Assembly: GCF_003018255.1 (NCBI RefSeq)
Contig: NZ_CP027440.1
Origin: Escherichia coli
Lineage (GTDB): Bacteria; Pseudomonadota; Gammaproteobacteria; Enterobacterales; Enterobacteriaceae
Direction: 5' to 3' (one strand)
DNA: 64,000 nt
Position numbers and translations under genes: made by a program. Positions within the stretch are counted from its first letter, which is position 1; each line of letters opens with the position of its first letter. This document shows, piece after piece, positions 1 to 64,000 of this stretch. Below the pieces are notes generated by a model. It did not search any database. It worked only from the letters and a program-made list of their open reading frames with translations, and had not been told where the DNA came from.

Positions 1-1
1 C

Positions 2-91
2 GGGCAGATTGGCGCAGGCACCGTGCGGGCACCGCTGGCGTGCTTTGAGCAGGCGCTGGAAGCACTGGCTGAAAGCATGGGGATTGGTTGA
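2..91 (+). CDS. ylbE: 3' end of upstream gene running off the window edge (position of ylbE, DUF1116-family protein)
   Basis: Open frame 2 from window start to TGA at 89-91, immediately upstream of ylbF in the conserved ylbE-ylbF-ybcF order; product not independently recognised. Confidence 0.35.
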
Positions 92-101
92 GGAACGCAC
101 A

Positions 102-917
102 ATGACGATCATCCATCCTCTGCTTGCCAGTAGTAGCGCACCGAATTATCGCCAGTCCTGGCGGTTAGCGGGAGTGTGGCGGCGGGCGATTAACCTGATG
201 ACGGAAAGCGGCGAACTGTTAACGCTGCATCGTCAGGGTAGTGGTTTCGGCCCCGGAGGATGGGTGCTTCGCCGCGCGCAATTCGATGCGTTATGCGGTG
301 GATTATGCGGCAATGAACGACCACAGGTTATGGCTCAAGGGATTCGCCTCGGACGTTTCACGGTTAAACAGCCACAGCGTTATTGTTTGCTGCGTATTAC
401 GCCGCCTGCGCATCCTCAACCGCTTGCAGCTGCATGGATGCAACGCGCGGAGGAAACCGGGCTTTTCGGGCCACTGGCGTTGGCGGCAGGCGATCCGCTT
501 CCTGCTGAATTACGCCAGTTTCGTCACTGTTTTCAGGCCGCGCTCAATGGCGTTAAGACCGACTGGCGGCACTGGCTGGGTAAAGGCCCAGGATTAACGC
601 CAAGTCATGATGACACGCTGAGCGGAATGCTGCTGGCGGCCTGGTATTATGGCGCTTTAGATGCGCGCTCCGGTCGCCCGTTTTTTGCCTGTTCCGACAA
701 TCTTCAACTCGTTACCACAGCGGTGAGCGTCAGTTATTTACGTTATGCCGCGCAAGGATACTTCGCCTCGCCACTCCTGCACTTTATTCATGCTCTGAGT
801 TGCCCGAAACGTACCGCTGTTGCGATTGATTCGCTGCTGGCGCTGGGGCATACGTCAGGGGCAGATACGCTGCTGGGGTTCTGGCTTGGCCAACAATTAT
901 TACAAGGAAAATCATGA
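102..917 (+). CDS. ylbF: YlbF (DUF2877-family protein of the allantoin/carbamate cluster)
   Basis: ORF 9..917 with internal ATG at 102 ([11 protein letters not shown]...); stop overlaps start of downstream carbamate kinase gene (ATGA at 914-917); synteny with K-12. Confidence 0.7.
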
Positions 918-1807
918 AAACACTGGTTGTGGCTCTTGGGGGCAACGCCTTACTCCAGCGCGGTGAGGCGCTGACGGCAGAAAATCAATATCGCAACATT
1001 GCCAGTGCTGTACCCGCACTGGCGCGCCTGGCCCGTTCTTATCGGCTGGCGATTGTTCACGGCAACGGGCCGCAGGTGGGGCTGCTGGCGTTACAGAATC
1101 TGGCGTGGAAAGAGGTAGAACCGTATCCGCTGGATGTGCTGGTGGCGGAAAGCCAGGGGATGATTGGCTATATGCTGGCGCAGAGCTTGAGCGCACAGCC
1201 GCAGATGCCGCCTGTCACGACAGTGCTGACGCGCATTGAAGTTTCGCCTGATGATCCGGCGTTTTTGCAGCCAGAGAAGTTTATCGGTCCGGTTTATCAG
1301 CCAGAAGAACAAGAGGCACTGGAAGCGGCTTATGGCTGGCAGATGAAACGTGATGGTAAATATTTACGCCGGGTGGTGGCGTCTCCGCAACCGCGTAAAA
1401 TTCTCGACAGCGAAGCCATCGAGTTGTTGCTCAAAGAGGGGCATGTGGTGATTTGCAGTGGCGGCGGCGGTGTGCCTGTGACGAAAGACGGGGCAGGGAG
1501 TGAAGCGGTAATTGATAAAGATCTCGCCGCTGCGTTGCTCGCCGAGCAGATTAATGCCGATGGACTGGTGATCCTCACCGATGCTGATGCGGTATATGAA
1601 AACTGGGGAACGCCGCAGCAACGTGCCATTCGCCATGCCACACCGGATGAGTTAGCGCCATTTGCCAAAGCCGATGGTTCGATGGGGCCGAAGGTGACTG
1701 CGGTGAGTGGCTATGTCAGAAGCCGTGGCAAACCCGCGTGGATTGGGGCGTTATCGCGGATTGAAGAGACGCTGGCGGGCGAAGCGGGGACTTGTATTTC
1801 GCTGTAG
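914..1807 (+). CDS. ybcF: carbamate kinase-like protein (ArcC family)
   Basis: 297-aa [17 protein letters not shown]..., amino-acid kinase fold motifs, expected length and position after ylbF. Confidence 0.85.
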
Positions 1808-1820
1808 TGATGGGCACCAG

Positions 1821-2324
<504 letters not shown>

Positions 2325-2339
2325 GAAAATGAGCATCAA

Positions 2340-3407
2340 TTAACTGAACTTGCTCTGCGCCCACATCACGCCGCTGGCATACTCTGGCGGCAGCAGCGGG
2401 ATTAAGGCTTCCAGCGTCGCGGTCAGACGCGATGTGTCGCTGTCGGTCAAATTCAGATGCCCCACTTTACGCCCCGGACGGACTTCTTTGTCGTACCAGT
2501 GCAGATGCACCAGCGGCAGTTTCAGCCAGTCATAATTCACATCGCTACCAATCAGGTTGATCATCACCGACGGACTATTCACTACCGGTTGCGGTAACGG
2601 CAGATCGGTAATCGCCCGCAGATGCAGCTCAAACTGGCTGATGCTGGCACCGTTTTGTGTCCAGTGACCGCTGTTATGCACACGCGGAGCCAGTTCGTTG
2701 ATCAGCAGACCTTGCGGGGTGACAAAACACTCCATTGCCATCACGCCTACATAGCCCAGCTCCTGCATAATCGCCGACAGCATCTCTTCGGCTTGCGCTT
2801 GCTGCTGCGCATTGGCCTGCGGGAAAGCGACGCTGGTGCGCAAAATACCGTCCTGATGCAGGTTATGCGTCAGCGGATAAAACACGGTGCTGCCATCAAA
2901 ACCGCGCGCGCCAACCAGCGACACTTCACCAGAGAAGTTAATGCCCTGCTCGACAATACATTCGCCGTAACACTCTGCCGGTAACTGTTCGGTTTCATTT
3001 GCGCGTAAACGCCATTGACCGCGACCGTCATAGCCACCAGTGCGACGCTTAACAATCGCCAGTTCACCTAAACGATCAAACACCGCAGGCCACTCGCTGC
3101 GATCGGCAAGTAACTGCCACGGCGCGGTCGGCAGGTGGAGCTTATCGAAAAGCTGCTTCTGAGTCAGACGGTCGGCAATAATCGGGAACACATCGCGGTT
3201 CACAAAGGCCGGATGGCGCGCCAGCTCGCGGGTTAATGCGGTTTCCGGCCAGCGTTCGATCTCAGCGGTAATCACACTTTGTTGAACAGGCACCGCCGCC
3301 GGTTCAGCGTCCAGCCCGACCGGCCAGACAGCAATGCCTAACGGTTCGCCTGCCTGACGCAGCATACGGCCTAACTGCCCGTTACCGAGGACGCAAACCT
3401 GTTTCAT
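2340..3407 (-). CDS. purK: N5-carboxyaminoimidazole ribonucleotide synthase
   Basis: 355-aa [19 protein letters not shown]... (ATP-grasp), overlaps purE stop; purEK operon arrangement. Confidence 0.95.
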
Positions 3408-3913
3408 GCCGCACCTCGCGGGTCCGGGTTTTCCAGCACTTCGTCGGTCTGGGCTTTGCGCCAGTCATTCAGACGCTGGTGCAGTTCTTTATCATGAGTC
3501 GCAAGAATTTGTGCTGCCAGTAACGCCGCGTTTGCCGCGCCAGCTTTACCAATCGCCAGCGTACCCACCGGAATGCCGCGCGGCATTTGTACGATGGAGT
3601 AGAGGCTATCGACACCGCTCAGTGCGGCGCTCTGTACTGGCACGCCCAGCACTGGCACCAGCGTTTTGGCGGCAATCATGCCTGGCAGGTGCGCTGCGCC
3701 GCCTGCGCCCGCAATAATCACCTGATAACCGTTCTCTTCGGCACTTTCGGCGAAGCTGAACAGTTTATCGGGGGTGCGGTGAGCAGAAACCACTTCAACG
3801 TGGTGTGGGACATTCAGGATTTCGAAGATTTCGGCGGCGAACTGCATGGTAGCCCAGTCGCTTTTGGACCCCATCACGATGGCGACACGCGCCGGATTAT
3901 TGCGGGAAGACAT
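3404..3913 (-). CDS. purE: N5-carboxyaminoimidazole ribonucleotide mutase
   Basis: ORF 3404..3940; start placed at internal ATG ([20 protein letters not shown]...) giving 169 aa. Confidence 0.93.
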
Positions 3914-3974
3914 GCGTCTTAAAACTCCTGTGGTGCACAACTCTCGGCTTTAGAGGGCACAGAGAATAGCACGG

Positions 3975-3991
3975 AAAGAGAGCAAGGAAAA
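3975..3991 (-). promoter_or_regulatory. candidate PurR operator (pur box) upstream of purEK
   Basis: Minus-strand reading cgcgcaaccgttttcct is a near match to pur-box consensus aCGCAAACGTTTTCtT; lies in purE 5' region. Confidence 0.5.
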
Positions 3992-4030
3992 CGGTTGCGC
4001 GGTTATGAAATCAGCAAAGTTGCGCGTTTT

Positions 4031-4753
4031 TTAAAATGGAAAATGGATCAACTCAACGTCATCCGCCGTGACTTTCACCATCGAACCTTCAGTATGCCAG
4101 GCACCCAGCACGACGCGGAAAGCAGGTTGCTGATTGGCGATAAGTTCATGTACTGCCGGGCGATGGGTATGCCCGTGAATCAGCCATTGCACCTGATGTT
4201 TTTCCATCGCACTGACCACCGCGTTTTGGTTAACGTCCATGATCGCCAGCGATTTACTGCTGTTGGCTTCTTTGCTGTTCGCGCGCATTCGCGCGGCAAT
4301 GCGTTTGCGCACAAACAACGGCAGGGCGAGGAATAGCGTTTGCAGCCAGGGTTTGTGGACTTTGGCGCGAAAAGCCTGATAACCGGCGTCATCGGTGCAC
4401 AGCGTGTCGCCATGCATAATCAACACCCGGCGACCATAAAGTTCGAGCACCTTTTCTTCCGGCAATAACGTCATGCCGCTTTCACGGGCAAAGCGTTTGC
4501 CGAGCAGAAAATCACGGTTGCCATGAATGAAATAACAGGGAACGCCGGAATCGGACACCGCTTTGATCGCTGCCGCCATCTGGCGATGGAGTGGGTTGGG
4601 ATCGTCGTCGCCAATCCATGCTTCAAACAGATCGCCAAGAATATACAGCGCGTCGGCCTTGCGGGCTTCCCCCGCTAAAAAACGCAGAAAACCGGCGGTG
4701 ATCGCCGGTTCTTCCGCGCAGAGATGAAGATCTGCAATAAAGAGTGTCGCCAC
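4031..4753 (-). CDS. lpxH: UDP-2,3-diacylglucosamine hydrolase
   Basis: 240-aa [19 protein letters not shown]..., calcineurin-like metallophosphoesterase motifs (DLH, GNRD, GHTH). Confidence 0.95.
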
Positions 4754-4755
4754 GA

Positions 4756-5250
4756 TTACTCGCTAACGGTCACGCTTTCAATGATAACGTCTTCTTTTGG
4801 CACGTCCTGGTGCATACCGCTACGACCGGTTGCAACACCTTTGATTTTGTCTACCACGTCCATGCCTTCAACCACTTCAGCAAACACGCAGTAACCCCAA
4901 CCTTGCAGGCTTTCGCCAGAGAAGTTCAGGAAGTCGTTATCAACCACGTTGATGAAGAACTGTGCAGTTGCAGAGTGCGGTGCCTGAGTACGGGCCATTG
5001 CCAGTGTACCACGGGTATTTTTCAGACCGTTGTTAGCTTCGTTTTTGATCGGGTCTTTGGTGGTTTTTTGCTTCATGCCCGGCTCAAAACCGCCGCCCTG
5101 AATCATAAAGCCGTTGATTACACGGTGGAAAATGGTGTTGTTGTAAAAACCTTCGCGGCAGTAGTCCAGGAAGTTTTTAACTGTTTCAGGTGCTTTATCG
5201 TCAAAAGTTTTGATGACAATATCGCCGTGATTGGTGTGGAAAGTAACCAT
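4756..5250 (-). CDS. ppiB: peptidyl-prolyl cis-trans isomerase B (cyclophilin)
   Basis: 164-aa [30 protein letters not shown]... Confidence 0.95.
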
Positions 5251-5423
5251 TTTTGCATCCTGTTCCGTTTGATTGGTGCTTCAACCCGGTTCGGGTCATA
5301 TATAGGGTGGTGTTATAGCATAACCGCACGATCGGATCATCACGCAATGTATGCTGATTCGCGCGGGAAATATGGGTATTATACGCAACTCAATTACCCA
5401 CACATGTCTAAACGGAATCTTCG

Positions 5424-6809
5424 ATGCTAAAAATCTTCAATACTCTGACACGCCAAAAAGAGGAATTTAAGCCTATTCACGCCGGGGAAGTCGGCATGTA
5501 CGTGTGTGGAATCACCGTTTACGATCTCTGTCATATCGGTCACGGGCGTACCTTTGTTGCTTTTGACGTGGTTGCGCGCTATCTGCGTTTCCTCGGCTAT
5601 AAGCTGAAGTATGTGCGCAACATTACCGATATCGACGACAAAATCATCAAACGCGCCAATGAAAATGGCGAAAGCTTTGTAGCGCTGGTGGATCGCATGA
5701 TCGCCGAAATGCACAAAGATTTTGATGCTTTGAATATTCTGCGCCCGGATATGGAGCCGCGCGCGACGCACCATATCGCAGAAATTATTGAACTCACTGA
5801 ACAACTGATCGCCAAAGGTCACGCGTATGTGGCGGACAACGGCGACGTGATGTTCGACGTACCGACCGATCCGACTTATGGCGTGCTGTCGCGTCAGGAT
5901 CTCGACCAGTTGCAGGCAGGCGCGCGCGTTGACGTAGTCGATGACAAACGCAACCCAATGGATTTCGTTCTGTGGAAGATGTCGAAAGAGGGCGAACCGA
6001 GCTGGCCGTCGCCGTGGGGCGCGGGCCGTCCAGGCTGGCACATTGAATGTTCGGCAATGAACTGCAAGCAGCTGGGTAACCACTTTGATATCCACGGCGG
6101 CGGTTCAGACCTGATGTTCCCGCACCACGAGAACGAAATCGCGCAGTCCACCTGTGCCCATGATGGTCAGTATGTGAACTACTGGATGCACTCGGGGATG
6201 GTGATGGTTGACCGCGAGAAGATGTCCAAATCGCTGGGTAACTTCTTTACCGTGCGCGATGTGCTGAAATACTACGACGCGGAAACCGTGCGTTACTTCC
6301 TGATGTCAGGCCACTATCGCAGCCAGCTGAACTACAGCGAAGAGAACCTGAAGCAGGCACGCGCGGCGCTGGAGCGTCTCTACACTGCGCTGCGTGGCAC
6401 AGATAAAACCGTTGCGCCTGCCGGTGGCGAAGCGTTTGAAGCGCGCTTTATTGAAGCGATGGACGACGATTTCAACACCCCGGAAGCCTATTCCGTGCTG
6501 TTTGATATGGCGCGTGAAGTGAACCGTCTGAAAGCAGAAGATATGGCAGCGGCGAATGCAATGGCATCTCACCTGCGTAAACTTTCCGCTGTATTGGGCC
6601 TGCTGGAGCAAGAACCGGAAGCGTTCCTGCAAAGCGGTGCGCAGGCAGACGACAGCGAAGTGGCTGAGATTGAAGCGTTAATTCAACAGCGTCTGGATGC
6701 CCGTAAAGCGAAAGACTGGGCGGCGGCAGATGCGGCGCGTGACCGTCTTAACGAGATGGGGATCGTGCTGGAAGATGGCCCGCAAGGGACCACCTGGCGT
6801 CGTAAGTAA
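5424..6809 (+). CDS. cysS: cysteinyl-tRNA synthetase
   Basis: 461-aa ORF with class I HIGH (CHIGHGRT) and KMSKS motifs. Confidence 0.97.
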
Positions 6810-6814
6810 TTGCG

Positions 6815-6845
6815 CTATTGCCGGATGCGAGTTTTCGCATCCGGT
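6815..6845. repeat. REP-like palindrome between convergent cysS and ybcI (probable bidirectional terminator hairpin)
   Basis: gccggatgcgagttttcgcatccgg inverted repeat directly after cysS stop. Confidence 0.5.
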
Positions 6846-7366
6846 TATCGTCTGCGCCACCACAACATTCCCATCAGTAGCATCCCCGGCAACCACACCC
6901 ACATCAATTCAGAAATAATCACCTGATGCCCGTACGGCGTGGTGTAACGAGACAATGCAAACGGCGCGACTTTAATCACCTGCCAGGGAGCGAAAAAGCG
7001 TTCATCTGACCACGGCCACAGCCAGCCAACGCCTTTACCGCCAGTGGTTACCGAATCCAGCAAGCTGTGCGATAGCAACGAGACGGTTAAAAACAGCCAG
7101 CAGCGAATCAGCCCAGCCCTGAACCATCGACGTCCAATCAGCACACATAACAGCGGGACAACAAACGCAAACACCAGCGAATGGGTAAACCCGCGATGAC
7201 CAAAAACATTGCCGTAAGCAAAGCCAAATTTAAACGACAATACGTCGGCATCAGGCAGCATCGCCAGGACGATTCCGGCAAATAACAGGCGCGGAGGGAT
7301 GACTTTCGAACCCAACCCTAAACCAATGCAAAGGGGAACGGCGGCGTGCGTAATAACGGTTGGCAT
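6845..7366 (-). CDS. ybcI: inner-membrane metal-dependent hydrolase family protein
   Basis: 173-aa hydrophobic ORF in conserved position. Confidence 0.8.
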   Translation of the reverse strand: MPTVITHAAVPLCIGLGLGSKVIPPRLLFAGIVLAMLPDADVLSFKFGFAYGNVFGHRGFTHSLVFAFVVPLLCVLIGRRWFRAGLIRCWLFLTVSLLSHSLLDSVTTGGKGVGWLWPWSDERFFAPWQVIKVAPFALSRYTTPYGHQVIISELMWVWLPGMLLMGMLWWRRR

Positions 7367-7473
7367 GATGGTCGCTTCGGCAAAATGTCGATGCTATCAG
7401 CATGGATGAACGGGGCGTAGAGGGCAACAGTCTGAAAAGAGAACCGGCCTGTTGTTACAGGCCGGGAAAGGGA

Positions 7474-7686
7474 TCAGGCAACAACCTGTACGCTGTGACC
7501 TGCAAAACTCACTGTCTGCCCGGCGACGATTTTGCAGCGTTTGCGCGTTTCAACCGCACCGTCGACTTTCACCTGGCCTTCGGCAATCGCGATTTTCGCC
7601 TGCGCGCCGCTTTCGCTCCAGCCTTCCAGTTTCAGCAAGTCGCACAGCTCAACGTGCGGATGTTTACCTAAAGAAAATGTCGCCAT
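7474..7686 (-). CDS. ybcJ: S4-like RNA-binding protein
   Basis: ORF 7474..7740; start placed at internal ATG 7684-7686 (MATFSLGKHPHVELCDLLK...) giving 70 aa, abutting folD stop. Confidence 0.8.
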   Translation of the reverse strand: MATFSLGKHPHVELCDLLKLEGWSESGAQAKIAIAEGQVKVDGAVETRKRCKIVAGQTVSFAGHSVQVVA

Positions 7687-7687
7687 G

Positions 7688-8554
7688 TTACTCACCCTGT
7701 GGATCATGATATTCAACGCACGCCTGTAGCGTGTTTTCAATCAGCGTGGCAACCGTCATCGGGCCAACGCCGCCCGGAACAGGCGTAATGTATGAGGCGC
7801 GTTTAGCCGCGTCTTCAAACACGACGTCGCCCACAACTTTGCCATTTTCCAGACGGTTGATGCCGACATCAATCACAATTGCGCCTTCTTTGATCCAGTC
7901 ACCAGGAATAAAGCCCGGCTTGCCGACGGCAACGATCAGTAGATCGGCATTTTCTACGTGGTGACGCAGATTTTTAGTGAAACGGTGAGTCACGGTGGTG
8001 GTGCAACCTGCCAGTAGCAGTTCCATGCTCATCGGGCGGCCAACGATATTCGATGCGCCAATCACCACGGCGTTGAGGCCGAAGGTATCAATGTTGTAAC
8101 GCTCAAGCAGCGTGACAATACCGCGCGGGGTGCAGGGACGCAGACGCGGCGCGCGCTGGCACAGGCGACCGACGTTATAAGGATGGAAACCGTCCACGTC
8201 TTTGTCCGGGTGTATACGTTCCAGCACTTTGACGTTATCAATACCCGCCGGTAACGGCAGTTGAACCAGAATGCCATCGATGGTGTTGTCGGCATTCAGC
8301 GCATCGATAAGCTCCAGCAGCTCCGCTTCGCTGGTGGTTTCCGGGAGGTCATAAGAGCGGGAGACGAACCCGACTTCTTCACAAGCCTTGCGTTTGCTTG
8401 CGACATAAATTTGCGATGCAGGGTTACTACCCACCAGCACAACGGCCAGTCCTGGTGCCCGCAGTCCGGCTGCAATACGCGCCTGAACTTTTTGAGCAAC
8501 TTCAGAGCGCACCTGCTGCGCAATCGTTTTACCGTCAATAATCTTTGCTGCCAT
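7688..8554 (-). CDS. folD: bifunctional 5,10-methylene-tetrahydrofolate dehydrogenase/cyclohydrolase
   Basis: 288-aa [26 protein letters not shown]... Confidence 0.97.
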
Positions 8555-8765
8555 CAGAGAGAGGATTCCATCTGTTACGTAGGTCGAAGGGGATGCGTCT
8601 ATTTTGTCAGAAGCGTGGCGCGCTGTCAGTTTTCGTTTTCTGAAAAGTAAAACCTTCTGTACCTGGCTGATTCACACCTATCATGATAACCGTCGTTGGT
8701 TTGCCGCCATAGTGAGCTACATCTGATGCGGTCGTACACTTGTTCAGCAACTGGTTCAAAAGCCA

Positions 8766-8793
8766 TTGACTCAGCAAGGGTTGACCGTATAAT
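8766..8793 (+). promoter_or_regulatory. candidate sigma70 promoter for argU
   Basis: TTGACT (8766-8771), 16-bp spacer, TATAAT (8788-8793), about 30 bp upstream of the tRNA 5' end. Confidence 0.5.
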
Positions 8794-8824
8794 TCACGCG
8801 ATTACAGCACACCGTGGTATCAAT

Positions 8825-8901
8825 GCGCCCTTAGCTCAGTTGGATAGAGCAACGACCTTCTAAGTCGTGGGCCGCAGGTTCGAATCCTGCAGGGCGCGCC
8901 A
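8825..8901 (+). tRNA. argU: tRNA-Arg (anticodon UCU)
   Basis: 77-nt sequence gcgcccttagctcagttggatagagcaacgaccttctaagtcgtgggccgcaggttcgaatcctgcagggcgcgcca with CCA end; anticodon loop cuUCUaa. Confidence 0.95.
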
Positions 8902-8908
8902 TTAAAAT

Positions 8909-9536
8909 TCAATCAGTTACGCCTTCTTTATTTCTTCTATAATTCCAGAGTGGGACATTATCACCAAAAATGTCGTCTATTTTCCTCGCGTGCTCAGTCA
9001 AATGATTAGGCGCAAGGTGAGCATATCTACGAACCATTTCTCTGGACTCCCATCCGCCCATTTCCTGAAGCACTGATAATGGGACGCCTGACGGAATCAA
9101 CCAGCTTGCCCAGGTATGCCAGAGGTCATGGAAACGGAAATTTTCAATTCCTGCACGACGACAAGCTGATAGCCATGCTGTCTTGCTGTCAATGCGCATC
9201 TTCCTGAGCGCAGGCATTGATGTTCCATCTGCTCGCTTAGCCGCCCTGGTATGTACACCCACATTTGTGATGCTTGCCTGTTTGATCACGCAACACTTTA
9301 GAGGCGGTATCGTTCAGCGCCACACCAATGGCGCAGTTTGATTTGCTATCTTCTGGATTCACCCTGGCAACTTGTCGCTGCATGTCAATCTGTTGCCACT
9401 CCAGATTTATGATGTTCGACTTTCTCAGAACAGTTACCAGCGCAAATTTGACGACAGATTTCAGTGGTTCGGGGCTCTCATCAATCAGGCGTTTGGCCTG
9501 ATTCTTTTGTAAGTCTCTTGTGCCATTCCACCTCAT
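8909..9536 (-). pseudogene. tyrosine recombinase/integrase pseudogene (frameshifted, N-terminally truncated)
   Basis: Two overlapping minus-strand ORFs in different frames (8909..9289 with catalytic-region HDLWHTWAS and RRYAHL; 9237..9536) totalling about 210 aa; no N-terminal domain upstream. Confidence 0.8.
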
Positions 9537-9948
9537 ACAGGTTTGCCTGCAAACAGTACTGATATTGCCCAGATATTCCGGCTGGCTTCGTGGTTGTTTT
9601 CAACAGTGATGAGGCATCGTGGCATCTCGTTGAAGACCATCGGGGTAAAACGGTTTATGACGTGGCATCAGGGGACGCATTATTTATTTCTGAACTCGGT
9701 CCGTTACCGGAAAATGTCACCAGGTATCCCCGGCAGGGGAGTTTCAGAAGTGGAACGGCATATCATGGATAAAGGATACGGAGGAAGAAACCTCGTTGCT
9801 GGAAGCCTGGAAGATGTATCGGGTGTTGCTGAACCGAGTTGATACATCAACTGCCCCTGATATTTAGTGGCCTGTGAACCCTGTCAGAGAGTAATCATTG
9901 GGATTATGCCGCAGAACGTCGTGCGCAAGAACGTGCTGCGGCTGGATG

Positions 9949-10617
9949 CTATTTTTTCCCTGAAGCGGAAAACATTACTACAGTACCTTTAACCTTGGTT
10001 TTAACATTCTCGAAATGCTCTGAGAGTATATGTGTTAAGCCTTCTTCGGAATCTTTTGTGTTTGAAAAGATGCCTTTCTGATTGTAAATGCGCATCAGTT
10101 TTTGACCGAAGCTATTGTGCACAACGCCGTCACCAAGAATTGTGGCTCCGTATAGAGTTCCATCGTCAGTTAAGGCCTGCGCCGCATTGCGTATTACACA
10201 GCTTTTTGTAGATATATTTCCAGGCAGGCAGTGAAGAAGGTAAAACATGGAAATGGAATCAAATTGACCATGTAACGCCGCGGGATAAGGATCAAAAACA
10301 TCATGGCTAATTTTATGTTTAATTTTTGATTCCCCAGCCCTTGTCGATGCCGCGTTCAGGCTAGCTTCGTTCAAATCCATTAAAGATATCAGACTACTCT
10401 CAGGTACGTGAGTAAGGTAAAACCCAGTTCCAACGCCAATATCCAGATGGTTGTTACCTAAATGTTCCAGAAAGTGTGGAAGAAGGTGTTCCTTTGTAGG
10501 ACATCCCCATGCAAGCCGATTTGATACACCCAAAACCCACCAGTCATAAAGCTTTAGGGTAAGTGGTGTGTAAATTTTAGCCCCATCATCTGTGTTTTTT
10601 TTCATTAGTTTCACCAT
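9949..10617 (-). CDS. class I SAM-dependent methyltransferase (prophage-associated, YbcY-like)
   Basis: 222-aa ORF with SAM-binding motif I LDIGVGTGFYL. Confidence 0.7.
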   Translation of the reverse strand: MVKLMKKNTDDGAKIYTPLTLKLYDWWVLGVSNRLAWGCPTKEHLLPHFLEHLGNNHLDIGVGTGFYLTHVPESSLISLMDLNEASLNAASTRAGESKIKHKISHDVFDPYPAALHGQFDSISMFYLLHCLPGNISTKSCVIRNAAQALTDDGTLYGATILGDGVVHNSFGQKLMRIYNQKGIFSNTKDSEEGLTHILSEHFENVKTKVKGTVVMFSASGKK

Positions 10618-10848
10618 GTTATAGTTTTATTTGTGAATTAAATCAATTATAGCGATGAATTACAAGGGGTTAAATGATGCCACGGCATAACGAATTTGAA
10701 TATATTGAGTCTTGTGTTGCGGTAAGAGGTTACACGCCAGGACGCAGGTTAAATGCTTACAAGATTAGGGGATATTGTTTGCTTTTAACGGTAAACAAAT
10801 TCCCCGGGGCTATACAATACCACCGGGGAGAAAATCTATTTAACGTTG

Positions 10849-11802
10849 TTAAAAGGTGTACTTAAGACCAGCAGTAGTGATGAAGTTATAGTTTTCTATG
10901 CCTGCACCATTTTTGCTGTAGTCAGAAGTGTTATCATTGTGATCATAAAGTGAAGTATCACCTTTTTTATTCGTAACCCGATTCCATGCGCCTTCAATAT
11001 AAACTTTTGCATTAGGCGTTACGTAATAACCTGCATTGACTGCAACAGAATAGTAATTTTGGTCTTTGACTTTACTGCGATAAGTGATTCTTTTTCCTGG
11101 GTCATAGTGTTCATCGTTATCAGATGCTTCCACCCAGCCGCTGTATTTAAATGTGCCACCTAGCTCAAAATCTTCATAACGATAACTTCCAGTCAAGCCA
11201 ATGTAGGGCATTTTAAAACGTTGTTTGTAGCCGATTGCTCTTTCTCCATTCGGGAAGGAGCCGATATCATCTCTGAATCCCTCCTCAGAACTGTAGATAT
11301 AGGAACCACCTCTGGCTGTAAAGCTATAACGGCTTTCCTGATATCCGGCCATGAGTCCCAGGCGGTAATTGGGTTCGTTGAGGAACCAGCCTTTGATATT
11401 CAGATCAAATTCGTTGGCATAATTGAGTTGTGTATCAGGGTGTCTACTTTCATCCGTCCAGGTTCCGGGGTTACTGGAATCCATCCAGTCCTGATCGACC
11501 ATATTGCCACCTCGGCTGCCGAGTGTTGTCCAGCCAGCAGCCCCGATAGATATCTGGGGCATCAAATCCCAATTAATTGCACCTTTAATAATTGCAGCGT
11601 TATTGAATTTCCAGTCAAGTTGACTGACTTTTCGGCCTCCTTCTTCGGCTAGATAAACACGCTCTTTTGTTTTTCCGCTCAGAGTTCCAAGACTAATGTC
11701 CGCATTTATGTTGTCAGGAGTAAACGATAAAGTCTCGGTAGAAGCAAAAGAGCTGATCGCAATAGGGGTTGTCAGGACTATTCCCAGAAGTTTCGCCCGC
11801 AT
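10849..11802 (-). CDS. ompT: outer-membrane protease VII (omptin)
   Basis: 317-aa ORF MRAKLLGIVLTTPIAISSFAST..., beta-barrel ending ...TAGLKYTF. Confidence 0.95.
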   Translation of the reverse strand: MRAKLLGIVLTTPIAISSFASTETLSFTPDNINADISLGTLSGKTKERVYLAEEGGRKVSQLDWKFNNAAIIKGAINWDLMPQISIGAAGWTTLGSRGGNMVDQDWMDSSNPGTWTDESRHPDTQLNYANEFDLNIKGWFLNEPNYRLGLMAGYQESRYSFTARGGSYIYSSEEGFRDDIGSFPNGERAIGYKQRFKMPYIGLTGSYRYEDFELGGTFKYSGWVEASDNDEHYDPGKRITYRSKVKDQNYYSVAVNAGYYVTPNAKVYIEGAWNRVTNKKGDTSLYDHNDNTSDYSKNGAGIENYNFITTAGLKYTF

Positions 11803-12225
11803 AAAAGGTCTCCATTCAATCGTTTTAATGATTGAGTATGTATTTTTTATATCTAACTTAATGAGTCAATTGTATATTGCCCCACTGTTTATATTTTGTT
11901 TAACATTGAATTTTTGTCACAATGCACTGTCAGTTTTTTAGTTTAATTGTCTGTTTGTGTTTTGCATTGTGGTTTTATGGGCTAATTATTTTTTTCTTTG
12001 TGGAGTTTTTATCTATTCAAGTACCATGCCTTTAGATGCATATTAGCGATAATAGCATGAGGTTTATCCTCAATTGCTGTGTTTTTTAGTATAAAAAAGA
12101 GGAACAAAACTGAGACACATAAGGCCTCGCAATGGCTTGCAAGGTTTTACATATTTTGAGGTGGTGGAACGTGTGAACGCAGAGATGGCGCGGTAATTTG
12201 TTGATTTAAAATGTCGTTCCTGGAG

Positions 12226-12270
12226 TTTCTAAGTCGTGGGCTACAGGTTCGAATCCTGCAGGGCGAGCCA
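12226..12270 (+). repeat. argU 3'-end direct repeat (prophage attR core)
   Basis: tctaagtcgtgggctacaggttcgaatcctgcagggcgagcca matches the last ~45 nt of argU with about 3 mismatches. Confidence 0.75.
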
Positions 12271-12460
12271 TTTCCTCGCCATTTATTTGTTCCCTTTTAC
12301 AAATTACACCATCACTTTGTTGTCGCGGTTTTGCTAAATAATTGGAACACGTCAGACGAATAAAATGAAAACAGAAATTCTGCTAAACAATTCATCTTGC
12401 CAGGATTTTGATTAGGAAAGTGAAAAGGAAAGGAGCAAGCTAAGTTGCTCCCTTTAATCA

Positions 12461-13351
12461 TTAATACTCAAGGATACTCTGCGCGACGGGCAAATAGCGC
12501 AGAGAGAAATAGAGCGTGTCTTTACCGCAAGAGGAACGTTTCGCTAACAGCGAGGCGATCTCTGCATCCGGTTTCGGTTTCGCTGTAAACGTTTTACCTT
12601 TACCAGCGACAAACAGTTCATAAACAATGCCGCTTGCTGGGGCGGAACTTTGGCAATCGGCGCTGGCCTGTAGATAACGTTCACGCTGTTCAGCGGTCAG
12701 TTTATCCACGCCGCTGCCATCCTGTACCCAGACATTAACACCGGTTGCTTTAACTTGTTCCAGCAGTTGGCGATAGCCATCTGGCGACATGTTTCCGGCG
12801 AAAAAACTACTGATATAAACCGGTTTTGCTGAAACATCGCTAATCAACCGCTGCGCGTTGTTTAACCATGTTAGCAAAGGTTGACGGGCGGCTTCGCTGC
12901 GCCAGTTCAGGTCGTCAATTTCCGCGCTGATGTACCAGCCATCCGGCGTTACGCCAGGCACGGCGCTCCATAATCTGGCTTGCTGGAGATCGGCAGCCAG
13001 CAGGCGATTAAGATAGCTTTCCAGCGCTGCGGAGGACTGTTTCTGGTGTATAAAAAATTCCGGATCGGCGTTCAGCCCGACAATCAGCTTCAGGCCAGCC
13101 TGTTGCGCAGCTGCGGCACGCTTAAACAATAACGCGCGCTGTTCTGGCTGGGTGAATGCATCGCCGTAACGGGTCCATTGCAAAACCAGGGTATCGAAGC
13201 CTTGCAAACGTAACTGACTCATCAGCCCCTGCCACTGGGTATCGGTAACCTGACTATCACGGTTTTGTGGTTGCCAGATAATACCTTTCATCGCAAAGGA
13301 AAAAGGGCTGACCAAAAGCAGTGTCAACAATACGAAAATGAACTTACGCAT
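12461..13351 (-). CDS. ybcH: YbcH family secreted protein of unknown function
   Basis: 296-aa ORF with N-terminal signal peptide, directly downstream of nfrA as in K-12. Confidence 0.8.
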   Translation of the reverse strand: MRKFIFVLLTLLLVSPFSFAMKGIIWQPQNRDSQVTDTQWQGLMSQLRLQGFDTLVLQWTRYGDAFTQPEQRALLFKRAAAAQQAGLKLIVGLNADPEFFIHQKQSSAALESYLNRLLAADLQQARLWSAVPGVTPDGWYISAEIDDLNWRSEAARQPLLTWLNNAQRLISDVSAKPVYISSFFAGNMSPDGYRQLLEQVKATGVNVWVQDGSGVDKLTAEQRERYLQASADCQSSAPASGIVYELFVAGKGKTFTAKPKPDAEIASLLAKRSSCGKDTLYFSLRYLPVAQSILEY

Positions 13352-16324
13352 TTACCAGTGCACTCCAATGGTGAGAAACGCGTTGTTGCGCTCTCCGTTA
13401 CGTTGATTAATCGCCTTAAAGGTATGTTGATATTCGATGCCGAGACTGACTTTGTGCGGCCAGGCGTCGTAGTGCGTCTCGCCGGTCCAGATATTCCAGC
13501 GGACCCCGACACCGCCAAGCTGCGCGCCCTGAGTGCCTTTATCACGATAACCGTTGTCCTGAACGTGAGCATAAGGCTCAATAGTCTGCCCGTTTGCCAC
13601 CTTCTGATGCCAGCTGACTCGATAATCTGCCGTCCACGCCTGAATATCCTGGCGGATATATTGCGCCGCATCGAGGTACAGGTTTTGGGCAAACCAGCCT
13701 GAACCGTTCGGGTGCCATTCGTCGCTGTATTTGCCGCCATTAAAGAATGAGGCGCTGGCGCGCAGCATGGTATCGGATGCGCCATTTTGTCCGTTCAGCG
13801 GCAACTGCTGTTCGACGGCGAGGAAAAAGATCTGATCGCGCAGCGGCTTCCAGCGCAGACCGGTGCCGGACATCGGATTTTTCACCGGCATCATCACCCC
13901 GTTTTCACCGGTATCGGCAAAGACGCGGCTATAAACTGAGAGCAGGTCGCCTTCCAGCAGCATATTGCGTCCGATGCGGTACTCGGCTTCCAGTTGCCCG
14001 TAGCTACGATAGCTTTTCCTTGGCGCTGCGCCGCCGACATTATTGTTAGCGGTACTCATTGCGCCGGAACGCAAGCCAATAGAAGAATCGAAACTGAACG
14101 TCCAGTGGCGACCGACCTCCTCATGCAGACGGCGGAAATTGAAGCGTTGCTGATTTTGCTCTGGGGTCAGTGGGGTTATCAGCGCCTGATTATCAATGTC
14201 ATCAATCACCAGTCGGGCGTAGTGCTGCGTCGCAGGCATGTCATCCAGACGCTGGTTCACGTAGGCCAGTTGTCGGATAAGTGCCGGATCGTCCGGTAGC
14301 CCTTTATGCGCCTGTTCGAGCATTTCCCGCGACTGTGCGATATCACCGCTATCCCACAAGGCGTAACCGAGCGCTGCCTGGGTGTTGCTATTATTCGGTT
14401 CCAGTTCCAGAGCGGCGCGCAAATCACTCACCGCCGCCGGGACATTATGACGTTGGCGATAAATTGTCGCCCGCGCAACGTAAGCGTTGGCAGAAGGCGC
14501 AATATTGATTGAGCGCGTGAGATCGCTCAGTGCGAGTTCCGGCTGACCAGGAATGTAACGTTGCGCATGCAGCCACCAGTAGAGGGCATTGTTTCCCAGC
14601 CCACGTTGTTCTGCCTGCTGAAGCCAGCGATCGCGAGCCGCACCATTTCCTGCCGCCTGGGCGGTATTGGCAGCAGCAAGCAGATCCTCATTGCTCATGC
14701 CGTGAAGACTGATTTTCTGCCAGGCCGCCAGTGCGGTGGCGTAGTCCTCAACCTGATACGCCTGATAGGCTACCGCACGATGTTGCCAGGCGTTCGGTTG
14801 TCGTTGTTCGGCCTGAAGCCATGCATACAACGCCACACCGGGTAGCGTGTCCCGATAACACTTTGCCAGACGGTTCCAGGCGGCAGCATCGTAGGAAGGC
14901 GACATATCGCCCAGCAAGCGAACTATTGCCGGGCAATTATCTGCAATACCCGGCAACTGACTTTGCCACTGACGTTGCTCCGCCAGCGGTAAGGGTTTCG
15001 ATAAAATCGCCACCTTCGCCGGAGTTGCCAGGTAAGGATGACTTTCCAGCAGAGACGCCAGTCGCGCCATTAAAGTCTGGCTGACACGCGCATCGCCCTG
15101 GAAAGGATAGCGTTGCAGCAATAAATCGGCAGCTTCACGTGACTGCTCGTTCTGCATCAGTTGCCAGGTCAGTTGATCCAGGCGGGTAAGATTTGCCGGT
15201 TCTTGCTGATACAGCAATCGTGCCAGACGCAGAGCTTCAGCCTTGTTACGGGTCGCCACGCTAACGGTATAACGCTCCTCAAGCATTTCATTGGCGGGGA
15301 GGGTGGCGAGCAGTTTTTGCGCTGCGTCGTACTGACCTTCTTTTAACAGCACCGGTAGCGTCGCGCCAACAACATACTGGCGGTTGTCGGCAAACTGTAC
15401 CGTATAATTCGCCAACGCCTGAACGGGGTTGCCGCTGTATTTAGATAACAGATAGAGCCAACTTTTCTCTTGTGCGTCCGTGGTAAATAGCGGCGTATTT
15501 TCAATGAGATAATGCTGGAGGCGTGCTTTTTCGCCACGATAAGCCAGCGCGGTCGCGTAAGTAATATATGACTGAGGATCGGTGAAGATCCCCTGTGATT
15601 GCAGCGCCAGGATCCGATCGTCCAGCTGCCCGGCAAGAAGCACATCAAACCACTGACGGCGTTCTGCCGCGCTTAATGTGTTCTGCTGGCGTGCTTCATT
15701 GTATAGCGTATCTGCCTGGGACCATTGTTTCAGGTAGATTGCCCGTTGCAGCAGATCGGTTCGCAGCGTTTTTCCTTCCGGCGATGCAGCAAACGTCGCA
15801 TCGTTCAGTTGCGCTCTGGCGACAGGTAATTGTGCCAGCCGCAGGGCATTCTGCCCGACTTCACTGCGACAACGCAGGGTCGGCGCAGCATCGCACGCTT
15901 TTTGCTGGGCAAGCAGTTCTTCAACAGTCGTAACGCTTTTCACTTCAACTGGAATAGCCGCCAGACTGCGCTCAAGTCGGGCATCTCCTGGGTGACGTTT
16001 CAGTTGATCCTCAAGCAACAGCCGCGCCCGGTCATCATGACCAAAATGGCGATAGGCTTCCGCAAGGTATAAAGTCAGCGGAATATTATCCGGCACCTGT
16101 TGGTGTATATATTCAAATTCGCGGATGGCGGTTGCTTCGTCGTTATTTTTCTGTGCCTTCAGCGCCTTATCGAGACGGGGATAAATAACAAAATGGCGAT
16201 AATCGCTCAGCCCCAGCTCTTCTGCGCTGGTGCCGATATTGTCTGCGAGTGCGCTGGTGCTCAATAAAGACGTCAGCAGTAAACCAGACCATCCGATGAC
16301 GCGATTAAGGTTATTCTCCTTCAT
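13352..16324 (-). CDS. nfrA: bacteriophage N4 adsorption protein A (outer membrane, TPR-rich)
   Basis: ORF 13352..16345; start placed at MKENNLNRVIGWSGLLLTSLLSTSALA (signal peptide), about 990 aa. Confidence 0.9.
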   Translation of the reverse strand: MKENNLNRVIGWSGLLLTSLLSTSALADNIGTSAEELGLSDYRHFVIYPRLDKALKAQKNNDEATAIREFEYIHQQVPDNIPLTLYLAEAYRHFGHDDRARLLLEDQLKRHPGDARLERSLAAIPVEVKSVTTVEELLAQQKACDAAPTLRCRSEVGQNALRLAQLPVARAQLNDATFAASPEGKTLRTDLLQRAIYLKQWSQADTLYNEARQQNTLSAAERRQWFDVLLAGQLDDRILALQSQGIFTDPQSYITYATALAYRGEKARLQHYLIENTPLFTTDAQEKSWLYLLSKYSGNPVQALANYTVQFADNRQYVVGATLPVLLKEGQYDAAQKLLATLPANEMLEERYTVSVATRNKAEALRLARLLYQQEPANLTRLDQLTWQLMQNEQSREAADLLLQRYPFQGDARVSQTLMARLASLLESHPYLATPAKVAILSKPLPLAEQRQWQSQLPGIADNCPAIVRLLGDMSPSYDAAAWNRLAKCYRDTLPGVALYAWLQAEQRQPNAWQHRAVAYQAYQVEDYATALAAWQKISLHGMSNEDLLAAANTAQAAGNGAARDRWLQQAEQRGLGNNALYWWLHAQRYIPGQPELALSDLTRSINIAPSANAYVARATIYRQRHNVPAAVSDLRAALELEPNNSNTQAALGYALWDSGDIAQSREMLEQAHKGLPDDPALIRQLAYVNQRLDDMPATQHYARLVIDDIDNQALITPLTPEQNQQRFNFRRLHEEVGRHWTFSFDSSIGLRSGAMSTANNNVGGAAPRKSYRSYGQLEAEYRIGRNMLLEGDLLSVYSRVFADTGENGVMMPVKNPMSGTGLRWKPLRDQIFFLAVEQQLPLNGQNGASDTMLRASASFFNGGKYSDEWHPNGSGWFAQNLYLDAAQYIRQDIQAWTADYRVSWHQKVANGQTIEPYAHVQDNGYRDKGTQGAQLGGVGVRWNIWTGETHYDAWPHKVSLGIEYQHTFKAINQRNGERNNAFLTIGVHW

Positions 16325-18548
16325 TTTCGGACTCCAGTTGCGCAACCTGTTCTGGGTTTAAACCTGCTTTGAGTAATAGTGATTGCATCGAAACTTGTAA
16401 TTCGCGTTGAATTGTCAGGACGCGATCCAACGTTTCCTGGCTGATAACGCCTTCGGTGACCAAAAACTTGCCGAGCGGCAGAGAACTGCGTTCATGGCGC
16501 AATAACAACACGTTAATTGCTGAACGATTAATATGACCGAGCGTGGTCAGTATTTCGGCGAACAGGAACTGATGCGGCACATATTGCCGCCAGATTTCAC
16601 CGGCCTGCTGTTCCGTGAGCCACTGATGCTGAACCGCATTGTACAACATTGCCCGCGGGTCGTGACCGCGTCGGCGTGCATACCAGTGACGTAACCCCGT
16701 GACAATTTGTCCGCGCAGAACAATGACGTAACGCACTTTGCGTCCGACTTTACGCGTCAGGGCTGCCAGCGAAACCGGGTCAATACCATCTTCACTGCCG
16801 ACAATTAACTCATCATTTTCCAGACGCAGCGGCAGCACTGCATAATGCAGCGCCACGGAAGCCGGCATTTCGGCAATCAGTGATGAAGGGATCTGCCAGG
16901 CGTCGATCGACTCCCACGCCACGCCGTTTTGCTCTGCCAGCGCCTGTGCCAGCTGTTCGGCGCTAATCAGCCCCTGCATCAGCATTGAACCGCCCAGGCG
17001 TAGACCTTCGACGCGATTACGCAGTGCTGTATCGAGTTGTTCTTCAGTGATGACCTGATTTTCCAGCAGGATTTGGCCTAACGGGCGCAACGAGCGGGTA
17101 TCGCCAGTCACGCTGGGGAAGTCATGCGTTGTTTTATCCCACGCGACGCGACGTGGATCGCCGTGTTGAAGTACCTGTTTTAACGCGCGCCAGTTGGCCA
17201 TGAAGTTAATCAGGTTGCCCCAGAAAAGACGCAGGACAGATAGCAGCCCCTGCGTCAGACCGTAGTAGCCAGTGACAAAAATCACCCGCTGCACGATGCG
17301 GTTAACCATCAAACCAAAGTTTAGCCACAGCAGGGTCATTAACCATGCGCTGCCGCTGAAAATAGAAAGGAAATGCCAGGCATCGGGCCACAAACTTTCA
17401 TACGCCAGTAACAGCAAAAGCTGGATCATCACCAGCATCGCGAGGAAGCTGACAAAGTTACTGATTGCCCCTTTGCGGTCGCGCCAGAGAAAGTAGTTCA
17501 GCGTCAGGCTGGAGGTCCATTTGTGGGTTTTAAAGCCCTGGAAAACAATGCCGATGATCCAGCGAGATTTTTGTCGAACCGCAGTCGAAAAGGTATCGGG
17601 GAAATATTCGCGCACGCAGATCATGTTTGACGTCCGCGCGTGCTGTAAAAATTTACGCTGCTCGCGTTCTTTGGCTTCGTCCACCACCGGAAAACGGACA
17701 AAAATTTCCGTCATACCTTTTTCTTTCAGGCGGAAACCAATGTCGTAATCTTCAGTCAGACTCTGCACGTCGAAAGCAATACCGTCACCGTCAGCTAACA
17801 GTGCGGTCACGGCGCGGCGGCTGAAACAGGTGCCGACGCCTGCGCTGGGCACCTGTCCGGCGAGGGCTTCACGCACCGGAACATCTTTGCCATGCAGTTC
17901 TGAAAACTCATCAATGTAGGTCATGCTGGTGAAGTGCGTCCATTCGCGTTCGAACGGATACACTGGGATCTGAATCAGATCTTTACGCTCGACCAGATAG
18001 TTGAACAGACGCAATTCCATCGGTGAAATCACATCTTCGGCGTCATGCAGAATAAAACCAGCAAAAGCGAAATTGGCGCTACGTTCAAATTGGGTGATGG
18101 CGTCCAGCACGTTGTTCAGACAGTCGGCTTTGCTGGTGGGGCCAGGACGCGCGCAGACTACCTTATGCACGTTCGGGAAGCGAGCGCACACTTCGTCAAC
18201 ATCACGCTGAGTATCGGGGTCGTTGGGGTAGGTGCCAACAAAGATATGATAGTTTTCGTAGTCGAGCGTGGTCGCCGCCAGCTCGGCCATATTGCCGATG
18301 ACGCCCGTTTCATTCCACGCCGGAACCATAATCGCTAACGGTTTTTCATCTGGTTTATACAGTTCGCGGTAACTCATTCGCGGGTAGCGGCGATAAACAC
18401 TCAACTTGCGTTTAATGCGGCGTACCCAGTAGACGACATCAATAAAAAAATCGTCCAGCCCGCTGATGAACATGATGACCGCTAACGTTATCGCGATTAC
18501 TTTTAAGCCGTAGAGCCAGGTAGCAAAAACATCAAGAAGCCAGTCCAC
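16311..18548 (-). CDS. nfrB: bacteriophage N4 adsorption protein B (inner-membrane glycosyltransferase-like)
   Basis: 745-aa ORF, N-terminal TM helix, GT2-like region; overlaps nfrA start. Confidence 0.9.
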   Translation of the reverse strand: MDWLLDVFATWLYGLKVIAITLAVIMFISGLDDFFIDVVYWVRRIKRKLSVYRRYPRMSYRELYKPDEKPLAIMVPAWNETGVIGNMAELAATTLDYENYHIFVGTYPNDPDTQRDVDEVCARFPNVHKVVCARPGPTSKADCLNNVLDAITQFERSANFAFAGFILHDAEDVISPMELRLFNYLVERKDLIQIPVYPFEREWTHFTSMTYIDEFSELHGKDVPVREALAGQVPSAGVGTCFSRRAVTALLADGDGIAFDVQSLTEDYDIGFRLKEKGMTEIFVRFPVVDEAKEREQRKFLQHARTSNMICVREYFPDTFSTAVRQKSRWIIGIVFQGFKTHKWTSSLTLNYFLWRDRKGAISNFVSFLAMLVMIQLLLLLAYESLWPDAWHFLSIFSGSAWLMTLLWLNFGLMVNRIVQRVIFVTGYYGLTQGLLSVLRLFWGNLINFMANWRALKQVLQHGDPRRVAWDKTTHDFPSVTGDTRSLRPLGQILLENQVITEEQLDTALRNRVEGLRLGGSMLMQGLISAEQLAQALAEQNGVAWESIDAWQIPSSLIAEMPASVALHYAVLPLRLENDELIVGSEDGIDPVSLAALTRKVGRKVRYVIVLRGQIVTGLRHWYARRRGHDPRAMLYNAVQHQWLTEQQAGEIWRQYVPHQFLFAEILTTLGHINRSAINVLLLRHERSSLPLGKFLVTEGVISQETLDRVLTIQRELQVSMQSLLLKAGLNPEQVAQLESENEGE

Positions 18549-18699
18549 ACAAAAACCTTACATTAACGCTGGTTATGTTTAGGGTGGCGTATATTAAGGT
18601 TTTTTATGAATTGTGACAGCTTTTTACCATTAATAGGTATGACTATTGCGGCACGTTATTTTTACACTGGTTATAAAAGTTGCCGTTTGCGTAGAATGT

Positions 18700-19900
18700 A
18701 GACAAAAGCGTGGTGTCAAGGAGGGGAGGTTAACGCAGGGAAAGATTACGAAAGCCCGCTCCCAGCAAGGACTGACGCGAGATAGTTTCTGTCCATGGCT
18801 GCTTTTCGCAACTTACGTCTTAACCCTGCCTTGAATACCTTATCATTCGTCAAAATATTAATAGCGATGTGCCGTAGCCCTGAAAATAATTCTGCTGCAT
18901 TTCCTCTTCTTATTTTGCAGTCGTCTTCATTCATTACCACGTCCAGACGCCAGTGCAGCTTATTCTCCACGTGCCAGTGGTTTCGGATTGCTGTGGCGAA
19001 CTTCTCTGCGGTTAAATCAGCAGAACTGATATAATATCTGACCGTCATTTCTGGCTCTTTCTTTTGTTCTGCTATTATTGACCGAAAGGAGACTGCCACG
19101 CATAATTTCTTCAGTCCTTTCCATTCAAACGTGAAATCAATAAGTTCATCAGGGACATCGCAAACAATGTGAAGCCGGATTTCTTCTCTGCCGTGACTCT
19201 TTTCACTAATTGCGTAACTGTCATGCTCTGGATTATTTAATTCTTTCAGTGGGAATTTTTCCTCAAAGGCTTTATTAAGCCGCCCCTGATTTCCTTTTAC
19301 AGCGAATAAATAATCACCGCCCTGTTTTTGTATCTTCTCTGCAATATCTTTCTGGCAACCCATCGCATCAGTTGTGATGATTTTTCCTTTAATATCCAGC
19401 ATGTTAAGAAGTTCTGGGATAGCTGTAATCTCATTAGATTTCTCATCCGTCCTGATCTGTCCGATGACCAGACTGTGCATTGTTGAGAACGCACTAATGA
19501 CATGAATCGCTCCCCTGCGGCGACTCCTGTCATAAGAATGCCGGAGTGTTTTTCCATCGATTGCAATAACGTCTTTATCATCTGAAGTATGGCAATCTCG
19601 CATCCAGTTAATAAAGCACTCGTGAAATTTTGAAGGACTGATACAGGATACAACTCTGGCGATGGTATCGTGAACAGGAATACCATTTTCAAAATCACCA
19701 TATTGTTTTAAAAAATCGAGATGTGTTTCCCCAAAATCCTCTATATCTTCCCAGCCTTCTGCACCAGAAATAACGGCACAAATAGTCAACAGTAGAATAT
19801 CCGACAATTTATGTTCCACTTTCCAGGCTTGTCTGTAATCGGGGATAATAGAAATATGTTCCATCAATTTTTTAAGTTCCATTTTGTTCTCCTTAATTAT
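18700..19900. mobile_element. ISAs1-family (H-repeat) insertion element at the distal end of the Rhs island; boundaries approximate
   Basis: Contains an H-repeat-type transposase ORF; this family is classically found at the end of E. coli Rhs elements. Confidence 0.6.
18746..19882 (-). CDS. ISAs1-family transposase (H-repeat-associated protein)
   Basis: 378-aa [54 protein letters not shown]... typical of H-rpt/YhhI-type transposases. Confidence 0.85.
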
Positions 19901-19908
19901 GTAAGGAG

Positions 19909-20146
19909 TATTTGATCATGTATACGCAATAAAAAACAGCTTCAGGTAATGAGGAATATCTCGATTTTTAAACATAAAATGCGAATTACTTAGTACAAAA
20001 AATGTACTTCTGATGATCTTTCCCTGGTATTTGATCATGTATAAGCAATAAAAAACAGCTTCAGGTAATGAGGAATATCTCAATTTTTAAACATAAAATG
20101 CGAATTGTTTAGTACAAAAAAGCAGCGTTACGTGATCTTTCCCTGG
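19909..20146. repeat. tandem duplication, 2 x 119 bp, next to the H-repeat transposase start
   Basis: tatttgatcatgtatacgcaataaaaaacagcttcaggtaatgaggaatatctc... repeated at 19909 and 20028; copies diverge in their last third. Confidence 0.85.
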
Positions 20147-20230
20147 TGCAGGAACTGAGGAAGGAACTTTATCAGGTTAAACAGGTGGTGAAGGGAATGA
20201 AGAACGGGATATCCGGCGTATTACGCGAGG

Positions 20231-20266
20231 TATAAAAATAAAAGCCGGGAGATTGTCACTCCCGGC
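20231..20266 (-). terminator. candidate intrinsic terminator after the orphan immunity gene
   Basis: Hairpin gccgggag...ctcccggc followed on the minus strand by a T-rich run (ttttatttttat). Confidence 0.5.
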
Positions 20267-20272
20267 AACATA

Positions 20273-20554
20273 TTATTTTTTTATTTCATTATATCTGATA
20301 AAAAAAGTATTTAGCGCATCATGTTCATCTTGTGAGAACAATAAAATAATTTTATCCCATGAATGTCCTGTTACTCCATAATAGTCTTCAATATAAGATT
20401 GAAGCCTTATTAATATCTCAATATTGACGATTTCTTTTGGCTCTCTCATTTGCCATCCATCCAGGAAAGCTTTTAACGCCGATATGGTATGCCTGCTTAA
20501 ATATAAAGCTGGTCTTTTTTCTATCATATCAATCAGTTTAACAATATCATTCAT
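20273..20554 (-). CDS. putative immunity protein for the orphan Rhs toxin tip (RhsI-like)
   Basis: 93-aa AT-rich ORF starting 2 nt after the toxin-tip stop; position is the only evidence. Confidence 0.5.
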   Translation of the reverse strand: MNDIVKLIDMIEKRPALYLSRHTISALKAFLDGWQMREPKEIVNIEILIRLQSYIEDYYGVTGHSWDKIILLFSQDEHDALNTFFIRYNEIKK

Positions 20555-20556
20555 AA

Positions 20557-21180
20557 TTAAAACCTTGATGGAGTAATGGTGTATTCGCCAGGAGAGTATA
20601 TATCATTCAGCCAATCTTCATACTTTATACCAGAAGGATTCATATTATCAAAAACTGTATCACCTACTTTTATTGCTTCATGATGACCATTAGTTGCTAT
20701 ATTTTTACCTATTCTATCACTCCATATATTGCCAAAGGCACCTTGTTTATTTTTAGTTTCGAGTATGAGATGCTCACCATTTACCCCAGCTTGTTGCATT
20801 TTACTTTTTAACGCTGCGGCAAATTTATCGCATTGAAAAAGCTGTTTAAACTTATCACTTATTGTTGTTGCAAGATCCCTTGTTTTTGCGATATCGCAAA
20901 TGGTTAATCCTAATGGATCAATATAACCAAGGGGATTATGAACATATGCATAATTGTTTATCCCGCCTCTCAGCCCTATCGGGTCACTCACCAGGTACAT
21001 CCCTGTTTCCGGCTCGTAATACCGGAACCGGTTATAGCACAGCCCGGATTCCGTATCCTGCCACTGTCCTGCATACAGCAGGCCGGGGTCGGGGTCGGCT
21101 TCCGGGTCCAGCTCCCCGCGCGGGTCCGGGTAGCCGGTGTCTGCGGGCAGACTGAGTGCCAGCCCCCACAGGCTGGTTTG
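20557..21180 (-). CDS. orphan Rhs C-terminal toxin cassette (conserved PxxxxDPxGL junction plus about 115-aa variable toxin domain of unknown activity)
   Basis: In frame with orphan core fragment after an in-frame TGA; contains YYEPETGMYLVSDPIGLRGG...NPLGYIDPLGL then an AT-rich divergent tail. Confidence 0.65.
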   Translation of the reverse strand, partial: QTSLWGLALSLPADTGYPDPRGELDPEADPDPGLLYAGQWQDTESGLCYNRFRYYEPETGMYLVSDPIGLRGGINNYAYVHNPLGYIDPLGLTICDIAKTRDLATTISDKFKQLFQCDKFAAALKSKMQQAGVNGEHLILETKNKQGAFGNIWSDRIGKNIATNGHHEAIKVGDTVFDNMNPSGIKYEDWLNDIYSPGEYTITPSRF

Positions 21181-22476
21181 TCACGGTCGCCACACGGTTT
21201 TACCTTCACTGTTAAAGAGCATCAGCGGACGGCCCGTCAGGTCGCTCACCGCATGATTCGTCCGCGTCACCCACTGCGGGGCCACCGACGGATGCGGCTG
21301 CCGTACCCGGCTGCACTGCTGGCTTATCAGCTCAAAGCCGTTAAACACCAGGTGCCGTACGCTGTACAGTTTATCATCGCGGTATTCCCGGATTTCCGCA
21401 ATATTGTCGCCGTCCCACAGGTACGTAAAACGGATTTTCTTCCGGTCGCAGCGTTTTTCCGTCCGCCTGCCGCTGGCGTCGTAGCGGTATTCCCACTGCT
21501 CACCCTGTGCGCTGCAATACCCGGTCAGCTGGTCACGGCTGTCCCACCGGAACCGCTCTGTTTCCGGGCGGTAGCCGTCACGGTGTCTGGTGCGGCTGAC
21601 CATCCGGCCTGCGGCGTCATAGTCATACTGCGTGTTTCCGGCCTGTTTCAGCCGGTGGCCTCCGGCATACTGGTCAGTCTCTTCACTTATCCGGTGCCTG
21701 CCCGCAGACTGCGCCTTCAGGTAGCCACAACTGTCATAGCCATAGGACTCATCGCCTTCGCCATAGCCCAGCCCGGTGCCTGAGGCTGTCACCGCCGTGA
21801 CCTGACCGTTCCGGTCCAGCCGGTATTCCCGCCGTGTTTCCCGTCCGTAATCTTCCCGGCTGGTGACAGCCGACACATTGCCCGCGCTGTCGTAACGGTA
21901 CTCCCGTACCAGTGAGGGGAGCAGCCCGCCCCATGTGGTTTCCTCCGGGAAAAATCCGGCGCGCTGGGTGACAAGCTGGCTGGCTGCATTCCAGCCCTGC
22001 TCACAGGCAAAACCCCGGTTACTGTGCCGGAGCACTTCACGTCCTGCCTCATCACGGCTGAACGTCAGCGTCTCATCCCCCGGCAGGATAACCTCCGTCA
22101 GTTCTCCGGCGGCGTTGTAGCGGTAGGTGGTTTTCAGCAGGGATTCACCGGGATGTCTGTCGCGTTCATCTTCCGGTGGCAGGATACAGCGGATGACGGT
22201 GTGTTCATCGGGGTAGTGGTATTCAATGGCCCGTCGGCCCTGAGTGGTGACATTCACCCGCCCGCGTTCGTCATAGCCGGTGCGCTGTGATGTGCCGTCC
22301 GGGCTGAAGATACCCGTCAGCCTGCCGGATTTGTCATACGCATACTGCGTTTTGCCTTCCGGCGTGATGACTTCTGCCAGGCGGCCTGCGGCGTCCCGGC
22401 TGTAGAGGATGGTTTCCTCCAGACCGTTAACCCTGGCGGTACACAGGCCATCGGCGTCATAGCGGTAACGCCAGGC
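21181..22476 (-). pseudogene. orphan rhs core 3' fragment (no start or N-terminus), near-identical duplicate of the 3' core of the main rhs gene
   Basis: About 1.3 kb near-identical at DNA level to 23589-24884; YD-repeat translation; homology to main copy ends at about 22476. Confidence 0.8.
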
Positions 22477-22503
22477 TACTCCGTTGTACCCAGCTCATAG
22501 AAT

Positions 22504-22926
22504 TTATCTAGCAATTTGTATTAAGGGGGTTTCACCCACATGTTTTAATAAACTCATTAACCAGATGGCCTCTTCTCTCGTTCCGGAGTATATTACCTTC
22601 GATTCATTTCTAATAATTCGAAGTGCTTCTTTTGTATCAATCGAAAAAGCCTTACGAATGACTTTTATAGTTTCCATCTGTGATTTTATATTTTCAAGTC
22701 TAACATTCCATAAACCCTCAAAATCAATCAATTGTAGACGAATTTTTTCTGGGGGAAAGCCTATATCATCTGATTCACTACGTAATCCGCAATTATGGCA
22801 TATAATTGATTCATACCATGCGAGTATACCATTGTGACTCGTCTGCCCTATAGCTATAGAACATATTTTTCCACAGCAAGGACACTCAATAGTCGTTTTA
22901 AATTCATCACCAAACACTATAACCAC
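22504..22926 (-). CDS. putative immunity protein for the main Rhs toxin (RhsI-like), Cys-rich zinc-ribbon-like N-terminus
   Basis: 140-aa ORF overlapping the toxin stop; CPCCGKIC ... CHNCG cysteine pairs. Confidence 0.55.
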   Translation of the reverse strand: MVIVFGDEFKTTIECPCCGKICSIAIGQTSHNGILAWYESIICHNCGLRSESDDIGFPPEKIRLQLIDFEGLWNVRLENIKSQMETIKVIRKAFSIDTKEALRIIRNESKVIYSGTREEAIWLMSLLKHVGETPLIQIAR

Positions 22927-23588
22927 CCTCTCATCCGCTTATATCTTCGAATCGTCTCGTAAAATTTCTGTTCCATCTCAGTACCTTTGGGATGATGATC
23001 ATTCAATCCTCGCTTCCACCACCTATGATGTAATTCTTCATGAATAATAACATCTCTTAATGCTGCACGAGACGAAAAACTATTTTTACCAAACTGAGTT
23101 CCTTCCCAAAGTTTAGCAATCCCTGTTCGCATAAACGGATTGTATTGAGGGATATATGTTAGTTTAAGATATGCAAAATCTTCTTTAAGTATGGCTGTAA
23201 TTGCCTTATTTCTGGCTCTGGCCGTAGAACCTGTAACATGACCGAGATCAGAAACATAAGTCTGTGGCCCTCTAGAAAACTCGACTGTTTTATTAATTAT
23301 ACTAGTTATAGCTAATCCCAGCGGATCAACATACCCACACGGATTAGGCACATACCGGTAAGTCTGCTCACCCCCCAGCAACCCCAGCGGATCACTCACC
23401 AGGTACATCCCTGTTTCCGGCTCGTAATACCGGAACCGGTTATAGCACAACCCGGATTCCGCATCCCGCCACTGTCCTGCATACAGCAGGCCGGGGTCGG
23501 GGTCGGCTTCCGGGTCCAGCTCCCCGCGCGGGTCCGGGTAGCCGGTGTCTGCGGGCAGACTGAGTGCCAGCCCCCACAGGCTGGTTTG
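22917..23588 (-). CDS. C-terminal extension of main Rhs protein: PxxxxDPxGL junction plus about 130-aa toxin domain with HExxH motif
   Basis: Same frame as Rhs core, separated by TGA at 23589-23591; translation ...[20 protein letters not shown]...VDPLGL then ...[13 protein letters not shown]... Confidence 0.65.
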   Translation of the reverse strand, partial: [223 protein letters not shown]

Positions 23589-26500
23589 TCACGGTCGCCA
23601 CACGGTTTTACCTTCACTGTTAAAGAGCATCAGCGGACGGCCCGTCAGGTCGCTCACCGCATGATTCGTCCGCGTCACCCACTGCGGGGCCACCGACGGA
23701 TGCGGCTGCCGTACCCGGCTGCACTGCTGGCTTATCAGCTCAAAGCCGTTAAACACCAGGTGCCGTACGCTGTACAGTTTATCATCGCGGTATTCCCGGA
23801 TTTCCGCAATATTGTCGCCGTCCCACAGGTACGTAAAACGGATTTTCTTCCGGTCGCAGCGTTTTTCCGTCCGCCTGCCGCTGGCGTCGTAGCGGTATTC
23901 CCACTGCTCACCCTGTGCGCTGCAATACCCGGTCAGCTGGTCACGGCTGTCCCACCGGAACCGCTCTGTTTCCGGGCGGTAGCCGTCACGGTGTCTGGTG
24001 CGGCTGACCATCCGGCCTGCGGCGTCATAGTCATACTGCGTGTTTCCGGCCTGTTTCAGCCGGTGGCCTCCGGCATACCGCTCAGTCTCTTCACTTATCC
24101 GGTGCCTGCCCGCAGACTGCGCCTTCAGGTAGCCGCAGCTGTCATAGCCATAAGTCTCATCGCCTTCGCCATAGCCCAGCCCGGTGCCTGAGGCTGTCAC
24201 CGCCGTGACCTGGCCGTTCCGGTCCAGCCGGTACTCCCGGCGTGTTTCCCGTCCGTAATCTTCCCGGCTGGTGACACCTGACACGTTACCCGCGCTGTCG
24301 TAACGGTACTCCCGTACCAGTGACGGAACCAGCCCGCCCCATGTGGCTTCTTCCGGAAAAAATCCGGCGCGCTGGCTGACAGGCTGGCCGGCTGCATTCC
24401 AGCCCTGCTCACAGGCAAAACCCCGGTTACTGTGCCGGAGCACTTCACGTCCTGCCTCATCACGGCTGAACGTCAGCGTCTCATCCCCCGGCAGGATAAC
24501 CTCCGTCAGTTCTCCGGCGGCGTTGTAGCGGTAGGTGGTTTTCAGCAGGGATTCATCGGGGTGTCTGTCGCGTTCATCTTCCGGTGGCAGGATACAGCGG
24601 ATGACGGTGTGTTCATCGGGGTAATGGTACTCAATGGCCCGTCGGCCCTGAGTGGTGACATTCACCCGCCCGCGTTCGTCATAGCCGGTGCGCTGTGATG
24701 TGCCGTCCGGGCTGAAGATACCCGTCAGCCTGCCGGATTTGTCATACGCATACTGCGTTTTGCCTTCCGGCGTGATGATTTCTGCCAGGCGGCCTGCGGC
24801 GTCCCGGCTGTAGAGGATGGTTTCCTCCAGGCCGTTAACCCTGGCGGTACACAGGCCATCGGCGTCATAGCGGTAACGCCAGGTCACGCCGCCCCAGTCA
24901 TGCTCTTCCGTCACCCGCCCACAGTTGTCGAGAAGATAACGGTATGACTCACCCTGCGGGTTGATGACTTCTGTCAGTTGCAGCGTGTCTTTATCATAGC
25001 GGTACTGCCAGCGGTGGCCTTCACCGTCCGTTCGCGCCACCGGCAAATCAAACGGGCCGTATTCCATTGTCCAGACAACGCCGTTACCGTCCGTGTACGC
25101 CAGCAGGTTGCCGTGGCGGTCATAGCGGAATCCTTCTGCGCCGGTTCCTGCCCGCTCAAGGCCGCTCAGTTTATGGTGCTGCTGCCACTGCAACCGCACT
25201 GACTGACCGCCGGGGCCGCGCATCTTCACCGGCAGGTCGTGACCACTGTATTCGGTGTGGTGTTCACGGCCCATCACGTCGGTGAGTGTTTCCGGCCGGT
25301 TGTGGTGGTCGTACTCTATGCCCAGACGCCGTTCATCCTGGCGGAATATCCCCGACAGCAGCCCCTGAGCGGTGTACGCCAGCCGGGTCTCTTCGCCCTG
25401 TGGCGATACCAGACTCACCGGCAGGCCGCGTTCATCGCACTGCTGTGTCCACGTCTGCCCGGCAGGGTCGGTGATGTTGCTGAGCAGGCCGCGCTCATCA
25501 TAGCGGTACAACCACACCGCGCCGTCTGCCGCCGTATAACGGCTTAACTGACCGTGTACGGCGTTGTATTCAAATTTCTCCACCCGTCCGGCAGGGGAGT
25601 GGCGGGCCAGCAGGTGATGGAATTCATCCCATTCATACGTGGTGGTGCTGCCGTCCGGCGCTTCTTCCCGCAGAATATTGCCGTCAGGATCATAGTAATA
25701 ACGGTGAATGCCCTTGCCGTCCGTCACGGTGGTGCAGCCGTCACTATAGTCCAGCGTGGCGTTGTAATAGCCGTCCGCCCCGGTGACATTCACGCACCGG
25801 CCCTGTTCATCGTAGGTGAAACGGCTCCACGTCTGGTCGTTATCGGACCAGCGGATGATCCGGTCCGCAGCGTCGTACTCATAAAACAGGTGGTAGTCCA
25901 GCCGCGCATCCGCTTCGGTCAGCCGCCCCCGCGCATCCTGTTCGTAGGTCGCCAGCGTCTGTATGCCGTTATCCGTGCGGTGAATGGCTTTCAGGTAGCC
26001 GCTGGCGTGGTACGTCAGTTTAAGCCGGATCCCGTCGGTGTGACTGACACCCGTGATGCGGTACTGGCTGTCGCGCTCAAACGTGATGCGGTTGCTGGCG
26101 GTGTCGCTCATCCCGCCCAGCATGTACATCCGGTCACCGGGGCTGTGTGCCAGGCGGTCATCATTGGTATCGTCAGTCACCGGGTGGCGCAGGCGCATTC
26201 CCGGAAAGGCGTCATAAAAGAAGCGGCTGCTCAGGGCATCACGGTCGAACAGCTCCAGGTAATCGTCGCGGCGGCGCAGGATATACTGGGCGTGATACGG
26301 GTTAACCGCCGTATCACTGTCTCCGTCGAAGGCAAAGTACAGCGTGGCTCCCTGGCTGATGATATCCACCCGGTTTCCCTGTTCACGCACCCAGGCGTAT
26401 TCGCTCCAGGAGTCGCTCCAGCCCACGCCCGTCAGGCCATGCAGTGGCAGTACAGAACTGTGGAAACGGGTGAAGGAGAGGGGGAGTGTCTGGCCCAGCG

Positions 26501-27728
26501 TAAAGTCGGTACGTTCGTCGCAGTATGCGCCGGTTACCGGATCGACAGGATCTGTTACCCATCTGATGACTTTATTGGCAATACTTTTTAACGACTTACC
26601 TGTTTTCCCCAGCAACGCGCCGAGCTTTGCCCCCAGCAGCTTCCCGCTTTTCCCCAGCAGGTTTCCCAGTTTGCCGAGTTTCGCCAGATTCCCCAGTTTT
26701 CCCAGCAGTCCCGCGGGCGGCAGAAGATAGCTGGCTATCGTTATTCCCCCCAGGATCATTCTCTGCCACGGCGGGAACTCCGGCTGGATATCCAGATAGG
26801 TCACCTGTTCACCGCCAATAAAGACGTCCGGCGAACCTTCCACGATTGCCGCGCTGCACTCCAGTTTGTCGCCCTTGCGCGCGGCAGGCTGATTGTTGAT
26901 AAAGACGTTGCTGCTGCCCTGGGCTATCCTCGGTGGTTTGTTCTCCTTGTCGCAGAGCGCCGTGTCCTCACCGGCTTCCGGGAAATCCACGTCTTTTTTG
27001 ATTTCGCCACGCCCGCCCACCATGGTGGCAAACTCCATTAATACCGGACCGGCGGGAAACAGAAGCGATGCGCCGGCGCTGACGCGATCCATAATACCGG
27101 CATTGCTGTCCGTCAGGGTGATAACAGCGTTCCCCCAGGCCTTCGCCAGTGGCACTGCTTTTTCCGCTGCCGATTCAAGCAGGTCAGTGGCAATATCCCC
27201 CCATGAAGGTTCCCCCTGTGGTGGAGAGGGTATTGCTTCAGTCAGGGGAGGAGGGGGAAGGGTGACGGCGGCCCTGGCTGCTGGCTTACCGTTAATTTTT
27301 ACGTTTTCAGAACCGGTATTGATGGCGCCGTCCGTGTCACAAAAACTGTTTATCCATGACTCAAGCTGGTTCTGTTTCTCCTCCACATAATCACTCGCCT
27401 TATAGCTGGCATACATCAGCGCAGGCACCAGAACCAGCGCATAAGGGCCGGTGGCGCAGGCGGCCATAATCAGGCAACCTTCTGCGATAGTTACTATCGC
27501 CCCCAGCACGGCCCCTGCCAGTGCCCCCAGAAAACTTTTATGCTGAATTTCATCGCCCAGCCTGGCGGCAGGTGGGCCGGACTTCTTTGCTGCCAGCATC
27601 TGTGCAATGGCTTTGTCGTTGGCTGCCCGTTTCATCTGGCTGGCGACCATCGCCTGCTGTGACAGCATTCGCATTGCCAGCGTACCGCCTGCGGTCGCTC
27701 CCTGTGGGCCGCCTGGTCCTTCACTCAT
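23589..27728 (-). CDS. prePAAR/PAAR-domain Rhs repeat protein (T6SS effector core with YD-repeat shell)
   Basis: 1379-aa ORF; prePAAR motif [10 protein letters not shown] near N-terminus, PAAR motif ([14 protein letters not shown]), many YD repeats (YRYD, YEYD, YDxxGR); ORF ends at in-frame TGA before the DPxGL region. Confidence 0.9.
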   Translation of the reverse strand: [1379 protein letters not shown]

Positions 27729-27747
27729 GTGTTATCCCTCGTTTATG

Positions 27748-28209
27748 TCAGCGCGGCTGGTCCTTTTGGATGTCATTCTCCGGTGGCAACGGGGTGAAGC
27801 TCTTTATCACCTCCAGCAGCATCGTCTTTTGACTGTTCTTCAGGGATAAGGAGGTGCTGAAAGTGAAGGTCAGCAGCGTATCTCCACGCCGCTGGAATAC
27901 GGCTATCTGGTCAATCCGTCCCTGGTTCCCCTCATCTTCCGGACCGTTCCAGGAATAATCCAGCAGCCAGGCCGGGGCCTCTGCCAGAGTGATTTCCCGG
28001 CAGGCATGTTCGGTGTACCCATCAAGTTTGCCCTGGTACAGCGCCAGCGTTTCCTGGTACAGCTCTGGTGTCAGGGTTCCCTGTGGAACGGCTTCGCGGG
28101 TAATGACCAGGTTGATGCCACTGTTATCTGTGGACACCAGGACCTGCATTGACTGATCCTGCCATTGCGATGGCAGCTGAATATGACCTTCATTAAAAGT
28201 GAACTGCAT
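27748..28209 (-). CDS. DUF1795/Eag-family effector chaperone (inferred)
   Basis: 153-aa ORF between vgrG and the prePAAR-Rhs gene; size and position typical of Eag chaperones for prePAAR effectors. Confidence 0.65.
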   Translation of the reverse strand: MQFTFNEGHIQLPSQWQDQSMQVLVSTDNSGINLVITREAVPQGTLTPELYQETLALYQGKLDGYTEHACREITLAEAPAWLLDYSWNGPEDEGNQGRIDQIAVFQRRGDTLLTFTFSTSLSLKNSQKTMLLEVIKSFTPLPPENDIQKDQPR

Positions 28210-28236
28210 AAAATACTCCCTGATAATCTGAATGAA

Positions 28237-30138
28237 TCAGTTGATGAAAACAGAACCGCCCACGATGGTGATGCCATCCTTCGACAGCCTGATTACCGTC
28301 GATTCCCCGACCTGTAGCTGAATGCCATCCGGCGTCAGCGCAATTTTGCTTTCCTCCACGGCCAGCATAATTTGCTTAATTGCCGTATAAGCCTGTATAC
28401 CGTCGCCTTCGCCACCATTGTTTACAGCGTCAACATGCACTGAACCGGCAATCGTGCCTCTGTCCTGAAAAACATCCTCAGATAAAGACCCTTTTAGTAC
28501 GCCTGTGATTTTGTGGCCTTTTTCCACCGTAAGAAGGCGGTTACCTTCCTGGATCATGACCGTCTGGTCATTTTTTACGGTTTCGCGGTGATCGTGTTTT
28601 ACGGTGGTGGTACGGTCGTTGAGTACCTCGGTATCCATGTTCTTCTGGGCGTGGATGTAGACCTGTTCTTTCCCTGTCGCATCGTCAAACTTCAGCTCGT
28701 TAAACCCGCTGCCCATATATGTTTTGGAGCGGATGGTCATCTGCGTCTTCGTTCCCGGCAGGCTGCCCGGCGAGCGGTTATCTTCGTGGTAGGTGCGCCC
28801 CATAATGATCGGCTGGTCCGGATCGCCGTTGAGGAAGTCCACAATCACCTCCTGACCCACGCGCGGTATCGCCAGGTTGCCAAATCCCGGCCCCGCCCAC
28901 GCCTGCGCCACCCGTATCCAGCACGAACTGTCCTGATTGGCCGGGTTATAGCGGTCCCAGTTGAATTTCACCCGCACCCGGCCATGCTCGTCGCAGAAGA
29001 TTTCCTCTCCCGCAGGCCCCGTCACGACGGCGCTCTGCGGACCGTCCACTGACGGCTTTGGCTTCGGCTGAGGTCGCCACGTCCGGTCTGCCGGTATTAC
29101 CGCAAAGTGGTTATTCAGCGTGGTACCTGACCCCCTGCGTCCCGGCACCGCCTGCGGCTGTTCGCCGTGCAGTTCGCTCGCCACCACCTGCCATTCCCGG
29201 TTCAGGTTCGCCTGCGGATGCTCCGTCAGCACAATTCGCCGTCCAGGCCATATCTCCGGCGAGCGGCTCATTCCCCGCGCGGTTTCGGCGTTGTTTCGCC
29301 AGCCGTCCATCTGCCAGCGGGCAAAGTTCTGCCCGTGGGCGCTCTTGAAACGCCCGGGCCAGTCATACACTTCATACTGTGTGCGCTGGTAATCCTGATG
29401 CTGGCCTTCCTGGTCAAAACGTCCGGCCCAGCCGGGGCGTTTAAAGGTGTAGTCTTTGGTCACCACAGAGGAAGGACGGATTTGTGCGCTGTAGCGGAAC
29501 TGGCTGATGCAGAGGGTGCTCACCTCGGTACGGGTGTTCGGGTTCCAGGGGATTTCAAAGGATTCCGGCAGATAGCGGACCGTGTCGCACAGCACCAGAC
29601 TCTGGTCGGTACTTTTCTGCGCGTGCTCCTCATAGAAGAAGATGCCTTCCTCCGCTGCTATCCGGCAGAGAAAGTCGTAATCGGTTTCACCGTACTGGAC
29701 ACAAAACTCACGGGAAGGATGCGGCTCACTGAACAGCGGGCTCCACTCCGTGACGTCATTTTCCTGCAGTATGGTGCCGAGGATGCTTCTGATGTCCTCG
29801 TTCTGGAATATACGGAAGTTCTGACGCAGTCCTGCCCGCCACAGCGGCGGGCGCACCTTCATGCTGTACAGCATCTGGTTTTTGTCGTTCTCCCCGAGTT
29901 CAAACCAGGTCACCACGCCTTTCACCCGGCGCTGTACGTCATCGCCCTGCCATACCGTCAGGTAGGCCATTTTGTCCAGCACCTGCGCAAATTCAAGGGA
30001 GAGAAACTGCTGACTGACCAGAGAAAGGTCAAGGGAAAAAAGTGAAGAGAGTGACTGGGTGAGATGAAAGGAGACCACCGCAAAAGCGTCCGGTGGCAGG
30101 CCGTCCACTTCCAGTGTGAAACGTAATCCGGTTGACAT
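28237..30138 (-). CDS. vgrG: type VI secretion spike protein VgrG
   Basis: 633-aa ORF starting MSTGLRFTLEVDGLPPDAFAVVSF... with gp27/gp5-like regions and C-terminal beta-helix repeats. Confidence 0.9.
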   Translation of the reverse strand: MSTGLRFTLEVDGLPPDAFAVVSFHLTQSLSSLFSLDLSLVSQQFLSLEFAQVLDKMAYLTVWQGDDVQRRVKGVVTWFELGENDKNQMLYSMKVRPPLWRAGLRQNFRIFQNEDIRSILGTILQENDVTEWSPLFSEPHPSREFCVQYGETDYDFLCRIAAEEGIFFYEEHAQKSTDQSLVLCDTVRYLPESFEIPWNPNTRTEVSTLCISQFRYSAQIRPSSVVTKDYTFKRPGWAGRFDQEGQHQDYQRTQYEVYDWPGRFKSAHGQNFARWQMDGWRNNAETARGMSRSPEIWPGRRIVLTEHPQANLNREWQVVASELHGEQPQAVPGRRGSGTTLNNHFAVIPADRTWRPQPKPKPSVDGPQSAVVTGPAGEEIFCDEHGRVRVKFNWDRYNPANQDSSCWIRVAQAWAGPGFGNLAIPRVGQEVIVDFLNGDPDQPIIMGRTYHEDNRSPGSLPGTKTQMTIRSKTYMGSGFNELKFDDATGKEQVYIHAQKNMDTEVLNDRTTTVKHDHRETVKNDQTVMIQEGNRLLTVEKGHKITGVLKGSLSEDVFQDRGTIAGSVHVDAVNNGGEGDGIQAYTAIKQIMLAVEESKIALTPDGIQLQVGESTVIRLSKDGITIVGGSVFIN

Positions 30139-30881
30139 AGCAACCTCCGTGAAAATGAATAATAATCCGCATATATTGCATGTACAACATGTCGGGTAAT
30201 GAGATAAGCGGGCCGGCTTCAGGCGTTACCGGGGAATATCAGAAAAGTGTCATGGTTATGTGATGATTTTGTCCGGGATTTTACTTCAGAGAAACGGGGG
30301 GCTGTTGACTCAACAAAATAATCACAAACTCAACTGACGGGTTCACGATGTTATTAAGGACAGGCTCGTATATTACATCGAGTAACAAAAAAACACCTGA
30401 TATGCAAAGTCAAACCAATATTTGTAATGTCTTTTTATTCACAATAATAAATAACTCAATAAACATTATTGAAATGAATGATGGTTTGTATAAGGAATAT
30501 ACGCTACCGCCCCACCCTGATAACATGATCTGCACATTGCTATCTTAACGTCGTTAGACGCTGGCTTAATAGTGAATATTTTAAATTAGGAATTTATCAA
30601 GTTCACTTGATAAATAGACCGCGTGAATAATATAGAGATTAATGATGCCTGACTGCGCTTTATATTATAGCCGATTCTTTTATAGTGATGAAAATTTAGT
30701 AATAGCATTGTGCTCTACAATTGGTAGAAACACGAATTTAATTAAATTGCATATCTAAATATCTCGTAAATATCCGAAAATGAATAACCTTCGATTTCAG
30801 ACGACCAATAAGGTCTTCCCTGTTTTATTGATAAATAATAACAGAAGGCGATACATCACTCTTTGAGTTTGAACTAACTAA

Positions 30882-32330
30882 TTAACCTTTCTCCGGTAGT
30901 TTGATCATAAACCTTGTCCCCCGAGCATCTGACGTTACTGCAACCGTGCCTTTATGCGCGACAACAATCGATTTCACTATCGCCAGGCCAATACCGCTAC
31001 CTTCGCCTTTTCGCTGACGGGAGGGGTCAACGCGATAGAAACGGTCAAACAATCGCGGTAAGTGCTCGGGCGCAATGGGCGTACCGGGGTTTTCGACGGT
31101 AACTTGCACCAGGTGATCGACCGTCTGGCAGCGCACGACAATTGTCTCTCCGGTTGGCGTATAACGCAGGGCATTAGAAAGCAGGTTGCTTAACGCCCGA
31201 CGCAGCATCAGCGGATCGCCCGCAACCTGACACTCGTCGCCAACAAACCGCAGCTCCACGCCGCGATCTTCTGCTAACGCCTCGAAAAAATCGAACACTT
31301 TGCCGACTTCATCCGCCAGGTTGAGCATTTTCTTTTCGGGGATTAGCTGGTTGTTATCGGCCTGAGCGAGAAACAGCATATCGCTGACCATTTTCGCCAT
31401 TCGCGTCAGCTCTTCGAGATTAGAGTAGTGCACATCTTCCAGCTCCTTCTGGCTGCGCGACTGGCTGAGGGCGATTTCCGTTTGCGTAATGAGATTAGTA
31501 ATAGGTGTGCGAATTTCGTGGGCGATATCCGCTGAGAAATTGGACTGGCGGGTAAAGACATCCTCAATACGCTCGATCATATGGTTGAACGACAGTACCA
31601 GCTGTTCCAGCTCAATGGGCACGGTCTGCGGGTCAAGGCGAACGTCGAGATCTTTCGAGGTAATGTTCTGGATTTGACGGCTGACGCTGCGGATCGGCGC
31701 GTGACCTTTATGTACCGCCAACAGCACGATAAAGACGATCAGGATGCTGATTACCGATGCGGTCATAATAAGTTTATTCATCAAATCATTTATGTAATGA
31801 AGATGAAAATCGATCGAAAGCGCAATGTAGAGCGTATAAATCGGTTTGCCGTCCACCAGTGGGCCAACCGGCAAGCTAATCATCCGCCAGTTGCTGTGTT
31901 CCATATGCCCGTGACCGTGGCCCGGCATCATCATCGTCGGGCCGGAAAGGAGATACACCTCGCCGCCCTGCGCGTCTTTATCGGGTATGGCGTCACGCGT
32001 AAACTCGCGGATATCCGGCGCTCCGGGGGAGTGATACACCGTTTTACCGTGGCTATTTGCCAGGGAGATCAACACATTGGAATAACCACTGACGATATCT
32101 TCCAGCGTCATTAAGCGTCGGGCTTGCGTTTCGTCAGGGTGATTAAGTACCCGTTCAAGGGTGGCGCTAATCTCCTTTAAATCATTAATATCCTGCTCGG
32201 CAAAATGCACTTTTACCGAGTGGATCATGATCCATGCAAAGGCGAAAAACGCCGCGATGGTGGCGAGGCTGATAAAAAAGGTCAGGCGGGTTGCCAGCGA
32301 AAACGGGCGCTGAAATGGCTTACTGACCAT
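30882..32330 (-). CDS. cusS: copper/silver-sensing histidine kinase
   Basis: 482-aa ORF with two TM segments, periplasmic domain, HisKA (H-box [10 protein letters not shown]) and ATPase domains. Confidence 0.93.
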
Positions 32331-33003
32331 CCGGCACCTCTAGCATGTAACCCACGCCGCGCACGGTTTGAATCAGCTTCGGCTCAAAGTCGTTGTCGAT
32401 TTTGCCACGCAGCCGCTTCACCGCCACATCAATGGCGTTAGTGTCGCTGTCGAAATTCATGTCCCACACCTGTGAGGCAATAAGTGAGCGGGGCAGTACT
32501 TCGCCCTGATGGCGAAGGAAAAACTCCAGCAGAGTAAATTCTTTACTGGTCAGAGTGATGCGCGTGCCACTGCGGGTGACTTTGCGGCTGACGAGATCGA
32601 CCATCAGATCGGCAACCTGAAACTGACTTTCGATAATCACCGCCGCCCCGCGCCGCAGTAGAGTGCGCACCCGCGCCAGCAGTTCAGCAAAAGCGAACGG
32701 CTTCACCAGATAGTCATCCGCCCCCAACTCCAGCCCCTTGACGCGATGTTCAATGGTGCCAAGCGCGGTAAGCAACAGAATCGGCATCCCCTTATTGGCG
32801 GAACGCAACATGCGCACGATATCCCAGCCGTTCACGTCCGGCAGCATAATATCGAGGATTATCAGATCATAATCACCGGTCATCGCCAGATGGTAGCCAT
32901 TCAGCCCGTTGTCGGCCAAATCGACCACAAAACCGGCTTCGGTTAACCCTTTGGTCAAGTATTCTCCGGTTTTCTTTTCATCTTCGACAATCAACAGTTT
33001 CAT
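32320..33003 (-). CDS. cusR: copper/silver response regulator (OmpR family)
   Basis: 227-aa [19 protein letters not shown]..., receiver plus winged-helix domains, overlaps cusS start. Confidence 0.95.
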
Positions 33004-33068
33004 ATTTCCTCCGCATGTTGCCCGGGCAATTCTAGAGTAGCGGGATCAGATGGCAATCGCTTATTGGC

Positions 33069-33090
33069 AAAATGACAATTTTGTCATTTT
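33069..33090. promoter_or_regulatory. CusR box in the divergent cusR-cusC intergenic region
   Basis: Perfect palindrome aaaatgacaattttgtcatttt. Confidence 0.75.
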
Positions 33091-33159
33091 CCTGTCACCG
33101 GAAAATCAGAGCCTGGCGAGTAAAGTTGGCGGCATAAAATCACCAGAAATTATGAGCCT

Positions 33160-34542
33160 ATGTCTCCTTGTAAACTTCTGCCATTTTGTGTGGCCCTTGC
33201 GCTAACCGGTTGTTCACTGGCACCGGATTATCAGCGCCCGGCAATGCCCGTGCCGCAGCAGTTCTCACTCAACCAGAACGGCCTGGTTAACGCAGCAGAT
33301 AACTACCAGAACGCGGGCTGGCGCACCTTTTTTGTTGATAATCAGGTGAAGACGCTGATTAGCGAGGCGCTGGTGAATAACCGGGATTTGCGCATGGCGA
33401 CGCTGAAAGTGCAGGAAGCGCGGGCGCAATATCGTCTGACCGATGCCGACCGCTACCCACAGCTCAATGGCGAGGGCAGCGGCAGCTGGAGCAACAATCT
33501 TAAAGGCGATTCAGCCACGACGCGGGAGTTCTCGACTGGCCTTAACGCCAGCTTTGATCTCGATTTTTTCGGGCGCTTAAAGAACATGAGCGAAGCCGAG
33601 CGCCAAAATTATTTAGCCACTGAGGAAGCTCAGCGCGCGGTGCATATTTTGCTGGTTTCTAATGTCGCGCAAAGCTATTTCAATCAGCAGCTGGCGTATG
33701 CGCAATTGCAAATAGCCGAAGAAACGCTGCGTAATTATCAGCAGTCATATGCGTTTGTCGAAAAACAACTGTTGACAGGTAGCAGTAATGTTCTGGCGCT
33801 GGAACAGGCTCGCGGGGTGATTGAAAGTACCCGCAGCGACATCGCTAAACGTCAGGGGGAACTGGCGCAGGCGAATAATGCATTGCAACTGTTATTGGGA
33901 AGCTACGGCAAGCTGCCGCAAGCGCAGACAGTAAACAGCGACAGCCTGCAAAGCGTTAAATTACCGGCGGGCTTGTCGTCGCAAATCTTATTGCAGCGCC
34001 CGGATATTATGGAAGCTGAACATGCGTTAATGGCGGCTAATGCCAATATTGGTGCTGCACGCGCGGCATTTTTCCCGTCTATCAGCCTGACCAGCGGAAT
34101 ATCAACCGCCAGCAGCGATCTGTCGTCATTATTTAACGCCAGCAGCGGGATGTGGAATTTTATACCCAAAATTGAGATCCCCATTTTTAATGCCGGACGT
34201 AACCAGGCCAATCTGGATATCGCCGAAATTCGCCAGCAGCAGTCGGTGGTGAATTATGAACAGAAAATCCAGAACGCCTTTAAAGAAGTGGCAGATGCGC
34301 TGGCATTACGTCAAAGCCTGAACGATCAAATTAGCGCCCAGCAGCGTTATCTGGCGTCGCTGCAAATTACTTTGCAACGGGCGCGGGCATTATATCAGCA
34401 CGGCGCGGTAAGTTATCTGGAAGTGCTGGATGCTGAGCGTTCTTTATTTGCAACCCGACAAACTTTACTTGACCTGAATTATGCCCGTCAGGTTAATGAA
34501 ATTTCTTTATATACCGCCTTAGGCGGCGGTTGGCAGCAATAA
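33160..34542 (+). CDS. cusC: outer-membrane factor of the Cus copper/silver efflux system
   Basis: 460-aa ORF MSPCKLLPFCVALALTGCSLAPDY... (lipoprotein signal, TolC-like). Confidence 0.95.
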   Translation: MSPCKLLPFCVALALTGCSLAPDYQRPAMPVPQQFSLNQNGLVNAADNYQNAGWRTFFVDNQVKTLISEALVNNRDLRMATLKVQEARAQYRLTDADRYPQLNGEGSGSWSNNLKGDSATTREFSTGLNASFDLDFFGRLKNMSEAERQNYLATEEAQRAVHILLVSNVAQSYFNQQLAYAQLQIAEETLRNYQQSYAFVEKQLLTGSSNVLALEQARGVIESTRSDIAKRQGELAQANNALQLLLGSYGKLPQAQTVNSDSLQSVKLPAGLSSQILLQRPDIMEAEHALMAANANIGAARAAFFPSISLTSGISTASSDLSSLFNASSGMWNFIPKIEIPIFNAGRNQANLDIAEIRQQQSVVNYEQKIQNAFKEVADALALRQSLNDQISAQQRYLASLQITLQRARALYQHGAVSYLEVLDAERSLFATRQTLLDLNYARQVNEISLYTALGGGWQQ

Positions 34543-34565
34543 TTTTTAACTCCAGGAGAGAATAA

Positions 34566-34898
34566 ATGAAAAAAGCACTGCAAGTCGCAATGTTTAGTCT
34601 GTTTACCGTTATTGGCTTTAATGCCCAGGCTAACGAACATCATCATGAAACCATGAGCGAGGCACAACCACAGGTCATTAGCGCCACCGGTGTGGTAAAA
34701 ACCATTGATCTGGAAAGCAAAAAAATCATCATCCACCACGATCCAATTACCGCGGTGAACTGGCCGGAGATGACCATGCGCTTTACCATCACCCCGCAGA
34801 CGAAAATGAGTGAAATTAAAACCGGCGACAAAGTGGCGTTTAATTTTGTCCAGCAGGGCAACCTTTCTTTATTACAGGATATTAAAGTCAGCCAGTAA
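34566..34898 (+). CDS. cusF: periplasmic copper/silver chaperone
   Basis: 110-aa ORF with signal peptide and metal-binding Met/His/Trp residues. Confidence 0.95.
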   Translation: MKKALQVAMFSLFTVIGFNAQANEHHHETMSEAQPQVISATGVVKTIDLESKKIIIHHDPITAVNWPEMTMRFTITPQTKMSEIKTGDKVAFNFVQQGNLSLLQDIKVSQ

Positions 34899-34913
34899 CC
34901 CAGGTTTAATGAG

Positions 34914-36137
34914 ATGAAAAAAATCGCGCTTATTATCGGCAGCATGATCGCGGGCGGTATTATTTCTGCGGCAGGTTTTACCTGGTTTGCAAAGGCGGAA
35001 CCGCCCGCAGAAAAAACGTCGACCGCAGAACGTAAAATCTTATTCTGGTACGACCCGATGTATCCCAATACGCGGTTCGATAAACCAGGTAAATCGCCGT
35101 TTATGGATATGGATCTGGTGCCGAAATATGCCGATGAAGAGAGTTCTGCGTCTGGTGTACGCATTGACCCGACCCAGACGCAGAATCTGGGGGTGAAAAC
35201 GGCGACCGTAACGCGCGGGCCGCTGACTTTTGCCCAGAGTTTCCCGGCGAATGTCAGTTACAACGAGTATCAGTATGCCATTGTGCAGGCTCGCGCTGCC
35301 GGGTTTATCGATAAGGTGTATCCGCTTACCGTGGGCGATAAAGTACAAAAGGGCACACCGCTTCTCGACCTGACCATTCCCGACTGGGTGGAAGCGCAGA
35401 GTGAGTATTTACTGCTGCGCGAAACCGGCGGTACGGCGACCCAGACTGAAGGCATTCTTGAGCGACTGCGACTGGCGGGAATGCCGGAGGCGGATATTCG
35501 CCGCCTGATTGCCACGCAAAAAATCCAGACTCGCTTTACGCTCAAAGCACCCATTGATGGCGTGATCACCGCGTTTGATCTGCGCGCGGGAATGAATATC
35601 GCCAAAGATAACGTGGTCGCGAAAATTCAGGGTATGGACCCGGTGTGGATCACTGCCGCGATCCCGGAGTCCATCGCCTGGCTGGTGAAAGATGCCTCGC
35701 AGTTTACGCTCACCGTTCCGGCGCGACCTGATAAAACACTCACCATTCGCAAATGGACCCTGCTACCCGGCGTGGATGCCGCGACCCGCACGCTGCAGCT
35801 GCGTCTGGAAGTCGACAACGCCGACGAGTCGCTAAAACCGGGCATGAACGCCTGGTTGCAACTCAATACCGCCAGCGAACCGATGCTGCTCATTCCGTCA
35901 CAGGCGCTGATTGATACCGGCAGTGAACAGCGGGTGATTACCGTTGATGCCGACGGACGCTTTGTACCGAAACGCGTTGCCGTTTTCCAGGCATCGCAAG
36001 GCGTCACCGCGTTACGCTCTGGTCTGGCGGAAGGTGAAAAGGTGGTTTCCAGCGGCCTGTTCCTGATTGATTCCGAAGCCAATATTTCTGGCGCACTGGA
36101 GCGGATGCGCTCTGAAAGTGCTACCCATGCGCATTGA
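34914..36137 (+). CDS. cusB: Cus efflux membrane fusion protein
   Basis: 407-aa ORF; operon position between cusF and cusA. Confidence 0.95.
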   Translation: MKKIALIIGSMIAGGIISAAGFTWFAKAEPPAEKTSTAERKILFWYDPMYPNTRFDKPGKSPFMDMDLVPKYADEESSASGVRIDPTQTQNLGVKTATVTRGPLTFAQSFPANVSYNEYQYAIVQARAAGFIDKVYPLTVGDKVQKGTPLLDLTIPDWVEAQSEYLLLRETGGTATQTEGILERLRLAGMPEADIRRLIATQKIQTRFTLKAPIDGVITAFDLRAGMNIAKDNVVAKIQGMDPVWITAAIPESIAWLVKDASQFTLTVPARPDKTLTIRKWTLLPGVDAATRTLQLRLEVDNADESLKPGMNAWLQLNTASEPMLLIPSQALIDTGSEQRVITVDADGRFVPKRVAVFQASQGVTALRSGLAEGEKVVSSGLFLIDSEANISGALERMRSESATHAH

Positions 36138-36148
36138 GGGAATAACCA

Positions 36149-39100
36149 ATGATTGAATGGATTATTCGTCGCTCGGTGGCGAACCGTTTTCTGGTGCTGA
36201 TGGGCGCGTTGTTTCTGAGTATCTGGGGCACCTGGACCATCATTAACACGCCAGTGGATGCACTGCCGGATCTCTCTGATGTGCAGGTGATTATTAAAAC
36301 CAGCTATCCCGGTCAGGCACCGCAAATCGTTGAAAATCAGGTGACTTATCCGCTAACCACCACCATGTTGTCGGTGCCTGGCGCGAAGACTGTGCGCGGT
36401 TTCTCGCAGTTTGGCGACTCTTATGTGTATGTCATTTTCGAAGATGGCACCGATCCGTACTGGGCGCGCTCGCGGGTGCTGGAGTACCTCAACCAGGTAC
36501 AGGGTAAGCTGCCTGCGGGAGTCAGCGCCGAGCTGGGGCCAGATGCCACGGGTGTTGGCTGGATCTATGAATATGCACTGGTGGATCGCAGCGGTAAGCA
36601 CGATCTTGCCGATTTACGCTCATTGCAGGACTGGTTTCTCAAATATGAGCTGAAAACCATTCCTGACGTTGCGGAAGTGGCGTCGGTAGGCGGTGTGGTG
36701 AAAGAGTATCAGGTGGTTATCGATCCTCAGCGCCTGGCGCAATATGGCATCAGTCTCGCCGAAGTAAAAAGCGCGCTGGATGCTTCAAACCAGGAAGCGG
36801 GTGGTTCGTCGATCGAACTGGCGGAAGCGGAATATATGGTGCGAGCCAGCGGCTATCTGCAAACGCTCGACGACTTTAATCACATCGTTTTAAAAGCCAG
36901 TGAAAATGGCGTGCCCGTTTATCTGCGTGATGTTGCGAAGGTCCAGATTGGCCCGGAGATGCGCCGGGGCATTGCCGAACTGAACGGCGAAGGCGAAGTG
37001 GCGGGCGGGGTGGTGATCCTGCGCTCCGGCAAAAACGCCCGAGAAGTAATCGCCGCCGTGAAGGACAAACTGGAAACGCTGAAAAGTAGTCTGCCGGAAG
37101 GCGTGGAGATAGTTACAACATACGATCGCAGCCAGCTCATTGATCGCGCCATCGACAACCTCAGCGGCAAGTTGCTGGAAGAGTTTATTGTGGTGGCGGT
37201 AGTCTGTGCGCTGTTTCTCTGGCATGTGCGCTCGGCGCTGGTGGCGATTATTTCGTTGCCGCTGGGGTTGTGTATTGCTTTTATTGTCATGCACTTTCAG
37301 GGACTGAACGCCAATATTATGTCGTTGGGTGGCATTGCGATTGCCGTCGGGGCGATGGTCGATGCCGCTATCGTCATGATCGAGAATGCGCATAAACGGC
37401 TGGAAGAGTGGCAGCACCAGCATCCTGACGCCACGTTGGATAATAAAACGCGCTGGCAGGTGATTACCGATGCATCTGTTGAAGTGGGGCCGGCGCTGTT
37501 TATCAGTCTGCTGATTATCACGCTGTCGTTTATCCCGATCTTCACCCTGGAAGGGCAGGAAGGGCGTCTGTTTGGCCCGCTGGCGTTCACCAAAACCTAT
37601 GCGATGGCGGGTGCGGCGCTACTGGCGATCGTAGTGATCCCGATCCTGATGGGCTACTGGATCCGTGGCAAAATTCCGCCGGAAAGCAGTAACCCGCTCA
37701 ATCGCTTTTTGATTCGTGTTTATCATCCGCTGTTGCTGAAAGTACTGCACTGGCCGAAAACCACGCTGTTGGTGGCAGCGCTTTCGGTGCTGACGGTTCT
37801 CTGGCCGCTCAATAAAGTTGGCGGGGAATTTTTACCGCAGATCAATGAAGGCGACTTGTTGTATATGCCATCGACGCTGCCGGGGATTTCCGCAGCAGAG
37901 GCGGCGAGCATGCTGCAAAAAACCGACAAGCTGATTATGAGCGTACCGGAAGTGGCGCGGGTATTTGGCAAAACCGGGAAAGCGGAAACCGCCACCGATT
38001 CAGCTCCACTGGAGATGGTAGAAACGACTATCCAGCTTAAGCCGCAGGATCAGTGGCGGCCTGGCATGACGATGGACAAAATCATTGAGGAACTGGATAA
38101 CACCGTGCGTCTGCCGGGGCTGGCGAATCTGTGGGTGCCGCCAATTCGTAACCGTATCGATATGCTCTCGACTGGCATTAAAAGCCCGATTGGCATTAAA
38201 GTTTCCGGCACCGTGCTGGCGGATATCGACGCGATGGCGGAGCAAATTGAAGAAGTGGCGCGAACGGTGCCAGGCGTGGCTTCTGCGCTTGCTGAGCGTC
38301 TGGAAGGTGGGCGTTATATCAACGTTGAGATTAACCGTGAAAAAGCCGCGCGTTACGGTATGACGGTGGCGGATGTGCAGTTGTTTGTGACTTCTGCGGT
38401 GGGCGGGGCGATGGTTGGCGAAACGGTGGAAGGGATTGCTCGTTATCCAATTAATCTGCGTTATCCGCAAAGCTGGCGCGATAGCCCGCAGGCACTGCGC
38501 CAGTTGCCGATCCTCACGCCGATGAAGCAGCAAATCACCCTGGCAGACGTGGCTGACGTTAAAGTCTCTACCGGACCGTCGATGCTGAAAACCGAGAATG
38601 CGCGCCCGACGAGCTGGATTTATATCGATGCCCGCGATCGTGACATGGTGTCGGTGGTTCACGATCTGCAAAAAGCGATAGCTGAAAAAGTGCAGTTAAA
38701 ACCGGGCACCAGCGTGGCATTCTCCGGGCAGTTCGAGCTACTGGAGCGCGCCAACCATAAGCTGAAACTCATGGTGCCGATGACGCTGATGATCATCTTC
38801 GTGCTGTTATATCTGGCGTTCCGTCGGGTGGGCGAAGCGTTGCTGATTATCAGCAGCGTACCGTTTGCGCTGGTGGGCGGCATCTGGTTGCTGTGGTGGA
38901 TGGGCTTTCATCTTTCCGTGGCGACGGGCACCGGTTTTATTGCCCTTGCCGGGGTTGCCGCCGAATTTGGCGTGGTGATGCTGATGTATTTACGTCACGC
39001 CATAGAGGCCGAGCCGTCGTTGAATAATCCGCAAACATTCAGCGAGCAGAAGCTGGATGAGGCGTTGTATCACGGCGCGGTCCTGCGCGTGCGCCCGAAA

Positions 39101-39292
39101 GCGATGACGGTGGCAGTGATTATCGCCGGTCTGCTGCCGATTCTGTGGGGAACGGGGGCTGGTTCAGAGGTGATGAGCCGGATTGCCGCACCGATGATTG
39201 GCGGCATGATCACCGCACCTTTGCTGTCGCTGTTTATTATCCCGGCGGCGTATAAGCTGATGTGGCTGCACCGACATCGGGTACGGAAATAA
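36149..39292 (+). CDS. cusA: RND heavy-metal efflux pump
   Basis: 1047-aa ORF, 12-TM RND transporter. Confidence 0.97.
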
Positions 39293-39393
39293 AAGCAGGA
39301 TACCCCGTTTAACCGTGTGGATTGTGTCTTGCGACGATGGGCACTAAATGTTAAAAGGTGCCCCTCAACAAAAAAGACACACAGGGGAAAGGC

Positions 39394-40770
39394 GTGAAAA
39401 ACGCGTCAACCGTATCGGAAGATACTGCGTCGAATCAAGAGCCGACGCTTCATCGCGGATTACATAACCGTCATATTCAACTGATTGCGCTGGGTGGCGC
39501 AATTGGTACTGGTCTGTTTCTTGGCATTGGTCCGGCGATTCAGATGGCGGGTCCGGCTGTATTGCTGGGCTACGGCGTCGCCGGGATCATCGCTTTCCTG
39601 ATTATGCGCCAGCTTGGCGAAATGGTGGTTGAGGAGCCGGTATCCGGTTCATTTGCCCACTTTGCCTATAAATACTGGGGACCGTTTGCGGGCTTCCTCT
39701 CTGGCTGGAACTACTGGGTAATGTTCGTGCTGGTGGGAATGGCAGAGCTGACCGCTGCGGGCATCTATATGCAGTACTGGTTCCCGGATGTTCCAACGTG
39801 GATTTGGGCTGCCGCCTTCTTTATTATCATCAACGCCGTTAACCTGGTGAACGTGCGCTTATATGGCGAAACCGAATTCTGGTTTGCGCTGATTAAAGTG
39901 CTGGCGATCATCGGTATGATCGGCTTTGGCCTGTGGCTGCTGTTTTCTGGTCACGGCGGCGAGAAAGCCAGTATCGATAACCTCTGGCGTTACGGTGGTT
40001 TTTTTGCCACCGGCTGGAATGGGCTGATTTTGTCGCTGGCGGTAATTATGTTCTCTTTCGGCGGTCTGGAGCTGATTGGGATTACTGCCGCTGAAGCGCG
40101 CGATCCGGAAAAAAGCATTCCGAAAGCAGTGAATCAGGTGGTGTATCGCATTCTGCTGTTTTATATCGGTTCACTGGTGGTTTTACTGGCACTCTATCCG
40201 TGGGTGGAAGTGAAATCCAACAGTAGCCCGTTTGTGATGATTTTCCATAATCTCGACAGCAACGTGGTAGCTTCTGCGCTGAACTTCGTCATTCTGGTGG
40301 CATCGCTGTCGGTGTATAACAGCGGGGTTTACTCTAACAGCCGCATGCTGTTTGGCCTTTCTGTGCAGGGTAATGCACCGAAGTTTTTGACTCGCGTCAG
40401 CCGTCGCGGCGTGCCGATTAACTCGCTGATGCTTTCCGGAGCCGTCACTTCGCTGGTGGTGCTGATTAACTATCTGCTGCCGCAAAAAGCGTTTGGTCTG
40501 CTGATGGCGCTGGTGGTAGCAACGCTGCTGTTGAACTGGATTATGATCTGCCTGGCGCATCTGCGTTTTCGCGCGGCGATGCGACGTCAGGGACGTGAAA
40601 CACAGTTTAAGGCGCTGCTCTATCCGTTCGGCAACTATCTTTGCATCGCCTTCCTCGGCATGATTTTGCTGCTGATGTGCACGATGGATGATATGCGCTT
40701 GTCAGCGATTCTGCTGCCAGTGTGGATTGTATTCCTGTTTGTAGCGTTTAAAACGCTGCGTCGGAAATAA
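39394..40770 (+). CDS. pheP: phenylalanine-specific permease (APC family)
   Basis: ORF 39358..40770; start placed at GTG 39394 (VKNASTVSEDTASNQEPTLHRGLHNRHIQLIALGGAIGTGLF...). Confidence 0.9.
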   Translation: MKNASTVSEDTASNQEPTLHRGLHNRHIQLIALGGAIGTGLFLGIGPAIQMAGPAVLLGYGVAGIIAFLIMRQLGEMVVEEPVSGSFAHFAYKYWGPFAGFLSGWNYWVMFVLVGMAELTAAGIYMQYWFPDVPTWIWAAAFFIIINAVNLVNVRLYGETEFWFALIKVLAIIGMIGFGLWLLFSGHGGEKASIDNLWRYGGFFATGWNGLILSLAVIMFSFGGLELIGITAAEARDPEKSIPKAVNQVVYRILLFYIGSLVVLLALYPWVEVKSNSSPFVMIFHNLDSNVVASALNFVILVASLSVYNSGVYSNSRMLFGLSVQGNAPKFLTRVSRRGVPINSLMLSGAVTSLVVLINYLLPQKAFGLLMALVVATLLLNWIMICLAHLRFRAAMRRQGRETQFKALLYPFGNYLCIAFLGMILLLMCTMDDMRLSAILLPVWIVFLFVAFKTLRRK

Positions 40771-40812
40771 GGCATTCGCGCCGTATCCGACAAAATGATG
40801 TCAACCATCCGA

Positions 40813-40848
40813 AACCGCTCTCATCCATTCGATGAGAGCGGTTTTTTT
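40813..40848 (+). terminator. intrinsic terminator between convergent pheP and ybdG
   Basis: Hairpin aaccgctctcatc/gatgagagcggtt followed by T run. Confidence 0.75.
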
Positions 40849-40850
40849 AA

Positions 40851-42146
<1,296 letters not shown>

Positions 42147-42205
42147 TTATGCAAATCAGGAGAATCTGAGGGGAAATAGCCGGGCAGATGCCCGGCAAGG
42201 GAGAA

Positions 42206-42859
42206 TTACACTTCGGTTAAGGTAATGTTTTGCGGCAGACGAGATTTCGGCAGCGTAGCGTTAAAATCTTCAACGCTGTGATGACCCACAGGAACAACCA
42301 CCAGACTGGTGTAGCCTTTCTCTTCCAGACCAAATTCTTCATCGAGGATGGCGGCGTCAAAACCTTCGATGGGCACCGCGTCCAGACCCAGCGCCGCCAC
42401 GCCGAGCAGGAAGTTACCGACGTTGAGATAAACCTGTTTTGCCATCCACTCTGCATCATCGTGCAGATCTTTACGGTGCATATCGGCGAAGAACTTGCGA
42501 CCTTTATCGTTCGCGGCTTTCGCTTCCGGCGTGGCAAAGCGGCCATCGGCATCTTCCTGGTCAACAACCAGCTTCAGCCAGGCATCGTCCATCGCGGTTT
42601 TTGCACAGAACACCACGACGTGCGAGGCATCAAGCATTTTACGCTCGTTGAACACGTAATTATCGGCAGCGGATTTGGCAACACGCGCTTTACCTTCTTC
42701 CGTGCTGGCAACAATAAAATGCCATGGCTGGGAGTTGGTGCTGGATGGGCTGTATTGCAGTAGCGTTTTTATCTGCTCGGCCTGTTCCGGGGTAAGTTTT
42801 TTGCTGGCATCAAATGCCTTAGTGGAATGACGCTTTAAGGCGACAGAAATGATATCCAT
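42206..42859 (-). CDS. nfsB: oxygen-insensitive NAD(P)H nitroreductase
   Basis: ORF 42206..42910; start placed at [23 protein letters not shown]... giving 217 aa. Confidence 0.95.
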
Positions 42860-42952
42860 AAAGACTCCATGTGAAAGTAATTTTGCGTGCCAGCAGATTA
42901 CAAGGTTCAACGAGAAATGGTAAGCGAGAAAAATGCGCTATAGATTTCCGCT

Positions 42953-43321
42953 TTAGCCTGGACGCACTCTTTTTTGATCGCGTTTAGCCAGACCATCAAC
43001 CACCAGATTCCACGAATCGTTGATCAGATCGCGAAGTAACGCTTCGGAGATTTCCTCGCCGGGATACACTGAAATCCAGTGCTTTTTATTCATGTGATAC
43101 CCTGGCTTGATGCTCGGGTATATTTGCTGATTTAACAGGGATTTTTGTGGATCGGACTTCAGATTGATAAAGGGGACGCCGCGCAGCTCCGACGACAGCA
43201 TAAAAATCTTGCCGCCAATTTTAAAAACATCGAACTCCGGGCCAAAAGGCCAGCAAAGCTCGACAAAGGGTAACTCAAGGGCCAGGCGTTTCGCCGTTTC
43301 GTGCAGTGATTGCTTATCCAT
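42953..43321 (-). CDS. ybdF: YbdF (DUF419-family protein)
   Basis: ORF 42953..43441; start placed at [21 protein letters not shown]... giving 122 aa. Confidence 0.8.
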
Positions 43322-43385
43322 AAACGTTCCTTTAGGCGAAGGAGAATAAGCAAAGTATGCCGCGAAGTACGGCGATAATCGACGT

Positions 43386-43634
43386 TTAATCCGCCAGCGA
43401 GAACCAGCGTCGCCAGATAAAGCGCAGAACAAAATACTCAATAGCGCCCAGCACTAAAAACCACAGACAAAACAATAAAGTGTAAAGCTGGCTAAGATCC
43501 ATCAGATGGAACATGGTCACCAGTTTTTGTGCCAGCGTCAGCCCCAGTGCGGGGGCGGGCAGCAGCAGGCAAGAAAGGAAAGCCATCAGCAAAATGCCTG
43601 CTGCGGTGGTCAAGGTTTCTAAAGGGTGTTTCAT
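43386..43634 (-). CDS. ybdJ: small inner-membrane protein
   Basis: 82-aa two-TM ORF in conserved position. Confidence 0.8.
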
Positions 43635-43699
43635 AACATTGTTAAATGTAAGTTAAAACACCATTGTCAGGGATATTCTTCTGTAAGGCAATTCCCGGC

Positions 43700-44827
<1,128 letters not shown>

Positions 44828-45259
44828 TTATGTTGGCGTTTTCTATTCAGTATAGAAGTCGGAGCGGCTGGGCGAGATGCGGAAGTTCTGGAATGTTTCT
44901 TTTTTTGATGATGGTGACTGAAGCAAATTGGCTACATTTTGCAATATGACAAGTTATGGCAGTGCGGACTGGTGGCGAAGAATTTTGACGATTGAGGCAT
45001 GCAGAATAAAACGGGTTCAGCTTCAGTTGATCAAATGAGGATTGAGAAGTCCGAAACAGGACTTACTGTATAAATAAACAGCTATTTTGCTAAGGAAGGG
45101 TAAGATAACGGCGGGTGCCTGAAGCTTTCCGGTTTCAGGTTTACTCTGAGGTCTGGAAAGATGAAGCCCCAGGAGATATTTCTATCAATCCTGGGGCTGC
45201 CACTCCAAACCCAAACAATTTGGATGGTAGTCCCTTCTTCGCATGGAGGCAATATAAAC

Positions 45260-45397
45260 ATGCTGACGAAATATGCCCTTGTGGCGGTCATGGTGCTGTG
45301 TTTAAAGGTAATTTTTATCCGGTTTATTCGGAGCAATAGTGATTGCAAGCGTATCAAGAAAATTCTTATAGAACTGAGCAATTTGTTGCCAGAATGA
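45260..45397 (+). pseudogene. hokE: hokE toxin gene remnant (Hok N-terminus intact for about 15 codons, then unrelated sequence)
   Basis: ATG 45260 encodes MLTKYALVAVMVLCL (Hok family N-terminus); after about 45304 the frame reads KVIFIRFIRSNSD..., unlike Hok; expected position downstream of ybdK. Confidence 0.5.
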
Positions 45398-46330
45398 CGA
45401 TACAACCTGATCCAGAAGTAATATAGAACGCCCGTCGCAAACTTGGGGAGTATGCAGAACATGGAATGCCTGAGAAGGATAACCACTCCAGTCAACGGCA
45501 ATGACGCACAACGTAAGGTCTCGGGGCTGAAACCGGGTAATATTATGAAAAATAGCCGGGATATCGCGGTGTAAAGCGTCATTGCCTGGCAGGCGATCGA
45601 TGGGCTTAATCTTGTTTTAACCTGAGCATTACCTGGCATATACCGTCCAATGCTGGTAAGGATGAGGGATGCGTCCCGACTAAGCGCAGCAGTGGCGTCA
45701 AGGATGGCATTCTGGCGGTACTGATGAAATGGAGTCAAATCATCACGGAAAAACTTTTGGCATGATGAGCGAACGGGCATAGAGGTGATCTCCTGAATTG
45801 TTAGCACAACCAGTCGACCACAAAACTCTATGCCCGTCTTTTTTACCCGCCTATTACTGAGGATTTCTCCGTACCATTACCGGCATTTGTTATCTTTCAT
45901 TGCTACATACGTCATCCCCCAACAAAGCAATGCTTTATAATATTATCGTAATGTCTTATTTTTTATTATTGCGATGGCTTTCTGAACATTTTATAGTGTT
46001 AGGTGTAAATCATTTATATTGATTCACGATAGGAGGATATGGACACCACACTTATTTTATGTCACTCAAGAAACACTTAAAATTCGTTGCACGTGTTATT
46101 ATTCTATTAAATAATTGCACATAATAGATTTTTTCTATTATGTAATAAAATAAAACACTATTAGATACTAGATATGCTAATGGTTTTATACTCTAAATAA
46201 TTCGAGTTACAGGTAGTGTATAAGTGAGTTCCCAAGAGCTTGCATAAGTAAGTGACTGAGGGAGCGTAAGTGCAGTACATGCAACTTGTTGCATGACAAA
46301 TATATTATCTATTAACAATAAGAGGTTATA

Positions 46331-46693
46331 ATGAAGAAATATATTTTAGTATCTCTGATGGGATTAAGTTTGAACGCATTTGCGGGTGGCAGCGGCTGGA
46401 ACCCAGACAGGGTAGACCCGAGCCGTTGTGTTATGGCGACGGGGTCAGGTCCTACCTCTGCGGGTTATATGGTATACCGAACGACTGACTCAGTGTGTAT
46501 GCAGGGTATAAATGAAGGAAAAGTGAAAGGTGTCCATATTTATGATGGGCATCATGAGTTCAATGATGGTACTGTTGACACGTTTAGCGGTAATGTTACC
46601 CCAATATCACCTTTGACATTAAAAACTGATGTTCAAAAAGTTAATAAAGTTGGCATCAAACGCTGGTGGTATAAAGCTAGCTGGATTAAATAA
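46331..46693 (+). CDS. small secreted protein, candidate cargo of the adjacent Aat-like system (dispersin/CexE-like; predicted mature N-terminus Gly-Gly-Ser-Gly)
   Basis: 120-aa ORF with RBS aagagg, signal peptide MKKYILVSLMGLSLNAFA and predicted signal peptidase I site AFA|GGSG; immediately upstream of the PABCD-like operon. Confidence 0.7.
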   Translation: MKKYILVSLMGLSLNAFAGGSGWNPDRVDPSRCVMATGSGPTSAGYMVYRTTDSVCMQGINEGKVKGVHIYDGHHEFNDGTVDTFSGNVTPISPLTLKTDVQKVNKVGIKRWWYKASWIK

Positions 46694-46732
46694 AAAATAC
46701 CTTGCCAAACGTTAATAAATAACTTAAACACA

Positions 46733-46768
46733 TCGAATGCGAATCTTTGCATTCGGTGTATTTTTTTC
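46733..46768 (+). terminator. intrinsic terminator/attenuator between cargo gene and transporter operon
   Basis: Hairpin cgaatgcgaatctttgcattcg followed by tgtattttttt. Confidence 0.65.
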
Positions 46769-46774
46769 AAAAAA

Positions 46775-47902
46775 ATGATTGTTTTTTTTTACATTAAAGA
46801 TGCTTTGCAAAATATTGCTGAAAATAAAAAGCAAATTTTCACATTTGTGATTTTTTTAACACTTAGTTTCATCGGTATAACAATTACTGATTCGTTGATT
46901 TTTAGTGTTTCAAAAAAAGCAGAAGAAGAGCTCAAAACTTATGGTGACAATGTTATTTCTATTGACATCTATAATCAAAAAAATATTAATGAGGTAATGC
47001 AAGTATTATCTCCTATATATAAATCATTATCATACTCAAAAACTTATATATTCAATGGCGGTCAAACACCTTACGATGACAAACCTTTATCAGTGACAGG
47101 TATTGATGCGCTAGGTTTATCCATAAATAAAATAACCACCAATAACATGGAATTTAATGGAGATGTTGCTATTGTTAGTGAGGATAGTCCATATTTACAC
47201 AATGGGATTGTTTTCCTTAATGGGATACCGTTTAAAATTATTGGCGTAATTCCAAAAATGAAAATGGACTTCCTGGACAGTCTTGGGTTATCGAAATATC
47301 AGAGCAACAATCAGCTCTTTGTCCCCTTAAGTACATTATTCAGATTCAAGCTAAGCAGTAATATTGACAATGTTAAGATAGTGTTAAGTGATAAAGTTGG
47401 CGAAAATGATATTAACACAACAAAAAAAACGCTTGGTGAGGAAAAAATACCAGAATACAATATTATAACAGCTCTTGATGTAAGAACCACCGTCGACAAA
47501 GTGTTGAATAGATTCTCCATATTAACAAACACTATATATATAATGTTGACATTGTTTGCTGCGGTTATATGCATTGTGTTGTGTAAACGAACATTTTCTT
47601 CCCGAAGCACAGAATTTGCACTAAAAATTATCCACGGTATAAAACAAAACTCGATAATTCTCGTTGTCATCATAGAATCAATGATTACATTAGTAATTTG
47701 TTTATTCAACTCATTGGTCGCTTCTTATTTTATTATGTTATGGATGTCTCAAATGCTATCTACAGATATTAAAATAAGAGTTGTAATGATTTCATTATCG
47801 TTAAGTGGCGTGCTGTTAATTTTTCTGTGTTCGAATATATTTTTTGGAAAATTGTTTTTCAGAATAAACCCTATATATTTAATTAAAGGTCGCCAGCAAT
47901 GA
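46775..47902 (+). CDS. ABC transporter permease, FtsX/MacB-like (AatP-like)
   Basis: 375-aa ORF: N-terminal TM helix, large extracytoplasmic domain, C-terminal cluster of TM helices; stop overlaps next gene start (ATGA). Confidence 0.75.
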   Translation: MIVFFYIKDALQNIAENKKQIFTFVIFLTLSFIGITITDSLIFSVSKKAEEELKTYGDNVISIDIYNQKNINEVMQVLSPIYKSLSYSKTYIFNGGQTPYDDKPLSVTGIDALGLSINKITTNNMEFNGDVAIVSEDSPYLHNGIVFLNGIPFKIIGVIPKMKMDFLDSLGLSKYQSNNQLFVPLSTLFRFKLSSNIDNVKIVLSDKVGENDINTTKKTLGEEKIPEYNIITALDVRTTVDKVLNRFSILTNTIYIMLTLFAAVICIVLCKRTFSSRSTEFALKIIHGIKQNSIILVVIIESMITLVICLFNSLVASYFIMLWMSQMLSTDIKIRVVMISLSLSGVLLIFLCSNIFFGKLFFRINPIYLIKGRQQ

Positions 47903-49113
47903 GATTTTTATCAAAGTCTGTTGTTCTGTTTTTTTGTGTTTATATGGTAACTCCATATGCCAAATCTCAGGAATGCATTATGGATGATTACTTCAATAAG
48001 ACTAATATTTTTTCTTCTTATATTCTGGAACAAGAGCATAATAAGAACGAAGAATCTAATAATGTTGCCTCACTTTTACCAAGTATGTCTATTGGTTTGG
48101 GGCAGTATATTAATAATAATAAGAGATTGTCTACTTTCGGGGATAGTGATATATATTTCTCTCTTTCACAGGATATATTTTCTGCATATAAATATAAAAA
48201 TAATAAAGATAAATTAGCCATCCAAAATAACCTGCAAAATTTAGAGTTGCAGAGAAAAAGATATGAGTATTTGTTGGGTTTTTACTATAGCAGCATTAAT
48301 TATACATATCAACTTGAACAAATTCAGTTAACTAAAAAACAAATCCAAAAACTAGAGACAGATTACAATATATCTAAAGAATTATTTAAGATGGGTAAAG
48401 CACCTTATCTTGACACGGAAATAAAAGGAAATAATCTAGATAAAATGAGAAATACACTTAATGAAGTGGAACTGGAAAGGCAGTATTCTCTAATGAAGAT
48501 TAAAAGTGATTATTCTGTCCCAGAAGAATTGTTGCACAAAGTAACAATTGAAGATATAAAAGCGTGTAAAAGATCAAGTATTATAGAATTAGTCAAAAAT
48601 ATTTATAAAAAAAAGAATGAGTCAGTCGATATTGATAACAAAATTAGTGAGTCATCACTCTTACCATCGTTATATTTCTCTGTAGGTTTAACTCCTAAAA
48701 ATGGTGGGACATTGAGCGATATCAGCCTTAGAGAAATGGATTATAACGCTAGTATTAGTGTGAATGTGCCGTTGAGCGATTTTTTTTCATCATTCAACAG
48801 TAAAAAAACAAATGCAATTAATTCAATGAAAAACAATATTGATAACCTTAATGATTTTAGAGAGCTTGAGTTGTTACGTTTTGATATCAATAACAAACTT
48901 CATATCATAAAGAATAAAATTCCGATTCTTAAAAATAATTTATATATAAAAAACAAAGAACTAAACTATATTTCTGAAAGAGTAAAAAATAAGAAAGAAA
49001 GTGTACTTACGTATTACTCACTACAGGATGATATTTATGAAATTGAGCTTAATATCAAAAGAAATGAAAATGAACTTATGTATTATGAACTTTATCTTGA
49101 TTTTCTTGGTTAG
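47899..49113 (+). CDS. outer-membrane efflux protein, TolC-like (AatA-like)
   Basis: 404-aa ORF with signal peptide MRFLSKSVVLFFCVYMVTPYAKSQ and coiled-coil-rich sequence; operon position. Confidence 0.6.
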   Translation: MRFLSKSVVLFFCVYMVTPYAKSQECIMDDYFNKTNIFSSYILEQEHNKNEESNNVASLLPSMSIGLGQYINNNKRLSTFGDSDIYFSLSQDIFSAYKYKNNKDKLAIQNNLQNLELQRKRYEYLLGFYYSSINYTYQLEQIQLTKKQIQKLETDYNISKELFKMGKAPYLDTEIKGNNLDKMRNTLNEVELERQYSLMKIKSDYSVPEELLHKVTIEDIKACKRSSIIELVKNIYKKKNESVDIDNKISESSLLPSLYFSVGLTPKNGGTLSDISLREMDYNASISVNVPLSDFFSSFNSKKTNAINSMKNNIDNLNDFRELELLRFDINNKLHIIKNKIPILKNNLYIKNKELNYISERVKNKKESVLTYYSLQDDIYEIELNIKRNENELMYYELYLDFLG

Positions 49114-49849
49114 TTTTTTTTCTCCACAAGCCTTTTGTGATGTTTACTATGGCGTCTTACATGGGAATAAAATCATGCATTTTAAGAGCCCATACTCTGG
49201 AATTGTGAAATTATCGGATATGGAAGAAGGCGAAATAAAACAGAACGTCACATTATTTGATGTGTTGAATTATGAGTATAATTCCAAGATTCTTTTAATT
49301 GAAAAAAAACTACAGGCTGAATGTAAAAAAAAACGTAGACTTCATAATGACTATAAAGAGAGTAAGCATTCCTATGAGTTGGGATATATATCCAAAGATG
49401 AATTACTTGACATAGAAGATAAAATAAATGATTCGAACATGGCTATTATAAATCAGAATATAGAGAGAAATAATATTACTAATATATTAAAACTTGCAAA
49501 ACCGTTGGTATCATCGCCTTTTATCATAAGGAATATTGCTGTAAGCAATGGGCAATATGTCAATTCAGGAGACGATATCGTAGATATTGAACTTCTGGAT
49601 AAGTTTTTCATTGATGTTAAAATTGATCCTGTGTCTGAACAAGGAAATATCAAAGAAAAAAAGATAAGATATCACTCTTTGGTCAATGGATTATCCGGTT
49701 TAGCATCTGTAGTCCGCATCACCCGTACCTTCGAAAATGGCCAGGATGATAAAAGTTCTGGTTTGAGGGTTGTAACATTGGCCATTGATGGTGATCATAA
49801 AAAACTCGCTGAATTACTCGATACTGCTTTTGAGATTGAAATAAAGTGA
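49064..49849 (+). CDS. periplasmic adaptor/membrane-fusion-like protein (AatB-like); start uncertain (alternatives 49001, 49037, 49070)
   Basis: ORF 49001..49849 overlaps preceding gene; N-terminal hydrophobic segment MKMNLCIMNFILIFLVSFF; stop overlaps GTG start of the ATPase gene. Confidence 0.55.
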   Translation: MKMNLCIMNFILIFLVSFFSPQAFCDVYYGVLHGNKIMHFKSPYSGIVKLSDMEEGEIKQNVTLFDVLNYEYNSKILLIEKKLQAECKKKRRLHNDYKESKHSYELGYISKDELLDIEDKINDSNMAIINQNIERNNITNILKLAKPLVSSPFIIRNIAVSNGQYVNSGDDIVDIELLDKFFIDVKIDPVSEQGNIKEKKIRYHSLVNGLSGLASVVRITRTFENGQDDKSSGLRVVTLAIDGDHKKLAELLDTAFEIEIK

Positions 49850-50475
49850 TTAAATTAGATATTTATGAAAAACAGTTCAAGGATAAAAAAATCCTTAGTT
49901 CTATATCTGTTAATGTTGAAAAAGGTTCATTTCATGTTATTACAGGGCCTTCCGGGGTCGGAAAGAGTTCACTGTTAAACATACTTGGTTTGTTGGATAG
50001 TGAATTTGATGGGAATTATGAGTTTTGTGGTAAAAATATTAATCCGAAGGATTACAATAAAACTTCTCGTATAAGGAAGGAGTATTTTGGTTTTATATTT
50101 CAAGATTCTCTCATTAATGAAAAACAAAGTGTACTACGTAACATTCTATGCTCCGTAGATTATCCTTATTTAAAATTCGCAGAGAAAAATGCGCATACCA
50201 TGCTTGAAATCGTTGGACTCCCTATGCCTGATATGAAGGTTGTGAACCTTTCAGGGGGAGAAAAACAGCGTCTTGCTCTTGCAAGAGCTTTAATAAAAAA
50301 ACCTAAAATTCTTTTGGCCGATGAACCCACCGCGAGTCTGGATAAAAATAATAAAAGGATTATTATGAATATTTTATCCGAATATAATAAAGATGGTGGA
50401 AGTGTCGTCATGGTGACACATGATCTTGAACTAATCACAAGCGACATGAGTTTAATTAAATTAGAGAACAACTAG
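49846..50475 (+). CDS. ABC transporter ATP-binding protein (AatC-like)
   Basis: 209-aa ORF with Walker A GPSGVGKSS, ABC signature LSGGEKQRLALARAL, Walker B ILLADEPTASLD. Confidence 0.85.
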   Translation: MIKLDIYEKQFKDKKILSSISVNVEKGSFHVITGPSGVGKSSLLNILGLLDSEFDGNYEFCGKNINPKDYNKTSRIRKEYFGFIFQDSLINEKQSVLRNILCSVDYPYLKFAEKNAHTMLEIVGLPMPDMKVVNLSGGEKQRLALARALIKKPKILLADEPTASLDKNNKRIIMNILSEYNKDGGSVVMVTHDLELITSDMSLIKLENN

Positions 50476-50483
50476 CCAACAAG

Positions 50484-51704
50484 ATGTTTTTGCATATTTT
50501 ATTATTTATCTTCATGCTTTGTTATTATCTGATTTCTAAAGGTAATATTAAGTTATTTTTATTTTTCGTATTAATATATTCTTTTGGCTTGTCATTTGAA
50601 ATGGTTAATGAATATTTTTTTTCGTTAACTCCAACAGTTCATTTCAATTCGATTATTTTATTATATGTTGCTTTATGTAATATCCTGATATTTACCCTAT
50701 ATTACAAGTTATCAAAGAACGGTATTTGGGGATGTGCGATATACGCCGCTGCGATTACCGCTATTTCAGCGATAAAAATATCAATCCCATTAAACCCAAT
50801 AATATTATATTATAAATACAACCTATTTATTCTACCGCAAACAAATTCTCCCTTGCTTAATCTGTATGTTATAAATTTATTACCAGCATTATTTTTTTGT
50901 TGTGATTTTAAAAAAATAATGCTGGTAATTCTATGCTATTTGGCTATGATATTACCCTGTCGCATGCTAATTTCAGATAAAATACCAAAGAGTAATATCG
51001 CTGTTATTCAAGTTGGTCTTTATTATAAAAATGGAGGGACACCTGAAAGGTTTTATAATGACATGGCGAAATTTATAAAAGAAAACAGTGTTGACCTTAT
51101 TGTTTTTTCTGAGAATGTTTACTTTGGTTATAAAAATGAAGTTATTAAAAAAAATACGGATGATTTGTTACTAAAGATTAAAACTGATTCAACACTTAAG
51201 CAAAAAGCATTTTTATTTAATTTTTTTGGATACAAAAAGTTTAATAATGTTATATCCATGTTCTTGCATGTGGATAATTCGCAATTACATCAGAAAACAG
51301 CATTAATTCCTTTTATAGAAAAAAGAGGCGTATTCAATGCTCCAGAAAAGCTTTCATCAGAATATCTAAATATCGATAAAAAAATAAAAAATAATAATAC
51401 ATTTAAGCTTCATGGCTTAAGTTATAGCATATATATATGCTATGAAGCACTGTTTCCTGAAAAATATGTACACAACGGGGTCGTAATAACACAATCTGAT
51501 TACATAAGACTTAATAACGGTAGGGGATATAAGACTACATTGGTTAACGGTAGCTTACTTGCAAAGTTTTCCGTTGCACCAAACACCAAGTTAATAAATG
51601 TCCAGAATTATGGTGGAACTATTGTTTTTAATAATGATTGGGAAATTGACTGGGATATTTATAACAAATCCAAAAAAGAACATTTTTTTGTGGTTACTTT
51701 ATAA
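50484..51704 (+). CDS. apolipoprotein N-acyltransferase (Lnt)-like membrane acyltransferase (AatD-like)
   Basis: 406-aa ORF: polytopic N-terminus plus C-terminal nitrilase/CN-hydrolase-like domain with candidate E-K-C triad contexts (LIVFSENVY, KTALIPFIEKRG, ICYEALFPE). Confidence 0.75.
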   Translation: MFLHILLFIFMLCYYLISKGNIKLFLFFVLIYSFGLSFEMVNEYFFSLTPTVHFNSIILLYVALCNILIFTLYYKLSKNGIWGCAIYAAAITAISAIKISIPLNPIILYYKYNLFILPQTNSPLLNLYVINLLPALFFCCDFKKIMLVILCYLAMILPCRMLISDKIPKSNIAVIQVGLYYKNGGTPERFYNDMAKFIKENSVDLIVFSENVYFGYKNEVIKKNTDDLLLKIKTDSTLKQKAFLFNFFGYKKFNNVISMFLHVDNSQLHQKTALIPFIEKRGVFNAPEKLSSEYLNIDKKIKNNNTFKLHGLSYSIYICYEALFPEKYVHNGVVITQSDYIRLNNGRGYKTTLVNGSLLAKFSVAPNTKLINVQNYGGTIVFNNDWEIDWDIYNKSKKEHFFVVTL

Positions 51705-51851
51705 TACAGCGAGGGAGTGTTGTTGAAATTTTTATGAGCTATTTACGCGCCCACATATTATTCAAGTCTTGCATATATATGCTGAGTAGTTAAATTCCCC
51801 TGTGCTATGCCAGTTACTCCATTCGCTTCTAAGTAGCTGATCCTAATACCG

Positions 51852-52687
51852 CTACACTTTAGCCAGCCCATGCTTTCCACCGGGGAATGGGCTGACGGTA
51901 TCCATAAAGTGACGAACCTTTTTCAACAGTTGCCACATTGAACGGCACTGGTGATTTCGGGTTATTGTTTCATGAAGCGCCTGCCACAACCGTTCGACAT
52001 GATTGACCCATGGCGAGTAAATTGGCTGATAAATCACCCTGAACTTTGGGTTTGCTTTCAGCCAGCGCAACGTTTCACAGCTTTTGTGGGTGATGTAGTT
52101 ATCGACAATGAGCGTAATCTTTTTTGCCCGTCAGTATGTCTCCTTCAGATGTTTTAACAGCCTGATAAATAAGGATGAACCTTTACTGTTTCCACCCACG
52201 TAGCTGACTTTGCCCGTACCACTGTGCAGCGCACCGGCAAGATAGTACTTTTCATTCCGGCCCGGCGTAACAACGCGCTTTTGCTGCCCGCGTAACTGCC
52301 AGTCTGCGCCGATTTTGGGATTGAGGTGGATCTCCACTTCATCTTCGTAAAACACAGGGTGTTCTATGCTACAACTGACTAACGCTACATTAATCGCTGC
52401 CATTTTTTCTTCCTTATTCGGGCCCCGGATACGCAGTGTTGGTGCTGCTCTGCGCCATACCAGTTCGGCTGCAGGTAACCATCGCCGGGAGAATGCTTAA
52501 CAAGCTCACGCAGCAATGCGCAAATATGCTCGAACGGCCAGCGCCTCTCACGTCCTGACGGCAATGACTTCAGGCCTTCAACACCCGACAGCGTGAACCA
52601 GTTAATCCAGCGACCAATCGATGAGCGAGCACAGCAGAGTGTTCTGGCAGCATGACTGACGGTGTCACCACGATGCAGCATCAGCAT
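51852..52687 (-). pseudogene. IS630-family transposase, disrupted into three reading-frame fragments
   Basis: Minus-strand ORFs 52385..52687 (HTH-like N-terminus), 52131..52403 and 51852..52070 (C-terminus ...YSPWVNHVERLWQAL...) in different frames. Confidence 0.75.
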
Positions 52688-52883
52688 GGCTGTGAGCCGC
52701 CGGGCGTGGTTTTTTGTCCTTTGTTTTATGGATCGTTTTCTGGATCAGGCGTCGTTCAGTTCTGGGTATTGGTGCTATGATCGGCACTGCTCCGTCCGGT
52801 TGGTGATTTGGGATATTCAGCGATTGATCAGATCGCATAATCGACTCTGTAACAACCTGAACGGTGTCGGGGTGGTAACATAG

Positions 52884-53045
<162 letters not shown>

Positions 53046-53130
53046 TAACGTTCTTAGCGTAAAACGGTGGTCAATATTACTTGACTACTACAAGCAATGG
53101 TTGCTGGCTAACCACAGTAAGGGTTATCCA

Positions 53131-53751
53131 TTAATCGTGTTGACAAAGCGTTATGAGTTGTTTTCCTCTTATCTGCCATTGCACAGCAAATATCTCGTTC
53201 TCCCAACAAATAATGATCCGCTGTTTATTCCAGTTCACTATCTGATAATCCAGAAAACCTTGATCTGTCTGTAACTTGCTTGCCTTAAACGCACTCTCTT
53301 TCGCTGAAAACGCCAGTGTAAGCACCACAGAAAAGGGTAAATTGCTGACCACAAGCAGCTCGTATTCTGCTGGTGTCATAATGCTGTCTTTCAACTCTTC
53401 CGCTGCTTGTGCAGAGAAGATCTCTTCGATATCAATACCCGTTGGTTGATGGGATACCACCGCTAATGCCGTAGCCTGGCAGTGACTAATACTGCCGTAT
53501 AACCCGGCAGGCCAAAGTGGCTGGCGACGTTCACCGACAGGGGGGGCGTACTTAAAGCCAAATTCCCGTAAAGCATGAACAGCAGCAATCCGTCCGGCTA
53601 AATGTTCGGCTTTGCGTTTCCGTCCGGCATGTTGCAGTTGCGCATAATGCGGCAGCCAGAGTAAATCCTGTTCGTGAAAACTTGCTGGATCGAACTCAAC
53701 AAAATGCAGCGTATGTCCGGCAAAGGGGAGGGAGGTATGCGTAGTTTTCAT
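53131..53751 (-). CDS. entD: phosphopantetheinyl transferase for enterobactin synthesis
   Basis: ORF 53131..53829; start placed at MKTTHTSLPFAGHTLHFVEFDP... giving 206 aa. Confidence 0.9.
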   Translation of the reverse strand: MKTTHTSLPFAGHTLHFVEFDPASFHEQDLLWLPHYAQLQHAGRKRKAEHLAGRIAAVHALREFGFKYAPPVGERRQPLWPAGLYGSISHCQATALAVVSHQPTGIDIEEIFSAQAAEELKDSIMTPAEYELLVVSNLPFSVVLTLAFSAKESAFKASKLQTDQGFLDYQIVNWNKQRIIICWENEIFAVQWQIRGKQLITLCQHD

Positions 53752-53780
53752 ATCGACCATATTAGAGACTGATGACAAAC

Positions 53781-53872
53781 GCAAAACTGCCTGATGCGCT
53801 ACGCTTATCAGGCCTACACTATCCTGCAATATATTGAATTGGCAAGATTTTTGTAGGCCGGATAAGGCGTTC
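53781..53872. repeat. REP palindromic units between entD and fepA; the last unit is interrupted by the IS
   Basis: gcctgatgcgctacgcttatcaggcctac ... gtaggccggataaggcgttc ends at the IS left end; the matching gccgcatccggc half is found at 55312-55323 after the IS right end. Confidence 0.75.
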
Positions 53873-54780
<908 letters not shown>

Positions 54781-55362
54781 TCCAGGAGATGCTCCTGCAT
54801 GGCTTTCAGATATGCATTTTCTGCGCGAAGATAACGCAGCTCATTCTTCATCTCTTCCGGCGTCATGTTTGCCTCGTTTTCATGGGTATCATCAGAACGG
54901 GTCATGCTTTTCTCCTTCCTGCGCCTGATAAAGGCCTCATTACCAGATTTGCGGTAGCCTTTTATCCAGTTTTTAACCATGTTGTGGCTGGGAATGTTAA
55001 ACCGGGCAGCTACCCGGGGTAGAGACTCAGAATGCCCGAGAGCATAAAGAACCACGCAAAGTTTATCTTCAGGAGAATAGCTACGCTTGTGTCTGCAATC
55101 CAGTGCCCGAGGACCGTGAAGAAGAAAAAGATTAATCCAGTGTGAGAGGCTGGTGTGAGAAAGTTGAAAGAGTTTTGCCGTAGAAATGATGCCTGCATGA
55201 CCAGCCAGGTAATGATTTACAGCGGCAAGTTTTACTTCAAATGAATGTTTCATAAACTGCACCTTCAGATGTCAGATTATGTCCAACATTTGGGGTGCAG
55301 TTCAGTTTCACGCCGCATCCGGCATGAATTACGCGCACTTTGTCAACAATCTGACGTTAGCA

Positions 55363-57603
55363 TCAGAAGTGAGTATTAATGCTCATATACCACGTACGTC
55401 CCGGCTCGTTATAGGTATACGCCCCGGCACCGGCGATATAGTTGGCTCCTGCCAGATCGCCCGTGGTCTGGGCATTACCCGCACGCCACAAACGTTTGTC
55501 GAACAGGTTGTCCACGCCGCCGGTCAGACTGACATTCTTCGTCACATCCCAGGTCGCGCTCAGACCCACAATGCTGTAAGGACTGATTTCTTTGGTTTCC
55601 GGTCCAACCGCTGGCTGACCTTTATAGTTGTACTTCTTCGGCTGCTGCTTGCCGTACCAGGTGAAGGTTGTTTGCATCGACAAATCTTCCCGTGCCTGCC
55701 AGCTCAGCGTTGAGTTCAACGTATACTCCGGGATGATCGACAAACGGTCGCCCGTGGTTTTGTTTTCACTCTTCAGCATATAAGTGATGTTATTGGTCCA
55801 CATCACCGTTTCGCTAACCGGTACGTTTAACGATCCTTCCAGACCTTCAACCACCGCTTTCGGTACGTTATCCCACTGATAGAGATCGGTGCCGACTGCG
55901 TTTTGCCCTACAGCCACATAGCCCGCTTCAATCTTATTGCGATAATCGTTACGGAACCAGGTGACGCCCGCCAGCCAACCGTCGCGTTTGAACTCCAGAC
56001 CAATCTCTTTGTTGATGCTGGTTTCCGCTTTCAGGTCATCATTACCTTGCAGATAGCAGCCGCCCGCGCTGGCATAGCAGCCCTGACCTTTACTGTAGAG
56101 AATGTAGTTTGGGTTAGTCTGGTACAGACTCGGCGCTTTATAAGCGCGGGCAATGCCCATTTTCAGCGTGAAGTCATCGCCTAAACCTTGCGATATGTTC
56201 AGCGCCGGACTCCAGTTATTGCCGACAATACTGTGATGATCGAAACGCAGCCCCGGCGTTACGATGGTGCTGTCAGTCAGCTCCATATTGTTTTCGGCAA
56301 ACAGCGAGAAAATTTCTGCTTTTGAATACGGGCTACGGTCGGTGGCACTCACGCCATCAATAGCGCCGCCGGTATTCGTCCCGGTGAGCGCCTGGGTGTT
56401 GGAACTCAAGTCCTTCATCCGCTGCTGATTCCACTCCGTACCCAGCGTCAGCGTCTGGTTAACGAGGAAATCAATCGGCAGGTTAACTTCGCTGTGCAGC
56501 ATCACGTCATCGAGATCGATATCGACGAAATCCTGTGTCGCTTTTTCGTTAAATTTCCCTTCGGTACCGCCCGCCAGACCTTCCGGAATACGCGAGTTAC
56601 GGGTGTGTTCGTACTGCACCCAGTTGCTGGTGGTCACGCCGTTATCCCAGCCGCCGTTCCATGTCAGCGAGTAGTTCTGGCGATACAGACGGTTGGTTTC
56701 ATCGCCATATTTCGAGCGGGTATAGGAGTCAGAGTTGGTGTTCTGGGTATCGCCCGCATACAGGTTACCCTGGCGGCTGTAACCCGCTTCCAGTTCCAGC
56801 GATTGCAATGGTGCGAAGTCCCAGCGCACCACGCCGTTAATATCTTTGTTGATCACCCCTTCGCGCCCGGCTGGTAACGTCGTGGCATACGTTCCGGCAC
56901 GCGCGGACTGATGGCCCTGGTTGATATCCCACGCGTCAGCCTGAGTTTTGTCGAGGTTGCCATACAAGCGGAAGCTGAATTCGTCGCCCAGCGGACCGGT
57001 GAGGCTAAAGTTAGTGCGTTTGGTGGCACCTTCCTCTTTATGTTCTGGCGCATTGAAATAAGCGTCCCACGAGCCGTGCCACTCACCACTGCCTTTTTTG
57101 GTAATGATGTTAACCACGCCGCCCGCCGCGCCGTTGCCATAACGCGCAGCTGCCGGACCACGTAGAACTTCAATACGTTCAATCATTTCAGGCGGCACCC
57201 AGGAGGTATCACCACGGGTATCGCGCTCGCCACGCCAGCCCTGACGCACCGAGTTACGGCTGCTTACCGGCTTGCCGTCAATCAAAATCAGCGTGTTTTC
57301 CGGACCCATACCGCGAATATCAATCTGGCGGTTATTCCCACGCTGACCACTGGTGGAGTTACCGGTCAGGTTAACGCCTGGCATGGTACGGATGATCTCC
57401 GACACATCGCGGGCAACCGGGTTTTTGCGGATTTCATCTGCGGTGATGGTCGAAACGCCAGGTGCCTGCAAGTTCTGCTCGGCGGCGGTAACGACAATGG
57501 TATCGTCATGTGAAACAGGAGTATCGGTCGGCTCTTGTGCCTGTGCTACCCCATAAATCCCCAGATTGACCAACAAGGCCAGGGAATGAATCTTCTTGTT
57601 CAT
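55363..57603 (-). CDS. fepA: ferric enterobactin outer-membrane receptor (TonB-dependent)
   Basis: ORF 55363..57663; start placed at MNKKIHSLALLVNLGIYGVAQA; C-terminal ...YMSINTHF. Confidence 0.95.
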   Translation of the reverse strand: MNKKIHSLALLVNLGIYGVAQAQEPTDTPVSHDDTIVVTAAEQNLQAPGVSTITADEIRKNPVARDVSEIIRTMPGVNLTGNSTSGQRGNNRQIDIRGMGPENTLILIDGKPVSSRNSVRQGWRGERDTRGDTSWVPPEMIERIEVLRGPAAARYGNGAAGGVVNIITKKGSGEWHGSWDAYFNAPEHKEEGATKRTNFSLTGPLGDEFSFRLYGNLDKTQADAWDINQGHQSARAGTYATTLPAGREGVINKDINGVVRWDFAPLQSLELEAGYSRQGNLYAGDTQNTNSDSYTRSKYGDETNRLYRQNYSLTWNGGWDNGVTTSNWVQYEHTRNSRIPEGLAGGTEGKFNEKATQDFVDIDLDDVMLHSEVNLPIDFLVNQTLTLGTEWNQQRMKDLSSNTQALTGTNTGGAIDGVSATDRSPYSKAEIFSLFAENNMELTDSTIVTPGLRFDHHSIVGNNWSPALNISQGLGDDFTLKMGIARAYKAPSLYQTNPNYILYSKGQGCYASAGGCYLQGNDDLKAETSINKEIGLEFKRDGWLAGVTWFRNDYRNKIEAGYVAVGQNAVGTDLYQWDNVPKAVVEGLEGSLNVPVSETVMWTNNITYMLKSENKTTGDRLSIIPEYTLNSTLSWQAREDLSMQTTFTWYGKQQPKKYNYKGQPAVGPETKEISPYSIVGLSATWDVTKNVSLTGGVDNLFDKRLWRAGNAQTTGDLAGANYIAGAGAYTYNEPGRTWYMSINTHF

Positions 57604-57761
57604 TGTTTTATTCCTGCATTTTTGCCACGAATTGCAACTGTCGGGCATGGTCGCCATCAACACGACGCATCCCGCTACCGCGAAAACCTTTGATCCTGAA
57701 AGACACGCAGTGCAGCTGATTAATTAATGTCCGCGCTTCCCACGGCGCGCCATTACGCTAT

Positions 57762-57800
57762 TGCAAATGCAAATAGTTATCAATAATATTATCAATATAT
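57762..57800. promoter_or_regulatory. candidate Fur boxes in the divergent fepA/fes promoter region
   Basis: attgcaaatgcaaatagttatcaataatattatcaatat contains overlapping hexamer repeats resembling the GATAATGATAATCATTATC Fur consensus. Confidence 0.55.
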
Positions 57801-57845
57801 TTCTGCAATCAATGAAAAATTGCACAGTAAACATGGGGTTATGGT

Positions 57846-59048
57846 GTGACGGCGTTAAAAGTAGGAAGTGAGAGCTGGTGGCAGTCGAAACATGGCCCGG
57901 AATGGCAACGTCTGAATGACGAAATGTTTGAGGTCACTTTCTGGTGGCGTGATCCCCAGGGTTCTGAAGAATACTCGACGATAAAGCGCGTATGGGTCTA
58001 TATCACTGGCGTGACCGATCACCATCAGAACAGCCAGCCCCGGTCGATGCAGCGAATTGCAGGAACCGATGTTTGGCAGTGGACGACACAACTCAATGCC
58101 AACTGGCGCGGCAGCTACTGCTTTATTCCTTCTGAACGCGATGACATTTTTTCTGCACCATCCCCCGATCGCCTCGAATTACGCGAAGGCTGGCGAAAAC
58201 TATTACCCCAGGCGATAGCCGATCCGCTGAATCCACAAAGCTGGAAAGGCGGGCGAGGGCACGCTGTTTCTGCACTCGAAATGCCGCAAGCGCCTCTGCA
58301 ACCGGGATGGGATTGTCCGCAAGCGCCAGAAACGCCTGCCAAAGAAATTATCTGGAAAAGTGAACGGTTGAAAAATTCACGCCGTGTATGGATTTTTACC
58401 ACCGGCGATGCAACAGCAGAAGAACGCCCGCTGGCAGTTTTGCTTGATGGCGAATTTTGGGCGCAGAGTATGCCCGTCTGGCCTGCGCTGACTTCGCTGA
58501 CCCATCGTCGGCAACTTCCGCCCGCCGTGTATGTGTTGATCGACGCTATCGACACCACGCACCGCGCCCACGAACTGCCGTGTAATGCGGATTTCTGGCT
58601 GGCAGTACAGCAAGAGTTATTACCCCAGGTGAAAGCTATTGCCCCTTTTAGCGATCGCGCCGATCGCACCGTGGTCGCCGGACAGAGTTTTGGTGGGCTT
58701 TCCGCGCTGTATGCCGGACTGCACTGGCCTGAACGCTTTGGCTGTGTATTAAGCCAGTCAGGTTCGTACTGGTGGCCGCATCGGGGCGGGCACCAAGAGG
58801 GCATGTTACTTGAACAGCTAAATACTGGTGAAGTTAGCGCCGAAGGTCTGCGCATTGTGCTGGAAGCGGGTGTTCGCGAGCCGATGATCATGCAGGCCAA
58901 TCAGGCGCTGTATGCGCAATTACACCCCCTAAAAGAATCCATTTTCTGGCGTCAGGTTGACGGCGGACATGATGCGCTTTGTTGGCGCGGTGGCTTGATG
59001 CAGGGGCTAATCGACCTCTGGCAACCACTTTTCCATGACAGGAGTTGA
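57846..59048 (+). CDS. fes: enterobactin/ferric enterobactin esterase
   Basis: 400-aa ORF from GTG 57846 (MTALKVGSESWWQSKHGPEW...), esterase GQSFGG motif. Confidence 0.92.
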   Translation: MTALKVGSESWWQSKHGPEWQRLNDEMFEVTFWWRDPQGSEEYSTIKRVWVYITGVTDHHQNSQPRSMQRIAGTDVWQWTTQLNANWRGSYCFIPSERDDIFSAPSPDRLELREGWRKLLPQAIADPLNPQSWKGGRGHAVSALEMPQAPLQPGWDCPQAPETPAKEIIWKSERLKNSRRVWIFTTGDATAEERPLAVLLDGEFWAQSMPVWPALTSLTHRRQLPPAVYVLIDAIDTTHRAHELPCNADFWLAVQQELLPQVKAIAPFSDRADRTVVAGQSFGGLSALYAGLHWPERFGCVLSQSGSYWWPHRGGHQEGMLLEQLNTGEVSAEGLRIVLEAGVREPMIMQANQALYAQLHPLKESIFWRQVDGGHDALCWRGGLMQGLIDLWQPLFHDRS

Positions 59049-59050
59049 AT

Positions 59051-59269
59051 ATGGCATTCAGTAATCCCTTCGATGATCCACAGGGAGCGTTTTACATTTT
59101 GCGCAATGCGCAGGGGCAATTCAGTCTGTGGCCGCAACAATGCGCCTTACCGGCAGGCTGGGTCGTTGTGTGTCAGCCGCAGTCACAGGCGTCCTGCCAG
59201 CAGTGGCTTGAAGCCCACTGGCGTACTCTGACACCGGCGAATTTCACCCAGTTGCAGGAGGCACAATGA
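59051..59269 (+). CDS. ybdZ: MbtH-like protein
   Basis: ORF 59045..59269; start placed at MAFSNPFDDPQGAFYILRNAQGQFSLWP... Confidence 0.9.
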   Translation: MAFSNPFDDPQGAFYILRNAQGQFSLWPQQCALPAGWVVVCQPQSQASCQQWLEAHWRTLTPANFTQLQEAQ

Positions 59270-62200
59270 GCCAGCATTTACCTTTGGTCGCCGCACAGCC
59301 CGGCATCTGGATGGCAGAAAAACTGTCGGATTTACCCTCCGCCTGGAGCGTGGCGCATTACGTTGAGTTAACCGGAGAGGTTGATGCGCCACTACTGGCA
59401 CGCGCGGTGGTTGCCGGATTAGCGCAAGCAGATACGCTGCGGATGCGTTTTACGGAAGATAACGGCGAAGTCTGGCAGTGGGTCGATGATGCGCTGACGT
59501 TCGAACTGCCAGAAACTATCGACCTGCGAACCAACATTGATCCGCACGGTACTGCGCAGTCATTAATGCAGGCGGATTTGCAACAAGATCTGCGCGTCGA
59601 TAGCGGTAAACCACTGGTCTTTCATCAGTTGATACAGGTGGCGGATAACCGCTGGTACTGGTATCAGCGTTATCACCATTTGCTGGTCGATGGCTTCAGT
59701 TTCCCGGCCATTACCCGCCAGATCGCCAATATTTACTGCGCATGGCTGCGTGGCGAACCAACGCCTGCTTCGCCGTTTACGCCTTTCGCTGATGTAGTGG
59801 AAGAGTACCAGCAATACCGCGAAAGCGAAGCCTGGCAGCGTGATGCGGCATTCTGGGCGGAACAGCGTCGTCAATTGCCGCCGCCCGCGTCACTTTCTCC
59901 GGCACCTTTACCGGGGCGCAGCGCCTCGGCAGATATTCTACGCCTGAAACTGGAATTTACCGACGGGGAATTCCGCCAGTTGGCTACGCAACTTTCAGGT
60001 GTGCAGCGTACCGATTTAGCCCTTGCGCTGGCGGCTTTGTGGCTGGGGCGATTGTGCAACCGCATGGACTACGCTGCCGGATTTATCTTTATGCGTCGAC
60101 TGGGCTCGGCGGCGCTGACGGCTACCGGACCCGTGCTCAACGTTTTGCCGTTGGGTATTCATATTGCGGCGCAAGAAACGCTGCCGGAACTGGCTACCCG
60201 ACTGGCGGCTCAACTGAAAAAAATGCGTCGCCATCAACGTTACGATGCCGAACAAATTGTCCGTGACAGCGGGCGAGCGGCAGGTGATGAACCGCTGTTT
60301 GGTCCGGTACTCAATATCAAGGTATTTGATTACCAACTGGATATTCCTGATGTTCAGGCGCAAACCCATACCCTGGCAACCGGTCCGGTTAATGACCTTG
60401 AGCTGGCCCTGTTCCCGGATGAACACGGTGATTTGAGTATTGAGATCATTGCCAATAAACAGCGTTACGCTGAGCCAACGTTAATCCAGCATGCTGAACG
60501 CCTGAAAATGCTGATTGCCCAGTTCGCCGCGGATCCGGTGCTGTTGTGCGGCGATGTTGATATTATGCTGCCAGAAGAGTATGCACAGCTGGCGCAGATC
60601 AACGCCACTCAGGTTGAGATTCCAGAAACCACGCTGAGCGCGCTGGTGGCAGAACAAGCGGCAAAAACACCGCATGCTCCGGCGCTGGCAGATGCGCGTT
60701 ACCTGTTCAGCTATCGGGAAATGCGCGAGCAGGTGGTGGCGCTGGCGAATCTGCTGCGTGAGCGCGGCGTTAAACCAGGCGACAGCGTGGCGGTGGCGCT
60801 ACCGCGCTCTGTATTTTTGACTCTGGCGCTACATGCAATTGTTGAGGCTGGTGCGGCCTGGTTACCGCTGGATACCGGCTATCCGGACGATCGCCTGAAA
60901 ATGATGCTGGAAGATGCGCGTCCGTCGCTGTTAATCACCACCGACGATCAACTGCCGCGCTTTGCCGATGTTCCAGATTTAACCCGCCTTTGCTATAACG
61001 CCCCGCTTACACCGCAGGGCAGTGCGCCGCTGCAGCTTTCACAACCGCACCACACGGCTTATATCATCTTCACCTCCGGTTCCACCGGCAGACCAAAAGG
61101 GGTAATGGTCGGGCAGACGGCTATCGTTAATCGCCTGCTTTGGATGCAAAACCATTACCCGCTTACAGGCGAAGATGTCGTTGCCCAAAAAACGCCGTGC
61201 AGTTTTGATGTCTCGGTGTGGGAGTTTTTCTGGCCGTTTATTGCCGGGGCTAAACTGGTGATGGCTGAACCGGAAGCGCACCGCGACCCGCTCGCTATGC
61301 AGCAATTCTTTGCCGAATATGGTGTAACGACCACGCACTTTGTGCCGTCGATGCTGGCGGCATTTGTTGCATCGCTGACGCCGCAAACCGCTCGCCAGAG
61401 TTGCGCGACGTTGAAACAGGTTTTCTGTAGTGGTGAAGCCTTACCGGCTGATTTATGCCGCGAATGGCAACAGTTAACCGGCGCGCCGTTGCATAATCTA
61501 TATGGCCCGACGGAAGCGGCGGTAGATGTCAGTTGGTATCCGGCTTTTGGCGAGGAACTGGCAGAGGTGCGCGGCAGCAGTGTGCCGATTGGTTATCCGG
61601 TGTGGAATACGGGCCTGCGCATTCTCGATGCGATGATGCATCCGGTGCCGCCGGGTGTGGCGGGAGATCTCTATCTCACCGGTATTCAACTGGCGCAGGG
61701 GTATCTTGGACGACCCGATCTGACCGCCAGCCGCTTTATTGCCGATCCTTTTGCCCCAGGTGAACGGATGTACCGTACCGGAGATGTTGCCCGCTGGCTG
61801 GATAACGGCGCGGTGGAGTACCTCGGGCGCAGTGACGATCAGCTAAAAATTCGCGGGCAGCGTATTGAACTGGGCGAAATCGATCGCGTGATGCAGGCGC
61901 TGCCGGACGTTGAACAGGCCGTGACCCACGCCTGCGTCATTAACCAGGCTGCCGCAACGGGAGGCGATGCGCGTCAGTTGGTTGGGTATCTGGTGTCGCA
62001 ATCAGGCCTGCCGCTGGATACCACTGCATTGCAGGCGCAGTTGCGCGAAACATTGCCACCGCATATGGTGCCCGTGGTTCTGCTGCAACTTCCGCAGTTG
62101 CCGCTTAGCGCCAACGGCAAGCTGGATCGCAAAGCCTTACCGTTGCCTGAACTGAAAGCACAAGCGCCGGGGCGTGCGCCGAAAGCGGGCAGTGAAACGA

Positions 62201-63147
62201 TTATCGCCGCGGCATTCTCGTCGTTGCTGGGTTGTGACGTGCAGGATGCCGATGCTGATTTCTTTGCGCTTGGCGGTCATTCGCTACTGGCAATGAAACT
62301 GGCTGCGCAGTTAAGTCGGCAGTTTGCCCGTCAGGTGACGCCGGGGCAGGTGATGGTCGCGTCAACTGTCGCCAAACTGGCAACGATTATTGATGGTGAA
62401 GAAGACAGCTCCCGGCGCATGGGATTCGAAACCATTCTGCCGTTGCGTGAAGGTAATGGCCCGACGCTGTTTTGTTTCCATCCTGCGTCCGGTTTTGCCT
62501 GGCAGTTCAGCGTGCTCTCGCGTTATCTCGATCCACAATGGTCGATTATCGGCATTCAGTCGCCGCGCCCTCATGGCCCCATGCAGACCGCGGCAAACCT
62601 GGATGAAGTCTGCGAAGCGCATCTGGCAACGTTACTTGAACAACAACCGCACGGCCCTTATTACCTGCTGGGGTATTCGCTGGGCGGTACGCTGGCGCAG
62701 GGCATTGCGGCGCGGCTGCGTGCCCGTGGCGAACAGGTGGCATTTCTTGGCTTGCTGGATACCTGGCCGCCAGAAACGCAAAACTGGCAGGAAAAAGAGG
62801 CTAATGGCCTGGACCCGGAAGTGCTGGCGGAGATTAACCGCGAGCGCGAGGCCTTCCTGGCGGCACAGCAGGGAAGTACTTCAACGGAGTTGTTTACCAC
62901 CATTGAAGGCAACTACGCTGATGCTGTGCGCCTGCTGACGACTGCTCATAGCGTACCGTTTGACGGTAAAGCGACGCTGTTTGTTGCTGAACGCACGCTT
63001 CAGGAAGGTATGAATCCCGAACGCGTCTGGTCGCCGTGGATAGCCGAGCTGGATATCTATCGTCAGGATTGTGCGCATGTGGATATTATCTCTCCAGGGG
63101 CATTTGAAAAAATTGGGCCGATTATTCGCGCAACGCTAAACAGATAA
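59266..63147 (+). CDS. entF: enterobactin synthase component F (serine-activating NRPS)
   Basis: 1293-aa ORF with condensation, adenylation (FTSGSTGRPKG), PCP (FFALGGHSL) and thioesterase (GYSLGG) motifs. Confidence 0.97.
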   Translation: MSQHLPLVAAQPGIWMAEKLSDLPSAWSVAHYVELTGEVDAPLLARAVVAGLAQADTLRMRFTEDNGEVWQWVDDALTFELPETIDLRTNIDPHGTAQSLMQADLQQDLRVDSGKPLVFHQLIQVADNRWYWYQRYHHLLVDGFSFPAITRQIANIYCAWLRGEPTPASPFTPFADVVEEYQQYRESEAWQRDAAFWAEQRRQLPPPASLSPAPLPGRSASADILRLKLEFTDGEFRQLATQLSGVQRTDLALALAALWLGRLCNRMDYAAGFIFMRRLGSAALTATGPVLNVLPLGIHIAAQETLPELATRLAAQLKKMRRHQRYDAEQIVRDSGRAAGDEPLFGPVLNIKVFDYQLDIPDVQAQTHTLATGPVNDLELALFPDEHGDLSIEIIANKQRYAEPTLIQHAERLKMLIAQFAADPVLLCGDVDIMLPEEYAQLAQINATQVEIPETTLSALVAEQAAKTPHAPALADARYLFSYREMREQVVALANLLRERGVKPGDSVAVALPRSVFLTLALHAIVEAGAAWLPLDTGYPDDRLKMMLEDARPSLLITTDDQLPRFADVPDLTRLCYNAPLTPQGSAPLQLSQPHHTAYIIFTSGSTGRPKGVMVGQTAIVNRLLWMQNHYPLTGEDVVAQKTPCSFDVSVWEFFWPFIAGAKLVMAEPEAHRDPLAMQQFFAEYGVTTTHFVPSMLAAFVASLTPQTARQSCATLKQVFCSGEALPADLCREWQQLTGAPLHNLYGPTEAAVDVSWYPAFGEELAEVRGSSVPIGYPVWNTGLRILDAMMHPVPPGVAGDLYLTGIQLAQGYLGRPDLTASRFIADPFAPGERMYRTGDVARWLDNGAVEYLGRSDDQLKIRGQRIELGEIDRVMQALPDVEQAVTHACVINQAAATGGDARQLVGYLVSQSGLPLDTTALQAQLRETLPPHMVPVVLLQLPQLPLSANGKLDRKALPLPELKAQAPGRAPKAGSETIIAAAFSSLLGCDVQDADADFFALGGHSLLAMKLAAQLSRQFARQVTPGQVMVASTVAKLATIIDGEEDSSRRMGFETILPLREGNGPTLFCFHPASGFAWQFSVLSRYLDPQWSIIGIQSPRPHGPMQTAANLDEVCEAHLATLLEQQPHGPYYLLGYSLGGTLAQGIAARLRARGEQVAFLGLLDTWPPETQNWQEKEANGLDPEVLAEINREREAFLAAQQGSTSTELFTTIEGNYADAVRLLTTAHSVPFDGKATLFVAERTLQEGMNPERVWSPWIAELDIYRQDCAHVDIISPGAFEKIGPIIRATLNR

Positions 63148-63162
63148 ATTAACATTATCTAC

Positions 63163-63209
63163 AAACCCATAATTACAGAAAATAATTATGGGGTTTTTAT
63201 TTGTTTGAT
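63163..63209 (+). terminator. intrinsic terminator after entF
   Basis: Hairpin cccataatta...taattatgggg followed by tttttatttg. Confidence 0.6.
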
Positions 63210-63361
63210 TTATAGGTTTGATGAATATTTCTCTTAAATAGAGTGAATGTTGCATTCAGTGGAAGGAATTTACAAACTTCAGCTTCGGATAATTATCACC
63301 AACTGGTAAAGTGAGCGCCGTGGAGATTTCCCCTATTGGACTCATTTTCAGGTTATACCCC

Positions 63362-64000
63362 ATGTCATCACTGAATATTAAACAGGGAAGTGACGCTCAT
63401 TTTCCTGAGTATCCTCTGGCGTCGCCCAGTAATAATGAAATTGATTTACTTAATCTAATCGCAGTTTTATGGCGGGCCAAAAAAACGGTCATGGCGGTCA
63501 TTTTTGCGTTTGCCTGCGCAGGCTTGCTGATCTCTTTCATCCTGCCGCAAAAATGGACCAGCGCGGCGGTTGTCACGCCTCCAGAACCTGTTCAGTGGCA
63601 GGCGCTTGAGAAAACATTCACTAAGCTTCGAGTGCTGGATCTGGATATCAAAATTGATCGTACAGAAGCATTTAACCTGTTTATCAAGAAGTTTCAGTCG
63701 GTTAGCTTGCTGGAAGAGTACCTGCGTTCATCACCTTATGTGATGGACCAATTAAAAGAGGCGAAAATCGACGAACTGGATTTGCATCGCGCAATTGTCG
63801 CATTGAGCGAAAAAATGAAAGCGGTTGATGACAATGCCAGTAAGAAAAAAGATGAACCGTCACTGTATACCTCCTGGACGCTAAGTTTTACCGCGCCAAC
63901 CAGCGAAGAGGCGCAGACCGTTTTGAGCGGGTATATCGATTATATCTCTGCGTTGGTGGTGAAAGAGTCGATAGAAAACGTCCGTAATAAACTGGAGATC
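63362..64000 (+). CDS. fepE: ferric enterobactin transport/polysaccharide chain-length protein (Wzz-like), 5' part; continues past window end
   Basis: ATG at 63362 (MSSLNIKQGSDAHFPEYPLASPSNNEIDLLNLIAVLWRAKK...) open to window end. Confidence 0.9.
   Translation, partial: MSSLNIKQGSDAHFPEYPLASPSNNEIDLLNLIAVLWRAKKTVMAVIFAFACAGLLISFILPQKWTSAAVVTPPEPVQWQALEKTFTKLRVLDLDIKIDRTEAFNLFIKKFQSVSLLEEYLRSSPYVMDQLKEAKIDELDLHRAIVALSEKMKAVDDNASKKKDEPSLYTSWTLSFTAPTSEEAQTVLSGYIDYISALVVKESIENVRNKLEI

Follow-up and report, generated by a model that had tools for sequence, protein, structure and literature searches.

The 270 bp that separate folD from argU in the stretch of E. coli DNA analyzed here (64 kb in full, hereafter the window) are very probably an inherited deletion scar, the remains of a chaperone-usher fimbrial operon (sfmACDHF) and the neighboring response-regulator gene fimZ. 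Because a spacer with the same junctions and the same 270-bp length is found in several other Escherichia lineages, the deletion was most likely made only once, before those lineages and E. coli split. This reading is built on the anatomy of the spacer, on the fimZ relic that it still holds, on its distribution among E. coli genomes, and on its sharing across species; the four lineages compared are E. coli (with the window), Escherichia sp. MOD1-EC7003, E. marmotae, and the lineage of one further locus, L023.

In E. coli K-12 MG1655 (NC_000913.3) the gene order is folD, sfmA, sfmC, sfmD, sfmH, sfmF, fimZ, argU, and the interval between folD and argU measures 6,981 bp. The first-pass annotation of the window had placed sfmACDHF and fimZ between these two genes in K-12, and the reference genome bears this out; the contrary case, that folD and argU are equally close in K-12, is ruled out by the two distances (6,981 bp versus 270 bp). 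In the window, ppiB, cysS, ybcI, and ybcJ are followed by folD, which is 98.0% identical to its K-12 counterpart. The start of folD (8554) and argU (8825) stand about 270 bp apart, as had been claimed, and on this the open reading frame list, ARAGORN, and the RefSeq annotation of locus L002 agree. That locus, from JNE112863, is 99.8% identical to the window over 24 kb and has folD and a tRNA-Arg gene at exactly the window coordinates, with nothing annotated between them in RefSeq. The argU gene, which scores 72 bits against the Rfam tRNA model, is 100% identical in sequence across all lineages compared; it is also a prophage integration site. Searches with the K-12 genes (blastn and tblastn, E ≤ 1e-3) found no sfm or fimZ homologues elsewhere in the 64-kb window, which, with the alignment to K-12, confirms the earlier claim that the sfm-fimZ locus is missing between folD and argU. 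Judged from this gene content, the source strain would be unable to make Sfm fimbriae or FimZ. It had also been proposed that alignment to K-12 be searched for deletion scars, and these are present. The features of the interval are as follows, with K-12 positions given in the coordinates of the K-12 locus, L001, that were used for mapping the scar:

7688-8554, minus strand: folD coding sequence (open reading frame list and RefSeq annotation of the 99.8%-identical L002), the left anchor of the scar.
8555-8638: folD-proximal remnant, 84 bp, orthologous to K-12 L001 2743-2826.
8639-8687, minus strand: fimZ relic part 1, corresponding to K-12 L001 9277-9325, codons ~57-72 of the FimZ receiver domain, IDLPGTDGFTFLK.
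8688-8702, minus strand: fimZ relic part 2, corresponding to K-12 L001 9464-9478, codons 2-6 (KPTSV), with the start codon lost.
8703-8824: argU-proximal remnant, 122 bp, corresponding to K-12 L001 9594-9723 minus 8 bp, part of the fimZ-argU spacer.
8825-8901, plus strand: argU, tRNA-Arg(UCU), a single ARAGORN match, the right anchor of the scar.

The spacer (8555-8824) is accounted for base by base: its three segments (84 + 64 + 122 bp) make up the entire 270 bp, all of it homologous to K-12, and the deletions relative to K-12 sum exactly to the difference between the two intervals (6,450 + 138 + 115 + 8 = 6,711 bp = 6,981 - 270). No insertion sequence, insertion sequence end, att site, or other foreign DNA was found at the junctions. 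In the folD-proximal remnant, 80 of the 84 bases are those of K-12 and just 6 sites vary among the four Escherichia lineages, and homology then ends abruptly at 8638. A blastn comparison with the K-12 locus carries the left homology through 8638 (98.3%) and starts the right homology at 8694; between these flanks lie two weak matches, colinear and in the same orientation, inside the 5' end of fimZ. When the spacer was aligned globally to the full K-12 interval at a low gap-extension cost, its central 55-64 bp were spread among chance matches, and local matches, a model of fimZ with 138 bp removed, and a permutation test were used instead. In this explicit ungapped model, K-12 fimZ minus 138 bp reproduces the length of the relic exactly.

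The junctions suggest how the operon may have been lost. Its removal would have been the work of the 6,450-bp deletion, whose junction lies between 8638 and 8639 and runs from the folD-sfmA spacer into fimZ codon ~72; K-12 has the microhomology TTTCAG on both sides of the deleted segment, and the deletion may have formed there. The 138-bp deletion is in frame within fimZ and joins the two parts of the relic. In K-12 it is flanked by 13-bp perfect direct repeats, TATCCATAATGAT (L001 9313-9325 and 9451-9463), which encode two conserved IIMD motifs and through which the segment could have been lost. Between 8702 and 8703 a 115-bp deletion, which may likewise have formed between the sequences on either side of it, GTTGGTTT and GTTTGTTT, has taken the fimZ start and upstream region, and a further 8 bp would have been lost toward argU, within the argU-proximal remnant. 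From the repeats and microhomology at these deletions we infer slippage or illegitimate recombination, and we word this mechanism as an inference because K-12, from which the microhomologies are read and which is 25-30% diverged from the relic, is no more than an approximate stand-in for what the deletions actually removed.

The 64 bp between the two remnants (8639-8702) are the decayed 5' end of fimZ, lying on the fimZ strand and beside the argU-side spacer, so that along the spacer one meets fimZ codons 72 to 57, then codons 6 to 2, and then the sequence upstream of the gene. When the 49-mer of the first part was compared without gaps with both strands of the 6.8 kb of K-12 that are missing from the window, its best match was at fimZ, L001 9277 (34 of 49 bases), a score reached by none of 2,000 shuffles. 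The minus-strand translation of the relic matches FimZ by BLASTP at E = 5e-7, and a less decayed allele, P0122, which reads NPTSIIIIDANLPGTDGFAFQK, does so at E = 3e-8; in K-12 FimZ, residues 2-10 are KPTSVIIMD and residues 53-69 are IIMDIDLPGTDGFTFLK. At 53 of the 64 relic positions the K-12 fimZ base is still present in at least one of the four lineages. The relic differs from E. coli-type fimZ at 16-19 of 64 positions (25-30%) and is somewhat farther from E. albertii-type fimZ (20-25 differences in 64), and variable sites are dense in it (17 of 64) and in the adjoining sequence (18 of 63). With a similarity that is significant and colinear, and that falls on the right strand and in the right position, this segment is a fimZ pseudogene relic.

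The divergent promoters predicted for folD and argU, from matches to consensus only, lie just within the flanks that survive, so that both genes probably still have them. For folD, a promoter scan predicts a minus-strand site with a -35 element CTGACA (8629-8624) and a -10 element CAAAAT (8606-8601); the -35 hexamer is 9 bp from the junction, and the site is weaker than that of argU. The argU site is sigma-70-like, with TTGACT at 8766-8771, a 16-bp spacer, and TATAAT at 8788-8793 (11 of 12 consensus positions), and its hexamers are the same in K-12, in E. albertii, and in all scar carriers except the L023-L026 lineage (TTGACG). A second, near-consensus TTGACC at 8780-8785 is changed in E. albertii and in L023-L026. 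The ends of the deletion were likely set by these promoters, since a larger loss would have damaged that of folD or that of argU.

A fimbrial operon and fimZ lie between folD and tRNA-Arg(UCU) in E. albertii (L009 and L010) and in Salmonella enterica (L011). According to the account of the locus in Wurpel et al. (2013; PMC3559732), Sfm and Salmonella Fim share an identical and ancient locus position, and Citrobacter and Enterobacter also carry an operon here. The Salmonella cluster, fimAICDHF-fimZ-fimY-fimW and then tRNA-Arg(UCU), is an intact syntenic counterpart after folD; its proteins are 58-72% identical to those of K-12, whereas the window keeps just 64 bp, from the fimZ member. Salmonella has two more genes between fimZ and the tRNA, with products of 241 and 198 amino acids, which we take to be fimY and fimW. 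Across sfmACDHF and fimZ, four-fold divergence between K-12 and E. albertii is 63%, effectively saturated, and between K-12 and Salmonella 64%, compared with 16% (E. albertii) and 47% (Salmonella) in the flanking genes. A locally high mutation rate was considered as the source of the 63% and rejected, as within E. coli (K-12 versus L013) the four-fold divergence of sfm (4.9%) is below that of the flanks (8.1%). In comparison with FimZ from other genera, the Escherichia proteins are set apart by a long branch. K-12 and E. albertii can be aligned for ~100 bp past folD and ~140 bp before argU and are hard to align between these points. Because these two barely align between the flanks, and the scar is there besides, the conserved flanks enclose three or more deep haplotypes, namely sfm of the E. 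coli type, sfm of the E. albertii type, and the scar.

Other losses of the operon are seen in E. coli. The L003 locus (NZ_CM135183.1) reads folD-IS1-argU, an IS1-mediated deletion of sfm, and L004 (NZ_AP022030.1) retains a truncated usher gene, IS1, and a truncated fimZ. These show that the sfm-fimZ locus is dispensable and has been lost repeatedly. As with the scar in the window, some or all of sfm-fimZ is gone from between folD and argU, but these deletions have other endpoints and have left IS1 at the junction, whereas the window scar is without an insertion sequence. Decayed pseudogene relics and "black hole" deletions are known in enterobacterial genomes, and here too a dispensable surface-structure locus has been lost with a short decayed fragment left behind; against that concept, the scar is notable for its age and its sharing across species, not for its mechanism.

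Within E. coli, the compact form is present in 1,123 of 5,426 complete genomes (~21%) and is nearly invariant, with an identity of 99% or more across all 270 bp in 1,107 of the 1,123. Of the 5,426 genomes, 4,075 (75%) have 80% or more of the K-12 interval, and the remaining genomes include other states, such as the IS1-mediated deletions. The first-pass annotation had described the absence as one in this strain; the locus is indeed absent from it, but the absence is not specific to it, nor did the allele arise in it, given how many E. coli genomes share the compact form. The spacers of ST131 strain 4993 and of APEC O18 (presumably an ST95 strain) each have 1 difference in 270 bp from that of the window, which thus matches the spacer of recognized B2 strains. 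The arrangement in ST131 is that of the window, including a degraded island past argU, and APEC O18 combines this scar with a complete prophage at argU.

The absence of sfm-fimZ is an already known genotype, documented for B2. In published surveys, sfm is missing from phylogroup B2 (Wurpel et al., 2013, PMC3559732; mBio 2013, PMC3604780; BMC Genomics 2019, PMC6896753), the loss being placed in the B2 progenitor in one of them (PMC3559732) and described in another in the words "GB2 sub-lineage lost ... sfm" (PMC6896753), and a separate loss has been proposed in these papers for E. fergusonii. The published prevalence, as given there, is 65% sfmA-positive with none in B2, and the proportions found here (21% compact, 75% with the operon) are close to it. 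In a clinical series, sfm was associated with non-B2 isolates and was a correlate of clinical outcome (PMC11565901). The papers on B2 concern the same locus and gene set, reported as presence or absence, and in the portions of them accessible to us there is no account of the junctions, of the fimZ relic, or of an identical scar in non-coli lineages such as E. marmotae. That several Escherichia species share one identical scar appears to be new.

The allele in the window sits in a mosaic region. To the left of the scar (ylbF-folD), the identity of the window is ~97% to ST131 and ST95, with a four-fold divergence of 9.6-10.1%, and ~98% to K-12, with one of 6.4%; from the scar to ~12,000, its identity to ST131 is 98.4-100%. 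Because the left flank is ~3% off ST131 while the scar and right flank are ~98-100% identical to it, a recombination breakpoint coincides with the scar. The left side of the source strain is not that of a typical ST131- or ST95-type B2 strain; the Clermont phylogroup markers lie outside the window.

Outside E. coli, the spacer of Escherichia sp. MOD1-EC7003 (L008) aligns to that of the window without gaps, with the same junctions and at 91% identity. This locus was found by a pattern scan of species-representative genomes for argU with 8 leader bases, which returned 4 loci; no representatives of E. coli, E. marmotae, or E. fergusonii were among them, and the negatives of the scan are therefore uninformative. 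The other 3 loci were on E. coli-like contigs in assemblies labeled Segatella copri, Collinsella sp., and Streptomyces triticisoli. Another MOD1-lineage genome (L014) was reached through the exact MOD1 FolD protein; the same protein also occurs in several E. coli backgrounds and is not lineage-specific. A search of the protein database with the relic-frame ORF returned two further alleles, P0123, from E. marmotae (292 contigs, including CP025979.1), and P0122, from a lineage labeled E. coli with different gene content around the locus, and both of these ORFs directly adjoin folD. Spacers of exactly 270 bp that align to one another without gaps separate folD from argU in the window, ST131, ST95, MOD1 (L008 and L014), E. 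marmotae (L018 and L019), L023, L024, and L026. The MOD1, E. marmotae, and L023 lineages are not E. coli, because their cysS, ybcJ, and folD genes show 14-22% four-fold divergence from E. coli, against 3-11% among E. coli genomes. Alleles resembling those of L023 or MOD1 are absent from the complete genomes of the E. coli collection. At 15 sites in 162 usable columns the window and MOD1 share one base where K-12 and E. albertii have a different base in common, and an 8-bp deletion is common to the window and MOD1 and not present in K-12 and E. albertii.

The age of the deletion can be approached by comparing divergence within the scar to that of the core genes. For the scar we used the 127 bp outside the two promoter-proximal segments, presumed to be neutral, in the four lineages, which gives the comparison modest power; the core values are four-fold divergences with ST131 representing E. 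coli:

Window and MOD1: scar 11.0%, core 14.9%.
Window and E. marmotae: scar 14.2%, core 18.5%.
Window and L023: scar 16.5%, core 16.3%.
MOD1 and E. marmotae: scar 18.1%, core 22.5%.
MOD1 and L023: scar 19.7%, core 20.7%.
E. marmotae and L023: scar 14.2%, core 17.6%.

Scar and four-fold core divergence are correlated (r = 0.79), and the four-point test gives ((E. coli, MOD1), (E. marmotae, L023)) for scar and core alike. The deepest scar pairs exceed the deepest four-fold divergence within E. coli (10.8%; p = 0.014 and p = 0.04), and the scar distances from E. coli to the other species are not below those predicted from the core (p = 0.28 and p = 0.37). These comparisons suggest that the deletion is probably older than E. 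coli, a single event followed by vertical inheritance that would include the B2-type E. coli. Recent introgression of the scar into B2 from one of the sampled non-coli lineages was also considered and rejected, none of their scars being closer to that of B2 than the core predicts.

Several other explanations of the compact spacer can be weighed against an inherited scar. Its length may have been kept for so long by a functional small protein or small RNA, and indeed all four lineages keep an uninterrupted relic-frame ORF of 40-67 amino acids, a hypothetical protein is annotated in the spacer in some RefSeq records, and there are no indels over the 270 bp in four lineages despite 7-16% substitution divergence, an absence that is mildly surprising. 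Against this, the annotated ORF is not a conserved gene, because its pN/pS among the four lineages is 0.5-1.0 and it has no Pfam match (no family at E ≤ 10 for the 56-amino-acid relic ORF, a fragment too short and decayed for the Response_reg model). The ORF on the plus strand of the spacer has stop codons in several lineages, and a protein search with it returned E. coli entries only; among Rfam models run on the spacer region the tRNA alone passes, other matches being far below their gathering thresholds; and the relic and the adjoining 63 bp are rich in variable sites. We regard a function of this kind as very unlikely, and the first-pass description of the spacer as non-coding was right in substance. 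It is even harder to accept that nothing was deleted, and that the compact arrangement is an original empty site into which sfm-fimZ was inserted in K-12-like strains. The operon has a patchy distribution (it is present in 75% of genomes), a hot spot for integration at a tRNA gene lies next to the site, and the synonymous saturation of sfm between K-12 and E. albertii (63%), beside flanks at only 16%, does not fit simple vertical co-descent with those flanks. However, the spacer holds a colinear fimZ relic in the correct orientation, which makes the compact state the derived one, since a site with fimZ codons in it is not an empty original site; and the operon is held at this locus by Salmonella, by E. 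albertii, and, as stated in Wurpel et al., by Citrobacter and Enterobacter. Hardly credible at all is that identical scars arose independently in each lineage, the same repeats driving the same deletions. The 138-bp deletion between 13-bp perfect direct repeats could recur, and independent losses of sfm do happen (the IS1-mediated ones in L003 and L004), but the lineages have every one of the four junctions in common, along with the exact length of 270 bp and many derived substitutions, and the independent losses actually seen are of a different appearance, with IS1 left in place.

Alternatively, the deletion could have occurred in the progenitor of B2 (or of G and B2 together), and the scar could then have spread to E. 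marmotae and to the MOD1 and L023 lineages by homologous recombination in the conserved sequences on either side, at folD and argU, perhaps aided by specialized transduction from the prophage site at argU. This would agree with the published placement of the loss on the B2 or G+B2 branch (PMC3559732; PMC6896753, as stated there) and with the near invariance of the scar within E. coli; the recombination breakpoint at the window scar indicates that the allele can move by recombination, and in the right-hand segment taken alone, B2 differs from K-12 at 15 of 108 positions, not significantly above within-E. coli four-fold divergence. We nevertheless consider this origin unlikely. It requires three transfers between species, each then fixed; the non-coli scars differ by up to 19.7% in their neutral part, compared with 10.8% for the deepest divergence in E. 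coli (p = 0.014); the scars follow the species quartet topology and do not form a star centered on B2; and the relic is 25-30% off E. coli fimZ, a distance too great for a deletion that took place within the species.

A deletion older than E. coli has consequences for how the intact operon is viewed. An ancient scar needs the operon either to have been kept as a second allele or to have re-entered E. coli, which is a further and unproven event. We give roughly even chances to the proposal that the scar is the ancestral state of E. coli, having co-diverged with its carriers since one deletion, and that the intact sfm-fimZ of phylogroups A, B1, C, D, E, and F is an anciently diverged second allele, in support of which stands its four-fold divergence of 63% from the E. 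albertii operon beside 16% in the flanks. If so, the published placement of the loss in the B2 progenitor would be reversed, and this second allele would be either a very long-lived polymorphism or the product of re-entry by allelic replacement between folD and argU, for which specialized transduction from the adjacent prophage site as the route is speculation, and the folD-argU interval would be one at which alleles with the operon and alleles without it cross species boundaries.

For annotation, the spacer should be described as a fimZ relic and not as a "hypothetical protein," and comparisons of gene content should follow. The presence or absence of sfm has been used as a phylogroup-associated trait, and its loss from B2 has been interpreted as an adaptation. 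Should the scar be older than E. coli, that interpretation would be wrong, and one would have to ask instead why an sfm allele so deeply diverged is present in most E. coli at all. The locus would then offer a compact and easily scored case of ancient presence/absence polymorphism, or of allelic replacement, beside a phage site.

Comparison of window positions 1-17000 with the scar-bearing E. coli ST131 and ST95 gives about 97% identity to the left of the 270-bp folD-argU spacer, the scar of the sfmACDHF-fimZ deletion, and 98.4-100% over the scar and onward to about 12 kb; to the left of the scar the window is nearer to K-12 (98% identity). This step in identity to ST131 and ST95 marks a recombination breakpoint that coincides with the scar, near 8500-8640.

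The scar itself contains no indels among four lineages, namely the window, the MOD1-EC7003 lineage (L008, L014), E. marmotae (L018, L019), and a third non-coli lineage (L023, L024, L026), and its substitution divergence among them is 7-16%. Zero indels in DNA that otherwise looks neutral is somewhat unexpected. Other E. coli have lost sfm independently of the scar, through IS1: in L003 (NZ_CM135183.1, 1801-2839) the order is folD-IS1-argU and the interval is otherwise empty, and in L004 (NZ_AP022030.1, 3456-4681) a truncated usher gene is followed by IS1 and then by a truncated fimZ.

On the other side of the scar, argU is the integration point of a degraded island (window 8902-12343), the layout of which is identical in ST131:

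8917-9506, integrase, frameshifted
9525-9867, tail-fibre-assembly fragment
9949-10617, class I SAM methyltransferase
10849-11802, ompT
about 12227-12343, partial duplicate of the 3' end of argU, attR-like

The gene envY, which adjoins ybcH in K-12-like strains, in the sfm-bearing E. coli locus L013, and in E. albertii, is missing. In one MOD1-EC7003-like genome, the DNA adjoining argU (L014, 5529-8415) carries genes for products with hits to three families of type III effectors, NleG, SseK/NleB, and NleE. Three short contigs (L005, L006, and L007) also bear argU regions of E. coli type, which share 98-99.6% identity with the window or with K-12; these contigs belong to assemblies labelled as a Segatella copri MAG, Streptomyces triticisoli, and a Collinsella sp. 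MAG, which looks like contamination or mis-binning.

Elsewhere in the window, a tandem repeat lies between ybcF and purK, and its copy number may vary from strain to strain, as suggested by the offset of BLAST alignments to other strains. Downstream of nfrB, the content of 18746-24000 was read from the annotation of a near-identical genome (L002, JNE112863), which places there the last four of the features listed here:

1820-2324, tandem repeat, 100-bp unit, 5.1 copies, 94% matches
within 18746-24000, ISAs1 transposase pseudogene
within 18746-24000, SymE toxin fragment
within 18746-24000, papain-fold toxin pseudogene
within 18746-24000, Rhs-core gene

Where the sfm-fimZ operon is retained, the copies of E. 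coli (K-12 MG1655, L001 3213-9481) and E. albertii (L009 10001-16359) are 63% divergent at four-fold degenerate sites and their flanks 16%; inside E. coli, sfm is less divergent than its flanks. The operons of the two species are deep alleles, not simple orthologues. The usher gene of the E. albertii operon appears to be disrupted, being split in L010 (2496-5025) into 241-aa and 618-aa products, and the usher interval of L009 (12172-14802) has no gene calls; decay of the fimbrial operon may therefore also be under way in E. albertii.

Follow-up and report, generated by a model that had tools for sequence, protein, structure and literature searches.

The region from 8825 to 12270 of the window (the whole stretch analysed, 64,000 nt of Escherichia coli DNA from assembly GCF_003018255.1, contig NZ_CP027440.1) is very probably a remnant, fixed and immobile, of a lambdoid prophage of the DLP12 type at the 3' end of argU, which has been whittled down by stepwise deletions and still carries two cargo genes under purifying selection. 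Judged from its sequence, it is an argU-integrated element of about 3.4 kb from attL to attR, with ompT and a SAM-dependent methyltransferase gene as its sole intact genes. DLP12 is a textbook cryptic prophage, and a remnant of this kind at argU is already known and ordinary rather than new. Read from left to right, the order is argU, int', tfa', ybcY, ompT and a copy of the argU 3' end (attR), with the following features:

8825-8901 (+): argU, tRNA-Arg(UCU), the integration target (ARAGORN; Rfam tRNA, 72 bits; identical to K-12 argU in alignment)
8858-8903 (+): attL core, 46 bp, argU from its anticodon loop to the 3' end, plus 2 nt (exact pattern match; alignment with attR and both K-12 copies)
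8909-9508 (-): int' pseudogene, C-terminal half only (IntD aa ~183-387), N-terminal 182 aa deleted, frameshift near 9262 (Pfam, tblastn, PGAP note)
9509-9524: probable breakpoint of the large internal deletion, at which int codon ~182 meets tfa codon ~31 (PhiR29_1 comparison; 1120 genomes)
~9525-9891 (+): tfa', tail-fibre-assembly pseudogene (tblastn to K-12 TfaD; blastn to PhiR29_1 tfa; multi-genome alignment)
9949-10617 (-): ybcY, intact class I SAM-dependent methyltransferase of 222 aa, a phage moron gene (Pfam, PHROG, phage copies)
10646-10673 (-): putative promoter-like site, TTAACC-16-TATAAT (10/12), ~29 nt ahead of the ybcY start (consensus scan only)
10693-10700: probable junction left by the loss of ~2 kb with the remainder of tfaX and an alpha/beta-hydrolase gene (PhiR29_1 blastn segments, 41193 vs 43169)
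10849-11802 (-): ompT, intact omptin outer-membrane protease, 317-aa precursor (Pfam Omptin, NCBIfam)
11803-11917 (-): proximal ompT upstream region, ~115 bp, conserved across all ompT contexts (alignment of six upstream regions)
11918-12097 (-): distal ompT upstream segment, attR-proximal type (blastn gaps; alignment; contiguous 92% match to K-12)
12098-12226: prophage right arm adjoining attR (88.9% match to PhiR29_1 46049-46237)
12227-12272 (+): attR, a 46-bp repeat of the argU 3' end, decaying and with 3 substitutions (pattern match, alignments)
12273-12460: chromosomal spacer between attR and ybcH, outside the element, envY missing (K-12 comparison; junction in 1122 genomes)

The original prediction was of a ~3.4 kb argU prophage remnant, and alignment to K-12, the att match, Pfam and tblastn all bear it out, every element on its parts list being found at or close to the expected position. 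Its claim that only ompT and the methyltransferase were retained holds as far as intact genes are concerned, but it had overlooked the tfa' pseudogene between the integrase and the methyltransferase. The two att repeats are identical at 43 of 46 positions, and this exact alignment upholds the view that the right-hand repeat is an imperfect copy of the argU 3' end, although its length is 46 bp and not 45. When the att pattern was searched for with up to three mismatches, just these two matches were found in the window and none in 100 shuffles. The 46-bp core is shared with K-12 DLP12, whose attR copy is perfect in contrast to the three substitutions here; in ST131 attR has an additional 11-bp deletion. 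Beyond the tRNA, Rfam at a permissive E-value gave nothing but its antisense artefact, a partial IS009 match below threshold and one chance hit.

The integrase pseudogene reads toward argU and ends 8 nt away from the tRNA. Its two ORFs, 8909-9289 and 9237-9536 (both on the minus strand), match Pfam Phage_integrase (E 6e-17 and 5e-15) and correspond by tblastn to residues 270-373 and 183-268 of K-12 IntD in frames -2 and -3, with 84-91% identity over residues 183-373, in agreement with the earlier description of integrase fragments in two frames. Since the gene is both truncated and frameshifted it is presumably non-functional, and the PGAP note on it in near-identical genomes reads "frameshifted; incomplete; missing N-terminus". 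Rather than a full-length integrase, the same truncation is found in 1120 complete genomes, and the reading as a remnant stands. At the junction with tfa there are about 16 nt of filler of no assignable source, and microhomology is not evident. The tail-fibre pseudogene itself matches K-12 TfaD residues 43-107 and 93-187 in two frames (tblastn); its N-terminus is missing, ~104 bp have been lost internally between imperfect repeats near 9778-9790, and the multi-genome alignment shows lineage-specific deletions of 4 bp and 1 bp. TTGAA-type microhomology is present at the ~2-kb deletion junction; in K-12, appY occupies the place of the hydrolase gene lost there. An ORF of 63 aa between ybcY and ompT (10674-10865) had neither a Pfam nor a PHROG match and was dismissed.

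Of the two intact genes, ybcY scores above the Pfam gathering cut-offs for both Methyltransf_12 (37.5 bits, cut-off 30) and Methyltransf_23 (28.7 bits, cut-off 27), confirming the predicted SAM methyltransferase, and the glycine-rich SAM-binding motif I can be read from its translation as LDIGVGTG. It belongs to phrog_2132 (E 6e-156), a family annotated as "unknown function"; as to substrate or subfamily, NCBIfam was without a match and PDB sequence matches were weak (E ~1e-3, to juvenile-hormone acid methyltransferase and UbiG). The protein annotated at this position in DETEC-S792, ST131 5506 and Ecol_743 is WP_000239877.1. The ompT call was equally sound: the product matches PF01278 over positions 1-283 of 283 (E 3e-130, 434 bits) and NCBIfam NF008222 with 707 bits (cut-off 537), is 98.4% identical to K-12 OmpT (5 substitutions), and has all residues of the catalytic pairs Asp83/Asp85 and Asp210/His212 (mature numbering), so that it is predicted to be an omptin with an intact catalytic site. 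At the cell surface, the established role of OmpT is to cut cationic antimicrobial peptides. A putative promoter-like site lies in the proximal upstream region (11869-11842, consensus scan). The distal segment, which is common to K-12 and O111:H8 but diverged, stands where PhiR29_1 and O157 have 1.65 kb encoding an XRE-cupin regulator and an acetyltransferase.

No counterpart of the lambdoid gene complement (Q antiterminator, lysis cassette, terminase etc.) was found in the region by comparison with K-12 DLP12 and PhiR29_1, and therefore it is best regarded as a remnant and not a prophage. DLP12 of K-12 (NC_000913.3 564755-586056) occupies the same argU site with a homologous integrase beside the tRNA, and its right end shares the order tfa-ybcY-...-ompT-attR as well as the 180-bp distal segment upstream of ompT. 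It measures 21.3 kb, however, against 3.4 kb here, and the stretch from xisD to nohD (K-12 565420-581658, 16.2 kb) and tfaX-appY (582902-584633) have no counterpart in the window, as expected from the predicted absence of the 21-kb DLP12 gene set. The integrase is truncated and frameshifted in the window, whereas ybcY is intact in the window and a pseudogene in K-12. K-12 DLP12 is also flanked by envY and sfm-fimZ, both of which are absent beside the remnant.

The full-length relatives PhiR29_1, PhiR26_1, ev243, 2G7b, Turner and Kati are complete lambdoid genomes of 45-49 kb with the same integrase family, argU att and cassette order. Their ybcY and OmpT are each 98-99% identical to those of the remnant, the ybcY copies being in active phages. 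In contrast to the remnant, they carry replication, lysis, head and tail genes, and their ompT is flanked by genes for an alpha/beta hydrolase, an XRE-cupin regulator and an acetyltransferase, all missing in the window. PhiR29_1 (46 kb) is bounded on either side by argU att sequences and has the order int ... Q, porin, lysis, bor, terminase, head, tail, stf, tfa, ybcY, tfaX', hydrolase, ompT ... att, of which positions 646-39895 have no blastn counterpart in the window. Comparison with both K-12 and PhiR29_1 (blastn) shows that the right-end cassette, tfa-ybcY-(tfaX/appY or hydrolase)-ompT-attR, has retained its order and orientation with the middle gene deleted. Altogether ompT was found at an identity of at least 98% in 13 Escherichia phage records (two phages appearing under two accessions each), and full-length ybcY in the same 13 records and in phage 204576. 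Literature searches on the ompT-carrying phages PhiR29, PhiR26, ev243 and 2G7b gave nothing relevant, and those on DLP12, ompT and argU only incidental mentions.

Other remnants at argU have fared differently. That of O111:H8 strain 8E is likewise short and has kept ybcY and ompT beside a truncated integrase; it differs in that the integrase fragment directly abuts ybcY, and in that tfaX', the alpha/beta hydrolase gene, envY and sfm-fimZ are retained. In two divergent genomes, Escherichia sp. E1V33 and strain SCPM-O-B-8794, the argU remnants have lost ompT and attR, and one of them keeps emrE while the other has a GGDEF gene.

These comparisons suggest the following history. A DLP12-type lambdoid prophage would have integrated at the 3' end of argU, and at least four deletions would be needed to go from a PhiR29_1-like genome of 46 kb to 3.4 kb: one of ~39 kb from integrase codon ~182 to tfa codon ~31, one of ~0.1 kb within tfa, one of ~2 kb taking tfaX' and the hydrolase gene, and a change, common to K-12, in which 1.65 kb upstream of ompT would have been swapped for 180 bp. 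The outcome would be two pseudogenes, int' and tfa', beside ybcY and ompT, two intact moron genes transcribed leftward, each with its own promoter-like site and an orientation opposite to that of the neighbouring tail-fibre genes. The remnant is probably incapable of excision, because half of the integrase is gone and the rest is frameshifted, xis is missing and attR is gathering substitutions and deletions. This arrangement would have formed once and then been inherited through the whole lineage; envY and sfm-fimZ, at opposite sides, would have been lost in separate events in the chromosomal flanks.

One may also consider an alternative explanation, in which related argU phages integrated separately, or in which a newer phage recombined into an older remnant to give K-12 DLP12 as a composite; we consider this possible, with perhaps one chance in three or a little less. 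It would account for the fact that K-12 intD and PhiR29_1 int are 99% identical to each other while int' shares only 90-91% identity with either, and that the sequence downstream of ompT is of the hydrolase-type cassette (PhiR29_1 43169 onward) and not of the K-12 appY type; moreover, active argU phages with ybcY/ompT cargo are still circulating. Nevertheless, upstream of ompT, K-12, O111:H8 and the window have in common a derived segment of 180 bp and the arm next to attR, neither of which occurs in PhiR29_1 or O157, and the synonymous divergence of ompT between the window and K-12 (dS 0.066) matches that of the flanking folD (0.072). At the nucleotide level int' and K-12 intD differ by ~9-10%, a value that falls within the synonymous range of the flanking folD and ybcH (dS 0.15 for the latter) and thus fits neutral decay since the lineages split.

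Whether the two cargo genes persist for their usefulness, or merely because deletions have yet to reach them, is a different matter. Both ompT and ybcY are under purifying selection while int', tfa' and attR decay: dN/dS is 0.06-0.08 for ybcY and 0.07-0.2 for ompT, on small counts (2-5 nonsynonymous and 6-14 synonymous changes), far below 1 and in contrast to 0.35-1.4 for the relaxed ybcY pseudogene of K-12. All sampled genomes of the lineage also have both genes annotated as intact, whereas int', tfa' and attR have meanwhile gained frameshifts and deletions, and the independent O111:H8 remnant retains the same pair. A neutral leftover is what one might read into the absence of ompT from the argU remnants of two divergent Escherichia genomes and from 43% of complete E. 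coli genomes, as well as into the low ompT expression reported for this context (PMC6854850); we regard it as quite improbable. Selection on ompT is not universal, however, because the E1V33 and SCPM-O-B-8794 remnants are without it, and these two tempered what is otherwise well supported by low dN/dS and the O111:H8 remnant, namely the earlier notion that the protease was kept while the phage was deleted.

As for ybcY, we tentatively raise the possibility, on balance a doubtful one, that it is not a passenger but a domesticated phage methyltransferase beneficial to the host and co-selected with ompT as a two-gene moron cassette. Compatible with this, the B2-type and O111:H8 8E remnants, formed independently, keep exactly ybcY and ompT intact, and a single YbcY accession is found in divergent B2 genomes, with dN/dS of ~0.07 while the K-12 copy decayed.

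The right-hand flank called for a correction. No EnvY or AppY homologue was found by tblastn, and the prediction that no envY-like gene lies between ompT and ybcH is therefore accurate; the implication that its loss belongs to the prophage decay is not. K-12 has envY at 586147-586908, outside attR and past the end of the DLP12 feature (586056), while prophage-free E. albertii has the order argU-orf160-envY-ybcH, with envY ~0.7 kb from argU, one 160-aa ORF between them and neither integrase nor ompT. The missing envY is therefore best explained by a separate deletion or replacement in the flank (12344-12460). Loss in the same deletion as the prophage, which might be suspected since envY adjoins ompT in K-12 and is missing here, was rejected on the position of attR and is exceedingly improbable, given that the window still has attR and ~60 bp of its right flank to separate ompT from the envY-less spacer. 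When the stretch from attR to ybcH was aligned globally with K-12, the gapped result was meaningless, and short-word blastn was used instead, by which homology was not found beyond ~12335; the final ~117 bp, without a K-12 counterpart, include a ybcH terminator-like hairpin (12454-12429, minus strand). The sfm-fimZ genes of the K-12 flank are also absent here.

Among 5426 complete E. coli genomes, the int/tfa junction occurs in 1120, the envY-less junction between attR and ybcH in 1122, and the entire 3.8-kb structure in 1119, about a fifth. With identical junctions in ~1120 independently finished genomes, an assembly or sequencing artefact collapsing a full prophage was ruled out and has practically no probability left. 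A strain-specific remnant was likewise ruled out by these counts (1119-1122) and by the published arrangement. The carriers include Nissle 1917, NU14, 83972 and ST131, from which names we take the lineage to be of the B2 phylogroup. Four sampled genomes are ~99% identical and share the int frameshift; Nissle, ST131 5506 and Ecol_743 have identical junctions, with further lineage-specific indels confined to tfa', int' and attR. More than a thousand finished genomes carry the same annotation of the locus from the NCBI pipeline. To judge from these sequences, the same degraded structure appears to be inherited across the lineage.

In K-12, ompT is flanked by two AraC-type regulator genes, appY inside the prophage and envY outside it. 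The neighbourhood in the window corresponds to what Desloges et al. 2019 (PMC6854850), in its available text, describes as the "CFT073/EPEC-like" context: ompT lies 657 bp from ybcH and adjoins ybcY in cystitis isolate 11, CFT073, UTI89, 536, J96, 83972 and E2348/69. The layout is identical (ybcH, ~657 bp, ompT, ybcY; no envY or appY), the spacing in the window being 658 bp. That text, which cites Thomassin 2012 and Brannon 2013 for the genomic context of ompT, links this context to low ompT expression and low omptin activity. It covers the neighbourhood and the link to expression, whereas the attL/attR bounds, the int' and tfa' pseudogenes and the deletion map come from the present analysis. 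The loss of the regulator genes appY and envY, together with the diverged distal promoter, may set the low ompT expression of the lineage.

As a discovery the remnant is of small value; it is a clean worked example of prophage domestication at one tRNA site, argU, where full-length phages, the 21-kb K-12 intermediate, two short, independent remnants with ompT and ybcY and two with other cargo can be lined up. The correction concerning envY is useful for interpreting ompT regulation, as it makes envY a gene of the chromosomal backbone that was lost separately.

The stretch from argU to the second att site holds the following features:

8825-8901, plus strand: argU, tRNA-Arg(TCT), the sole tRNA found in the window by ARAGORN, with Rfam in agreement, and identical to K-12 argU in alignment
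8909-9289 and 9237-9536, minus strand: integrase open reading frames, both matching Pfam Phage_integrase (profile positions 103-171 and 3-86)
about 9525-9891, plus strand: fragment of a tail-fibre-assembly pseudogene (tfa'), matching TfaD residues 43-107 and 93-187 in two frames (tblastn)
9949-10617, minus strand: ybcY, intact, a class I SAM methyltransferase of 222 aa (Pfam Methyltransf_12 and Methyltransf_23, above gathering values)
10849-11802, minus strand: ompT, intact, 317 aa (Pfam Omptin, E 3e-130; NCBIfam NF008222, 707 bits, cut-off 537)
12227-12272: att repeat copying 8858-8903, equal at 43 of 46 positions, from the argU anticodon loop to 2 nt beyond the CCA end

The integrase fragments in two frames, the methyltransferase and ompT that the original prediction placed behind argU were all found by Pfam and tblastn. 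The two integrase frames correspond to K-12 IntD residues 270-373 and 183-268 (tblastn); all that remains of the 387-aa integrase is its C-terminal half, with a frameshift near 9262. The att copy of the tRNA 3' end is also real, although it measures 46 bp rather than 45, and the two copies are the only matches in 64 kb at up to three mismatches (none in 100 shuffles). OmpT is 98.4% identical to that of K-12 and has D83, D85, D210 and H212 all in place. That ompT and the methyltransferase are retained was correct, but the tfa' fragment had been overlooked; in DETEC-S792, whose genome is near-identical, the NCBI pipeline labels it a pseudogene. A sub-threshold partial match to Rfam IS009 (9770-9851, plus strand, 67.5 bits, where the gathering score is 117) lies inside tfa' at its internal-deletion site and is probably just conserved tfa sequence.

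In the K-12 record the cryptic prophage DLP12 occupies 564755-586056, from within argU to attR. Its right end reads intD ... nohD, tfaD, ybcY (a pseudogene there), tfaX, appY, ompT, and envY (586147-586908), ybcH and nfrA follow beyond attR. The blocks colinear with the window by blastn are argU with the 3' 605 nt of intD (90.4% identity), the tfaD interior (89.5%), the tfaD 3' end with ybcY and the start of tfaX (95.9%), ompT to attR (92.2%), and ybcH with nfrA (96.8%). As had been predicted, the K-12 DLP12 gene set is missing: the alignment lacks 565420-581658 (16.2 kb), about 105 bp within tfaD, and 582902-584633 (tfaX-appY), where 98 bp stand instead, and AppY had no tblastn match in the window.

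Full-length relatives of the element exist among phages. In the GenBank phage collection, ompT was found by OmpT tblastn at 98% identity or more in 13 Escherichia phage records (ev243 and 2G7b each counted under two accessions), and full-length ybcY (YbcY tblastn, 98-99% identity) in the same 13 and in phage 204576. The ybcY-bearing records, which include PhiR29_1, PhiR26_1, ev243, 2G7b, Turner and Kati, are 45-49 kb long, save 204576 (31.5 kb). PhiR29_1 (46,273 bp; its record is oriented as a prophage and has argU-derived sequence at each end) carries a complete lambdoid set and, after it, stf, tfa, ybcY, a tfa fragment, an alpha/beta hydrolase gene, ompT, an XRE-cupin regulator and an acetyltransferase. 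Only its positions 1-645, 39896-40166, 40271-41193, 43169-44394 and 46049-46237 are kept in the window, and four deletions therefore explain how 46 kb became 3.4 kb. The first removed 39.2 kb, and its junction has about 16 nt of filler that could not be assigned; the second took 104 bp of tfa between imperfect AGGAAGAAA-type repeats; the third, of 2 kb, has TTGAA microhomology at its junction; and the fourth, of 1.65 kb, lies upstream of ompT with 180 bp in its place. This 180-bp segment is shared by the window, K-12 and O111:H8 but not by PhiR29_1 or O157. The sequence directly downstream of the window's ompT matches the hydrolase-type cassette, not the appY type of K-12. The larger ompT cassette (ybcY, tfa', alpha/beta hydrolase, ompT, XRE-cupin regulator, acetyltransferase) spans PhiR29_1 40442-45824 and 823-8311 of the O157:H7 locus, and in O157:H7 the ybcY-hydrolase-ompT cassette lies near minCDE, not at argU.

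The absence of envY, which the original prediction listed with the missing prophage genes, calls for a different reading. There is indeed no EnvY in the window by tblastn, but envY is a backbone gene beyond attR and its absence is a loss separate from prophage decay. Escherichia albertii has the order fimZ-argU-(160-aa ORF)-envY-ybcH-nfrA, without integrase, ompT or a second att copy, and therefore envY belongs to the chromosomal backbone beside argU, DLP12 having inserted between the two. K-12 586186-587090 (envY) is replaced in the window by 117 bp at 12344-12460, to the right of attR; this stretch is unrelated to K-12, contains no envY-derived sequence detectable by short-word blastn, and has a terminator-like hairpin directly after ybcH (12454-12429, minus strand). 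The envY-less attR-ybcH junction occurs in 1122 of 5426 complete E. coli genomes.

The other flank also differs from K-12. Between folD (7688-8554) and argU, sfmACDHF-fimZ (K-12 557826-564583, 6.8 kb) is absent, and about 55 bp (8639-8693), possibly with a 23-nt trace of the fimZ start, are found instead; the same folD-argU junction occurs in two divergent Escherichia genomes, SCPM-O-B-8794 and Escherichia sp. E1V33, while E. albertii and O111:H8 retain fimZ beside argU. Further away are a tandem array in the ybcF-purK intergenic region (1820-2324; a 100-bp unit with REP-like palindromes, repeated 5.1 times at 94% matches) and, just past nfrB, an ISAs1-family transposase ORF (18746-19882, minus strand, 378 aa), followed up to about 24000 by a symE fragment, a papain-fold toxin and RHS genes, judging by 98.9% colinearity with annotated DETEC-S792.

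Remnants of other kinds occupy the same site. O111:H8 strain 8E (locus positions 4105-8846) reads argU-int'-ybcY-tfa'-alpha/beta hydrolase-ompT, where int' is the integrase pseudogene, and keeps envY beyond; its junctions are unlike those of the window, yet ybcY and ompT are intact in both, so that two independent remnants keep these genes. In an outgroup scan of one genome per species, screened for ybcH, E1V33 showed folD-argU-int'(aa 332-387)-emrE-...-tfa'-ybcH, a DLP12-type remnant with emrE and without ompT or attR, and SCPM-O-B-8794 showed folD-argU-int'(aa 341-387), a gene for a 444-aa GGDEF protein, and ybcH. The integrase fragment of E1V33 (about 56 codons, locus 6389-7000) is fused next to the intact multidrug-efflux gene emrE, with the tfa fragment further on; in SCPM-O-B-8794 the ORF between ybcH and the 46-codon integrase fragment (locus 11234-12568) encodes a membrane, diguanylate cyclase-like protein. 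Decay at argU has thus happened several times, with various outcomes.

Within E. coli, the whole 3.8-kb stretch is present (at least 80% coverage in one place) in 1119 of 5426 complete genomes and the int/tfa junction in 1120; counted as genes in their own right, ompT occurs in 3078 of the genomes and ybcY in 3798, and a genome may have as many as four copies. Carriers of the stretch include Nissle 1917, NU14, 83972, O18:H1 and O25b:H4-ST131, which are phylogroup B2 strains. When the window, Nissle, ST131 strain 5506, Ecol_743 and DETEC-S792 were aligned, every junction and the integrase frameshift were held in common at about 99% identity, and length differences fell only in intergenic DNA and the non-functional parts. 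In the lineage of the window tfa' has lost 4 bp and 1 bp, in Ecol_743 int' has lost 1 bp, DETEC-S792 has a single-base insertion upstream of ompT, and ST131 5506 lacks 11 bp at the end of attR (aligned to window 12267-12277), which shows that att-site decay is still going on within the lineage. The same YbcY accession, WP_000239877.1, is annotated at the equivalent position in DETEC-S792, ST131 5506 and Ecol_743.

The element is fixed in the population, with intact coding sequences and catalytic residues and low dN/dS (Nei-Gojobori). For ybcY, the window against intact copies gave 0.06-0.08 (2 nonsynonymous, 7-9 synonymous differences), and for ompT 0.07-0.2. The K-12 ybcY pseudogene, which has lost its start region (20153-20821 of the K-12 locus), gave 0.35-1.4 against intact copies (8-10 nonsynonymous, 2-8 synonymous), indicating relaxed constraint, unlike the window copy. 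Omptins act on the cell surface, where they cut cationic antimicrobial peptides at dibasic sites. The ompT dS between the window and K-12 (0.066) is close to that of flanking folD (0.072) and below that of ybcH (0.146). Neutral evolution over that distance would account for the 9-10% by which int' differs from K-12 intD, a point in favour of a single old integration with lineage-specific decay afterwards. A less likely alternative, compatible with the 99% identity between K-12 intD and the PhiR29_1 integrase, is that there were several integrations or that incoming relatives recombined with the element. With half of the integrase lost and the remainder frameshifted, xis absent and attR decaying, the element would be unable to excise. 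Each of ybcY and ompT may be expressed from its own promoter; a sequence scan found promoter consensus-like sites at 10673-10646 and 11869-11842, which are not evidence of function.

The original observation is real and its main interpretation holds, and the arrangement is already in the literature, since the layout in the available portion of Desloges et al. 2019 (PMC6854850) matches the window: ompT lies 657 bp from ybcH (658 bp in the window), adjoining ybcY, without envY or appY. That portion reports this context in cystitis isolate 11, CFT073, UTI89, 536, J96, 83972 and EPEC E2348/69 and, citing Thomassin 2012 and Brannon 2013, links it, together with an "EPEC-like" distal promoter, to low ompT expression and activity; a deletion map bounded by attL and attR is not part of the description there. 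The low expression may result from the absence of envY and appY combined with the divergence of the distal promoter. The arrangement itself is nothing unusual: in a major E. coli lineage it is the standard state and already known.

Follow-up and report, generated by a model that had tools for sequence, protein, structure and literature searches.

A known vgrG-eag-PAAR/Rhs island of Escherichia coli at Rhs position 4, with a probably disarmed effector

Between nfrB and cusS, the window (the whole 64-kb stretch of E. coli DNA analysed here) carries the vgrG-eag-PAAR/Rhs island of Rhs position 4, an effector locus already known from E. coli and highly polymorphic there (Table 1). The encoded main product is a 1379-aa prePAAR-PAAR-shell protein that ends at an in-frame TGA and has no plug, autoprotease or toxin, the effector being broken as encoded. 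The window copy is an ordinary one of an already described kind, probably disarmed. With a probability of about 0.75, we read the locus as this known island, in which the TGA would disarm the effector, the immunity genes are kept and the stop was spread by recombination.

Table 1 Features of the nfrB/cusS island (positions in the window)
Feature	Position	Strand	Basis or remark
Accessory island nfrB/cusS, 12.2 kb	about 18691-30885		K-12 alignment of nfrB-cusS intergenic region
Island flanks	nfrB 5' end 18548; cusS stop 30882-30884		
ISAs1-family (H-repeat/ISEc1-like) element	18736..20147	-	Profile match and repeats
Putative immunity gene of PL-2 tip, 93 aa	20273..20554	-	Begins 2 nt past orphan tip
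Orphan rhs fragment, 1.5 kb core and Tox-PL-2 tip	20557..22475	-	Self-BLAST, translation
Putative immunity gene of MPTase5 tip, 137 aa	22504..22917	-	GTG start, 1-nt overlap with rhs TAG
rhs frame past TGA: Rhs-associated core (C-terminal plug, two DPLGL motifs) and Tox-MPTase5 zincin toxin	22917..23588	-	TAG 22917-22919
In-frame TGA terminating rhs ORF at shell/plug boundary	23589..23591	-	Context CCG-TGA-C; translation WRP*QTSLWG
rhs N-terminal part, 1379 codons: prePAAR, TMD region, split PAAR, DUF6531 plug, YD-repeat shell	23592..27728	-	
eag (DUF1795/DcrB-family) chaperone gene, 153 aa, intact	27748..28209	-	Pfam DcrB PF08786, 3e-27
vgrG, T6SS spike protein, 633 aa, intact	28237..30138	-	TIGR03361, 627 bits; starts MSTGLRFTLEVDGLPPDAF
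AT-rich stretch (~39% GC) upstream of vgrG	30139..30881	-	Presumed promoter region of vgrG-eag-rhs operon, by inference

Location and distribution of the island

A preliminary description, made from the sequence alone, had given nfrB as directly followed by cusS in K-12. This proved right for MG1655, where the two genes are directly adjacent, with a gap of 149 bp and no block between them, and K-12 homology breaks off after window position 18690 to pick up again at ~30885. The island genes all lie on the minus strand, in the order vgrG, eag, rhs with its tip and immunity gene, orphan rhs with immunity gene, and ISAs1 transposase; the GC content of the island swings between 35 and 63%, against ~52% in the flanks. 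Upstream of vgrG, three sigma-70-like sites were found on the minus strand, a count not above chance expectation.

A search of 5426 complete E. coli genomes found the nfrB/cusS island in at least 757, counting those where one place at this locus covered at least 80% of the query. In the numbering of Jackson et al. (2009, Table 3, PMC2935791), the site is “position 4” among the Rhs loci of E. coli and the only clade IV locus in which tips are dissociated, and because of that description and the presence in so many complete genomes the island is not new. It shares with position 4 as published the chromosomal site, the strand and a GC-rich rhs followed by an AT-rich region with dissociated core-plus-tip fragments, the tips being exchanged among strains. 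There is no difference in kind, the window combining an MPTase5 main tip and a PL-2 orphan tip with a main gene that a nonsense codon interrupts.

The H-repeat (ISAs1) transposase named in the preliminary description is intact (378 aa, 18746-19882; NF033564, 417 bits) and belongs to an element with terminal inverted repeats at 18736-18760 and 20121-20145, one end of which is duplicated in tandem (119 bp, 19908-20147); in the JNE strains, the transposase is interrupted by an internal stop. Rhs elements with an H-repeat (ISAs1/ISEc1) are known in E. coli K-12 from the work of the Hill laboratory. They resemble the island in their GC-rich core, AT-rich extension and distal H-rpt/ISAs1 transposase but occupy other chromosomal sites, with nothing at nfrB/cusS in K-12, and belong to another rhs clade, clade I (Jackson 2009, PMC2935791).

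Spike, chaperone and domains of the main Rhs protein

All domain signatures proposed for a check (DUF1795, PAAR, RHS repeat and VgrG) were detected. The vgrG gene, with the start first given for it, has besides its TIGR03361 profile three Pfam domains, Phage_GPD (7e-75), Phage_base_V (9e-15) and Gp5_trimer_C (2e-21), and exact matches of its protein occur on 680 contigs. What had been described as a DUF1795-sized chaperone gene, 19 nt upstream of rhs, was likewise identified by its DcrB domain and by a PDB match to EagT6 (6xrf, 1.6e-5); identical proteins are found on at least 1000 contigs, under the database names “DUF1795 domain-containing” or “DcrB-related”.

Before the stop, the main Rhs protein contains the prePAAR motif AARLGDEIQH at residues 54-63 (Pfam prePAAR_I, 5e-5), one hydrophobic/TMD region only (residues 63-107, by hydropathy and motif scan), a PAAR split between residues 131-152 and 266-310 (Pfam PAAR_motif, 3e-10), a DUF6531 match (Pfam, 1e-12) and nine stretches of YD repeats (TIGR01643). 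The class I prePAAR effectors RhsA/EagR1 of P. protegens and Rhs1/SciW of S. Typhimurium (Ahmad et al. 2020, PMC7773334) likewise combine AARxxDxxxH and YD repeats with one TMD region ahead of PAAR, and have a DUF1795 gene next to their own; the island differs in that the toxin C-terminus is off the translated polypeptide, the other defining features being present. The best solved homologue is Photorhabdus laumondii Rhs1 (Tre23)-EagR-VgrG (PDB 7PQ5; Jurenas et al. 2021, PMC8636562), with query residues 253-1378 aligned on 138-1260 of the chain (7pq5, E=4.7e-232). Both systems share the vgrG-eagR-rhs gene order and the succession of prePAAR, TMD, PAAR, post-PAAR, shell and plug with two DPLGL motifs, whereas the P. 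laumondii toxin is an ADP-ribosyltransferase and that of the island a predicted zincin (Tox-MPTase5). In P. laumondii Rhs1, a barrel formed by residues 420-1262 is followed by the C-terminal plug (1263-1357), an aspartyl protease whose catalytic residue D1338 belongs to the second DPLGL (PMC8636562); the TGA cuts the island frame at the counterpart of residue ~1261, ahead of this plug.

An in-frame TGA at the shell/plug boundary

The preliminary description was right about a 1379-aa Rhs product with prePAAR and PAAR motifs but took it for a complete gene, whereas the TGA breaks a frame of 1603 codons, with 1379 before it and 223 after. The toxin tip and immunity gene that it listed are also present, but the tip is not a separate item, as it lies in the same frame as rhs past the TGA. 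This downstream segment encodes the plug (TIGR03696 Rhs_assc_core, 3e-19) and the main tip toxin (Pfam Tox-MPTase5, 2.5e-29, HEELHH motif), and its sequence matches in the PDB cover the plug part only. Since the ORF aligns to P. laumondii Rhs1 residue 1260 and the plug starts at 1263, the truncation falls at the shell/plug boundary; from this position, and because an internal TTG is the only start codon within the plug/toxin part, the effector is most likely disarmed.

The near-identical relatives JNE112863 and JNE23-011 have GGA at the TGA site and an intact 1601-aa CDS, and GGA was found in 7 of 7 main and orphan rhs copies read from 4 other genomes. DETEC-S792 has the TGA in its main gene, annotated by PGAP as a pseudogene, and in all three orphans (4/4 copies); since its main gene shares the TGA, the codon is not peculiar to the window assembly. 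The exact 68-mer spanning the TGA occurs in only 3 of the 5426 genomes.

The rest of the 1603-codon frame holds no second defect, and such a single defect would fit a gene that was recently inactivated or is still under some selection. CCG-UGA-C is reportedly among the poorest E. coli termination contexts (as Poole et al. 1995 and Hayes et al. 2002 are said to have found), so some full-length Rhs could arise by read-through.

It is unlikely, in our judgement, that the module is still an active weapon through a leaky UGA, with Trp inserted by near-cognate decoding and full-length toxin delivered by a T6SS-1 encoded elsewhere. The stop does have C after it and Pro before it, and UGA-C after Pro is said, on the word of Poole et al. 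1995, to be the weakest E. coli termination context; moreover, it is the one defect in the frame, the allele persists in the DETEC-S792 main gene, the immunity gene is retained and the relatives carry a T6SS-1 cluster. However, a recoding signal was not found, with no Rfam match and RNA 3' of the UGA folding no better than shuffled sequence (z = -0.12), and the allele is confined to those three genomes, with Gly (GGA) being usual elsewhere. The pseudogene call in DETEC-S792 also speaks against it, and ordinary read-through yields a small minority product, which would face competition from the truncated PAAR-shell protein for the VgrG tip.

Orphan rhs, immunity genes and spread of the stop

An orphan rhs-CT/immunity cassette had been proposed, and its core fragment, Tox-PL-2 tip (Pfam, 1.7e-22) and 93-aa gene were all found. 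The orphan core is 97.7% identical to positions 23379-24883 of the main copy (self-BLAST) and has the same in-frame TGA, at 21181-21183; in the relatives, the orphan rhs is a pseudogene with an internal stop according to PGAP. Immunity roles are putative for both small genes and follow from their positions. The 137-aa protein, whose counterpart in relatives is annotated as WP_073568922.1, is Cys-rich (CPCC...CHNC motifs), and the 93-aa protein has exact matches on 493 contigs; Pfam and NCBIfam searches gave no family match for either.

At 12 consecutive variant sites (23559-23700), the main copy of the window is of the orphan type, unlike the JNE main copy, and main-specific variants border this tract on either side. 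It is very improbable that the main-copy TGA is an assembly or polishing artefact produced by mapping reads of the orphan repeat onto the main copy: main and orphan do have a 1.5-kb repeat in common, and the TGA-bearing tract is orphan-like at linked sites, but main-specific variants flank it on both sides, the independent complete assembly DETEC-S792 has the same main-copy TGA, and the exact 1379-aa product is present in NCBI, from a 4.89-Mb contig.

The TGA haplotype is common to the window orphan and all 4 DETEC-S792 copies, which indicates that gene conversion or unequal recombination has spread it from one tandem core repeat to others. The TGA appears to be a rare nonsense allele, specific to a lineage, that recombination has carried among the repeats, and the rhs array of the window, with a crossover relative to DETEC-S792 at ~20980-21060, appears to derive by deletion from an array with three orphans like that of DETEC-S792. 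On four genomes, conversion could have run from orphan to main, or the JNE main copy could have been repaired.

In the rhs main/orphan locus of Salmonella Typhimurium, recombination reportedly activates the orphan toxin (Koskiniemi et al. 2014 are said to have described this). As in that locus, the main rhs of the island is followed by an orphan core fragment with its tip and immunity gene, and recombination between core repeats rearranges the array, as seen here in the crossover relative to DETEC-S792. As all rhs copies in the window share the stop, recombination alone cannot restore an active effector, unlike in Salmonella.

T6SS context

The absence of T6SS core genes from the 64-kb window, noted from the start, was upheld by tblastn with 16 T6SS-1 proteins, which matched VgrG only. 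In favour of the suggestion that a T6SS elsewhere in the genome uses the set, both nearest complete genomes have a T6SS-1 core cluster at aspV, and the island VgrG is 92% identical to the cluster VgrG of JNE112863 over residues 1-538, the C-terminal ~95 aa being unrelated. In these two genomes, 13 core genes are annotated intact (tssA, B, C, E, F, G, H, J, K, L, M, hcp and vgrG). The VasL-domain gene adjoining tssM is annotated as frameshifted in both, and the cluster-linked rhs of DETEC-S792 is a pseudogene. VasL/TagA-type proteins are accessory rather than core T6SS components.

These two lesions, the nonsense codon in the main rhs and the lack of core genes in the window would suit a strain without a functional T6SS, in which the whole island is an orphaned relic, with spike, chaperone and effector decaying and only the immunity genes mattering. 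We consider this quite unlikely, as vgrG and eag are intact, with alleles identical to those on 680 and at least 1000 contigs, respectively, all 13 core genes are annotated intact in the two relatives and the frameshifted component is an accessory one.

Conclusions

On the model of homologues for which these steps have been shown, an intact copy of the island would have the N-terminal transmembrane helices of its prePAAR Rhs protein shielded by the Eag chaperone, and its prePAAR and PAAR would close off the cognate VgrG trimer at its tip (prePAAR and Eag mechanism: Ahmad et al. 2020, PMC7773334). The C-terminal toxin would be enclosed in the YD-repeat shell and freed at the DPLGL motif by the aspartyl autoprotease of the plug, the loaded spike would be fired into neighbouring bacteria by the aspV T6SS-1, and siblings would be protected by the small downstream gene. 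In our preferred reading of the window copy, the effector would be disarmed, with vgrG, eag and both putative immunity genes still intact. If so, the locus would serve chiefly as an island of immunity genes and a store of tips.

Site, boundaries and prior description of the island

The vgrG-eag-rhs block that the preliminary description reported between nfrB and cusS was confirmed, and its parts were found by domain searches (see table). About 12.2 kb lying between these two genes in the window are missing from E. coli K-12, and the block, claimed to be accessory, is indeed absent from the same site in MG1655, where the nfrB-cusS gap measures 149 bp. In the alignment, homology to K-12 ends at window position 18690 and restarts at about 30885 beside the cusS stop codon. 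The GC content ranges from 35% to 63% inside the island against approximately 52% in the flanks. The composition of the island shows the classic Rhs pattern, in which the core is GC-rich and the tips (the C-terminal toxin-encoding parts of rhs) are AT-rich. The gene order of the window is the same as that of the ylbF...entF segment of a relative.

Features of the island and its flanks (window coordinates)
Feature	Coordinates	Strand	Description
nfrB	16311-18548	minus	left flank of the island
ISAs1 transposase	18746-19882	minus	378 aa, intact; NF033564, 417 bits
93-aa putative immunity gene		minus	after the Tox-PL-2 tip; named from position
Orphan	20557-22475	minus	1.5-kb core fragment plus Tox-PL-2 tip (Pfam PF15643, 1.7e-22)
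137-aa putative MPTase5 immunity gene	22504-22917	minus	after the Tox-MPTase5 tip
Tox-MPTase5 tip		minus	after the TGA in the rhs frame; Pfam PF15641, 2.5e-29 over the full model; HEELHH
rhs ORF (main copy)	23589-27728	minus	1379 aa; starts 19 nt after eag
eag	27748-28209	minus	153 aa; 27 nt downstream of vgrG
vgrG	28237-30138	minus	633 aa; TIGR03361, 627 bits
cusS	30882-32330	minus	right flank of the island

The island is already known and has been described as Rhs position 4, which is flanked by nfrB and cusS, lies on the reverse strand, is the only E. coli rhs locus of clade IV and serves in Fig. 5 of that study to show the displacement of C-terminal tips (Jackson et al. 2009, PMC2935791). 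The window has both the nfrB/cusS site and dissociated tips downstream, and its core would belong to rhs clade IV, to judge by its site and by an identity of 90-99% with the cores of other copies there. Counting genomes in which one place at nfrB/cusS covers at least 80% of a 13.5-kb query, the island was found in 757 of 5426 complete genomes. Different tips occupy the locus in other strains, including AHH, a restriction-endonuclease fold and other zincins, and every part of the island has already been named by NCBI's pipeline.

Several features of the flanks were recorded alongside. Within approximately 390 bp of cusS (31111-31497), preceded by a SNP-free stretch, there are 17 SNPs relative to the E. 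coli genome JNE112863, a cluster that possibly lies where a recombination tract next to the island ends. The window CusS has 482 aa compared with 480 aa in K-12 and differs at its C-terminal end. Following a tRNA-Arg(TCT) gene at 8825-8901, the annotation of the relative lists remnants of an integrase and of tail-fibre assembly, a methyltransferase and ompT (8900-11800), which is a decayed prophage at the place where K-12 has DLP12.

The transposase at the nfrB end belongs to an ISAs1 (H-repeat) element, being flanked by inverted repeats with 25-nt arms that are 80% complementary. One end of the element is present as a 119-bp tandem duplication (19908-20147, 91-96% identical), so that the terminal inverted-repeat arm is present twice (20014-20028 and 20133-20147). 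The transposase is also intact in the genome DETEC-S792, but in JNE112863 and JNE23-011 it is interrupted by an internal stop, and the differences are concentrated at 19115-19340. At approximately 20128-20235 on the plus strand, near-identical relatives have, in their PGAP annotation, a pseudogene for a partial “SymE family type I toxin”; the corresponding SymE-like fragment of the window matched no significant Pfam or NCBIfam family, and its vicinity gave no Rfam RNA.

Spike, chaperone and the secretion system they may serve

With a score well beyond the TIGR03361 cut-off of 186 bits and the Pfam domains Phage_GPD, Phage_base_V and Gp5_trimer_C, the island VgrG is predicted to be a T6SS VgrG (TssI) spike with a gp27-like hub domain, a gp5 OB fold and a C-terminal beta-helix. 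The 153-aa protein encoded next, which public sources name in its exact form “DUF1795 domain-containing”, has a DUF1795/DcrB fold according to Pfam (DcrB/PF08786, 3e-27) and to the PDB match with EagT6 (1.6e-5). Its gene adjoins that of a prePAAR, TMD-containing effector, and fold and gene position together mark it as a putative Eag (DUF1795) effector chaperone.

The Rhs protein carries the prePAAR motif AARxxDxxxH as AARLGDEIQH at residues 54-63 (Pfam prePAAR_I, 5e-5), a split PAAR domain (PAAR_motif, 3e-10), DUF6531 and nine YD-repeat stretches that make up the shell. By simple hydropathy only, a single TMD region, one 45-residue hydrophobic stretch (63-107), lies N-terminal to PAAR, and a second, shorter stretch (324-343) falls in the post-PAAR region. 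By these features class I prePAAR effectors are defined (Ahmad et al. 2020, PMC7773334), and the window protein matches the class I prePAAR Rhs proteins of that study in motif, single TMD region, PAAR and YD-repeat shell. Its closest solved relative is Rhs1/Tre23 of Photorhabdus laumondii (PDB 7PQ5, E=4.7e-232).

In agreement with the preliminary description, which saw no T6SS core genes in the window, tblastn searches of the 64 kb with TssA, B, C, E, F, G, H, J, K, L and M, Hcp, TagH and VasI gave no homologue. At aspV, both JNE112863 and DETEC-S792 have a T6SS-1 cluster whose core genes are all annotated as intact. The VgrG inside this cluster and that of the island are 92% identical over residues 1-538, whereas the last ~95 residues are unrelated, which is the pattern that would be expected of alternative spikes of one machine with different cargo. 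A VasL-domain accessory gene beside tssM is annotated as frameshifted in JNE112863 (locus L007, 24175-25585) and in DETEC-S792 (locus L012, 15586-16996), and the rhs gene linked to the aspV T6SS-1 cluster of DETEC-S792 is a pseudogene.

An in-frame TGA separates the shell from plug and toxin

Only part of the gene is covered by the 1379-aa ORF, which a TGA terminates (23589-23591); past this codon the translation continues in the same frame for 223 codons (WRP*QTSLWG...DPLGL-x17-DPLGL) through the MPTase5 toxin to a TAG at 22917. The preliminary description was right in outline, but the Rhs protein that it took to be complete is encoded by an interrupted gene, in which the DPxGL-x17/18-DPxGL plug (the C-terminal aspartyl-protease part) and the toxin are split from the shell polypeptide. 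Two frameshifts had been considered at the junction, where 73-aa out-of-frame ORFs overlap, and were rejected when translation gave a single in-frame TGA. The complete effector is encoded in JNE112863 and JNE23-011, which among complete genomes are nearest to the window (99.6% and 99.5% identity over 13.5 kb); in each, the stop site is GGA (Gly) and the CDS of 1601 aa is intact.

In P. laumondii Rhs1, the barrel comprises residues 420-1262 and the plug residues 1263-1357, and the toxin is released by D1338 of the second DPLGL (PMC8636562). The alignment of the 1379-aa product reaches residue 1260 of that protein, and the TGA therefore stands exactly at the boundary between shell and plug. As encoded, the Rhs protein consists of the VgrG-docking N-terminus and the cage and lacks plug, autoprotease and toxin.

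The tip beyond the stop is a predicted zincin toxin, given its PF15641 match and HExxH motif; in a PDB sequence search with the toxin tip, the match was to the conserved plug part only. The orphan tip is, by its PF15643 match, a predicted Tox-PL-2 papain-fold toxin. Neither the 137-aa nor the 93-aa protein encoded after these tips matched a significant Pfam or NCBIfam family, and their putative immunity role is assigned from position. The GTG start of the 137-aa gene shares one base with the rhs TAG, and the product of this gene has CPCCGK and CHNCG motifs, making a zinc ribbon possible.

Probable spread of the TGA allele among tandem core repeats

An identical TGA is found in the orphan (21181-21183). 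In an alignment of the two window copies, main and orphan, with their counterparts in JNE112863, the window main copy was of orphan type, unlike the JNE main copy, at 12 consecutive variant sites (23559-23700) that include the TGA, with main-specific variants on both sides of this tract. A sequence error or mutation specific to the window was discarded as the origin of the stop, which the main gene of DETEC-S792 carries too. In all, the TGA occurs in both window copies and, as WRP*QTSLWG, in all four rhs copies of DETEC-S792, the main copy and three orphans; this genome shares its vgrG, eag and immunity alleles with the window. In its array (NZ_CP116067.1; L011, 2495-15751), strikingly, one and the same nonsense allele occupies every repeat.

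This allele is seldom seen. Among the 5426 complete genomes, only the three relatives named above contain the exact 68-mer that surrounds the TGA, and GGA was found in every main and orphan copy read from four other genomes; together these results rule out that the TGA is a common or conserved feature of orphans. The stop codon was read from translations, a degenerate DNA pattern having matched the orphan haplotype only, owing to linked SNPs.

The array itself has been rearranged. It is collinear with that of DETEC-S792, whose orphan tips are HNH-like, one without assignment and PL-2, save for a deletion from the orphan-1 tip to the orphan-3 core. The crossover lies at approximately 20980-21060 in a hyperconserved DPxGL-coding stretch, and relative to DETEC-S792 the single orphan of the window is the orphan-1 core fused to the PL-2 tip. 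The window main copy also has a short orphan-1-like patch (23450-23497) of three SNPs and a 6-bp “DP” insertion that changes EADPG to EADPDPG, the form present in both window copies.

Because the stop in the orphan, the linked tract, the copies in DETEC-S792, the rarity of the allele and the rearranged array concur, the TGA is shown to be a rare, lineage-specific nonsense haplotype moved among tandem core repeats by recombination. The four genomes are compatible with a change of the main copy in either direction.

Loss of function or a leaky stop

CCG-UGA-C is reportedly close to the poorest termination context in E. coli, and the 1603-codon rhs frame has no second lesion. One conceivable reading is that leakiness of the Pro-UGA-C between shell and plug is deliberate and that the stop has been homogenised into every copy, where it would either throttle the production of toxin-loaded Rhs or yield toxin-less “blank” PAAR-shell tips that would still sharpen the spike. 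An orphan tip recombined into the main gene would then stay at a low, safe dose. We regard this reading as highly improbable. An Rfam search around the UGA gave no match at E<=1, and the RNA downstream folds no better than shuffled sequences (z = -0.12); no structured element of programmed UGA recoding (selenocysteine or read-through) was thus found downstream, and a recoding signal was rejected. Since, in addition, the TGA allele is limited to one small lineage, we rank a disarmed effector with its immunity retained well above a leaky but functional one. Leakiness by design, if true, would be a new way to dose a polymorphic toxin; the data here do not point there.

Implications

The island is a textbook T6SS auxiliary module and a textbook case of Rhs tip displacement, and beyond its correct annotation it matters little. 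Taken at face value, the 1379-aa ORF would lead a pipeline or a reader to score an interrupted gene as a live effector. The locus offers a clean, small example of recombination between main and orphan rhs copies that carries a loss-of-function allele from copy to copy and also deletes orphan tips.

Follow-up and report, generated by a model that had tools for sequence, protein, structure and literature searches.

How did the left end of an H-rpt insertion sequence come to stand twice at the distal end of an Rhs toxin locus? The question is raised by a 64,000-nt stretch of an Escherichia coli genome (contig NZ_CP027440.1), referred to here as the window, in which a first-pass annotation had described a 119-bp tandem duplication abutting the transposase gene of an H-repeat, and had considered for it a duplicated IS terminal or promoter region as well as a recombination scar.

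Two 119-bp units at the end of an H-rpt element

The two units lie on the minus strand at 19908-20026 and 20027-20145 and are identical at 106 of 119 positions in an ungapped comparison; Tandem Repeats Finder likewise returned 19908-20147 with a period of 119, 2.0 copies and a score of 399. Two 119-nt units at 89% identity are far beyond chance, and the consecutive copies seen at first pass are thus confirmed. The 13 mismatches between the units fall at unit positions 18, 56, 81, 82, 96-99, 101 and 103-106, i.e., two within the first 80 nt and 11 within the last 39 nt, which bears out the earlier description of about 80 near-identical base pairs followed by a diverged last third. The placement upstream of the transposase ATG also holds, with the distance corrected from 27 bp to 26 nt by the coordinates of the ORF on the minus strand, so that the unit spans -26 to -144 relative to this ATG. 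GT is found at both repeat boundaries (19908-19909 and 20146-20147), and the only ambiguity in the extent of the repeat is the 2-nt GT overlap at 20146-20147. The copy-to-copy junction is unbroken in three independent complete assemblies (DETEC-S792, JNE23-011 and JNE112863), which excludes an assembly artefact. A 55-aa ORF on the minus strand (19916-20083) runs across both units; it owes its existence to the duplication alone and is probably spurious.

We set the termini of H-rpt by aligning six loci with unrelated flanks and by inspecting nine H-rpt copies. H-rpt similarity stops at …CTTTCCCTG on the left and starts at CAGGG on the right, and the copy-to-copy junction, CTTTCCCTG followed by GTATTTG at 20026/20027, lies exactly on this independently defined IS terminus. 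Since the copy boundary coincides with the terminus, 18736-20026 (minus strand) is a complete, inner element of 1,291 bp with both termini present, and 20027-20145 is an orphan end. H-rpt copies at five other loci show the same extent of 1,290-1,292 bp. The earlier reading of the repeat as an IS terminal region is therefore correct, the unit being the standard H-rpt left terminus including the terminal inverted repeat.

The two units end differently: the inner one, the left-terminal 119 bp of the complete element, carries what we call a B-type end (…TGTACTTCTGATGATCTTTCCCTG), and the outer one, the left-terminal 119 bp of a presumed former resident H-rpt, an A-type end (…GCAGCGTTACGTGATCTTTCCCTG). 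CAGGGAAAGAT is present at 18736, and two reverse complements of it end at 20026 and 20145. The right terminal inverted repeat (18736-18760, plus strand) matches the reverse-complemented A-type left end at 20 of 25 positions and the B-type at 15 of 25; the terminal inverted repeats of the element begin with CAGGG, and the right one and the B-type left end are identical over their first 11 nt. On the minus strand, the inner, B-type left inverted repeat (20002-20026) ends at the copy-to-copy junction, and the outer, A-type one (20121-20145) marks the true outer limit of IS-derived DNA, the identity among unrelated loci ending at CCCTG.

The element belongs to the H-rpt/ISEc1-like members of the ISAs1 family. 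It is about 1.3 kb long, and a single intact ORF of 378 aa (18746-19882, minus strand; RefSeq 'ISAs1 family transposase') fills most of it, with Pfam matches to DDE_Tnp_1_assoc (7.5e-34) and DDE_Tnp_1 (2.5e-30), both above their gathering scores. H-rpt was reportedly described by Zhao et al. in J Bacteriol in 1993. Members of the ISAs1 family generate a target-site duplication of 8-10 bp; none was found flanking the inner or the outer element, nor at any of eight other H-rpt copies inspected. The copies lacking one include those with the window flanks at 18736 and 20145 and those at loci L003, L004, L005, L007, L010 and L013. The missing duplication weakens any claim of a recent simple insertion and leaves the family membership of the sequence unaffected.

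Two end types and a mosaic body

The outer unit as a whole is identical (119/119) to the left end of the H-rpt in EC476, and ordinary H-rpt ends set in other flanking sequence match its last 60 nt at 100%. The B-type inner end is a rarer natural variant present in 107 genomes, where it forms a normal single end, for example at yafV in 2014C-3338, ybfD in TUM1226 and yhhI in DETEC-S792. The unit is well conserved among H-rpts except for its last 25 nt, and the base at unit position 18, a C in the inner copy, is diagnostic of lineage and sorts with the end type. Judged by these matches, the two units are two different natural H-rpt end variants and not sister duplicates. The differences between them are clustered, each copy matches a different lineage and the boundary falls at the IS terminus, none of which is the pattern of a simple tandem duplication; the initial notion of a tandem duplication with later divergence is thus abandoned.

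A collection of 5,426 complete E. coli genomes, with roughly 24,000 H-rpt places, was then used to judge how common the doubling is. A 721-nt query spanning the region matched 5,334 of these genomes, in which the unit normally stands once per element at the H-rpt left end; in each of the 36 single-copy rows sampled, query positions up to 445-448 fell on about 316-338 bp, which corresponds to one unit. An 86-nt query covering the junction was contiguous in only three genomes of the collection, DETEC-S792, JNE23-011 and JNE112863, and four further full-coverage matches proved to be permuted two-piece matches to single units. The region shares 99.8% identity over 6.4 kb with JNE112863 and JNE23-011 and, in its repeat part, 100% with DETEC-S792. 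The unit is hence a standard single-copy H-rpt terminus, and its doubling is limited to one narrow lineage. The comparison with other H-rpt ends that the first-pass annotation had proposed accordingly yields a standard unit, yet one that is single-copy in essentially all other genomes, so that the refuting condition named there did not arise, and the doubling stands as a peculiarity of this lineage.

The body of the complete element also has two ancestries. The B-type H-rpt at the yhhI/RhsB locus of DETEC-S792 differs at 17 positions from the right 380 nt (18736-19115, minus strand) but at only three from the left 911 nt (19116-20026, minus strand; Fisher p = 3e-7), and two of these three are private to the window. 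The reverse holds against the A-type H-rpt next to symE in strain 104, with four differences in the right 380 nt and 33 in the left 911 nt (Fisher p = 0.01). A database search with the right 380 nt returned the lineage itself, then three individual strains at 99.2-99.5% and then the symE-adjacent A-type class at 99.2%. By this distribution of differences, the complete element is a mosaic of two H-rpt copies, its left tract going with the H-rpt at yhhI in this strain lineage and its right tract being of putative 'resident' ancestry. This candidate donor, the B-type copy at yhhI, is present in all three junction-carrying genomes. The yhhJ/yhhI locus of DETEC-S792 has, besides this complete B-type H-rpt (L007 1781-3071), a partial A-type one (1156-1733) 47 bp away, which is oriented alike and whose transposase gene is truncated. 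A different mosaic is seen at nfrB in strain AF40, whose H-rpt combines a B-like body with A-type sequence over its left 270 nt; the labels 'resident' and 'incoming' are ones that we infer, because H-rpt copies clearly exchange sequence by recombination, as the AF40 mosaic illustrates.

The Rhs locus and the history of the doubled end

According to RefSeq, the gene order in DETEC-S792 runs from cusS through vgrG, a DcrB-like gene and the main Rhs gene with its immunity gene to three orphan Rhs-CT/immunity modules, a symE fragment, the ISAs1-family transposase gene, nfrB and nfrA, which is the order of a classical Rhs element with an H-repeat at its distal end. The distal end of this vgrG-Rhs island between cusS and nfrB is shared with only four of the 5,426 genomes. 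In the DETEC-S792 annotation, internal stops or partial status are given for the main Rhs gene and for the orphan Rhs core fragments (window ~21000-36000; L009 7592-20521). The last orphan module (20273-21000, minus strand) consists of a papain-fold Rhs C-terminal toxin (20557-21000) and its immunity gene (20273-20554), as given by the ORFs and the RefSeq annotation. Between the immunity gene and the symE fragment, a terminator scan detected a G+C-rich hairpin (20244-20266; eight pairs, seven of them G-C) with T-runs on both sides.

The symE fragment (20146-20235, plus strand) is the 3' remnant of a SymE-family toxin gene, comprising the last 29 codons and the stop, and is cut at the outer IS terminus, as determined by alignment with the full gene of strain 104; RefSeq calls it a partial gene, and this call begins 18 nt inside the IS end. 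In AF40 the remnant is 36 nt shorter. Taken with the truncation at the exact terminus, this extra loss has the look of serial IS-adjacent deletion. A different arrangement is found in 82 genomes, exemplified by strain 104 (L003 2667-3004), where the A-type left end lies 7 nt upstream of a full-length symE-family gene and the IS end replaces the native upstream region of that gene. Inside this SymE-family gene, Rfam places the sRNA isrA in antisense orientation (L003 2746-2874) at 117.6 bits against a gathering score of 51.

Given the anatomy of the region, its two H-rpt lineages, the junction at the exact terminus, the mosaic and the rarity of the arrangement, we propose that transposase probably attached a B-type H-rpt terminus to a point 119 bp within an A-type H-rpt already resident there, and that the two copies were then collapsed by homologous recombination. 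The starting point would be an A-type H-rpt at the locus with its left end facing the symE-family gene as in strain 104, and an adjacent deletion would have removed most of symE before the second H-rpt arrived. The newcomer would have been a B-type H-rpt that the genome had copied from its yhhI/RhsB locus, or had in common with it; the transposase would have linked the left terminus of this element, oriented like the resident, to a position 119 bp in from the resident's left end. The two 1.3-kb bodies would have formed direct repeats, and a homologous crossover between them near 19115-19199 would have eliminated one, leaving a complete mosaic element (18736-20026) together with the orphan 119-bp left end of the resident (20027-20145). 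We infer from the geometry of the junction and from the comparative evidence that transposase made the joint, that the events took this order and that recombination resolved the two copies.

The region carries the marks of a nested-IS footprint, with a junction at the exact IS terminus, an orphan end and an intact element from different copies, and a mosaic body with a candidate donor in the same genome. The best match of the right 380 nt (99.2%) to the class abutting full-length symE is what a resident copy should show. No target-site duplication would be seen where one element entered the other, because the proposed recombination would remove the second junction. On the other hand, no H-rpt copy inspected has such a duplication, so that classical transposition of H-rpt is not demonstrated here, and according to one paper no transposition activity has been observed for the H-repeat (PMC3032704). 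Neither an unresolved intermediate with two full H-rpt copies at nfrB, where four genomes carry the locus, nor a precursor with a single A-type H-rpt joined to a long symE remnant at nfrB was found in the 5,426-genome collection. AF40, the sole other genome with this locus outside the junction carriers, has a different stacked arrangement (an A end, a 25-nt B-type end and the shorter symE remnant), and at least three extra events would be needed to link it with the window structure. The suggestion at first pass of a recombination scar at the end of the Rhs element survives these comparisons, the region being best read as a recombination/transposition scar at the distal Rhs end with the orphan end at the exact IS terminus.

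The same exact-terminus junction would also be produced by a one-step intramolecular event, in which a B-type H-rpt lying next to the A-type copy on the nfrB side, and oriented alike, attacks that copy 119 bp from its left terminus and deletes the intervening DNA, and which would make a later homologous recombination unnecessary for the junction. Rhs loci do hold paired, directly oriented H-rpts with orphan modules or short spacers between them, as in strain 104 and at yhhI of DETEC-S792, and both the cut of symE at the outer terminus and the 36-nt loss in AF40 resemble such adjacent deletions. However, it does not in itself account for a 4.5% divergence from the yhhI copy in the right 380 nt next to near-identity in the left 911 nt, so that a separate recombination would be required all the same, and we regard this route as unlikely. 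Slippage or unequal exchange at the 2-nt GT microhomology, followed by conversion of the inner copy by a yhhI-type element, draws on the GT at both boundaries, on the evidently frequent gene conversion among H-rpt copies and on a perfect tandem of an A end and a 25-nt A-type end known elsewhere (L010, 2014C-3075). Yet it requires the duplicated segment to end on the IS terminus by chance and the conversion tract to stop within the last 13 shared nt, since donor and recipient have no homology past CCCTG, and no precursor with an A end and a 119-nt A-type unit exists in the 5,426 genomes; we consider it very improbable.

We also examined whether the additional unit could affect expression, as the first-pass annotation had supposed. 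A promoter scan of the repeat region returned three sites against 3.1 expected by chance, none convincingly placed; on the minus strand just one promoter-like site lies near the unit, and its -10 hexamer falls against the ribosome-binding site. Rfam at a permissive threshold gave no RNA family in 18500-21200, the only hit being a meaningless Ssr1 fragment at 16 bits against a gathering score of 820. The transposase gene retains its native 144-nt upstream region, with the extra unit further upstream. A selected regulatory duplication, with the unit as a transposase promoter, leader or sRNA whose two copies alter expression of the transposase or its neighbours, could appeal to the position of the unit at -26 to -144 and to its conservation among H-rpts up to the last 25 nt, but is hardly credible given promoter-like sites no commoner than in shuffled sequences, a -10 set against the ribosome-binding site, an empty Rfam search and confinement to one narrow lineage in which two of the three junction-carrying database genomes have the transposase gene annotated with an internal stop. 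The proposed duplicated promoter with an effect on transposase or downstream expression is accordingly not supported. Structurally, the second, outer left terminus creates alternative units of 1,291 and 1,410 bp and places the element 119 bp farther from the symE remnant; most likely the extra copy does nothing today. The best reading of the doubled 119 bp remains the scar of one mobile element landing in another rather than a regulatory device.

Stacked ends at other loci and relation to known systems

Stacked left ends of a similar kind recur at other loci and lend support to the proposed history. Orphan left ends of 25 nt, the length of the inverted repeat, lie directly outside complete left ends at four loci, in all type combinations. 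An A end with a perfect 25-nt A-type end occurs in 2014C-3075 (L010 2247-2296; 19 genomes), a B end with a 25-nt A-type end at the yafV locus of 2014C-3338 (L005 2536-2585; eight genomes), an A end with a 25-nt B-type end in AF40 at the same nfrB locus as in the window (L002 2642-2691; one genome), and an A end with a variant of the 25-nt B-type end at the RhsE locus of strain 190 (L012 2531-2581 and 2729-2828; at least 16 genomes). Beyond this variant, strain 190 also has older end remnants of ~20 nt and ~78 nt. The constant length of 25 nt suggests a hot spot, and its exact reappearance in stacked ends at several Rhs loci hints that H-rpt tends to target itself.

Widespread at the yafV locus is the diverged right-end relic of an older H-rpt (L005 1238-1270; L011 836-892), and in 2014C-3338 the complete H-rpt abuts this relic after 29-32 nt, so that right ends are stacked there too. 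We considered whether the stacked ends of 2014C-3338 could instead represent an insertion into a 54-nt mini-element made only of inverted repeats. No empty site was found with a joined-flank query of the 5,426 genomes, and this reading was rejected because the right-side remnant belongs to the old, widespread H-rpt relic at yafV.

It is conceivable, and we raise it tentatively, that H-rpt has been recently active, with its ends preferentially joined into the terminal 25-120 bp of resident H-rpt copies (self-targeting by the inverted repeat), and that the resulting footprints record turnover at distal Rhs toxin loci. If so, the footprint in the window would be both the youngest and the longest of them, and one whose donor can still be recognized within the genome. 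In our searches of the literature on H-rpt, Rhs, ISAs1 and ISEc1, we found no description of self-targeting by H-rpt or of the structure of H-rpt ends. The junction and the near-identical donor copy in the same genome provide indirect evidence that H-rpt ends were joined to new DNA recently in E. coli. The doubled end itself, though real, is an ordinary structural scar in which an intact IS end has an orphan one stacked against it, and knowledge of the Rhs toxins themselves is unchanged by it. For annotation, 20027-20145 should be labelled an orphan IS end, with no weight given to the 55-aa ORF or to the extended symE call that reaches into the IS end.

Insertion sequences that lie nested in one another, and the solo ends left when homologous recombination resolves them, are a general IS phenomenon, and adjacent deletions promoted by an IS are known for IS1 and IS10. 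With the former, the window shares an intact element that abuts a colinear terminal fragment of another copy at the exact terminus, and a mosaic body; here, however, the target is the element's own family, and the target point at several other loci always lies 25 nt from the terminus. With the latter, it shares the cut of symE precisely at the IS terminus and the 36-nt further loss in AF40, whereas the putative deletion endpoint in the window lies inside another copy of the same IS. The closest relatives are the H-rpt/ISEc1-like elements at the distal ends of E. coli Rhs loci, which have the same 1,291-bp extent, CAGGG termini and a single 378-aa DDE transposase and share with the element in the window a place downstream of orphan Rhs toxin/immunity modules. 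The element in the window differs from these other H-rpts in its doubled left-terminal 119 bp, a feature common to only three of 5,426 complete genomes.

What the first reader, a model, noticed from the sequence alone, without database searches (positions are those of the whole stretch)
20990..24884. About 1.5 kb near-identical direct repeat of the rhs 3' core flanking the main toxin/immunity module
Positions about 20990-22476 and about 23398-24884 are almost identical at the nucleotide level, with a handful of substitutions (for example GESLL versus DESLL in translation). Direct repeats of this length bracketing the main toxin tip and immunity gene are a ready substrate for homologous recombination, which would delete the intervening module and place the orphan tip on the full-length gene.
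Basis: seen in the sequence. Interest (0 to 1): 0.5.

Follow-up and report, generated by a model that had tools for sequence, protein, structure and literature searches.

The report
Repeated Rhs core flanking toxin module
The 1.5-kb repeat is real, but it is the ordinary and already described layout of an E. coli Rhs toxin locus: a full-length gene followed by a silent "orphan" toxin cassette that starts with a copy of the gene's 3' core. In this strain both copies also carry the same premature stop codon, so swapping toxin tips by recombination would not yield a working toxin.

Summary
Observation confirmed. Window 20971-22475 and 23379-24883 are a gap-free 1505-bp direct repeat with 35 mismatches (97.7%).

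The rhs gene is on the minus strand, in the E. coli nfrB-cusS island: vgrG, a DcrB/DUF1795-type gene, then PAAR-Rhs. The upstream copy is the 3' core of the full-length gene. It is followed by a Tox-MPTase5 tip and a putative immunity gene. The downstream copy is a 5'-truncated orphan core carrying a Tox-PL-2 tip and its own putative immunity gene.

This is the clade IV "position 4" rhs locus, and C-terminal displacement explains the layout (Jackson 2009). Tip switching by main/orphan recombination was shown experimentally in Salmonella LT2 (Koskiniemi 2014).

- Both copies have an in-frame TGA (GGA to TGA) about 90 codons before the core/tip boundary, so the main gene is interrupted and any recombinant would be too.
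- Mismatches are mosaic (1.2%, 7.1%, 0% over 611 bp, 7.9%).
- The nearest relative (JNE112863) is identical across the sequence flanking rhs and ISAs1 and differs only in clustered patches, which is direct evidence of gene conversion between the copies.
- The TGA haplotype occurs in only 3 of 5426 complete E. coli genomes.

Verdict: real, ordinary and already known in kind, with a small twist.

The parts
28237..30138 (-). vgrG (T6SS spike protein), first gene of the island
   Evidence: 633-aa ORF. TIGR03361 VI_Rhs_Vgr, 627 bits against a cutoff of 186. RefSeq homologue WP_001561595.1 in JNE112863.
27748..28209 (-). DcrB/DUF1795-family gene, at the position of an Eag-type Rhs chaperone
   Evidence: 153-aa ORF. 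Pfam DcrB PF08786, E 3e-27. RefSeq calls it 'DcrB-related protein'. The chaperone role is inferred from family and position.
23592..27728 (-). Main rhs, translated part: PAAR-like region plus YD-repeat core. The 1379 codons end at the premature TGA.
   Evidence: ORF. TIGR01643 YD repeats in 11 stretches, 241 bits. PAAR domain model at 43.9 bits, below its cutoff of 124. The intact homologue in JNE112863 is 1601 aa.
23379..24883 (-). Repeat copy 1: the 3' core of the main rhs
   Evidence: blastn self-alignment.
23589..23591 (-). In-frame TGA in the main gene (WRP*QTSLWGL); the codon is GGA (Gly) in intact alleles
   Evidence: It lies 23 codons before the start of the match to TIGR03696 Rhs_assc_core, which falls entirely after the stop (protein 4).
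23468..24078 (-). 611-bp tract identical to orphan 21060-21670; contains the TGA and a 6-bp CCGACC insertion (23492-23497). Candidate gene-conversion tract.
   Evidence: In sister strain JNE112863 the main copy differs from the orphan at 12 sites within this tract.
22917..23378 (-). Diverged last ~25 codons of the core (second PxxxxDPxGL motif, NPCGYVDPLGL) plus the main toxin tip. Tox-MPTase5 zinc metallopeptidase with an HEELHH motif.
   Evidence: Pfam PF15641, E 2.5e-29. Translation. 33-38% GC against about 60-66% in the core.
22504..22926 (-). Putative main immunity gene (longest ORF; the RefSeq homologue WP_073568922.1 starts at the equivalent of 22917)
   Evidence: Identical DNA in JNE112863. 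The same protein accompanies the same tip in DETEC-S792. No Pfam or NCBIfam family, so the role is inferred from position and linkage.
20971..22475 (-). Repeat copy 2: the orphan core fragment. It begins 28 nt after the main immunity stop codon. The frame opens at 22494 with no credible start codon and no N-terminal domain.
21181..21183 (-). The same in-frame TGA in the orphan copy
20557..20970 (-). Orphan end of core (NPLGYIDPLGL) plus orphan toxin tip, Tox-PL-2 (papain-fold toxin)
   Evidence: Pfam PF15643, E 1.7e-22. Translation. RefSeq 'papain fold toxin domain-containing protein'.
20273..20554 (-). Putative orphan immunity gene (93 aa; same coordinates and DNA as WP_001561591.1 in JNE112863)
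   Evidence: The same protein follows the same tip in AF40, where the tip sits on the full-length gene. No Pfam family.
20244..20266 (-). Terminator-like GC hairpin followed by a T-run, immediately after the orphan immunity gene; probable end of the operon
   Evidence: This is a consensus scan only, and the number of sites in the region does not exceed the shuffled expectation.

Best explanation
This is a standard Rhs main/orphan toxin-immunity array at the E. coli nfrB-cusS rhs locus. The downstream 1505-bp copy is the core fragment left attached to an older tip (Tox-PL-2 plus its immunity gene). That tip was shunted downstream when a new module (core fragment, Tox-MPTase5 tip, immunity gene) integrated by a single homologous crossover in the core; this is 'C-terminal displacement' through a circular intermediate. 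The repeat is therefore both the footprint of that insertion and a live substrate for RecA-type recombination. A reciprocal crossover would delete 2408 bp (the main tip, the main immunity gene and one repeat copy) and join the orphan tip to the full-length gene. Non-reciprocal exchange (gene conversion) homogenises patches of the two copies. Conversion has demonstrably happened here, and one patch carries a GGA-to-TGA nonsense codon that now sits in both copies. In this strain the main Rhs is consequently truncated at residue 1379, ahead of the RHS-associated core domain, the PxxxxDPxGL motif and the toxin. The locus is probably a decaying, non-delivering one, and tip switching would give another interrupted gene. 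Shown here: the repeat, the anatomy, the domain identities, the shared stop, the mosaic and clustered differences, and the generality of the layout at this locus. Inferred: the displacement history, the direction of conversion, and loss of function.
For: - Repeat: 1505 bp, 97.67%, no gaps.
- Anatomy: vgrG, DcrB-family gene and PAAR/YD-repeat rhs. The tips are non-homologous: PF15641 versus PF15643. A small ORF follows each tip. The orphan lacks an N-terminus and a start codon.
- Composition: core about 58-66% GC, tips and immunity genes 33-38% GC, the contrast Jackson et al. describe.
- Location: between nfrB and cusS, which is 'position 4, clade IV rhs' in PMC2935791 Table 3. [quoted passage not shown]
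- Same locus in other strains: core direct repeats of 1.5-2.3 kb at 95-98% in E. coli W, EC16, DETEC-S792 and JNE112863.
- Exchangeability: AF40 has the Tox-PL-2 tip and immunity gene (97.8% identity) directly on a full-length rhs, with no MPTase5 module.
- Experimental precedent for switching: LT2, 522 bp at 95% identity.
- Gene conversion: divergence along the repeat is 1.2%, 7.1%, 0% (611 bp) and 7.9%, and 0 of 200,000 permutations reach a 611-bp run. Over 16.8 kb the window and JNE112863 differ at only 43 positions, all in clusters. The sequence outside rhs and ISAs1 is identical. 12 linked substitutions at 23559-23700 make the window's main copy identical to the orphan.
- The stop: TGA at the same codon in both copies. 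The TGA haplotype is in 3 of 5426 genomes, while the GGA haplotype of the JNE main gene is in 926. TIGR03696 lies entirely after the stop.
Against: - No deletion recombinant derived from this particular arrangement was found. AF40's core is a separate allele (about 96%) and carries its own early stop at codon 31.
- The direction of the TGA-carrying conversion is unresolved. The DETEC-S792 main gene also has TGA, so the JNE main gene could instead have been repaired by imported DNA.
- Loss of function is inferred from sequence alone. UGA followed by C is a weak terminator context in E. coli (my own recollection, not checked here), so some read-through cannot be excluded.
- Immunity function of the two small ORFs is untested, and neither has a family match.
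Confidence: 0.85

Rival explanations
1. The array is still an operative toxin-switching device. Recombination (after duplication, as in Salmonella) puts the orphan tip on the delivery gene, and the TGA is bypassed by read-through, by reversion, or by conversion from an intact allele.
For: A long, highly similar substrate with a 611-bp perfect block. Experimental precedent in LT2. Both tips and both small ORFs are otherwise open and identical to those of JNE112863, whose main gene is intact. The stop context is TGA-C, which I recall as a leaky context; that is not tested here.
Against: Both recombination partners carry the stop, so no crossover can remove it. The allele is rare (3 of 5426 genomes), which fits a recent defect better than a regulated recoding site. 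No recoding signal was looked for or found.
Confidence: 0.08
2. The tip modules act as internally expressed toxin-antitoxin (addiction) modules. The repeated 3' core is retained because it carries an internal promoter and start site, as reported for Salmonella rhs.
For: PMC7043789 reports P2 promoters inside the conserved 3' core just upstream of PxxxxDPxGL, and toxic products from internal starts, with P2-like sequences also in E. coli. Here an ATG-initiated ORF (MYLVSDP...) covers each tip downstream of the TGA, so a stop in the delivery gene would not abolish such expression.
Against: The sigma-70 scan found no promoter-like site in either copy of the 3' core, and the count for the region equals the shuffled expectation. 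This clade IV core differs from the Salmonella P2 sequence quoted in the paper (my comparison by eye with the sequence). Such a function would need about 100 bp of core, not 1.5 kb.
Confidence: 0.1
3. A simple local tandem duplication of the rhs 3' end, followed by divergence of the duplicated tip, with no acquisition of a foreign module.
For: A direct repeat in tandem orientation with a short spacer.
Against: The tips belong to unrelated Pfam families, and nucleotide identity falls to 23-70% within 120 nt of the repeat end. Each tip/immunity pair occurs independently in other strains: the MPTase5 module in DETEC-S792 with a different orphan, and the Tox-PL-2 module alone in AF40.
Confidence: 0.03
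4. An assembly artefact: a mis-joined or falsely duplicated repeat.
For: Repeats of 1.5 kb are difficult for short-read assemblers.
Against: There are 35 fixed differences between the copies, and unique sequence on both sides and between them. The same structure occurs in independent complete genomes from Japan and China.
Confidence: 0.02

Closest known systems
E. coli clade IV rhs locus at 'position 4' (nfrB-cusS), with dissociated tips; C-terminal displacement model (Jackson et al. 2009, PMC2935791)
   Same: Same chromosomal site and strand. A full-length gene is followed by core-fragment-plus-tip units that appear as direct repeats. The core is GC-rich and the tips AT-rich. Orphans lack start codons and sometimes carry premature stops.
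   Different: This strain's particular pair (Tox-MPTase5 attached, Tox-PL-2 displaced), and the fact that the premature stop is in the attached gene too, apparently spread by gene conversion. The paper describes cores within a locus as essentially identical. Here they are mosaic, from 0 to 7.9% divergent.
Salmonella Typhimurium LT2 rhs-main (STM0291) / rhs-CT-orphan (STM0292) (Koskiniemi et al. 2014, PMC3967940)
   Same: Main and orphan share a stretch of near-identical core. Recombination fuses the orphan tip to the delivery gene and deletes the main tip and immunity gene. Linked to a T6SS.
   Different: The homology here is about three times longer and more similar (1505 bp at 97.7% against 522 bp at 95%). 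It belongs to a different rhs clade and has different toxins. Both partners here carry a nonsense codon. No experimental evidence of switching exists for this strain.
Orphan cdiA-CT/cdiI and rhs-CT/rhsI arrays (Poole et al. 2011, PMC3150448); Neisseria mafB and pilE/pilS silent cassettes
   Same: Silent 3' cassettes downstream of an expressed polymorphic gene, each preceded by a stretch homologous to the expressed gene. Jackson et al. draw the mafB and pilS analogy.
   Different: Different protein families and secretion routes. I saw only the title and abstract of PMC3150448. The remaining details rest on my own knowledge.

Membership tests
Rhs polymorphic toxin (T6SS PAAR-Rhs effector) | YD-repeat core | tested here: met
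   TIGR01643 in 11 stretches, 241 bits against a cutoff of 15.8.
Rhs polymorphic toxin (T6SS PAAR-Rhs effector) | RHS repeat-associated core domain ending in PxxxxDPxGL, followed by a variable toxin tip, in one uninterrupted reading frame | tested here: not met
   The domain and motif are present in both copies (TIGR03696, 69 and 78 bits; NPCGYVDPLGL and NPLGYIDPLGL). They are separated from the core by an in-frame TGA, so the gene is an interrupted member. The JNE112863 allele is intact.
Rhs polymorphic toxin (T6SS PAAR-Rhs effector) | N-terminal PAAR domain | tested here: inconclusive
   NF033420 matches residues 263-305 at only 43.9 bits, against a cutoff of 124.
Rhs polymorphic toxin (T6SS PAAR-Rhs effector) | Linkage to vgrG and a DUF1795/DcrB-type (Eag) chaperone gene | tested here: met
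   TIGR03361 at 627 bits and PF08786 at E 3e-27, both immediately upstream on the same strand.
Rhs polymorphic toxin (T6SS PAAR-Rhs effector) | A functional T6SS apparatus in the genome and actual delivery of the toxin | not testable with these tools
   Only a 64-kb window is available. No T6SS core cluster was examined and no experiments are possible.
Rhs main/orphan array (C-terminal displacement architecture) | Downstream 5'-truncated core fragment of the same clade as the attached core, in direct orientation | tested here: met
   1505 bp at 97.67%. The orphan frame opens at 22494 with no N-terminal domains.
Rhs main/orphan array (C-terminal displacement architecture) | Non-homologous tips, each followed by its own small cognate immunity gene | tested here: inconclusive
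   The tips are unrelated (PF15641 versus PF15643). The small ORFs are present and stay linked to their tips across strains. They have no family match, and immunity itself is untested.
Rhs main/orphan array (C-terminal displacement architecture) | The same tip is attached in some strains and dissociated in others at the same locus | tested here: met
   The Tox-PL-2 tip is attached in AF40 and dissociated in the window and the JNE strains.
Rhs main/orphan array (C-terminal displacement architecture) | GC-rich core, AT-rich tip and immunity region | tested here: met
   58-66% against 33-38% GC.
Recombinational orphan-toxin switching (as in S. Typhimurium LT2) | Detectable main/orphan recombinant junctions in a population, and expression of the orphan toxin on the delivery protein | not testable with these tools
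   This needs reads or PCR. Only indirect evidence is available: gene-conversion patches.

The most novel reading that the evidence does not exclude
The silent orphan acted as a reservoir in which a nonsense mutation could arise without cost. Gene conversion across the 1.5-kb repeat then copied it into the expressed main rhs gene (and, in DETEC-S792, into all four copies), inactivating the effector. Keeping orphan cassettes would then carry a mutational risk for the active gene, and concerted evolution could spread a null allele through an Rhs array. A more remote variant is that the shared UGA-C is a leaky stop that throttles toxin production.
Probability: 0.45. Interest if true: 0.35.

Novelty: already known. 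Interest (0 to 1): 0.22.

Why it matters
The repeat is a textbook example of how Rhs (and other polymorphic-toxin) loci store and exchange toxin tips, so confirming it adds little. The modest value lies in the comparative detail. Near-identical sister genomes let individual gene-conversion patches be read off directly, and they show that exchange across the repeat can carry a null mutation between the silent and the expressed copy. For annotation, it means the main rhs gene of this strain should be called a pseudogene or interrupted gene. Predictions of toxin switching from repeat structure alone should first check that the shared core is intact.

Tried and rejected
- The repeat finder under-reported the repeat (300 nt, 89%) because of its reference-copy logic. 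I replaced it with blastn.
- I first suspected two frameshifts between the 1379-aa ORF and the tip ORF. Three-frame translation showed a single in-frame TGA instead.
- I considered AF40 (H19) as the predicted deletion recombinant. I rejected it as a recent derivative because its core differs at about 3.5-3.8% from both window copies, with many private sites, and the whole island is about 96% identical. It shows only that the tip can be attached.
- An exact-protein look-up of the truncated 1379-aa product found nothing on record.
- The promoter and terminator scan gave no enrichment and no site in the 3' core, so there is no support for an internal promoter.
- Pfam and NCBIfam gave no family for either putative immunity protein. 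NCBIfam also gave nothing for the DcrB-like protein, though Pfam did.
- The direction of the TGA conversion could not be resolved from four related genomes. The haplotype counts show only that TGA is the rare, derived state.
- No inverted repeats or other structured elements were found in 15000-30000.
Full report
**1. The observation**

A blastn self-comparison of the window returns a single long direct repeat, 20971-22475 against 23379-24883. It is 1505 bp with 35 substitutions and no gaps (97.67% identity), and the start-to-start spacing is 2408 bp. The repeat is far beyond chance and is not an assembly artefact. The copies differ at 35 fixed sites, are separated and flanked by unique sequence, and the same layout occurs in independent complete E. 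coli genomes.

**2. Anatomy**

Everything relevant lies on the minus strand. In the direction of transcription the genes are:
- vgrG (28237-30138; TIGR03361, 627 bits).
- A DcrB/DUF1795-family gene (27748-28209; PF08786, E 3e-27).
- A large rhs gene starting at 27728, with a PAAR-like segment and 11 YD-repeat matches.
- The main tip: the last part of the core, a second PxxxxDPxGL motif (NPCGYVDPLGL) and a Tox-MPTase5 metallopeptidase domain with HEELHH (PF15641, E 2.5e-29), ending at 22917.
- A 137-140-aa ORF (22504-22926), presumably the main immunity gene.
- The second repeat copy, starting 28 nt later. This is a 5'-truncated core with no start codon and no N-terminal domains.
- The orphan tip, with its own PxxxxDPxGL and a Tox-PL-2 papain-fold toxin domain (PF15643, E 1.7e-22).
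- A 93-aa ORF (20273-20554), presumably the orphan immunity gene.
- A terminator-like hairpin (20266-20244).

The core is 58-66% GC, while the tips and small ORFs are 33-38% GC.

High identity ends at the first DPxGL of the core (VSDP[L/I]GL). The last ~25 codons before the true core/tip boundary are already diverged (47-70% nucleotide identity in successive 30-nt windows). Any crossover in the repeat would therefore be in frame and would bring in the orphan's own cleavage motif.

**3. Context and what is known**

The island sits between nfrB and cusS in E. coli. Table 3 of Jackson et al. 2009 (PMC2935791) lists exactly this site as rhs 'position 4', the only clade IV rhs locus of E. coli. The paper states that this locus shows dissociated tips downstream of the intact gene. 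[quoted passage not shown]

Their model is C-terminal displacement. A circle carrying a core fragment, a tip and intervening genes integrates by one homologous crossover in the chromosomal core, attaching the new tip and shunting the old one downstream. That model predicts the structure seen here.

I confirmed that the layout is general at this site. E. coli W, EC16, DETEC-S792 and JNE112863 have one to three orphans, with core repeats of 1.5-2.3 kb at 95-98% identity.

Strain AF40 has the same Tox-PL-2 tip and small ORF (97.8% identity) attached directly to a full-length rhs and has no MPTase5 module. The 'orphan' tip here is thus an 'attached' tip elsewhere, as the model expects. AF40 is not a recent recombinant of this arrangement: its core and the rest of its island are about 96% identical to the window and carry many private sites.

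[quoted passage not shown] Main/orphan junctions appear in evolved populations, and the authors argue that duplication of the locus precedes the fusion so that main immunity is not lost (PMC3967940).

**4. New details found here**

(a) Both copies carry an in-frame TGA at the same codon...GKTVWRP*QTSLWGL..., at 23589-23591 and 21181-21183. Intact alleles have GGA (Gly) there. The stop lies 23 codons before the start of the match to the RHS repeat-associated core domain (TIGR03696) and about 90 codons before the core/tip boundary. The main gene would therefore yield a 1379-residue product lacking that domain, the cleavage motif and the toxin. Because both partners carry the stop, no crossover between them can give an uninterrupted fusion.

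(b) The 35 mismatches are mosaic. In gene orientation the divergence is 1.2% over the first 494 bp, 7.1% over the next 311 bp, 0% over 611 bp (main 23468-24078) and 7.9% over the last 89 bp. A mismatch-free run of 611 bp was never reached in 200,000 permutations.

(c) The closest genome, JNE112863, is identical to the window across the sequence flanking rhs and ISAs1 within the 16.8 kb compared. It differs at only 43 positions, all clustered:
- five in ISAs1;
- a 6-bp indel in the orphan;
- in the main gene, 3 substitutions, the same 6-bp indel and 12 linked substitutions at 23559-23700;
- four substitutions at 24556-24630;
- six within 24 bp at 25075-25098;
- a singleton at 26049.

The 12 linked sites include the G/T of the stop codon. 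At all 12 the window's main copy equals the orphan copy, whereas the JNE main copy does not. That is the signature of gene conversion between the two repeat copies. The minimum tract is 142 bp and the maximum 611 bp. The shared 6-bp insertion requires at least one further exchange.

(d) A 36-mer centred on the stop, which cannot match unless the T is present, occurs in only 3 of 5426 complete E. coli genomes, at 6 places: the orphan in both JNE strains and all four copies in DETEC-S792. The corresponding GGA haplotype of the JNE main gene occurs in 926 genomes. TGA is therefore a rare, derived allele that has spread among paralogous copies within one small lineage.

Whether it moved orphan-to-main (my preferred reading) or the JNE main gene was repaired by imported DNA cannot be decided from these four genomes.

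**5. Mechanism and its status**

Shown:
- the repeat, the gene order and the domain identities;
- the shared stop;
- patchy exchange between the copies;
- attached and dissociated states of the same tip in different strains.

From the literature: displacement by a circular intermediate, and switching by homologous recombination after duplication.

Inferred:
- The array arose by displacement of the Tox-PL-2 tip by the MPTase5 module.
- A reciprocal crossover would delete 2408 bp.
- The main effector is inactive in this strain.
- With the main toxin no longer delivered, loss of main immunity through deletion would no longer be penalised by sibling attack.

On general knowledge of RecA recombination in E. 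coli (not tested here), 1.5 kb at 97.7% identity with a 611-bp perfect block is an efficient substrate.

**6. Rivals**

- A still-operative switch that relies on UGA read-through or reversion is possible but unsupported.
- An internally expressed toxin-antitoxin role, as in Salmonella (PMC7043789), cannot be excluded. However, the promoter scan found nothing in the 3' core.
- Simple duplication and divergence is contradicted by the unrelated tips.
- An assembly artefact is contradicted by the independent genomes.

**7. Verdict**

The feature is an already described architecture at an already described locus. The shared nonsense codon and the readable conversion patches are a minor but real addition. 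Interest is low (about 0.2).

Noticed in passing
window 1820-2324: 5.1 tandem copies of a 100-bp unit at 94% identity. By synteny with JNE112863 it lies in the intergenic region between the ybcF carbamate kinase gene and purK. The unit contains REP/PU-like palindromic sequence (GCCGGATAAGGCGTT...CGCCGCATCC), so it is probably a BIME-type REP array.
   Followed up: partly
window 8825-8901, 8858-8903 and 12227-12272: tRNA-Arg(tct) at 8825-8901. The 46 nt at 8858-8903, which overlap its 3' end, are repeated at 12227-12272 at 93%. By synteny the pair brackets an integrase fragment, a tail-fibre-assembly fragment, a methyltransferase and ompT. This looks like att-type repeats of a degraded DLP12-like prophage remnant.
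   Followed up: partly
window 19908-20147: A tandem duplication of about 120 bp (19908-20028 against 20027-20147, 91-96% identity), AT-rich. It lies just downstream of the orphan immunity gene and terminator, next to a symE toxin fragment annotated in the JNE genomes. JNE112863 has the same duplication.
   Followed up: no
window 18746-19882: The ISAs1-family transposase ORF is intact here (378 aa), whereas the otherwise near-identical JNE112863 and JNE23-011 copies are annotated with an internal stop. Five of the 43 differences between the window and JNE112863 fall at 19115-19340.
   Followed up: no
window 25075-25098: Six substitutions within 24 bp of the upstream rhs core, outside the repeat. 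They distinguish the window from both JNE112863 and DETEC-S792. This is probably a micro-conversion patch from an unidentified donor.
   Followed up: no
L004 (DETEC-S792) 1-10717: This strain has a main rhs plus three orphans, and all four copies carry the same TGA haplotype. This is an extreme case of the null allele being shared across an entire Rhs array.
   Followed up: partly
L002 (AF40) 11023-11025: AF40's full-length rhs, with the attached Tox-PL-2 tip, has an independent in-frame stop at codon 31. Inactivation of this effector has therefore happened more than once at this locus.
   Followed up: partly
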